Made by a program: the position numbers and the translations under genes
Shown here: positions 1-64,000 of the stretch, piece after piece
Layout of the letters: each line of letters starts with the position of its first letter
Position numbering within the stretch: the stretch's first letter is position 1
Notes under the pieces: model-generated
Databases searched by the model: none
Told to the model about the DNA's origin: nothing
What the model saw: only the letters and a program-made list of their open reading frames with translations
From: Hormiphora californensis
Taxonomy: Eukaryota; Animalia; Ctenophora
Length of the DNA stretch: 64,000 bases
Assembly: GCA_020137815.1 (NCBI GenBank)
Contig: CM035361.1
Coordinates: 6,386,001 to 6,450,000 of the forward strand
Reading direction: 5' to 3'

Positions 1-3000
1 TTTCTGTGTTGTTGCTGTCCACATTTACTGCGACAGAAGGTAATGTTGAACCCGCGTATTATTGGGCCGTAGCCACTGCTAATTTGAAACAGTGTCTCGT
101 CTGACTATTTGAAACACTCGTACTGGCTTTTTGAAACATTGTGTCCCCTGTGTGGTAGCTTGTCTCGGGGGAGGCATACCACACAGTTGGCTCCATTGCA
201 ACCTATTCTCGCTCTGCGAAGAATAGGCTCCCGCCCCGTTGCTAGCAAGAACTCACGTGCACGCCATGTAAAGCACGTTTTCAACAAATTGCGCGCGACA
301 GACCGTCTTTTTAGACCTTTTTAGCTGACCTAGCACTACACAAACGTCAATTATCGCCTCATTTCGCATCGTGATGAATCGGCGGGTATTTTCCCATGCT
401 CACAAGGCCATGACGATTCACTCAGTACCTGCAGATTGTCCCAGGACCGAGTAGGAGCTTGCAGCCAGGTCTTTAAAGAATTGCTCATATTTAGCGTCAA
501 TTTTGACCCACTATTCCTCAAATGCTGATACTCGCGGGTATTTTTTGTAAAACTAGAGACAATTATCTGCCAGGAGCAACAAACGAGATGCAAATTGGTT
601 CAGTAGTTCCTTGCCGCCTGGTCTTTGAAAAAGTTTGCTCTAAAATCAATAACGGGGCGGAGGCCTGTTTGTGAGATCAATCTCGGTCGCTGCACGACCT
701 CGATCTCACTCAGACATCAATGTGGCCAAGAAGGAATGATGGACAGAGCGTGCGACCATGTCCGTGTGTTTGTCATCACACGCTACGTAAAAGCCTATTT
801 TACAAGCAGAATGTGGCAAATCCTGGCGCGCCCAGAGTGATGGCTCTCATTATCAGTTAGAGTTTTCCGGTTGATGGGCTGCCATTACTGCGCGTGCATT
901 CAGTTAGAGTTTCCCCTTATGCGACTACAAGCGGCGCTGTAAGGTAGACGATTACGGGGGCCCGAAGGAATCGCCCCTACCAGATGTCCGTACGCGATCC
1001 CGGACGTTTGGTTTGCGTATTGCATTTCATAATTCATTACACTTTCACCACACAAAAGGCTCATGCGCGTCACATGCGTGACACGCTCGTCTGTTTTGTG
1101 TGGTGTAAATGTAGTGAAATGCAATGCGCAAACCAAACGTCCGGGATCGCGTACGGGCATCTGGTAGGGGCGATTCCTTCGGGCCCCCGTAATCCCAGCT
1201 GTGTCATGGCATCCTAGCTTGGCAAGGTACTGCAATATAAAATAAGATTATTATGTCTCATTTCAGCGTGGAGTCCAGTGGTACTTAAAACATACATCCC
1301 ATTTGATCTGGAAAGCACCCCTCTTCAAATCAAAACCAGCTCTACTACCGGGAGTGACGAGCAGATTTGGGTGGACACATACACTGCAGATGAGAGTTAC
1401 ATTGGATCAGTGAGAGTGATATTTACCTCACCTATGAAATACTACATCAACTACTGCACCTATTCATGGACTACCCTCCTAGTACAACCACCAGAGGAAG
1501 TGAACAAGATGTGGACAATTCGAAAGACGGCCACCAACCTTACCATAGAGTGCAACGGGGTGGAGGTTCTGAACTACCAGTTCAGTGACAGTAGTGATAC
1601 TCGCTGTGTACCACGGTGGGGAGGAGATGCAGTGGAGAAGATACAATTTCACTCCGTGGACACTGCATCTGACAGCTACAGAGCAAAACCAACAGGTATT
1701 ATAAATTAGAAGCTAAAGAATACTGTTTTACTTAGTATTACTTAGTATTACCAGATCGATTTCGTATGATCATCATTTCATATTTCAGTATGGAGTCCAG
1801 TGGTACTTGAAACATACATCCCATTTGATCTGGAGAGCACCCCTCTTCAAATCAAAACCAGCTCTACTACCGGGAGTGGGGAGCAGATCGCGGTGAACAC
1901 ATACACTGCAGATGAGAGTCTGATTGGGGGGGCGGCGGTGAAGTTCGCCTCAACTATGAACTACTACATCACCTACTGCACCGGATCATGGACCTCCCTC
2001 CCAGTACAACCACCAGAGGAAGTGAACAAGATGTGGACAATTCGTAAGACGGCTACCAACCTCAGTATAGAGTGCAACGGGGTGGAGGTACTGCACTACC
2101 AGTTCAGTGACAGTAATGAGACTGACTGTGTATCAAAGTGGGGAGGAGATGTGGAGAAGATAAAATTTCACTCCTGGGACACTGCATCTGACAGCTACAG
2201 AGCAAAACCAACAGGTATTATAAATTAGAAGCTAAAGAATACTGTTTTACTTAGTATTACTTAGTATTACCAGATCGATTTCGGGTAAGTCGGAAGTCCG
2301 TTCCTCTCATGAGCGCTCATGAGTGTATCATGAGTGTGTCATGAGTGTATCATGAGTGTATCATGAGCGCTCATGAGACGTTTTTAGGTGTTTCAACGTC
2401 TCATGAGCGCTCATGAGTGTATCATGAGTGTATCATGAGTGTCTCATGAGCGCTCATGAGTGCTCATGAGACCTTGCTCATGAACGCTCATGAGACATAT
2501 GTCTCATCCCATCTCTGTTTCAATGTCTCATGAGCGCTCATGAGACGTTTTGACCTACATGTGCTCATGAGTGTATCATGAGACATGTCTCATGAGACAT
2601 ATGTCTCATGAGACGTTAGGGTTAGGGTTATGGTTGGGTTTAGGGTTGGGCTAGGGTTAGGGCTTTCCTTTAGGTCTAGGGACGGTAAGTCGGAAGAACC
2701 TGTCCGTTCCTCTCACGAGCGCTCATGAGTGTATCATGAGTGTGTCATGAGTGTATCATGAGTGTATCATGAGCGCTCATGAGACGTTTTTAGGTGTTTC
2801 AACGTCTCATGAGCGCTCATGAGTGTATCATGAGTGTGTCATGAGTGTATCATGAGCGCTCATGAGTGCTCATGAGACCTTGCTCATGAGCGCTCATGAG
2901 ACATATGTCTCATCCCATCTCTGTTTCAATGTCTCATGAGCGCTCATGAGACGTTTTGACCTACATGTGCTCATGAGTGTATCATGAGACATGTCTCATG

Positions 3001-4688
3001 AGACATATGTCTCATGAGACGTTAGGGTTAGGGTTATGGTTGGGTTTACGATTGGGCTAGGGTTAGGGTTATCCTTTAGGTCTAGAGACCCGTAGGGATA
3101 GGGTTAGGGTTGACCCATAGGTTTGGACCTAGCCCTACCCTCTACGGGTCCCTAGACCTAAAGGAAAGCCCTAACCCTAGCCCAACCCTAAACCCAACCA
3201 TAACCCTAACCCTAACGTCTCATGAGACATATGTCTCATGAGACATGTCTCATGATACACTCATGAGCACATGTAGGTCAAAACGTCTCATGAGCGCTCA
3301 TGAGACATTGAAACAGAGATGGGATGAGACATATGTCTCATGAGCGCTCATGAGCAAGGTCTCATGAGCACTCATGAGCGCTCATGAGACACTCATGATA
3401 CACTCATGATACACTCATGAGCGCTCATGAGACGTTGAAACACCTAAAAACGTCTCATGAGCGCTCATGATACACTCATGATACACTCATGACACACTCA
3501 TGATACACTCATGAGCGCTCATGAGAGGAACGGACAGGTTCTTCCGACTTACCCGATTTCGTATGATCATCATTTCATATTTCAGCGTGGAGTCCAGTGG
3601 TACTTGAAACATACATCCCATTTGATCTGGAGAGCACCCCTCTTCAAATCAAAACCAGCTCTACTACCGGGAGTGGGGAGATGATCTGGGTGAACACATA
3701 CACTGCAGATGAGAGTCTGATTGGGGGGGTGGCGGTGAAGTTCGCCTCAACTATGAACTACTACATCAACTACTGCACCGGATGGACCTCCCTCCCAGTA
3801 CAACCACCAGAGGAAGTGAATCAGATGTGGACAATTCGAAAGACGGCTACTGCCATCAGTATAGAGTGCAACGGGGTGGAGGTACTGAACTACCAGTTCA
3901 GTGACCAGTCCTGTGTATCAAAGTGGGGAGGAGATGTGGAGAAGATACAATTTTACTCCGGGGACACTGCATCTAAGGGCTACAGAGCAAAACCAACAGG
4001 TATAAACTAGAAGCAAATAAATACTGTATTGTTCATGTTGATATCTATCTAATCTAATCTAACTATATCTAATGCATTAATTTGACGGAAATGTGACACC
4101 CTATCGTCAGTGTGACGACGTGATCCGTCATTGTGACGACGTGATCCGTCAGTGTGACGGTGTGCGGACTCTAGTGCTACACTCTAAGTCTAAAGAGGAC
4201 TCTATATCTAAATTTAGATTTAGATAAAGAGTCCAAATAATTCTAAACTCTAGGAGGACTCTTTATCTAAAAAGTCTACACAGGGCGGACTCTTTATCTT
4301 AAAAGTCTAAACAAAGTGGACTCTATACTATATCTACATAAATCTAAATTAGATATAGAGTCCGCCTTTCGCTGCGAACTCGAGATTTCGGCCGTTAGGC
4401 CGGAAACGAGAGTTTGCTCTACCCCTATAAGATACTAATTTACATGATAATGGTGCACAGCCGTTATCAGCAGCAACTAAAATCTCCCAACACCATTTCA
4501 ATCCATTGCAGTGTGTCCCGGGTTTGTTGTAGTCGGTTCTGTGGAAGGAAGTTGGAGCGATACTGATCCCGGACAGACAGTGACCATTGAATGTCAGAAG
4601 AAGTACGTGCGAGATGGTAGCTCTGAGAGGACCTGTAATTCCGACGGAGAGTGGACCATTGATGCCCCACTCTGCAGTAGACAACTAG
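1..4688 (+). CDS. Secreted protein: signal peptide + 3 tandem ~140-aa beta-rich (ctenophore-type) domains + sushi/CCP domain; 5' truncated by the window
   Basis: Exons <1-39 (FSVLLLSTFTATE, identical to the signal exon at 18984), 1267-1695, 1789-2214, 3586-3999 (each phase 1-1, WSPVVL..PFDLESTPLQIKT..WTIRKT..IECNGVEVL..DTAS.SYRAKPT) and 4512-4688 (CPG..VTIEC..ERTC..GEW..PLC, a sushi motif). All introns are GT-AG. The 3' end is unresolved. Confidence 0.8.
187..729. mobile_element. Non-autonomous element whose two termini recur as an internally deleted ~70-80-bp form at ~10015-10093 and ~10163-10233 (opposite strand)
   Basis: TTGGCTCCATTGCAACCTATTCTCGCT... and ...GATCTCACTCAGACATCAATGTGGCCAA match the reverse complement of the short copies at ~10 kb. 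Confidence 0.5.
950..1194. mobile_element. Palindromic MITE, ~80-bp TIRs
   Basis: TTACGGGGGCCCGAAGGAATCGCC... pairs with ...GGCGATTCCTTCGGGCCCCCGTAA. The interior is also hairpin-like and the element is flanked by TA. Confidence 0.8.
2284..3553. mobile_element. Foldback DNA transposon (Merlin-like termini), with TCATGA-rich arms ending in telomere-like TTAGGG tracts
   Basis: Termini are GGTAAGTCGGAAG/CTTCCGACTTACC, with an 8-bp TSD CGATTTCG (2276-2283, 3554-3561). The empty site is visible in the paralogous intron at ~1757-1764. There are two direct ~400-bp arms and one inverted arm. Confidence 0.85.
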
Positions 4689-4734
4689 GTAAGCAGTTGC
4701 ATTGAAAGGTAAAGGGGAACTTTAGGTCTTGCGC

Positions 4735-4925
4735 ACCAATTGGCGCCAAATATTGGCGATGCACAATTGGCGCCAAATTAGCATCAAATTGGCGCTGATG
4801 GCGCCAACTTTTGGTGCCAATTGGCGACATCGCCAATTGGCGATGTGCAGGTGAGTGAAAAATAGTATGACCATCGCCATTGGCGCCAAGTTGATTTTCG
4901 TCACGTGGCGCCAATTGGCGATTTG
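4735..4925. repeat. TTGGCGCCAA-rich palindromic repeat (probable MITE remnant)
   Basis: About 10 copies or variants of the palindrome TTGGCGCCAA. Confidence 0.6.
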
Positions 4926-4965
4926 GTCTATTTCCCGCTTTAGTCTAGTTGGATACGTGATCCAC

Positions 4966-5161
4966 TGCAGCCTTTTATTGCAGCCTTTTATTGCAGCCTT
5001 TTATGACAGCCTTTTATTGCAGCCTTTTTTGCATTTTTTTATTGCAGCCTTTTTATTACAGCCTTTTATTGCAGCCTTTTATTGCAGCCTTTTTTGCATT
5101 TTTTTATTGCAGCCTTTTTATTACAGCCTTTTATTGCAGCCTTTTATTGCAGCCTTTTATT
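4966..5161. repeat. 14-bp minisatellite (GCAGCCTTTTTATT)n
   Basis: Tandem copies read directly. Confidence 0.9.
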
Positions 5162-5538
5162 AGGAGTGAAGTTCTACTCTGCACCTGCCAAGTTAGACTA
5201 ACATAGATATCTCTAGTCACTAGTGCTGCTGAACAGCAGGGAATTTCTTTAAAAATTATCTGAGTACCAAGATAATATTTATAAAATCCCTGCTGTTCTC
5301 TCTCAATCCACTCTATAATTACCAGGGAAGTTGAACGTCTGCTTGCTGTATAGATTCGTGGGTTAGGCAACTGGTCGGAATGATCTCCGTTTTCCCCCAT
5401 ACTCAGCTTCAGTTCAGATCTTACAGCTTCATCTGAGATAATCCCAGCTGATAGGGTCAATGCTCTGACCAATCAGAACTCGTTATTTAGGTCACGTGAC
5501 TGGTTATCAGCCAATCAGGGACCAGTATTCCCTGACAG

Positions 5539-6769
5539 ATCCTACGGCGCTTTGTAGATGGTTCTGTACTAGGAAGTTGGAACGATACTGATCCTGGATA
5601 TGATCTTTGACGGCGGCCATCGACTGTCAAAAGAAGCACGTGCGAGACGGAGAGTGGAACATTGATGCTCCTCTCTGCAGGAAACTTAGGTATTTTATCA
5701 GGTTTGGTACAAATTTGGGGATGGGTAATCCTTTGACCTTTAATCCTCTTATACTGTATTGTTGAAAATGGTGATCAGCTGCAACTAAAATCTCCCAACA
5801 CCACTTCAATCCATTGCAGTGTGTCCCGGGTTTTTTGTAGACGGTTCTGTGCTAGGAAGTTGGAACGATACTGATCCCGGACAGACAGTGACCATCAACT
5901 GTCAGAAGAAGCATGTTCTAGACGGTAGCTCTGAGAGGACCTGTAATTCCGACGGAGAGTGGAACATATTGACGCTCCTCTCTGCAGGAAACTGAGTAAG
6001 TTTGGCAGGTTCGGTACAAATTTGGGGATGGTTCAGGTTATGTAATATGGGATAGGAGATCAAAAATGTCGAAAAGTTGGGCAACTTTTCCTTAAGAATT
6101 TTAGTTGACAGAATTCCCCGTGTTCAGTATTTGTAAAACTGGGGCGATCGCAAATCGAGGGATCTGTTTTGTCTCTGTCTCTGTCTCTGTCTCTGTCTCT
6201 GTCTCTGTCTCTGTCTCTGTCTCTGTCTCTGTCTCTGTCTCTGTCTCTGTCTCTGTCTCTGTCTCTGTCTCTGTCTCTGTCTCTGTCTCTGTCTCTGTCT
6301 CTGTCTCTGTCTCTGTCTCTGTCTCTGTCTCTGTCTCTGTCTCTGTCTCTGTCTCTGTCTCTGTCTCTGTCTCTGTCTCTGTCTCTGTCTCTGTCTCTGT
6401 CTCTGTCTCTGTCTCTGTCTCTGTCTCTGTCTCTGTCTCTGTCTCTGTCTCTGTCTCTGTCTCTGTCTCTGTCTCTGTCTCTGTCTCTGTCTCTGTCTAT
6501 GTCTCTGTCTCTGTCTCTGTCTCTCTCTCTGTCTCTCTCTCTCTCTGTCTCTGCCTCTGTCTCTGTTTAGGTCACGTGACTGGTTATCAGCCAATCAGGG
6601 ACCAGTATTCCCTGACAGATCCTACGGCGCTTTGTAGATGGTTCTGTGCTAGGAAGTTGGAACGATACTGATCTTGGATATGATCTTGGACGGCGGCCAT
6701 CGACTGTCAAAAGAAGCACGTGCGAGACGGAGAGTGGAACATTGATGCTCCTCTCTGCAGGAAACTTAG
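5539..6769 (+). pseudogene. Three decayed sushi exons downstream of gene 1 (~5539-5689, 5820-5995, ~6619-6769)
   Basis: All three are homologous to exon 4512-4688. Exon 5820-5995 has a 2-nt insertion (TGGAACATATTGAC). The other two share an internal deletion and an adjacent MITE fragment, so they are duplicates of each other. Confidence 0.75.
6169..6565. repeat. (TCTCTG)n hexanucleotide microsatellite
   Basis: Read directly; it explains the VS/SL/QR ORFs. Confidence 0.97.
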
Positions 6770-6934
6770 GTATTTTATCAGGTTCGGTACAAATTTGGGG
6801 ATAGAACAACACCAGGTATTGCAATGATCCTTCATCCTAGCGTAGCATCTGTATAGTCTGATATTATTTCTCATTTGTATATTTCTCAATCCCCTAATTA
6901 TTTGAACTCCCGTAACTCAAGCACATATCTTTAG

Positions 6935-7390
6935 AGCACAAGTTTGGAAAGTACTGGAACTACAGCTGGCGACGAGATGAGTTCATCCGCAGTTGAAAGA
7001 TCATTACCAAGCCCTGTAGCTGAAATCAGTGAACATGAATGCAGATCCCGGCCATCTTACATCCCTGACGAGGTAATTCACCGTAGTTCCCATCCAATTC
7101 ATATTTTCGTCCCTTCCTCATTCAGTTTGAAATTCAGTGCAATTGTAGGACCGCTAGGCAGTCGTAATTGTCTGACTCACGTCTAACAAAAACTTACATT
7201 TCAGAGCAACTCTCAGATTTGTTTTGATTCTACTTCAAAGGATCCTGACTTCCAGCCAGTCCTCAGCATCGATGACACGAGCCAGGAGTCGGTCATGGAA
7301 GAAGCAAAGGGAACTGTCACAGTCGGCGATTTTCTTAAACTGGACCTCACTGACCTTGGCGGCAAGCTGACCAAGAGTAACGATGGTAAG
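6935..7390 (+). other. Two orphan, phase-0 coding-like exons (6935-7072, 7205-~7390), acidic and Ser-rich, product unknown
   Basis: Both are AG/GT bounded and open in the same frame (STSLESTG..YIPDE | SNSQICFD..GDFLKLDLTDLGGKL). Their phase does not fit the phase-1 sushi exons. Confidence 0.35.
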
Positions 7391-7752
7391 GTAGAACAAT
7401 AATACCCATCATAGCGCTGGCAAGCGCCCGGGGCCCAATCCTCCCTCCCCCAACCATTCTTCCCCTAAAAATATCCCTCTTCCAAGCAGTCTTCCTTCCA
7501 GTAAATGGAAATTCGAAATTACGAAAAAAAAAATTTTTGAAAATTTTTGAAAATTTTTGAAAATTCTGACAGCGCTACTATACTTATTGTCTGAAATCGG
7601 CAATTTCAACTTTGTTTTAGACAATCTTCCCGTTGTCCTACGAACTTGCCGCTTGGTAATTCGTGTTGCCTTGACACCTTGAGGCCTGAGGGAAATCATA
7701 CGACTCTTACTATATACTGCAGTTAGCGACAATCGAGAAAACAGACAGCATA

Positions 7753-9097
7753 GGGTAGACCGGGGTAATTTGGACGGTTTTGGCATTCAATTGGTATTTC
7801 AAGAGCCATTAATTTACTTAATCAATTAGTTAGCTACTCAATTTGTGCAACTGAACCTTTATCTTGAGCCTAAGAACAAATTTGAATCGAAAACATAACT
7901 TTTAATTAGCTAATTAACCTTGTTAATGAAGGTAAGTCGGAGTATTTTTGAACGCGAGACACGGGGCAATTTGGACTAGTGGCTTCTACACCAATCACAA
8001 TGTGCGCATTCAATCACGTGACCGCGACACACCACATTGCCCCAGCTGTAAATCTGCAATGTAAATCAGACCGAGGTTGGGGCTATTTGGGCAAACTTAG
8101 ATTGTAGCCACAGTTTTTGAGATATCGATTTCAAACTTTTCAGTCATCTAGTAATTTAGTATCCCATGCTATTCCTTTTTTCAAAATTAGTTAATTAAGT
8201 AGTAATTAGCCTAATTAACCAAAAAATTAAGTGTTCATCAGATCTATATCTATAGGGTGCATTTTCGAAAGCTCAGGATTAGCCTAGTTGACTAGAAAAA
8301 GATTTAATCTTATCCCAAATAGGGTTTTTGTGAAAATCGACATCAAAGATCAAAAAGCCACAAATAAAGCTACGGTTTTTAAAGGAATGATGTTTGTGTT
8401 TTCAGGTGCTTACATGTAAGGCCAGAAATTACTATTATGGGGATCCAGTCTATAATAAATCATGACAGTGACCGATTACCACTCAATGTATTAAGTTGGA
8501 TTGTCGAATGCCACACCATGGATTGACTTGTTACCTTGGCAACCAGAGAATTGGTTGTAAAATGCGCCTTTTTTTCTATTTTTTGGTCTATTTACTCAGT
8601 TTAAGCCATCTATATTGATTGAATAGGATAATTATGAAAGCAGGTTGTCTATGGTTACCATAGAAACGAGTATAATGGCGCCATGAGGCCAATTTGTCTT
8701 AACCAATTTGCCCCATGGGGCAATTTGGTCTAGTCCAAATTGCCCCATGGGGTAATCTGGATTATGACCGAATTGCCCCCGATTTTTTCGTCCGAATTGC
8801 CCCAAATTGTCCGAATTGCCCCGCTTCATTAAAATGCCAATTAGCTAATTAAATCGAAAGCTAATGTCATTTTGATGATGAAACTGGATAGAAAAGTATC
8901 ATTTTGTGAAATTCTGACCCTTAATTTAAATAATTATCATAATTAAGTTTACCGAAATAAAGTTTAACTTTAAAGTCGTCATTTTTCGTTATTTCACACT
9001 AAACACCACAATTTAAAAGTCCCATATAAATCACTAGTCCACATTGCCCCGTCCTGTGACCACATTGCCCCACCGTCCAAATTACCCCGGTCTACCC
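7753..9097. mobile_element. Non-autonomous Tc1/mariner(pogo)-like DNA transposon, 1.35 kb
   Basis: TIR GGGTAGACCGGGGTAATTTGGACGGT / ACCGTCCAAATTACCCCGGTCTACCC, with TA on both flanks and subterminal GGGGCAATTTGG repeats. No transposase ORF. Confidence 0.85.
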
Positions 9098-9714
9098 TAA
9101 CTCTTTTAAGCGACAGTGCTGTGTGTTCTCTCAAAACTCTTATTCTTAGTGAACAGCAGGGAAAAGAATTGGGGAGAGAAAGTGAGAGACAGGGTGCCCC
9201 CTTGAGAGAGATTATCTCGCGCGGCGCATTGGCACGTGCGGTTTGAGCGCTGGCAGGCTTTTACATGTTACTATCTTGCTCTCTCTCACTCACTAGCTGC
9301 ATTCTGATTGGCTGTTATCGATCACATGTGCGCAGTCACAGGCTATCCCTGTGCACTAGGACTTATCACGTGATCTTTCACGTGACCAGATGCTGTGATC
9401 CCCTGTCAGTTAAGAGTTTTAAAGAGTTTATACGTCGCTAAGTAGCGGCGCTTACCACCCAAGCTACGATTGCCTACAACTGCTACACAATTTCCAGGGT
9501 GTTTGACAGCACACGCAAGCGTGCACGCTCCCTGAAAGCGCCTAACAAAATCGCACAAAACCCCTCAAAACGGAGGATTCCTATCGGACAAATGCGCGTT
9601 TTGACCACATAGTGCCAGGGGTGATTTCTGACAGCTATTGACGTAGTCAGATGCAGTAGTGCCGACTTGATCCAAACACTTATCATTCATCTCTCTCTGT
9701 CTCTAGTGCAGCCA

Positions 9715-10262
9715 GTTGGTGGCGCAAGACCCCGGCCCCGTTCAGATCTGTCTGGCAGCGCCAGAACCCAAGTTGAAAGTGCGCTCAGATGGGGTTGGCG
9801 GCGTCGGAAGGTTCAGATACAGATCAGGTTGGCGGCGGCGCCAGATCCCGTTCAGATTCGATCAGGTCGGCGGCGCCAGACCCCGTTCAGATCAGGTTGG
9901 CGCCGCCAGAACCCGACCAGAACAGGTTGGCGGCGCCATGGACCCCGTTCAGTTCAGGTTGGCGGCGCCAGACTACGTTCAGATCAGGCTGGCTCCGCCA
10001 GACCCCGTCAGAACTTGGCCACATTGATGCCTAAGTGAGATCGATCTCACATCTCGCATCTCGCGGAGCGAGAATAGGTTGCAATGGAGCCAAGTTCAGA
10101 ACAGGTTGGCGGCGCCAGAATACGTTCAGATCAGGTTGGCGGCGCCAGACCCCGTTCAGAACTTGGCCACATTGATGCCTAAGTGAGATCGATCTCGCAT
10201 CTCGCGGAGCGAGAATAGGTTGCAATGGAGCCAAGTTCAGATCAGGTTAGCGGCGCCAGATC
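9715..10262. repeat. Degenerate GC-rich minisatellite (TTCAGATCAGGTTGGCGGCGCCAGACCCCG)n
   Basis: About 12 degenerate copies. Confidence 0.8.
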
Positions 10263-11001
10263 AGTTGGATATTCGCGCAATGTCAGACTTCGTGGGCCTT
10301 ATTTCCCTCTCTGGAGACATTTCAAAACACGTTTTATTTATTTGGAAGTCAGTCAGTTTAACTTCGGAAGTAAAATCAGGTAAAATAGCTGTTTATAATA
10401 ATACAGTACATATTAACAGCTATAAATAGCATAGGCATATAATAGCATCTTCATATTAGATATAATATAATAGCAAATGAGAATATTGCAGTTGCAGACT
10501 ATTCTCAGGGGGGTTCAGCCAGTTCACTGTAGACTCTACAGTAGAGACTCTACAGTAGAGTGCAGTAGGGCCCGGGATTGATCTATATCGAACCCCCACA
10601 GGGCGTGACAGCGACATAATTGGTTGCTGGAGCTTCTTTGGACTAATTTGGACTAATAAAAAACAAACTTCAAATACTGTGCAGGGAAATATCTTACTAT
10701 CAATTATCAGATCCCATAACGATCGTGTCACTGTATAAATGCACACTGTATTATGCTAAAATAAAAACAGTAAAAACCCGAGCCGAACAAAAAACCCAAA
10801 ATATTTCTGATTTCTGAATCTGGAAAAGTTATTAAAATGTTTCATACACGTGGAAAAATCAGACCAAAATCAGACCAAATCTTCGGATAGTGGATAATCA
10901 TCATGGTTTCATTTTTAGCATCATAGGAATTACTGCAACATGGGAAACTGCAACGCTGAGCAACCAAAAAATAAATCTGTATCAATAATCTATTTCCATA
11001 T

Positions 11002-11116
11002 CAGGAACCGACCGAAACAAGTGAATAACCAATCAGAGCTTGTTATTTAGCTCACGTAACTGGTTATCAATATCAGCCAATCAGGGACCAGTATTTCCTG
11101 ATTCGGTCGGTTCCTG
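11002..11116. mobile_element. hAT-like MITE (~110 bp), full-length copy; family has ~15 full or partial copies in the window
   Basis: TIR CAGGAACCGACCGAA/TTCGGTCGGTTCCTG, 8-bp TSD TTCCATAT. Other copies at ~5470, 6566, 13609, 15351, 21425, 27818, 34935, 37088, 40250, 42224, 42648, 46768, 56608, 57544 and 57852. Confidence 0.88.
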
Positions 11117-11254
11117 TTCCATATCCTAATCATGAAATGCAAAAAAGCTATTATAATAACTGTAAATAAAATAATTCTAACTTGCCCTAATCACATCATC
11201 TCAAAAAATCAGAAACCTAACTTCCGTGCCCCGCAACACACTCTCTTTCACAAA

Positions 11255-11567
11255 ATTCAGAGATCTGAATTCAGAGTCTCTCTCTCACAATTTAGAGATC
11301 CGAATTCAGAGTCCCTGATCTCTCACAATTCAGAGATCCGAATTCAGAGTCCCTCTCTCACAATTCAGAGATCCGAATTCAGAGTCTCTCTCTCACAATT
11401 CGAAGATCCGAATTCAGAGTCCCTCTCTCACAATTCGAAGATCCGAATTCAGAGTCCCTCTCTCACAATTCAGAGATCCGAATTCAGAGTCTCTCTCTCA
11501 CAATTCAGAGATCTGAATTCAGAGTCCCTCTCTCACAATTCGGAGATCTGAATTCAGAGTCCCTCTC

Positions 11568-11580
<13 letters not shown>
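11255..11580. repeat. 35-bp minisatellite seeded on the stop codon of the Ig gene
   Basis: (CACAATTCAGAGATCCGAATTCAGAGTCCCTCTCT)n; the rightmost unit supplies the terminal codons TCC GAA TTG TGA on the - strand. Confidence 0.85.
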
Positions 11581-34912
<23,332 letters not shown>

Positions 34913-35478
34913 CTGAATGGGAAACTGTGTTAGTAAACAACCAATCAGAACTCGTTATTTAGGTCACGTGACTGGTTATAAACCAATCAGGGACCAGTAT
35001 TTCCTGATACTTCTGGTACCACCTGAATGGGAATAACTGTGTTAATAACACCTAAATGGGATGGAGTAACTGTGTTAATAACACCTAAATGGGATGGAGT
35101 AACTGTGTTAATAACACCTAAATGGGATGGAGTAACTGTGTTAATAACACCTAAATGGGATGGAGTAACTGTGTTAATAACACCTAAATGGGATGGAACA
35201 GTGTTAGGAACAGTGTTAGATCGACAGTGTTACAGGATAGTAAAACAGATGACGGAACAAATAACAAAACAGATGACGGAACACTAGAACAGATATAACA
35301 TTAAAAGCTAATTATTTTAACTTTATTCCTCCAAATTTAATTTCTTTTCCAGTTTCTTTCTTTTTCAAATCAATAATTTGAGGGCCGCACGTATTGATGG
35401 TTATCGTACAAAAGGTTGGAAACTCAGTTTACGCAGATCGACACGCCGCCCTAAGTTAAGAGCGATCACGGAAGCATC

Positions 35479-35520
<42 letters not shown>

Positions 35521-35656
35521 CATATATCTGTATCTCTCAGATATCTATCTCTCTCTCTCTTTTTGCCCCGCCGCGTGGGTGTCTGTGGGAGTGGAATCGG
35601 GCAGCGATACTAAAATGTAGGTGAAGCACAAGCCAAGCATGTCCTGAAAGTAGAAG

Positions 35657-35749
<93 letters not shown>

Positions 35750-35853
35750 CTGAATCGGTTTTCCGCGGCACAATTCACTTTAAACCTGCAGAAAGTCAAT
35801 TTGATTTCGTTTACATTAGTGTGCAGTCCAGTTAATTAATTAATTAATTAGTA

Positions 35854-38800
35854 ATGTCTTCAATGTTGACTTGGCTGATTTTGCTGATTAGTATCGGAGA
35901 TGTCTATGCTGGGCTGGGTTACCAATGTGAGTAAAAGAGGATGGGTAGAGGAAATTAACGGTATTTGACCCCGATATACCGGACAAAACCCTTTCCCTGG
36001 AGCATCCCGGTAAATCGGGGTCCGACTTCTACATTGCTTATAGAAATAAAGTCTTGATATTCTATGAAGTTGATAGACTCGTCATTATTATATCATCTAG
36101 CTGGAATTGGAAATAGTGGAAAATGACGGTCTAATTGTTGCCTATAATTGTTAGACCCTCTCTCGCTTTACAAATGGAGGGTTAATACATAACTAATTAC
36201 ATATATACCAATTCAGATCGGTGCGATTATCGGAAGTTTGGTACGGCTGGAGCGAGGTATGCTGAGAAGGACACCTCACAGAGCACCAGCATGTTTCGGA
36301 CGCTTCGGGAGGCCATGGATTCGTGTGATTTGGGTAAGTGCCAAGTCCCTACCAACCAGCCCCTTGCCCCATCTTGTCTCCCACTGTCACCTCTCTCTTA
36401 CCCTCTCTCACTGTCACCTCTCTCTTACCCTCTCCCACTGTCACCTCTCTTACCCTCTCCCACTGTCACCTCTCTCTTACCCTCTCCCACTGTCACCTCT
36501 CTCTTACCCTCTCCCACTGTCACCTCTCTCACCCTCTCCCACTGTCACCTCTCTTACCCTCTCCCACTGTCACCTCTCTTCCTAATATTATGTTAATCCC
36601 ATCTAATCCCATCTGCAGCTCTGTCGTGTAAGGGTGTAACCCAGGATGCATCCCTGGCCTCCACCCTGACCCCCACCAACCTGCCATATACTGCCATGAA
36701 GGGCGAGGTTACAACGGAGGATGCAACGAAATATACTAGCTGGGAAAAGCTGGAGTGCAGTGAGTATTAACTAACTAACTATTATTAGAACGTAAAATGT
36801 GAGCAATGAACTATCGAAAAGATAATTTACAATCGACATTATATCTAACGGCTCTCAAACGAGCAGTTGATTGGAATTTTATCCTTTAATTAACTAATTT
36901 CAACATGTTTCTAATAAGTTAAATATCTTTTAATCACACCACAGACGACGTTGAGGCGTATGGGAACACACGTAAAGTGCTGGGTATGTGGTTACCAGCC
37001 TCAGACAACACATACACACTCCCTACCCAAGCAAAATCTCTACCCGGTGATGCGGTCGTGGTTTCATTCACATATCTGGTAAGTTGAACAACCAATCAGA
37101 ACTCGTTATTTAGGTCACGTGACTGGTTATTAGCCAATCAGGGACCAGTAGTGGTTTCATTCACTTATCTGGTAAGTTAATTGGTAAACCTCGATTTACC
37201 GGCAGCCCCGATATACCGGGCAAAACCTTTACCCCGATGATCTAAGTAAATCGAGGTCCGGCTGTGGGAAAGGATTTCACCGGTATATATCTCGGAGTGA
37301 AATATTATCACAATTCCCTAAATAGGGTAATGTAATATTACATCGGGGGAGATTTTTTCAGGCCAATGCTCTGACCAGTGACCACGGTTCTAACGCACTC
37401 CGCGAGAATAGGGTCAGTCTGACCCTATTCTCGCGGAGTGCTGACCCGGTCAGACCAATGCTCTGACAGATTGTGATTGAACCATGTTCCCTCAGGGAGA
37501 TAAGTCTAAAGCAGAAAAGATAACAATTGAGGGCGGTTCGGGGGTTATAGGTGGGATTAACATTGATAACGCCGAACAATCCCTCACCGTGCTGAGCGGG
37601 ACAAAGGTAAACTCAACACTATCGCTCAATTTCATTACATATTCGTGCAGTTTAACTTCAATGACATGCATTGTTTTGAATTTTCCGCTTCATCAATCAA
37701 TTATTGTCTTCCCCCTGTAGACGCTCTATTATTATTGTTAATTATTGTCTTCCCCCTGTAGACGCTCTATTATTATTGTTAATTATTGTCTTCCCCCTGT
37801 AGACACTCACTGCAAACTGGGTAAACCTAGTGATTGACTCAGAAGTGGCACTTCTGTTTCAACTGGCGGATAAGGCTATTCTGATGACACTGGACGGGTA
37901 TCCTGTCAATACCACGGTGGATTACACTGCGGGAGGGGTGAAGACTGTTAAAACGGAAAATGTGGATGTGGTGAACGTACAGTACCAGGAACAGAGAGGT
38001 AGTTAATTAGTTAAATGATCAATTAGTGATAAATGTAAATTATAGAGTGTTGGTTAGTTGGTGATACTAAGCCGACGCTCTACCAAGCTCTTTGAGCGGT
38101 GTGTGACGCGGTGACTCCCGGAAACTGATTATCCCAATCACTTGCGTGAATGAGAGTGTTTTGAAGGACATGTTCCTCACCCTCTAACATCTTGGATAAT
38201 GTATTAATTAATTGTTATCTTTACACCTTTACCAAACAGATGAGGATTGCTAACATCTTTAACACCTTTAACACCTTTATCAAACATCTTAATATCATTT
38301 AGATGAGGATTGTTGGGATGGGTTATCAAGACAGACATACCTCGGTAAAATGAGCACCACTATCACCGGATCAACTTGCAAAAAGTGGAACGAAATCAAC
38401 GATCAACGAGGTAATTAGCTTTTAGATCTTTGTTGTCATGGCAACAGTTCCTAACAGCAACATAGCAACAGCTCCTAACAACAACATAGCAACAGTCCCT
38501 ATAACAACAATATAGCAAGAGTCCCTGACAACAACATAGCAACTGCAGTCCCTATAACAACAACATAACAACAGTTCCTAACAACAACATAGCAACAGCT
38601 CCTAACAACACCATAGCAACAGCTCCTAACAACACCATAGCAACAGCTCCTAACAACACCATAGCAACAGTTCCTAACAACAACATAGCAACAGTTCCTA
38701 GCAGCAACATAGCAACAGCTCCTATAACAACAACATAGCAACAGTTCCTAACAACAACATAGCAACAGTTCCTAGCAACAACATAGCAACAGTCCCTAAC

Positions 38801-41800
38801 AACAACATAGCAACAGTTCCTAACAGCAACATAGCAACAGTTCCTAACAACAACATAGCAACAGTTCCTAGCAACAACATAGCAACAGCTCCTATAACAA
38901 CAACATAGCAACAGTTCCTAGCAGCAACATAGCAACAGCTCCTATAACAACAACATAGCAACAGTCCCTAACAACAACATAGCAACAGTTCCTAGCAACA
39001 ACATAGCAACAGTCCCTAACAACAACATAGCAACAGTTCCTAACAGCAACATAGCAACAGTTCCTAACAACAACATAGCAACAGTTCCTAGCAACAACAT
39101 AGCAACAGCTCCTATAACAACAACATAGCAACAGTTCCTAGCAACAACATAGCAACAGCTCCTAACAACACCATAGCAACAGTTCCTAGCAGCAACATAA
39201 CAACAGTTCCTAGCAGCAACATAGCAACAGTTCCTAGCAGCAACATAGCAACAGTTCCTAGCAACAACATAGCAACAGTCCCTAACAACAACATAGCAAC
39301 AGTTCCTATAACAACAACATAGCAACAGTTCCTAACAACACCATAGCAACAGCTCCTAACAACAACATAGCAACAGCTCCTAACAACAACATAGCAAGAG
39401 TCCCTAACAACAACATAGCAACAGTTCCTAGCAGCAACATAGCAACAGTTCCTAGCAGCAACATAACAACAGTTCCTAGCAGCAACATAGCAACAGTTCC
39501 TAGCAGCAACATAACAACAGTTCCTAATAACAACATAGCAACAGTCCCTAACAACACCATAGCAACAGTTCCTAGCAGCAACATAACAACAGTTCCTAAC
39601 AACAACATAGCAACAGTCCCTAACAACACCATAGCAACAGTTCCTAGCAGCAACATAGCAACAGTTCCTAGCAGCAACATAGCAACAGTTCCTAGCAGCA
39701 ACATAACAACAGTTCCTAGTAACAACATAGCAACAGTCCCTAACAACACCATAGCAACAGTTCCTAGCAGCAACATAACAACAGTTCCTAGCAGCAACAT
39801 AGCAACAGTTCCTAGCAGCAACATAGCAACAGTTCCTAGCAGCAACATAGCAACAGCTCCTAGCAGCAACATAGCAACTGCAGTCCCTATAACAACATAG
39901 CAACAGCTCCTAGCAGCAACATAGCAAGAGTCCCTAACAACAACATAGCAACAGCAGTCCCTATAACAACACCATAGCAACAGTTCCTAGCAACAACATA
40001 GCAAGAGTCCCTAACAACAACATTCCCCCCCAACTCTAGCACTGGCAGGATGCCGGGAATACTTTGTTGTCATAGCAACAGTCCCTAACAACAACATTCC
40101 CCCAACTCTAGCACTGGCAGGATGCCGAGAATACTTTGACTTCCTTGGAGAACAATATCGAGGAAACTTAGCTGTTACTAAATCTGGTCTAACCTGTCAG
40201 AAGTGGTCTGTTCAAGAACCTCAGACTCACGTCTATACTCCCGAAAAGTAAGGAACCGACCGACACAACAACCAATCAGAACTCGTTATTTAGGTCACGT
40301 GACTGGTTATCAGCCAATCAGGGACCAGTATTTCCTGATTCGATCGGTTCCTAACACACAACCTCCCATCCAGTTATCCCCAGCGTGGTCTCGGTGATCA
40401 CAACTACTGTAGGAATCCTAGTAAAAGCACGTTGCCATGGTGCTATACTACCTCCTCGGGAACTCGCTGGGAATACTGTGACGTTCCAGTGTGCGGTAGG
40501 TTAAGAACTGTTACTAATTGGTTACTAAGGGATTACTAATTGGTTACTAAGGGGTATCAATGACACAATAAATCCCTCAGTTCTAAAAGGAGGATTCTGG
40601 GGTGTTAAGCCAGGTGGTGCTATGATACAGGGTTTGTGGGATTACCAAAATATGTACAGTTATTCAACGATTTATTACAAGTAAGTCTTAATTGTTGTTT
40701 ATATATTACTTTTTCAACGTTTGCCTCTCAAATATAACGTTCTCAACAGCTAAAATAGAACAGGAACTTAAATTCATAAAGCAGATATTTATCGTTTCTG
40801 TACAACAAGCTAATTCAAAAGCCAGCGTAGTAATCAATTGTTACGTTCTAACCCTCCTAACCATATTACAGTCGGACCCCGATTTAGTGACCCCCGATTT
40901 AGTGGCAGGATCCCCCCCCCCCCCCCCCCGAGGATGCCACTAAATCGGGGTCCGACTGTACCTCCTAACCATTTCAATGAGGTATTGCCGTGCACCGGGG
41001 TCGAACAAGTAATTACAAGTAATTACAAGTAATTACCCCCCCCCATTTCAGTATTGACTACAAGAAATCAGTAGACCTATCAGTGGAGCTCCTAACGGCC
41101 GCTTCAGCGACCACGGTCAAGTTCATGATCCCCAGCGCGACAGAAACCACAAAACCTTACATCCAGGATGCTGCCGGGGACAAAACGGTAAGTTTTCTAT
41201 CAGGGGGGGGGGTCAAAAAGGCAAAGTTAATGCTATGATGCCTCATGGTAACCGCTCTTATCAAATTAATGCTATGATGCCTCATGGTAACCATGGTTAC
41301 TATGGTTACCATGGTTACATATATATTTGGTCAGGAGTGCACGAGACTGGCGGGGGAGTTTTCCTTGACTGATGGCACTGCCTTCTTGGGTATTATCAAC
41401 ATTACCAGCACGGGATATGATTGGACAATGAACGGGTACTACTGTGGCCATCACCCCCATCCAGGTACGGTATTACTGTGGCCATCACCCCCATCCAGGT
41501 ACGGTATTACTGTGGCCATCACCCCCATCCAGGTACGGTATTACTGTGGCCATCACCCCCATCCAGGTACGGTATTACTGTGGCCATCACCCCCATCCAG
41601 GTACGGTATTACTGTGGCCATCACCCCCATCCAGGTACGGTATTACTGTGGACATCACCCCCATCCAGGTACTTGCTATGTTCCTCCCTTTACATTTGTA
41701 AACACAGTCTAGCCAGGCAACACAGTCTAGCCATCCAGGTGCAATCAGCTGATATATTACAATCGGACCCCGATCGGAACCTCGATTTACCGGGCAAACA

Positions 41801-44800
41801 CTTCCCCGAGCATCCCGGTAAATCGGGGTCTGACTGTACAATAATAACTTGTGATTATTTTGTATCACATTTGCAGCTCCTAATCATGCTAGTAAACAAA
41901 TACTAGGGGTTCAAAAACTGCAGCTTCTGTAGTCATTACAACAAGAAAGTTGACACGCTTTTCAACCTTTTCAGATTGTTAGCACGGGGAGGTCTAAAAA
42001 AAACCTTTTCAGATCCTTTAGAAGTTGTTCGGCCGACCACTGCGGAACTAAGTACCACATACAAAGACGGTTCGGGTAATGCACTTTACCCTGCTTCCCG
42101 CTGTATAGACAACAATGTGGCGACCTACGGAGAGGCTGATGAGGCTGATCAATCCTCCTGGCTGCTCATGAAGTTCTCCGACACAGATCGCCAAGTTAAA
42201 AAGGTCACTCTGGTTCTATACAGGTAAACAACCAATCATAACTCGTTGTTTAGATCACGTGACTGGTTATCAGCCAATCAGGGACCAGTATTTCAACTGA
42301 TCGCCAAGTTAAAAAGGTCACTCTGATTCTCTTTAGCACTGCTATGGGAGCAACTGAGGATAATGTTAAAATGGTTGCTAAACTGATGACGGATGCAGTG
42401 GTCTATGTGGTAGACAGTGCTGCAAAGAAAACCCAGTGTGGTGTGGTGGAACTAAATACAGATGATACCAGCTCAGCAGGGCAGACATACAGCTGGGCAT
42501 GTACGATAACTGGAACCCATGTCCGTGTGGAGAGCAAGGCAGGGACGTTTGACTGGTTTAACGGGGAAACAAAGTACCACCATGTTCTCGTTGCAGAGTG
42601 TACTGTTTCTGTTGTAAAACTAACTACAGGTAAGCAGCTACTCATTGTAAACACCCAATCAGAACTCGTTGTTTAGATCACGTGACTGGTTATCAGCCAA
42701 TCAGGGACCAGTATTTCCTGATTCGGTCGGTTCCTGGTTATAATTGTCTCAAAAAATACTACCCTCTCAGCTCTGATCTCAAATTGTTATGTTCTAACCC
42801 TCCTTTACATTTGTAAACACGCGCGAAACACAGTCTAGCTAGGCAAATCTCAAAGGGGCATTGTCAATCCGCTCTACAGTACCAATACACATATTATTAA
42901 AGTGTACTAATGCACAAACAAACATTTCCCAGTCCATAAAGAGATAAAAAAGTTCAAAATAACGAAATCATCGTCTACCTATACATCTACTACCTACTTC
43001 AAGGGATTTAACATGAACAAAGGTACATGGTAATTGATAATTAATTAATAATAATTATAATATTCTGAGGTCTCAATGGTTATTAATAGCCGTGACAGCT
43101 GAACCTGTGATTCAGGCACGACTATTCCGGGAATAGTATCCCCCCTCCGCTTGTTGAGTACTCAACAACCCCCCTCCACGGGATGGCAATGCCAGTACGG
43201 CCACAAAAGCTGACGTGTTTTCCTTAATACGTGGTCGATCTGTAATCATAGTTTAATTAAACTGGAAATTAGAACTGCAATGAACTACTGCTAAACCCGT
43301 ACCCTTAATATAGCCACTCAATTATAGAGTCCAGCTCCTAGATCATTAAATTATCAACCATTCAGTGAATTTAAAGCTCAGCTATACATCATCAAATTAT
43401 CAACACCCCACAGACAGCGTTGGTATAGGATCAGTATCCCAGTCAGCCACTGCCAATGATAATACTGCTAGTAAGGCGGTGGACGGTGACCCCGACAGTT
43501 ATAGTGAAACGTCATGTGGTGTTGCTAACCCCTGGCTAAAGGTAACAAACTTTAGTACAGTCAGCTGCTACGATTTATCGGGAGAAAAAATGGATGATTA
43601 AAGTGTATCAGCGAAACAGCAACGAACTGGCTGCGTGCATCGTTGCTCATGTGAATATCTAAGATGAGATCGTTACATGTGTATCGAATGGTCAGTTCGT
43701 TGCTGTTTCGCCTAGAATAACATCAATCACCAAATGTTTTAAAATTCAATTTCAGATTCCATTCGATGGAAAATACAATGTTTGGGGTGTAAGGGTTGTA
43801 AACAGGCTGGACACTCCTACTAACTGGAAAAAGTATGGTCGCTGTCTGTATATAAATAGTGTTAGTAGAGTATACCGGCGGCCTCTAGGGTTGAACAACA
43901 TATGTAAACACGGTGGTTTGTTAACAGTTTCGGCGTCAACGCCTTCTTCAGAACTAAAGAAAATGGTAACTTTACAAAATAAATATATCTCGTTAGATCA
44001 ACTAAATAAATTACTACAACACAACTAAAGACTAAAACGACCACAAGTACTAAAAACGTCTACAACGACCTAAAAATTCTAAAACGACAAATAACTACTA
44101 AAACCAAAAACTAGAGAACTAACTATGAAACGAACACACAGGTCAAAAACGGGTCAAGAAAAGAGAGGGGGAAAGAGAGAGCAAGGGAGGTGCACCCAAA
44201 TATGGTATAACTCACCAGAGGGAAAAACCGGTTATACTAGGTTGGACAGGCTGCAATATAAGTTACAGCTCGCACCCAGTATTAAGGTGGTTAACCATCC
44301 TAGGGGCCACGATAAGAGACGCTGATACCGGAACCCAACACAATATGAATAATAAATAAATAAACGCTAATAAAACCATAAAATCAAGGAGCTAGGGGGT
44401 TAGGGGGGGGGGGGGCGGGGGGACAAGTATGGGTAACTGTCGTTTGTAGTTCAAGTTTGTCATTGAGGGAGGGTGAATGTGATGTGATCAATACTGCCTC
44501 CAGTGCCTTCCTCCGTACTGTTTTCTTCTCAATTCCTAAAATTGTTAGAGAGATATCGGCAGGTTGGGAGGGGTGTACCTGGAGGTAGTGCTGACCCATG
44601 GCGTTGTTAGGGTAGGACGAAGGACGTCCCGCCGCTCGGAGGTGTTCACTCAACCTGTCGTGTATCGGTCGGTAGGTCTCACCAATATAAGTGGCTTCAC
44701 ACTTATTACACAGTAGTTTGTAGACAGCACCTCTGGTGTTGCACCCACCTTTCTCGATCAACGGACAAAGTTTACAATTAACAGGGTTATTCAGACTACA

Positions 44801-47800
44801 CTTAGGCGAGTCTAGTGGCCTCGAAGCAGTGAGGGTTGACCGAAGTGTACGACCTGGTAAGAATACAGGTGTTATGGGTAATTTCTTCTTCTTCAGGTAA
44901 GCACGTACTCGTTTAGTCTCCCCTTCTGTAGTGTACGGGAGGGTCAGTATCGTGTAATTGTCACTGTTGTGCTTACGTGACCCTTTGTTTTTTCCCGTTG
45001 TTGGGGGGTTGGGTTTGTATCCGTTCCTCACAAGTAGGTCATTGACCATCCCAAACGAGTGCTCCAGTTCTTCAGGAGAGGAGGTCTCCTCCGCAGTGCG
45101 ATAGTAGGCCTCGACAACCGCTTGTTTAGTTTTATCCTGGTGGTGGGATCGTTGGTTAAGGGTGATGGACTTGTTGGTGGGTTTGCGGTAGTACCTAGTA
45201 CTCAAATACCCTTCAGATGTAACTTTAATCTCTGTGTCGAGAAAGGGCACCCACTCACCTGGTTGGTTTGGAAAATCAACTTCCCAGGCTATGCGTCCGA
45301 TACACGACAGGTTGAGTGAACACCTCCGAGCGGCGGGACGTCCTTCGTCCTACCCTAACAACGCCATGGGTCAGCACTACCTCCAGGTACACCCCTCCCA
45401 ACCTGCCGATATCTCTCTAACAATTTTAGGAATTGAGAAGAAAACAGTACGGAGGAAGGCACTGGAGGCAGTATTGATCACATCACATTCACCCTCCCTC
45501 AATGACAAACTTGAACTACAAACGACAGTTACCCATACTTGTCCCCCCGCCCCCCCCCCCTAACCCCCTAGCTCCTTGATTTTTTGATTTATTAGCGTTT
45601 AATTATTTATTTATTCTTATTATGTTGGGTTCCGGTATCAGCGTCTCTTTTCGTGGCCCCCAGGATGGTTAACCACTTTAATACTGGGTGCGAGCTGTAA
45701 CATATATTGCAGCCTGGCCAACCTAGGCTAACCGGTTTTTCCCTCTGGTGAGTTATACCATATTTGGGTACACCTCCCTTGCTCTCTCTTTCCCCCTCTC
45801 TTTTCTTGACCCGTTTTTGACCTGTGTGCTCGTTTCATAGTTAGTTCTCTAGTTTTTTGGTTTTAGTAGTTATTTGTCGTTTTAGAATTTTTAGGTCGTT
45901 GTAGACGTTTTTTTTAGTTTTTAGTACTTGTGGTCGTTTTAGTCTTTAGTTGTGTTGCAGTAATTTATTTAGTTGATCTAACGAGATATTTATTTTGTAA
46001 AGTTACCATTTTCTTTAGTTCTGAAGAAGGCGTTGACGCCGAAACTGTTAACAAACCACCGTGTTTACCTATGTTGTTCAACCCTAGAGGCCGCCGGTAT
46101 ACTCTACTAACACTATTTATCTTCATGCGGCTCATAAACATTTGGCCAATCCAATCTTTGTCTGTATATATATATGATTGCTGTCTGTATATATGATTGC
46201 TGTCTGTATATATGATTGCTGTCTGTATATATGATTGCTGTCTGTATATATGATTGCTGTCTGTATATATGATTGCTGTCTGTATGTATGATTGCTGTCT
46301 GTATATATGATTGCTGTCTGTATATATGATTGCTGTCTGTATATATGATCGCTGTCTGTATATATGATCGCTGTCTGTATGTATGATCGCTGTCTGTATG
46401 TATGATCGCTGTCTATATGTATGATCGCTGTCTGTATGATTGCTGTCTGTATGTATGATCGCTGTATGTATATGTTTTACTGTTTAGCCCCATCTGAGCA
46501 CAGCAGGATGGCACAGCGATGATATGTTGGCTCTTTTCCTGTTTAATTAATTCTATTCGACGTATTTCAGATCGGTAGGGTTAGAGGTTGTGTTACAGAG
46601 GGATGGAGTTGAGGTGGATACATGTGGGTCACTCTCCGCTGACGATGTAAAGTACCCGCCTGTTAACACCGACTGGTACACTGTAGCAAGAGATAGGGGT
46701 TTTCTTAACGCTGTGATTGAGGATAACATGGTGAGTTAATTGATCTTTGAACAAGGTCATATTGAGCAGGAACCGACCGACACAAGTAAACAACCAATCA
46801 GAACTCGTTATTTAGGTCACGTGACTGGTTATCATCCAATTCATAGCGCTGGCAAATCCTCCACCGTTTCAGGTTGAGATTAAGACGACAGCGGGAACGA
46901 CAGACGACAATCCGGTGGTTTTTGCCTACATAGATAATTTGAGGGGATCATTTGGAACTTTAACTTTAGGTAAAGGAACTTTTTATTAGATTTATTAGAA
47001 CGCTTGTAAAGGGATTTCTGGTAAAGGATTTATTAGATTTATTAGAATGCTTGAATTCCGTTCTCTCTACTGTGTCATGAAACACGTGAAAACAACTGTG
47101 TCTGATTGTTCGCAATAAAACCCTGCACTTCATATTAGTTAAATCGGGGTCCGACTGTAGTATACTAATATATATCATATCTCTGCAGGGTCCAAGGCAA
47201 CGTTGAGTGGGTGCAGTGGAGAAGGAACCTACGCATCCACTCCCTCCGGGGCCGGTTCTTGGATAATCATAAAATCAGGACTCACAGTCTTCGGATGGTA
47301 CGTGTCACACACGTGTATTTCTACATGTGTAAACATTAATAAATCACTGAGTTATTTTTGTTATGTTGGGAGAATTCCTGCTGGATCAGTATTTATCAAA
47401 CAGGATAGAAACAATCCTTGTGTTTTACTAACACATTCTTTAAATTTTTAATATGCTATCTTGCATTGTTCTGCTTCTGTGCATGGACATGTCAACCTCA
47501 CTGCTTATATATTCAAAATGTGTTAGTAAAACACGATTATTGTTTCTATTCTGTTTTTTACATACTGATTAAACAAGAGTTCTCCCAACATAACAAAAAT
47601 ATCTCAGTGATGGGTGGGTCGATTTTGAGCGGCAAAAACGCAAAATGCTCAGAGAGCTAATCTCTACTACCTACAACAAACTTGTCCGATTCTGATTCGG
47701 TCCACTCTCACTTTAATAAACTAATTGATATAAACCACCTATAACAGGTACAAACTAATTTATAAACCACCTATAACAGGTACAGCGGACAATTTTCCTT

Positions 47801-50800
47801 TACCCTGACAACATCTGGGACGAGTTGCAAGACAAAGTACCATGCCCGGGGTATCAAGTTTACATCAGCCGACAAGGCATCCAGTCAATGGAGAATTAGG
47901 AGTAAGTGACGTGGGGAGACCGGAGAAGTATGGGGTAAAGGCTCATGTTGTAACCATGGTTGTAACTATGGTAACTAGCTGTTCGCTATATATTCTGTAT
48001 CGAGGATGTTGAGATAACGTATTTAATTTTCTGTAGATGGAGGTGGGAACATAGCCCCTCGAGGAACTACAACGAGTTCCGACAGTTCGCCAGAAACACT
48101 GACAGATCTTAATTATAACACGTAAGATAATTAATTGATTACCACTGTGATTTGTGGGGATTGCGTCCTCAGGAGAACTCGACAGGGCAATGAAATTTTC
48201 CTGAAGTACTGTACAATAACAAACACGAGTGTTTTAACAGAAAACAATTGTTTTCTAAAACACTCGTGTTTGTTATTGTAATTAATTGATTAAGTTAATA
48301 AGTGGAGATAATTAATGTTATATGTAGGGCATCACATGTGTGTGTTGAGATGGAACTACTATAGGGCAACTACCACATTTTTGCCATTATATCTTTTTCC
48401 CCGAATTCTGATCTACTCGACCGCTTTCTTTACGTGTTTGAATAACATACTATCTTTCAGAGTCTTCAAATCAAGCAATGGTGGGTGGGCTAAGATCACA
48501 TTTGACACGACTGCCTATATTTTTGGCTTTGGGTTACATGTCAATCGGAATACTGGAGAGGACGCACAGTAAGTTAAAGCTTATTCTATACGATAATGTT
48601 GAAATATACTTTTTACTTAGGATATTGTATTAAATATTATACCAAAACTAATTGAAATTAGTAGGCCGGAAAGGTTGCCCTATGATTTGAGCTACCTTTG
48701 CCACCGTAACATTCACGGGGTACAGACAGGGTATAACCGATGCTTCTTCTGTCTTCAAAAATATATACTGGTGCCAAAGGTAGCTCAAATCATAGGGCAA
48801 CCTTTCCGGCCTACTAATTTCAATTAGTTTTGGTATAATTTGCATCATTTTTGGGATTTTTTATCCATTTAGATGTAGTAGAACAGGTAAGGAGATGATG
48901 GAATCGCGAATTTGCAAAATTTTCATTTTTGACGTCATTTTGACGTCATAAAATGACGTCACGTCGTTATGACGTCATAATGATGACGTCATATCATCGG
49001 GATTACCTAGATGAAGATACTGACCAAGTTTGAGATCAATTGGATGAGATTTGAGTCCGCTATGGCGAAAAAACCCATATCGTCATATCTATTTTTAAAC
49101 AGTCATAACACTTTAGACGCGTTTTAAGACCCTTATACGTCTAGTTTTGAAAATTCGCGGTCTAGTTTCTGAAAGTTCAGACAATTCTCTTTCCATGATA
49201 TACTCTTCGATTTTCGATTAGAATCCGTCTTCAGGGTGTAAATTGAGCTCAAAGAATTTTGTTCAGAGTCTGAAAAATGACGACTTTAAGACGTTTTGTA
49301 GGACGTTCCTGGGGATGATGGAAAACCTCACCCCGCTAATAACACAATAATTGAGTAGATCTACAACCTAGTGAAAACGAGAAGTCTCTATCTCTTTCCG
49401 TTCGTTCAGAACCGTGTTCAAAAAAAGCATCTCTCCTACGCGCGCGCGCGTGTCCGTTACACTGAATCTATAGCAAATGGGACCAGTCTGTAACTTCGGA
49501 CCCAGATGAGATAGAGACTTCAAATTTTCAACATGAGTCAAAGACCCCAAGCCGGGTATTCATTCCAAATTTCAAGTCAAACCGATAAAAGAGAGCCACG
49601 CTATAGCCTTTTGAAATCCGGCTTTTTCAGCCAAACACCCATAAAACGTATAACTGCGTTTCTGGCAGCGCTTTTTTGGGGGGGGGGGGAATGGCAACCT
49701 TTGCGCTTGCCAGCGCAGTGATATGCACTGAACTGCTGTTCAAATTACTGTAGACATTATTACTGTAGACATTATGTATACTTTTTAGGTTCTGGCAAAT
49801 AAATGATTCCGGATAATTTCGGGGTCTGATTGTAATATCGTGTACAATTTAACAGTAATTATATCATCATCAGGATGGCGGGATTACAGATATTGGTAGA
49901 TTCCACCAGTACACCGATTGAGAGCGTTACCAAGGTCGACAACCAACAATACTACTTTTATGGGTAAGAACTGATTGAGAGTGTTACCAAGGTCGACAAC
50001 CAACAATACTACTTTTATGGGTAAGATTAAGGGTACGCTAACCAAAATTTTTTTTCGAGTGCAGGGAAATCTCTCACCGTAGGGTTGTAGGCCATGCCAA
50101 GGAGACCTCAAATATGCAATTTGAGCTCTCAAGTCGAATTCATATTTTTGCTACAGCTGCTTGAAAAATGAACTGAAAATAAGTTTTTGGCATCTCAAAA
50201 ATTTTTTTTCAAAGATAGGAGCATGAAAATTTGGGGATTTGAAGAGGACATGAAGGTGAATAACCACAAAAATTTTTTTTGCAATCCGAGCTGATTTCCG
50301 GTCCTGAGATGGATTTCTTTTTTTCCACTTTAACGCCCTATTTGGCAAAGTTCCGAAAACATGTGAAAGCTGTAAATTGGTGAAAAGTTGCGTCTAACGA
50401 TTATCTAAGTGGCCATAAATTTTGGGCGTGTCCTTATTTGAGATAAGCTGTACGGAGTTTTTTTTGTGAAAGCCGTCATTTCAGAAATACATAAATTCCC
50501 TGTATCTCAAAAACGGCTGATCGTAGAGACCTGAGACTATGCTTAAACGATTCAGAAGGTCCGATTTTGGGGGGGTCTTCTGAGAGACATTTTGCTCCTA
50601 CTTCAACCGTTTTTGCTGTAATTGCGAAAAACAAATTCTATGAAAAGGGCAAAAGCTAAACTCCAATATCCTGTAATTACGGAATTTTAGCTAAGAAAGG
50701 ACCGAAACTATGGAAAAATGTTTAACAAGCTAATTCCTTCACTATTTGGTCCATATGGGTCCCTATAATCATCAAAAACAAAATCACAAAAAATCCACGA

Positions 50801-53800
50801 TGGCGAAGATGGGTTATTGTTTTTCGCAATTACAGCAAAAACGGTTGAAGTAGGAGCAAAATGTCTCTCAGAAGACCCCCCCAAAATCGGACCTTCTGAA
50901 TCGTTTAAGCATAGTCTCAGGTCTCTACGATCAGCCGTTTTTGAGATACAGGGAATTTATTTATTTCTGAAATGACGGCTTTCACAAAAAAAACTCCGTA
51001 CAGCTTATCTCAAATAAGGACACGCCCAAAATTTATGGCCACTTAGATAATCGTTAGACGCAACTTTTCACCAATTTACAGCTTTCACATGTTTTCGGAA
51101 CTTTGCCAAATAGGGCGTTAAAGTGGAAAAAAAGAAATCCATCTCAGGACCGGAAATCAGCTCGGATTGCAAAAAAAAATTTTGTGGTTATTCACCTTCA
51201 TGTCCTCTTCAAATCCCCAAATTTTCATGCTCCTATCTTTGAAAAAAAATTTTTGAGATGCCAAAAACTTATTTTCAGTTCATTTTTCAAGCAGCTGTAG
51301 CAAAAATATGAATTCGACTTGAGAGCTCAAATTGCATATTTGAGGTCTCCTTGGCATGGCCTACAACCCTACGGTGAGAGATTTCCCTGCACTCGAAAAA
51401 TTTTTTTGGTTAGCGTACCCTTAACAACAACCAACAATACTACTTTTATGGGTAAGATTAACAACAACCAACAATACTACTTTTATGGGTAAGATTAACA
51501 ACAACCAACAATACTACTTTTATGGGTAAGATTAACAACAACCAACAATACTACTTTTATGGGTAAGCACGGTGCTCCTGAAGGACGTTCAACCTCGACC
51601 TCGAGCTAAACCATCGGTTGTACGATTAACATTAAATGAAATGTGTATTGTCCATAATCAGCGAATTCAATACACCTGAGAGATATACACGTATATAGAC
51701 CCCGCTGGCTTGAATAGACGCACGGCGCGCTCAAACAATTTGCACTGGTCTATTGGGCCGTGCACTGCCGTGAGTTTGTGTCTCGATAGACGCACGCCCT
51801 CTGACAGATGTGTGTAAAGATCACAAAGAATCACTGAAAACACGATAAAATGACTTGGTAACACAAGAGGGAGTGTGTGTACAACCTACAACGCTCTCTG
51901 TCTAAATTTGGCGCCCGCCAGTCTGTTGCAACTGTTGCTCATGACCCACAATTAACTGTAATCTCTCTCTGCATTCCACCCTTTGAAACTGTTACGACGA
52001 TTGTTACGAGTGTGTAGGAATGTAGAGAGGCACTCTGTAGCTTCATTTCCAACCGTTTGACCCGTTTTGTGTGAGCTCTCTGTGTGTCAACCACCTAACT
52101 TGTGCTTGTTTTGCTTCTAGGTGTCCGCCAGCGGGGTCTATAGAACACAACTCCCTCCCTAACGTGCAGATATACCTGTAAACCCCTCGCTGACGCTCGG
52201 GATTTACAGGGCTGTAACGCACGGGTCCCTTCGGGACCCGTGCATTACAGCTCAATAGACGCACTGCTCTGCAGTGCGTCTATTGAATAGATGCACGCGC
52301 GGGAGGGAGTTATGTACTATATAACTGTGTGTTATCAAAGAAAAGGAACTGATGCATGGTTTCAAACGACAAACGTTGAAGATGTATTACTCGTTCAAGT
52401 GACAGTTACCCGACAGTTTCATTTTTATTTAATTCACTGATTTTCACTTTTATCTCAGGTCGTATGATGCCATTTATGGAAATGAGGTGACAATAAAGCA
52501 GTCCTCATCATCATCAACAGTTTCCCTTACAGAGGTGGAGGTGTACGGGACTTTAGGTGAGAGAAAACAACATTGAATTATCAAAACTTATAATAATCAT
52601 TGATCTTGAACAACATGGTAACCACCATCCATTGTAATAACAACATGATAACAACATGATAACAACATGGTAACCATGGTAACAACATGGTAACCATGGT
52701 AACAACATGGTAACAACATGGTAACAAGATGGTAACCATGGTAACAACATGGTAACAACATGGTAACATCCTGCAGATTGGGCATCCCTGGGGCTTCACG
52801 AGTTTCGATGTTCCAAAGGTGGGGTGGAGGCAGACACAGCAGTTCTAACTCTGAAAGCAACCAATTGCCTCCATTTAGCAGAAGTGATGCCCATTGGATC
52901 TCTGCCAGGTAAATCATCGCCATGGTAACATGGTAACCATAGCAACATGGTAACATGGTAACCATAGCAACATCTCAAACTAGATCTTGGTGTTCAATAA
53001 CTCTTATAATTCTCAGAGCTGGCTGATAGATGTACAATGACAGGAGTTCAGATAGCTGGCACTGACAAGATCTCAAAACAGGATGCAAAACTCCCCTTCG
53101 CAACAGTGTACAACTATGCAGGGTTTTGCTTCGATGAGGAGACCTGTAGCGCAGCCTCAGCATGTAATAACTCCGTCACCATAGCAACTATATTGAGTTA
53201 CCATAGCAACTGTTGAGTCGCCTGAAACTGTATCCACACTAACCACGGTCCTTCCGCAGACGTGGAGTCGGATCAATCGTTGGAAGTATTCAACAAGGCA
53301 TCGGGTGGTGTGCGACAGAAGCACGCAACAAACTACTTTACTCACCTGTACCCAAATCAGGAGATGATCTCTCTTTATTCCCACTGTGTCCTCGAAACTA
53401 AGGGCAGGGTTAACTTGGCAGTTTTTAAACCCGTTACCATGTCTCAAGGTGTCAGTGCGGGAGAGGCAGTAGATAACCTAAGGTAGGGAAGGATCGAATC
53501 ATTCAGTTCAGCGGTATCTAAGCGACAGACTGCTCCTTTATTAAAAATTTCAATGGTGTGTTGTGACGAAATATTGGTGAACTGACGTAACTACGGCAGC
53601 CAAGAAGGAAATCGCGCGGCGCGCACAGCACACACAGAAGACATTAGAAACTTTCAATTCAACTTCCTACCCGCGCGTTCCAGACACGTCATTTTGGTCG
53701 AGGTGTCGTCATAATCATTCATGTTGCTATAGGGACACCTTCTATTTCTACAGAACTTTCTCTCAGATCTCCTGCTATCAGATCACATCAACCCTATTAG

Positions 53801-56800
53801 TTAACCTCATTAGTACCCCTGTCAGTGTCACATTTCTCATCAGCTCAGTGCTCACATGTCTTTGTGACATGTATTCCACACCCATTAAATTATGGGAGTG
53901 TCGAATGGAACTTTGATGGAAAACTCAAAGCCGGGCAACGTAGTACGCTAAACAGCCGGCTTTCTTCTTGGGAGCAGATGTTTAAACTCTGCTGGCAGTT
54001 AGTGATTATTTCGGAACATAATTTAGCAATTCAGTCTCCATAGTTACCGATTTAGTTGCCATGGCAACCATCAAATGTGGGAAAAAGAGGGCCACCCTTG
54101 CTATAAATCAAGGTTATAATGCTTGCCGATATCAAATGCTCCTTTATCAAAAACTCCATACTCCTTTATCAAACTTTATATTGCCAGGACTACATGTGTG
54201 ACGACGGATGCTGCAAAGAAACTCAACAAAGAATGGCTCACGATAGACCTGTTCAAGACTTACCCCATTGGAATGGTCAGAGTATTTAAAAAGGCAGGCG
54301 AGCATATCTTCTTACAGGGTAATTTGCGTCACGTGTTAGTTTTCTACTGAAACAACAAATCCAATTTTAAATCCAGAATATTCAAGATCTATAGGAGGTC
54401 TCCAACTGATGATTGCAGTAGCACACCATTGGTGATTGCAGTACACCAATTACCAGCTGATTGATATCAAAACATCTGTATCTTTATTACAACGAAATAA
54501 TGCAGCTGTATTTAGGACGCTTTATTACTATTTGTATCATCACTCCACATTTACTTGTATCACTTCCATCACTAATTCACATTTCCCAGGTGCAATTGTA
54601 CTAATTGATGGAGAGGAATGTGGAACAGTTGGGACACTCGAGTCCACCTCCTATGCGGATGTCCAGTGCAGCAAGACTCTATGGGGATCCCACGTGGTGA
54701 TCTATCTAACTACCAGTACTGCTGTCACGAAACTGAGTGTCTGTGAGGTGGAGGTTTATGAAGGTATATAATATCACGTGACATGCCCATATATGGTTGT
54801 ATACATTACAATTGCACTATCTCCCACTATGTAGCGTTGGATGTGAATTACTGTAGGGACCCCTCCCAAGAGGGACAACCTTGGTGCTACGTTGAGGGTG
54901 CTGCTGTAAGGGGGACGTGGGAGTTTTGTGCCGTTCCAATGTGCAGTAAGTGGTATCAATTAATATCAGGATATATATCTAATTAAAGTGCGTTTCAAAC
55001 GACTTGACCTGAGATTCCTGGAAATTCAGGATTTCCCCTTTGTAAATACACACGCAATGCGCCAAATTCCAAGAATTACGGGTCAAGTCGCTTGAAACGG
55101 ACTTTAATATCAGATTTCGGGATATGTCTAAATCTATTGAAATCAAGTAGATTTTTATCCTCGAGGTATCGCCCAAGCGGATTTCAAAATTGATTACTTG
55201 CAGATAACCTATAAGCTGCTAAATGTTCTCATTACAGATAACATGCTCCGTGTTACGTATGACTATGCGCCATATGGAGTTGGAAGAAACCTGAAACTCG
55301 TTACCTACACTGACCTGAACCAAGGCCTAGAGGACTGCCTGGGACATTTTGACTCGTGCTCAGGTAGTTACCATAGTTACCATAGTTACCATAGTTATCA
55401 TAGTTATCACTAGTAGGCCTAGAGGACTGCCTGGGACATTTTGACTCGTGCTCAGGTAGTTACCATAGTTACCATAGTTACCATAGTTACCACTAGTAGG
55501 CCTAGAGGACTGCCTGGGACACTTTGACTCGTGCTCAGGTAGTTACCATAGTTACCATAGTTACCATAGTTACCATAGTTACCACTAGTAGGCCTAGAGG
55601 ACTGCCTGGGACATTTTGACTCGTGCTCAGGTAATTACCATAGTTACCATAGTTACCATAGTTACCATAGTTACCATAGTTACCACTAGTAGGCCTAGAG
55701 GACTGCCTGGGACATTTTGACTCGTGCTCAGGTAGTTACCATAGTTACCATAGTTACCATAGTTACCACTAGTAGGCCTAGAGGACTGCCTGGGACATTT
55801 TGACTCGTGCTCAGGTAGTTACCATAGTTACCATAGTTACCATAGTTACCACTAGTAGGCCTAGAGGACTGCCTGGGACATTTTGACTCGTGCTCAGGTA
55901 GTTACCATAGTTACCATAGTTACCATAGTTACCATAGTTACCATAGTTACCACTAGTAGGCCTAGAGGACTGCCTGGGACATTTTGACTCGTGCTCAGGT
56001 AACTCGACATAAAACACATGCTGGGATGGTATAGTGGTGAGATGGTGCTTCGCTCGGTTGGGCGCCATACTGCTACAAGCCTGATCGGTCAACCGCCGCT
56101 GAGGTATTATTCACATTCATCCAAAAAACAACTTTTTACATGGCTACATTCTAGGTGTAGTAGAGAAGCTGGATAGTGCGGATAGTGTTTATAAATCCAT
56201 CTTCAAGGCGAGTGAATTCACAGCTAAGATGACTGGTGTGACTTCAAGTGATACCCCCTATTTTGGAACAGTGGGCTACAAAAAGGGGAGAAACACTCGT
56301 AAGTAACACAAGAACATCATGCATCCTACCACGATTTAGTTCAGCGATCGTATCGTTTAATTCTGCGATCTATTTGAACGTTCAGATATTACCCAAACAT
56401 TACAACAACAAACCCTGTTTTATTAATTAATATACACGACATTATGTTAATTTAATGTTCTATTCAGACGTGGGTCAAGGGTTCCTGGAGGTAGCCCCAC
56501 CCGGCCAGGACTGCAGCACCACCTGCTTGAAACAGAATTCAGAGTGTTATGAGGTGATCCAAGCTAGTATTGAGCTGTGGTATGCCTTTGATGAACAAGG
56601 TAACTGAAATACTGGTCCCTGATTGGCCAGTCAGGGAATACTGGTCCCTGATTGGCTGATCACCAGTCACGTGTTACCTAAATAGCGAGTTCTGATTGGT
56701 TGTTTACTTGTGTCGGATTGAATGCAGTCGACTGAGTGATACCTAATGATATAGAACTGACAGTGCTGAACTGTTGTTGAAGTAAAAATACTTGCTCGAC

Positions 56801-59800
56801 CCTTTACATTATATCTTTAAATCAAATCATTCCCTACAGGTCTCCAATGCAAGTCTCTAGTGGCCCTTTCTGCAAAGACTACTGGGGCCCCTTACTATCG
56901 ATACGCGGATGGCGCCTGTCTGGGGATCTTGGACCACCAGGAATCTTACTCCTGCGCTGATAAAGTTGATGAAGGAGCACGGATCTGCAATTGCAGGGGA
57001 ATAAAATGTAAAGAAACAAACTAACAAACCTTCTAATCTTCTATTCTAATCTTCAAATCTACCAATCAAATACAACGGTGGTCCATAAAGTTTGTTTCAT
57101 GGTGTCTCACGAGGATCATCATCTTAAAATATACTGAAATGTACTGATTTTAACCCCTCTCTAAGTCTAAAGTAACATCCTTCAGTTCGTAAGAGATACG
57201 ATGTATCCCAGCACGAGTTTAAAGTTGACGTCTACAACCCTGAGAGTGAAAGGTATATGATCGATGGAATAATCTCAATTCTAATTAGTTATTCTTATTG
57301 ATCTATCACTGCCTAATTTTTCACTTCAGTTGAAGGATCCTAGAATCCCACTCCCTCACAGGTTTTACCCCCTGAAGAAGCCCATGTTCTGGGGAGACAT
57401 CCTGTACTTGCTGATAGAAGAGGGTCTGGGAACTGACAAAACCAACCGGGTCACTCTGGGAGGCAGGTCTGCTGGGGAGGATGATAATCTCAAGATTGAG
57501 TTTACTAAAAACAAACTCTGGTTGAGGATCGGAGGTAAGATTGCAGGAACCGACCGAATCAGGAAATACTGGTCCCCATGATTGGCTGATAACCAGTCAC
57601 GTGACCTAAATAACGAGTTCTGATTGGTTGTTTACTTGTTTCGGTCGGTTCCTGATCGATATCTTTGACTGTGACAATCTTAGATTGTCACACTAGGTCA
57701 CAGCTTCAAAGATATCGATTTAACAGACACCGAATAACCAACCAACCCTTCTTGTGAAGAGTCGTAAACCAAGGTTTTACAACGAAATTCGCGAAATTGT
57801 TAGACCGAGATGGTCTAATATTGTACTAATTCATTGCAGGTCAGGCAGAGACAGGAAAAACTGGTCCCTGATTGGCTGATAACCAGTCACGTGACCTAAA
57901 TAAGGAGCTCTGATTGGTTGTTTACTAATTCCCTATATCATTTCAGGTCAGGCCGAGACAGTGTGTACTAGCGCCATCTCATGTGAGGATGCTGCAGGTT
58001 GTGGGGTCCTGGTCAGATTCCATTACGGAATGGTGGAACTACTCTACAATGCGTTAGTATAAACTCTAGTACTTTCTATATACTGCAGGGTGTCCCATAT
58101 ATAGTGGAACTACTCTACAACGCGTTAGTATTTGATTTGATTTGATAAGGTTTTAGTTTCCTCTAATGATTCACCCAAAAAGACCCAAAACATTGACATT
58201 TGACTTTATCATGTTGTTTAATTGGAAACTTTTTAAACTATTTGAATTGCTTAACACCACCCTCTCAAGTGAAAAGAAGGGTTACAACTTTTTAACTCAA
58301 TATTACTAAAAATCCTGTAATATTATCATCCTATTTCCCCTCAATATTACTACAAATCCTGTAATATTATCATCCTATTTCCCCTCAATATTACTACAAA
58401 TCCTGTAATATTATCATCCTATTTCCCCTCAATATAACTACCAGCCCCTGGTAATATTATCATCTCCTTTTCAGTGGTCCCGATGCTGCAACATCCTTGA
58501 CGAGGCTGAAGAACTGTACAATTGATTCAGAGTTTCACACAGTATGGAGGAGACTTCAGGACTCACAGTTTGTAAGTTTTAATCTCACAATGTAGCAACA
58601 AACAACGATTAACTGCAGACTCTTTGGGGGGAGGATAAATAAACCGAGGTTTGACTAAACCATAAAAACATGTATAATTCATACAACGAATCGTTTCAGA
58701 TATCATTCAAAGCTAATCAGGAGGGCCATATGAATCTAGTAAGGGCAGCAATAAAAGGTACGGTCTAGATAGATAGAACAGGTACGGTACATTAATTAAT
58801 TTAGAGGTAGTGTTATACACACCCTCGCCGGTGAGCATATCAGAACCGTATTAAAATGTAACAGAGGCATGACTAGATTCACCAAACGGTTTTAAGCCCA
58901 CTACCATTTACTTCTACGTGCTAGGTCACAGGTTCGGGCCTGGACTAGCGCAATGCTACCTAGACCGCCAAGCTATGATTGGTAGAGGCTCTTTTGAGAG
59001 TTTCGCAAAGACGGTGCATATCTAACCAATAAGGTTGCCTGCTTGGGGTGGCGCTCTAGCTACGCTGCAGAGAAATCTGTACCAAAAATGGACCGTCGCT
59101 GAACGCCATTCGTAATAGGAGATCATGGCACCACGGTATCGTTCCGACCCTACTACTTTTACTATAATATAATCCCAACTCTCAATATTATTTCAGCGAG
59201 CTATGATACGAGTCTAATGGCTCTTACACCCTTCGCAACCTCAAATTGGGCAAGCCTTGATTTCAGGTAATAGGCGTACAGTCGGACACTGATTTACCGG
59301 GCAAAACGCTTTCCCCCGAGCATCCCGGTAAATTGGGGTCCAACTGTATTTAATGTTGAATTATTTATTTCAATTTATTTTCTTTTGAAGTATATCATCA
59401 AGACGTGTATCAATATATTCAAAATTTATACCCACCACCAAAACTCTTCAGTGGGAAGTTGTGGTCAACTTCTGGACTTGGAGCCAAGGCCAACGCAACG
59501 GGATACTACTCTCCCTACCAAGCTACCCTGCTACATGATGGGGCACAATGTTAGTAACTTAATATACATGATGGGGCACAATGTTAGTAACTTAATATAC
59601 ATGATGGGGCACAATGTTAGTAACTTAGTATACATGATGGGGCACAATGTTAGTAACTTAGTATACATGATGGGGCACAATGTTAGTAACTTAGTATACA
59701 TGATGGGGCACAATGTTAGTAACTTAATATACATGATGGGGCACAATGTTAGTAACTTAGTATACATGATGGGGCACAATGTTAGTAACTTAATATACAT

Positions 59801-62800
59801 GATGGGGCACAATGTTAGTAACTTAATATACATGATGGGGCACAATGTTAGTAACTTAATATACATGATGGGGCACAATGTTAGTAACTTAATATACATG
59901 ATGGGGCACAATGTTAGTAACTTAATATACATGATGGGGCACAATGTTAGTAACTTAATATACATGATGGGGCACAATGTTAGTAACTTAATATACATGA
60001 TGGGGCACAATGTTAGTAACTTAATATACATGATGGGGCACAATGTTAGTAACTTAATATACATGATGGGGCACAATGTTAGTAACTTAATATACATGAT
60101 GGGGCACAATGTTAGTAACTTAATATACATGATGGGGCACAATGTTAGTAACTTAATATACATGATGGGGCACAATGTTAGTAACTTAATATACATGATG
60201 GGGCACAATGTTAGTAACTTAATATACATGATGGGGCACAATGTTAGTAACTTAATATACATGATGGGGCACAATGTTAGTAACTTAATATACATGATGG
60301 GGCACAATGTTAGTAACTTAATATACATGATGGGGCACAATGTTAGTAACTTAATATACATGATGGGGCACAATGTTAGTAACTTAATATACATGATGGG
60401 GCACAATGTTAGTAACTTAATATACATAATGATGGGGCACAATGTTAGTAACTTAATATACATGATGGGGCACAATGTTAGTAACTTAATATACATGATG
60501 GGGCACAATGTTAGTAACTTAATATACATGATGGGGCACAATGTTAGTAACTTAATATACATGATGGGGCACAATGTTAGTAACTTAATAAACATGATGG
60601 GGCACAATGTTAGTAACTTAATATACATGATGGGGCACAATGTTAGTAACTTAATATACATGATGGGGCACAATGTTAGTAACTTAATATATAAATATAC
60701 ATGATGGGGCACAATGTTAGTAACTTAATATACATGATGGGGCACAATGTTAGTAACTTAATATACATGATGGGGCACAATGTTAGTAACTTAATATACA
60801 TGATGGGGCACAATGTTAGTAACTTAATATACACGATGGGGCACAATGTTAGTAACTTAATATATGGGGCACAATGTTAGTAACTTAATATATATAATGA
60901 TGGGGCACAATGTTAGTAACTTAGTATACATGATGGGGCACAATGTTAGTAACTTAATATACATGATGGGGCACAATGTTAGTAACTTAATATGCATGAT
61001 GGGGCACAATGTTAGTAACTTAATATACATGATGGGGCACAATGTTAGTAACTTAATATACATGATGGGGCACAATGTTAGTAACTTAATATACATGATG
61101 GGGCACAATGTTAGTAACTTAATATATATGATGGGGCACAATGTTAGTAACTTAATATACATGATGGGGCACAATGTTAGTAACTTAATATACATGATGG
61201 GGCACAATGTTAGTAACTTAATATACATGATGGGGCACAATGTTAGTAACTTAATATACATGATGGGGCACAATGTTAGTAACTTAATATACATGATGGG
61301 GCACAATGTTAGTAACTTAATATACATGATGGGGCACAATGTTAGTAACTTAATATACATGATGGGGCACAATGTTAGTAACTTAATATATATAATGATG
61401 GGGCACAATGTTAGTAACTTAATATATATAATGATGGGGCACAATGTTAGTAACTTAATATACATGATGGGGCACAATGTTAGTAACTTAATATACATGA
61501 TGGGGCACAATGTTAGTAACTTAATATAAATGATGGGGCACAATGTTAGTAACTTAATATACATGATGGGGCACAATGTTAGTAACTTAATATACATGAT
61601 GGGGCACAATGTTAGTAACTTAATATACATGATGGGGCACAATGTTAGTAACTTAATATGCATGATGGGGCACAATGTTAGTAACTTAATATACATGATG
61701 GGGCACAATGTTAGTAACTTAATATACATGATGGGGCACAATGTTAGTAACTTAATATACATGATGGGGCACAATGTTAGTAACTTAATATACATGATGG
61801 GGCACAATGTTAGTAACTTAATATACATGATGGGGCACAATGTTAGTAACTTAATATACATGATGGGGCACAATGTTAGTAACTTAATATACATGATGGG
61901 GCACAATGTTAGTAACTTAATATACATGATGGGGCACAATGTTAGTAACTTAATATACATGATGGGGCACAATGTTAGTAACTTAATATACATGATGGGG
62001 CACAATGTTAGTAACTTAATATACATGATGGGGCACAATGTTAGTAACTTAATATACATGATGGGGCACAATGTTAGTAACTTAATATACATGATGGGGC
62101 ACAATGTTAGTAACTTAATATACATGATGGGGCACAATGTTAGTAACTTAATATACATGATGGGGCACAATGTTAGTAACTTAATATACATGATGGGGCA
62201 CAATGTTAGTAACTTAATATACATGATGGGGCACAATGTTAGTAACTTAATATACATGATGGGGCACAATGTTAGTAACTTAATATACATGATGGGGCAC
62301 AATGTTAGTAACTTAATATACATGATGGGGCACAATGTTAGTAACTTAATATACATGATGGGGCACAATGTTAGTAACTTAATATACATGATGGGGCACA
62401 ATGTTAGTAACTTAATATACATGATGGGGCACAATGTTAGTAACTTAATATACATGATGGGGCACAATGTTAGTAACTTAATATACATGATGGGGCACAA
62501 TGTTAGTAACTTAATATACATGATGGGGCACAATGTTAGTAACTTAATATACATGATGGGGCACAATGTTAGTAACTTAATATACATGATGGGGCACAAT
62601 GTTAGTAACTTAATATACATGATGGGGCACAATGTTAGTAACTTAATATACATGATGGGGCACAATGTTAGTAACTTAATATACATGATGGGGCACAATG
62701 TTAGTAACTTAATATACATGATGGGGCACAATGTTAGTAACTTAATATACATGATGGGGCACAATGTTAGTAACTTAATATACATGATGGGGCACAATGT

Positions 62801-63592
62801 TAGTAACTTAATATACATGATGGGGCACAATGTTAGTAACTTAATATACATGATGGGGCACAATGTTAGTAACTTAATATACATGATGGGGCACAATGTT
62901 AGTAACTTAATATACATGATGGGGCACAATGTTAGTAACTTAATATACATGATGGGCACAATGTAATTAAGATACATTGATGGGGCACAATGTTAGGTAA
63001 CTTAGTATAATAATTAATAACTAATAAAATTTTAATATCACGTATATATTATAATTATACTTAATTTATTTCATTAATATTTGATATTTTTATTAAATGG
63101 TCTCTATATTTTTAGACTGGTCCCTTAATAAACTTGCAAACACAATCGGACCTGGTTAGATATTTAGGGCAGCATCTATACCAGCGGGTGTAAGTTGATC
63201 TATCATGATGCTCATTAATACGAAGGAACATCATATCCTTGACTCTCATCATTCTACGATAGCTATGGCGAGCAGATCGAGAGAGCGATGCGATCGAGGA
63301 TGACGGTAGGCGCAGAGAGAGAGCGGAGAGGCAGCATCGCGAGGCGAGAGCGAAGAGAGAGCGCGAGAGAGAGAGAGAGAGAGAGACGAGAGAGGAGAGG
63401 AAGAGATCGAGGAAGAGGCGAGAGAGCAGAGAAGAGGAGAGAGAGACGGAAGATACTATCTGCTTACTATATCTCTATCGAGTCAGTAGAGCATCTAGTA
63501 CTCTTATAGATATAGACCTAAGCTACTCTCTTTTACTCTTCATCTCTTCGTTCTCTCTCTCTATCTCTTTATCTCTCTCTCTCGTCTCTCTC

Positions 63593-63678
<86 letters not shown>

Positions 63679-64000
63679 GTTTAACAACATTAACAAAAAT
63701 ATTCTTACTTCAGAGAAAATCATCGATACTAATTCGCATGGCTGGAACCGGCAAGATAGAAATAACGACAAAAGCTACTGATGCAAACTCAAAATCTAAA
63801 TTTAAATGGAGTCAAAAATCATCGTTAGTTATTGCCTAGCTAGACTGTGTTTCGCGCGCCCCGCTCCTTTACAAATGTAAAGGAGGGTTAGAACAAACGT
63901 TGGTGATCTGTGTTGGGTGTTTTTAGTTAGTTACTTTTTATTTTATGTTTTTGGGAAGACAACTAATAATTGTTTTATTTTCAGTCGTCACGAAGAAAAA
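35854..64000 (+). CDS. Very large secreted mosaic protein: PAN/apple-like, galectin/ConA-like, kringle x2, F5/8 type C (F-type lectin-like) x4, Cys-rich domain; 3' truncated
   Basis: About 40 GT-AG exons. Signal peptide [19 protein letters not shown] (35854-35926). Kringle: [37 protein letters not shown] (40112-40499). FTLD/F58C motifs: [10 protein letters not shown] (42013), [15 protein letters not shown] (43414), LTEVEVYG (~52530), [25 protein letters not shown] (53410-54763). Phases are consistent except one unresolved junction at 57252/57330, so this could be two genes or contain a 1-nt error. Confidence 0.78.
38440..40022. repeat. 24-bp minisatellite (ACAGTTCCTAACAACAACATAGCA)n
   Basis: Read directly; it explains the [16 protein letters not shown] ORFs. 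Confidence 0.95.
40869..40958. mobile_element. Tc1/pogo-like MITE (TA-CAGTCGGACCCCGATTT...AAATCGGGGTCCGACTG-TA); family copies at ~14831, 17666, 20274, 21031, 22365, 35960, 37185, 41759, 59279
   Basis: CAGT...ACTG TIRs with TA duplication; many size variants. Confidence 0.85.
41439..41672. repeat. 34-bp array (7 copies) of exon end + donor
   Basis: TACTGTGGCCATCACCCCCATCCAG|GTACGGTAT repeated. Confidence 0.92.
43916..43958 (-). ncRNA. Second copy of the candidate hammerhead ribozyme (inverted pLTR)
   Basis: Reverse complement of 46014-46056. Confidence 0.65.
46014..46056 (+). ncRNA. Candidate minimal type-I hammerhead ribozyme in the Penelope pLTR
   Basis: TTAGTT-CTGAAGA-A-GGCG(TTGA)CGCC-GAAAC-T-GT-T-AACAAA. 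Core boxes CUGANGA and GAAA are present, with a 4-bp stem II, a vestigial stem III and an imperfect stem I. Confidence 0.65.
46160..46470. repeat. 20-bp minisatellite (ATGATTGCTGTCTGTATAT)n
   Basis: The unit matches the intron start GTATGGTCGCTGTCTGTATATA at 43833, on the other side of the Penelope insertion. Confidence 0.9.
48636..48839. mobile_element. MITE with ~65-bp perfect TIRs
   Basis: ACCAAAACTAATTGAAATTAGTAGGCCGG... pairs with ...CCGGCCTACTAATTTCAATTAGTTTTGGT. Confidence 0.8.
50031..51420. mobile_element. Kolobok-like non-autonomous foldback transposon, ~600-bp TIRs, TTAA TSD
   Basis: TTAA|GGGTACGCTAACC...GGTTAGCGTACCC|TTAA, with near-identical arms and a ~185-bp spacer. Neighbouring repeat units show the empty GATTAACAAC site. 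Confidence 0.88.
55324..56001. repeat. Compound array: 8 copies of exon end + donor separated by variable (AGTTACCAT)n
   Basis: GGCCTAGAGGACTGCCTGGGACATTTTGACTCGTGCTCAG|GT repeated. Confidence 0.92.
59532..62997. repeat. 3.5-kb satellite of 33-bp units derived from the end + donor of exon 59452-59549
   Basis: (ACATGATGGGGCACAAT|GTTAGTAACTTAATAT)n, ~105 copies by length; it explains the [11 protein letters not shown] ORFs. Confidence 0.95.

Follow-up and report, generated by a model that had tools for sequence, protein, structure and literature searches.

Introduction

Among described nested proteins, laminins carry the L4 domain between the third and fourth cysteines of an LE domain, and both the LF domain and a ~580-residue insert of the α3 and α5 chains follow a truncated LE domain (available part of PMC5338690). 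Intradomain insertions compiled from CATH-Gene3D comprise 174,872 sequences and 168 parent types, with a median insert of ~120 amino acids (excerpt of PMC12328240). In exon shuffling, the rule for class 1-1 modules is insertion into phase-1 introns that already exist, as exemplified by FN2 entering MMP2 and SEL1L (excerpt of PMC3927616). As general context, secreted lectin-type genes are found in tentacle cells (excerpt of PMC6278862). A literature search returned no paper on a split or half kringle and none on an F-type lectin insertion with a kringle; for ctenophore kringles, it gave only unrelated papers. A term search of the accessible portions of PMC11797021 and bioRxiv 10.64898/2026.02.02.702917 did not find the word ‘kringle’.

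Here, we analyze a stretch of 64,000 nucleotides from the ctenophore Hormiphora californensis (hereafter, the window), in which an N-terminal and a C-terminal kringle half (together, kringle 1) flank 22 in-frame exons (exons 7–28) encoding 1,003 residues. The halves and the exons between them likely form one gene, with a predicted secreted product of 1,650 residues or more. A sequence-only reading of this DNA had offered three explanations: a multidomain insert looped out of a kringle, a skippable cassette that acts as a switch, or two interleaved genes.

Gene Model and Domain Architecture

The gene model (Table 1) was built by hand, with exons picked so that the frame stays open. It joins 38 exons into one stop-free frame of 1,653 residues with a signal-like start; all introns are GT-AG, and 21 of the 37 are phase 1. 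Neither a stop nor a membrane-spanning segment was seen through 1,744 residues when the three less certain exons are included. Upstream of kringle 1, exons 4–5 align with the galectin-fold module found elsewhere in the window at z 2.85, a score reached in 3 of 300 shuffles. Downstream, exon 33 has four short homologues, one of which faintly matches the C-terminus of Glyco_transf_18 (E 0.069), and an Atlas search with this exon returned nothing.

Table 1. Features of the gene model. Coordinates are positions in the window; residues (aa) are numbered along the 38-exon model.
Feature	Coordinates	Strand	Residues, cysteines, length, phase	Basis or remark
Exon 1: start codon and signal-peptide-like N-terminus	35854..35926	+	aa 1–24	most hydrophobic 19-residue window of the model
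Exons 2–3: four-cysteine module, PAN-like by cysteine spacing	36217..36759	+		no Pfam PAN match
Exons 4–5: short beta-rich module, possibly galectin-like	36945..37998	+		z 2.85 in pairwise comparison with the galectin-fold module
Exon 6: kringle 1 N-half	38303..38410	+	aa 221–256; Cys224, Cys246; phase 1-1	Pfam, solved kringles
Intron 6: 5' insert boundary	38411..40111	+	1,701 nt; phase 1	mostly 24-nt minisatellite (~1.6 kb)
Exons 7–8: complete kringle 2	40112..40495	+	aa 257–342; internal intron phase 2	89 bits
Exons 9–11: beta-rich module, galectin-like by eye	40581..41464	+	aa 343–464	z 1.3, not significant
Exons 12–13: F1, jelly-roll, F5/8C-like by motifs	42013..42629	+	aa 465–632	
Exons 14, 15 and start of 16: F2 N-part, F-type-lectin-like	43414..46671	+	aa 633–734; Cys667, Cys719	
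Remainder of exon 16 through exon 19: galectin-fold module, apparently nested in F2	46672..47901	+	aa 735–863	
Exons 20–23: F3, complete F5/8C-like domain, apparently nested in F2	48037..52556	+	aa 864–990	weak profile pieces
Exon 24: likely F2 C-part	52777..52908	+	aa 991–1034; Cys1002, Cys1021; phase 1-1	profile, motif
Exons 25–26: four-cysteine module, PAN-like by cysteine spacing, fused to start of F4	53017..53482	+		no Pfam match
Exons 27–28: rest of F4, F-type-lectin-like	54188..54763	+	aa 1129–1259	1K12, PF22633, F-type profile
Intron 28: 3' insert boundary	54764..54834	+	71 nt; phase 1	unique within the window
Exon 29: kringle 1 C-half	54835..54945	+	aa 1260–1296; Cys1266, Cys1277, Cys1291, Cys1296; phase 1-1	Pfam, solved kringles
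Exons 30–38: two-cysteine PAN-like, eight-cysteine and beta-rich modules	55238..58757	+		frame still open
Three less certain further exons	58877..59549	+		frame open to 1,744 aa

A Kringle in Two Halves

The exons at 38303–38410 and 54835–54945, first read from the sequence alone as the two halves of a kringle, are both phase 1-1 with AG/GT ends and cover complementary parts of the Pfam Kringle model, namely positions 7–28 of 79 (E 1.2e-3) for the N-half and 47–79 (E 1.1e-9) for the C-half. Each half also matches solved kringles, and the N-half alone scores below the Pfam curated cut-off (19.6 versus 34.3 bits). Coordinates, phases and translations agree with the original reading, and the halves lie 16,424 bases apart. 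Five motif scans and tblastn in all six frames of the 64 kb window found N-halves only at 38338 and 40156 and C-halves only at 40402 and 54846, which rules out a missed partner exon for either half within the window.

Joined directly, the halves score 48.9 bits over positions 6–83 of 83 in a profile made from 51 kringles of metagenome origin. The join had been described as one canonical six-cysteine kringle, a slight overstatement: all six cysteines are present, and the Cys2–Cys3 loop is short at 16 residues. This loop has 21–35 residues in 50 of the 51 comparison kringles and 14 in the remaining one. The core motifs YxG, GxxCxxW, NYCRxP, PWCY and WxxC are intact across the halves, as are the cysteines (two plus four). 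Kringle lysine binding relies on an acidic motif, which is absent from the model. In the full model, 1,019 residues separate Cys246 from Cys1266, and kringle 1 is not a contiguous chain of ~80 residues. A survey of metagenome and viral loci, which are short, covered 116 frames with a kringle and found no large split one; the Cys2–Cys3 loop reaches 66 residues in one giant-virus sequence, present in three loci. A complex prediction run on the two halves scored 0.19, under the 0.34 mark for an answer, and carries no weight as evidence.

Insert Boundaries and Splicing

At the two ends of the insert and the inner ends of the halves, the four splice sites score above 87–99.6% of decoys, the exon 6 donor outscoring 99.6% of decoy GT sites. 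The introns that flank the insert are phase 1, as are the boundaries between modules within it. A skip from 38410 to 54835 would be in frame and stop-free, so that the class 1-1 insert leaves the frame open whether it is present or removed. This speaks for an optional cassette, in which skipping 22 exons would yield a short-loop kringle and inclusion would yield a lectin-like long form. The single comparison kringle with a 14-residue loop makes a 16-residue loop possible, and selection on the skipped form would account for both halves staying intact. Against such a splicing switch, pairings of intron 6 with the remainder of the insert extend over at most 16 bases (best E 1.3), and none with intron 28 is among the matches listed; moreover, the exon 28 donor, just 71 bases upstream of the C-half acceptor, scores above 96% of decoys. 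The switch reading keeps its in-frame skip and gains no support here, and we regard it as unlikely.

An assembly error, or a pair of interleaved genes in which the 5' and 3' parts belong to different genes or the insert is a gene of its own within the kringle's intron, is in our view very unlikely. The nearly all-minisatellite intron 6 (1.6 kb) is a typical place for a misjoin; however, only 71 bases, found nowhere else in the window, separate the orphan C-half from the lectin-like exon before it. A misjoin in intron 6 could thus exchange the upstream N-half alone and would not undo the split. The notion of two interleaved genes is disfavored by the insert itself, which lacks a signal-bearing first exon and whose phases chain with both halves. 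An internal first exon in intron 6 was considered and rejected, as the intron holds only two ATG frames, both short and neither signal-like. In one contig set of the same species, nothing aligned to 52980–55320 and only a piece of intronic repeat to 36600–38430, a result that speaks neither for nor against the locus as assembled.

Modules of the Insert

We count eight domains between the kringle 1 halves, against about seven in the sequence-only reading, and one of the four F5/8C-like domains itself looks split. The labels first given to these modules (a full kringle, galectin-like, four F5/8C and PAN-like) stand for kringle 2, F2 and F4 and are weaker elsewhere: support for the second galectin-like module is indirect, F3 is weak, F1 can be called only a jelly-roll, and the first galectin-like and the PAN-like labels found no tool support from Pfam or pairwise comparison. 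The internal intron of kringle 1 is phase 1 and is placed differently from the phase-2 intron of kringle 2. The module of exons 9–11 may extend into an extra small exon at 41877–41928, an alternative model that stays in frame.

F1 is 58% identical to a paralog, Pleurobrachia bachei P0001, which spans the exon 12–13 junction and thereby backs it. When folded, this paralog gave a low-confidence jelly-roll (pLDDT 53), with a best Z of 9.2 to a phage protein and 7.4 to neuropilin b1b2; an F-type profile did not match F1. Exon 23, the last of F3, ranks first of the scored exons against a C-terminal profile. In F4, exon 28 matches the eel lectin 1K12 (E 0.0085), and the domain matches PF22633 (E 0.017) and the F-type profile (3.3 bits, positions 20–159). 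The PAN-like label of the four-cysteine modules follows a cysteine spacing that we take to be characteristic; the three PAN-like candidates do not match one another, and single exons gave no Pfam match.

F-type lectins bind fucose through the motif H-x26-R-x-D-x4-R/K, and galectins bind galactosides through HxNxR and WxxExR. The fucose-binding motif has no match in the model, including all four F5/8C-like copies, and neither galactoside-binding motif has a match in the model. A family search by plasmid handle returned no F-type loci.

An Apparent Second Nesting in F2

The N-part of F2 is the best match to the F-type profile (22.8 bits, positions 21–93 of 174). It is followed by residues 735–863, which align end to end with a single-exon module of the window (z 4.65, 2 of 300 shuffles); that module, in turn, matches galectins (Z 11.6, rmsd 3.0, 122 aligned residues), and residues 735–863 are thereby assigned a galectin fold indirectly. 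Exon 24 is the likely C-part of F2. It ranks second of 35 scored exons against the C-terminal profile (0 of 1000 shuffles) in an alignment of 13 residues, the training rows of that profile having been chosen by the last-strand motif; motif and cysteine count also fit. Exon 24 went undetected in four other tests, among them Pfam, pairwise comparison (rank 18 of 34 exons) and a profile made from the four F5/8C-like copies that are intact (−1.6 bits); its Atlas leads lie under 0.9.

By these sequence comparisons, F2 looks split around 256 residues that comprise the galectin-fold module and a whole F5/8C-like domain, F3. The start of this inner insert has neither an intron nor a GT donor, and because there is no splice donor, it cannot be skipped cleanly. 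The gene therefore likely tolerates constitutive nesting, which is a further point against the optional cassette.

The long protein might also be made without the kringle halves folding together, the halves being relics of a recent insertion or closing their disulfides separately. The even number of cysteines in each half (two and four) would allow this, the insert is far above usual sizes (excerpt of PMC12328240), and homologue searches, with single short exons as weak queries, returned no full-length ortholog to show long-term conservation; the kept cysteines could likewise reflect a recent insertion rather than selection. We consider this reading quite unlikely, given that the core kringle motifs show no decay in either half, the insert modules have diverged far from one another and from the sole paralog found (58%), and an intron was probably lost at the inner nesting. 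Module divergence and the probable intron loss suggest that the block is old, and do not date the outer insertion.

Proposed Nested Insertion by Exon Shuffling

We place slightly better than even weight on an origin by exon shuffling, in which the insert entered a phase-1 intron within the kringle domain and the kringle halves refold through two disulfides that cross it. Of the three explanations first offered, the looped-out multidomain insert fits best and is borne out in part, on the grounds of the one frame, the class 1-1 boundaries, the kept cysteines and motifs, and the second apparent nesting, which cannot be skipped cleanly. Shuffling would have brought a block of class 1-1 modules into a phase-1 intron that interrupts the kringle, and the whole 38-exon model would be spliced as drawn. 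Kringle disulfides usually pair 1-6, 2-4 and 3-5. Cys224–Cys1296 and Cys246–Cys1277 would accordingly staple the ends of the insert, with exit and re-entry through the long Cys2–Cys3 loop; the elasticity of this loop, 14 to 35 residues across the 51 kringles, supports such a route. One level down, F2 would probably host its 256-residue insert with two cysteines kept on each side. The product is predicted to be compact, its lectin-fold modules forming a covalently closed cluster on an extracellular scaffold. Its most likely role would be multivalent binding, whether in mucus, in matrix or in surface recognition. Against nested insertion, the 1,003-residue insert is about 8 times the median natural insert (excerpt of PMC12328240), and the N-half would have to wait ~1,000 residues for its C-half during folding.

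That the kringle serves as a covalent clasp and closes a disulfide-locked ring, which displays eight modules and encloses a further split domain, is possible and somewhat doubtful. Such a clasp would work as a switch if the 22-exon block were spliced out, or would link a polymer if halves from different chains paired. If the clasp is real, an animal extracellular protein would carry a natural domain insertion of unusual size and with two levels of nesting, hosted by a domain that the covered portions of the literature describe elsewhere as a mobile insert only.

Significance and Comparison with Known Systems

Kringles are described as mobile inserted modules, and this locus suggests that one can act as host to an insert more than 10 times its own size. 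If so, comb jellies can build doubly nested proteins by shuffling exons into phase-1 introns that lie inside domains, and annotation pipelines would miss such domains, the N-half lying under the Pfam cut-off. The locus offers a natural test of how disulfide-held domain halves meet across 1,000 residues, and in protein design the Cys2–Cys3 loop would become a candidate site for insertions.

Kringle 1 resembles the kringles of plasminogen, HGF and apolipoprotein(a) (PF00051) in its six cysteines, core motifs and profile matches, and differs from them by the 1,003 residues lying between Cys2 and Cys3, the ~10 missing loop residues and the absent acidic lysine-binding motif. F2 and F4 resemble F-type lectins and F5/8C-like domains (1K12, PF22633) by profile or PDB sequence, whereas the four copies here lack the fucose-binding motif and F2 looks split. 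Domain-in-domain insertion is already known from laminin L4 in LE, and the apparent split of an F5/8C-like domain inside the insert adds to the sequence-only reading. As far as the available part of PMC5338690 goes, laminin shares with kringle 1 a carbohydrate-binding-like beta-sandwich placed in a small extracellular disulfide module, with bonds that span the insert in laminin and would do so in kringle 1. What differs is the kringle host, the insert of ~8 domains and 1,003 residues, and a likely second level of nesting. The CATH-Gene3D insertions (excerpt of PMC12328240) show the same two-part domain around others, and the present case differs in size and depth. Phase-1 boundaries at the insert ends and between modules are shared with exon shuffling as set out in the excerpt of PMC3927616, where the kringle is the module that moves; at this locus it would instead receive the insert, at an intron within its own domain.

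Gene model and the two halves of the kringle

Thirty-eight exons were set by hand in a model selected so as to keep the frame open; all 37 introns are GT-AG, the 1,653 residues are stop-free, and three further, less certain exons extend the open frame to 1,744 residues. The N-terminus is signal-peptide-like, and no membrane-spanning segment was found out to residue 1,744. The sole junction with outside support, between exons 12 and 13, is matched in the Pleurobrachia bachei paralog P0001 (58% identical), which also has repeat-derived peptides in common with the window; the source is therefore probably a comb jelly resembling Pleurobrachia. A possible extra exon with a longer exon 12 would add 30 residues in frame, with a 46-nt intron between them, strong acceptors and a weak donor. 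Phase 1 is used by 21 introns, including those at both ends of the insert (exons 7-28; residues 257-1259, i.e., 1,003 residues, or 1,033 with the small exon) and at module boundaries inside it.

The insert separates the two halves of kringle 1. The sequence-only reading had placed these halves in exons 6 and 29, with no partner beside either, and had joined them into one canonical kringle. Both exons were confirmed, with AG/GT ends and phase 1-1, and motif scans with six-frame tblastn recovered each kind of half just twice across the window, the remaining pair forming one normal kringle (kringle 2). Pfam Kringle matches the N-half at model positions 7-28 of 79 (E 1.2e-3) and the C-half at 47-79 of 79 (E 1.1e-9), and solved kringles are matched by both. 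A kringle profile was built from public metagenome loci, where 119 motif hits in 120 loci yielded 51 complete intronless kringles, the other 68 being left out for introns, contig edges or pattern misses. With this profile, the N-half scored 21.9 bits, the C-half 40.7 bits and their direct join 48.9 bits; the join is not fully canonical, its Cys2-Cys3 loop being short, at 16 residues against 21-35 in 50 of the 51 comparison kringles and 14 in the other. This loop is elastic in kringles, spanning 14-35 residues in the 51 and 66 in one giant-virus sequence. The kringle-like viral sequence lies in an 808-residue frame and occurs at three loci (viral contigs L246 and L251, metagenome locus L133), and the complete intronless kringle of metagenome locus L167 has a Cys2-Cys3 distance of only 14 residues.

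Splice sites flanking the insert were scored with a matrix trained on the model's other sites and compared with decoy sites. It is unlikely that the insert is a skippable cassette: the skipped form stays in frame, but no long pairing was found between intron 6 and the insert. An assembly artefact or interleaved genes would be very unlikely. Intron 6 is mostly minisatellite and could conceal a misjoin; however, the 71 bases separating exon 28 from the C-half occur nowhere else in the window, so a misjoin there would exchange only the upstream N-half and leave the C-half behind a lectin-like domain. The misjoin meant here is one within intron 6. Against interleaving, intron 6 contains two short ATG frames, neither signal-like, and the insert thus lacks a first exon of its own there.

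Features of the gene and its surroundings, with window positions
Feature	Position	Observation
Gene model	35854-58757	38 exons
Exon 6, kringle 1 N-half	38303-38410	Donor above 99.6% of decoy sites
Exon 7		Acceptor above 86.9% of decoy sites
Exon 28		Donor above 96.0% of decoy sites
Exon 29, kringle 1 C-half	54835-54945	Acceptor above 91.4% of decoy sites
Insert module 1	40112-40495	Kringle 2
Insert module 2		Beta-rich, galectin-like by eye only
Insert module 3		F1, low-confidence jelly-roll
Insert module 4		F2 N-part; top match of F-type-lectin profile, 22.8 bits, positions 21-93 of 174
Insert module 5		Aligns end to end with single-exon module of the 5' gene; z 4.65, 2/300 shuffles
Insert module 6		F3
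Insert module 7		Exon 24
Insert module 8		Four-cysteine module, labelled PAN-like
Insert module 9		F4; final exon matches eel lectin 1K12
Inner insert, start	46672	Within exon 16
Possible extra exon; longer exon 12	41877-41928; 41975-42012	
Single-exon module copies, 5' gene	1266-1694; 1788-2213; 3585-3998; 19255-19680	Phase 1-1; 82-85% identical to first
Intron 15 palindrome	43847-46125	Large, imperfect; arms 91-100% complementary
Frame in intron 15	45192-45560	Resembles the terminal part of a Penelope-type GIY-YIG endonuclease (by eye)
Core in intron 15	near 46020-46050	Hammerhead-like (by eye)
Intron 22 element	50027-51424	608-nt inverted arms, 99% complementary, amid tandem copies of exon 22 end
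Tandem arrays, introns 6, 11, 22, 30	39997-40138; 41435-41672; 49916-50026; 51421-51567; 55323-56001	Copy exon end and splice site
Eight-cysteine module	56468-57007	Four short unnamed relatives
Upstream gene, + strand	~22200-29914	Separate; stop near 29914

Modules of the insert

The insert comprises eight domains if the F2 N-part and exon 24 are taken as one; four of the eight are read as F5/8C-like (F1-F4). The F-type-lectin profile was built from 121 bacterial segments. Of the content claimed earlier, the full kringle, F2 and F4 stand by match, while the first galectin-like domain was assigned by eye and the PAN-like one is so labelled from its cysteine spacing. The cysteine count is even in every module. 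None of the usual fucose-, galactoside- or lysine-binding motifs was found in the model, and the modules are thus lectin-like folds, not proven lectins. The 140-residue single-exon module of the 5' gene has no Pfam match and adopts a galectin-like fold (Z 11.6, rmsd 3.0, 122 aligned), beside exons that are sushi-like by eye; it is a mobile ctenophore module.

Since the tandem arrays copy splice sites, they provide extra donors or acceptors. One relative of the eight-cysteine module faintly matches the Glyco_transf_18 C-terminus (E 0.069), and the upstream gene, judged by motifs, resembles DD3-3-like proteins.

A probable second nesting inside F2

F2 breaks off past its third quarter, and exon 24 resembles the absent end. 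When 35 exons were scored with a C-terminal profile, made from the 33 of 121 segments that passed a last-strand filter, exons 23, 24, 28 and 13 ranked highest, i.e., three intact ends and exon 24; the model contains four instances of the last-strand motif, in these same exons. Exon 24 scored 12.2 bits (0/1000 shuffles) over an aligned stretch of 13 residues, with a filter that favours this motif. It was undetected by Pfam, PDB, the four-copy profile and pairwise tests, and Atlas gave leads only, at 0.87, one being a cluster in which 41% of members are labelled F5/8C. Two cysteines of F2 remain on either side of the inner insert, the 256 residues comprising the galectin-like module and F3. By sequence, F2 is probably split by this inner insert, with exon 24 as its end. 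There is no GT donor at the inner insert's start, and a clean skip could therefore not remove it.

Proposed origin and known systems

A constitutive nested insertion with refolded halves is, on balance, the favored account. An ancestral kringle 1 would have had a phase-1 intron within its Cys2-Cys3 loop, which a block of modules would then have entered. In the kringle order of cysteine pairing, the halves would still pair through Cys224-Cys1296 and Cys246-Cys1277 across the insert; that they are unpaired is distinctly unlikely. Chain ends lie close together in kringle, PAN, F5/8C and galectin folds, so a chain of such modules could return to its start. The product may be a secreted scaffold that carries a closed cluster of putative binding modules. 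The phase-1 boundaries and open frame lend partial support to the looped-out insert proposed earlier.

According to PMC3927616, modules of class 1-1 are generally inserted into phase-1 introns that were already there. Domain-in-domain insertion is common in PMC12328240 (174,872 sequences, median insert ~120 residues). A search with most subscription journals outside its range found no paper on split, half, interrupted, discontinuous or incomplete kringles, and, for ctenophores together with kringles, six papers that were all unrelated. The nearest extracellular case is laminin, where an LE domain takes up L4 between its Cys3 and Cys4, and the longest insert named, of ~580 residues, follows a truncated LE domain (PMC5338690).
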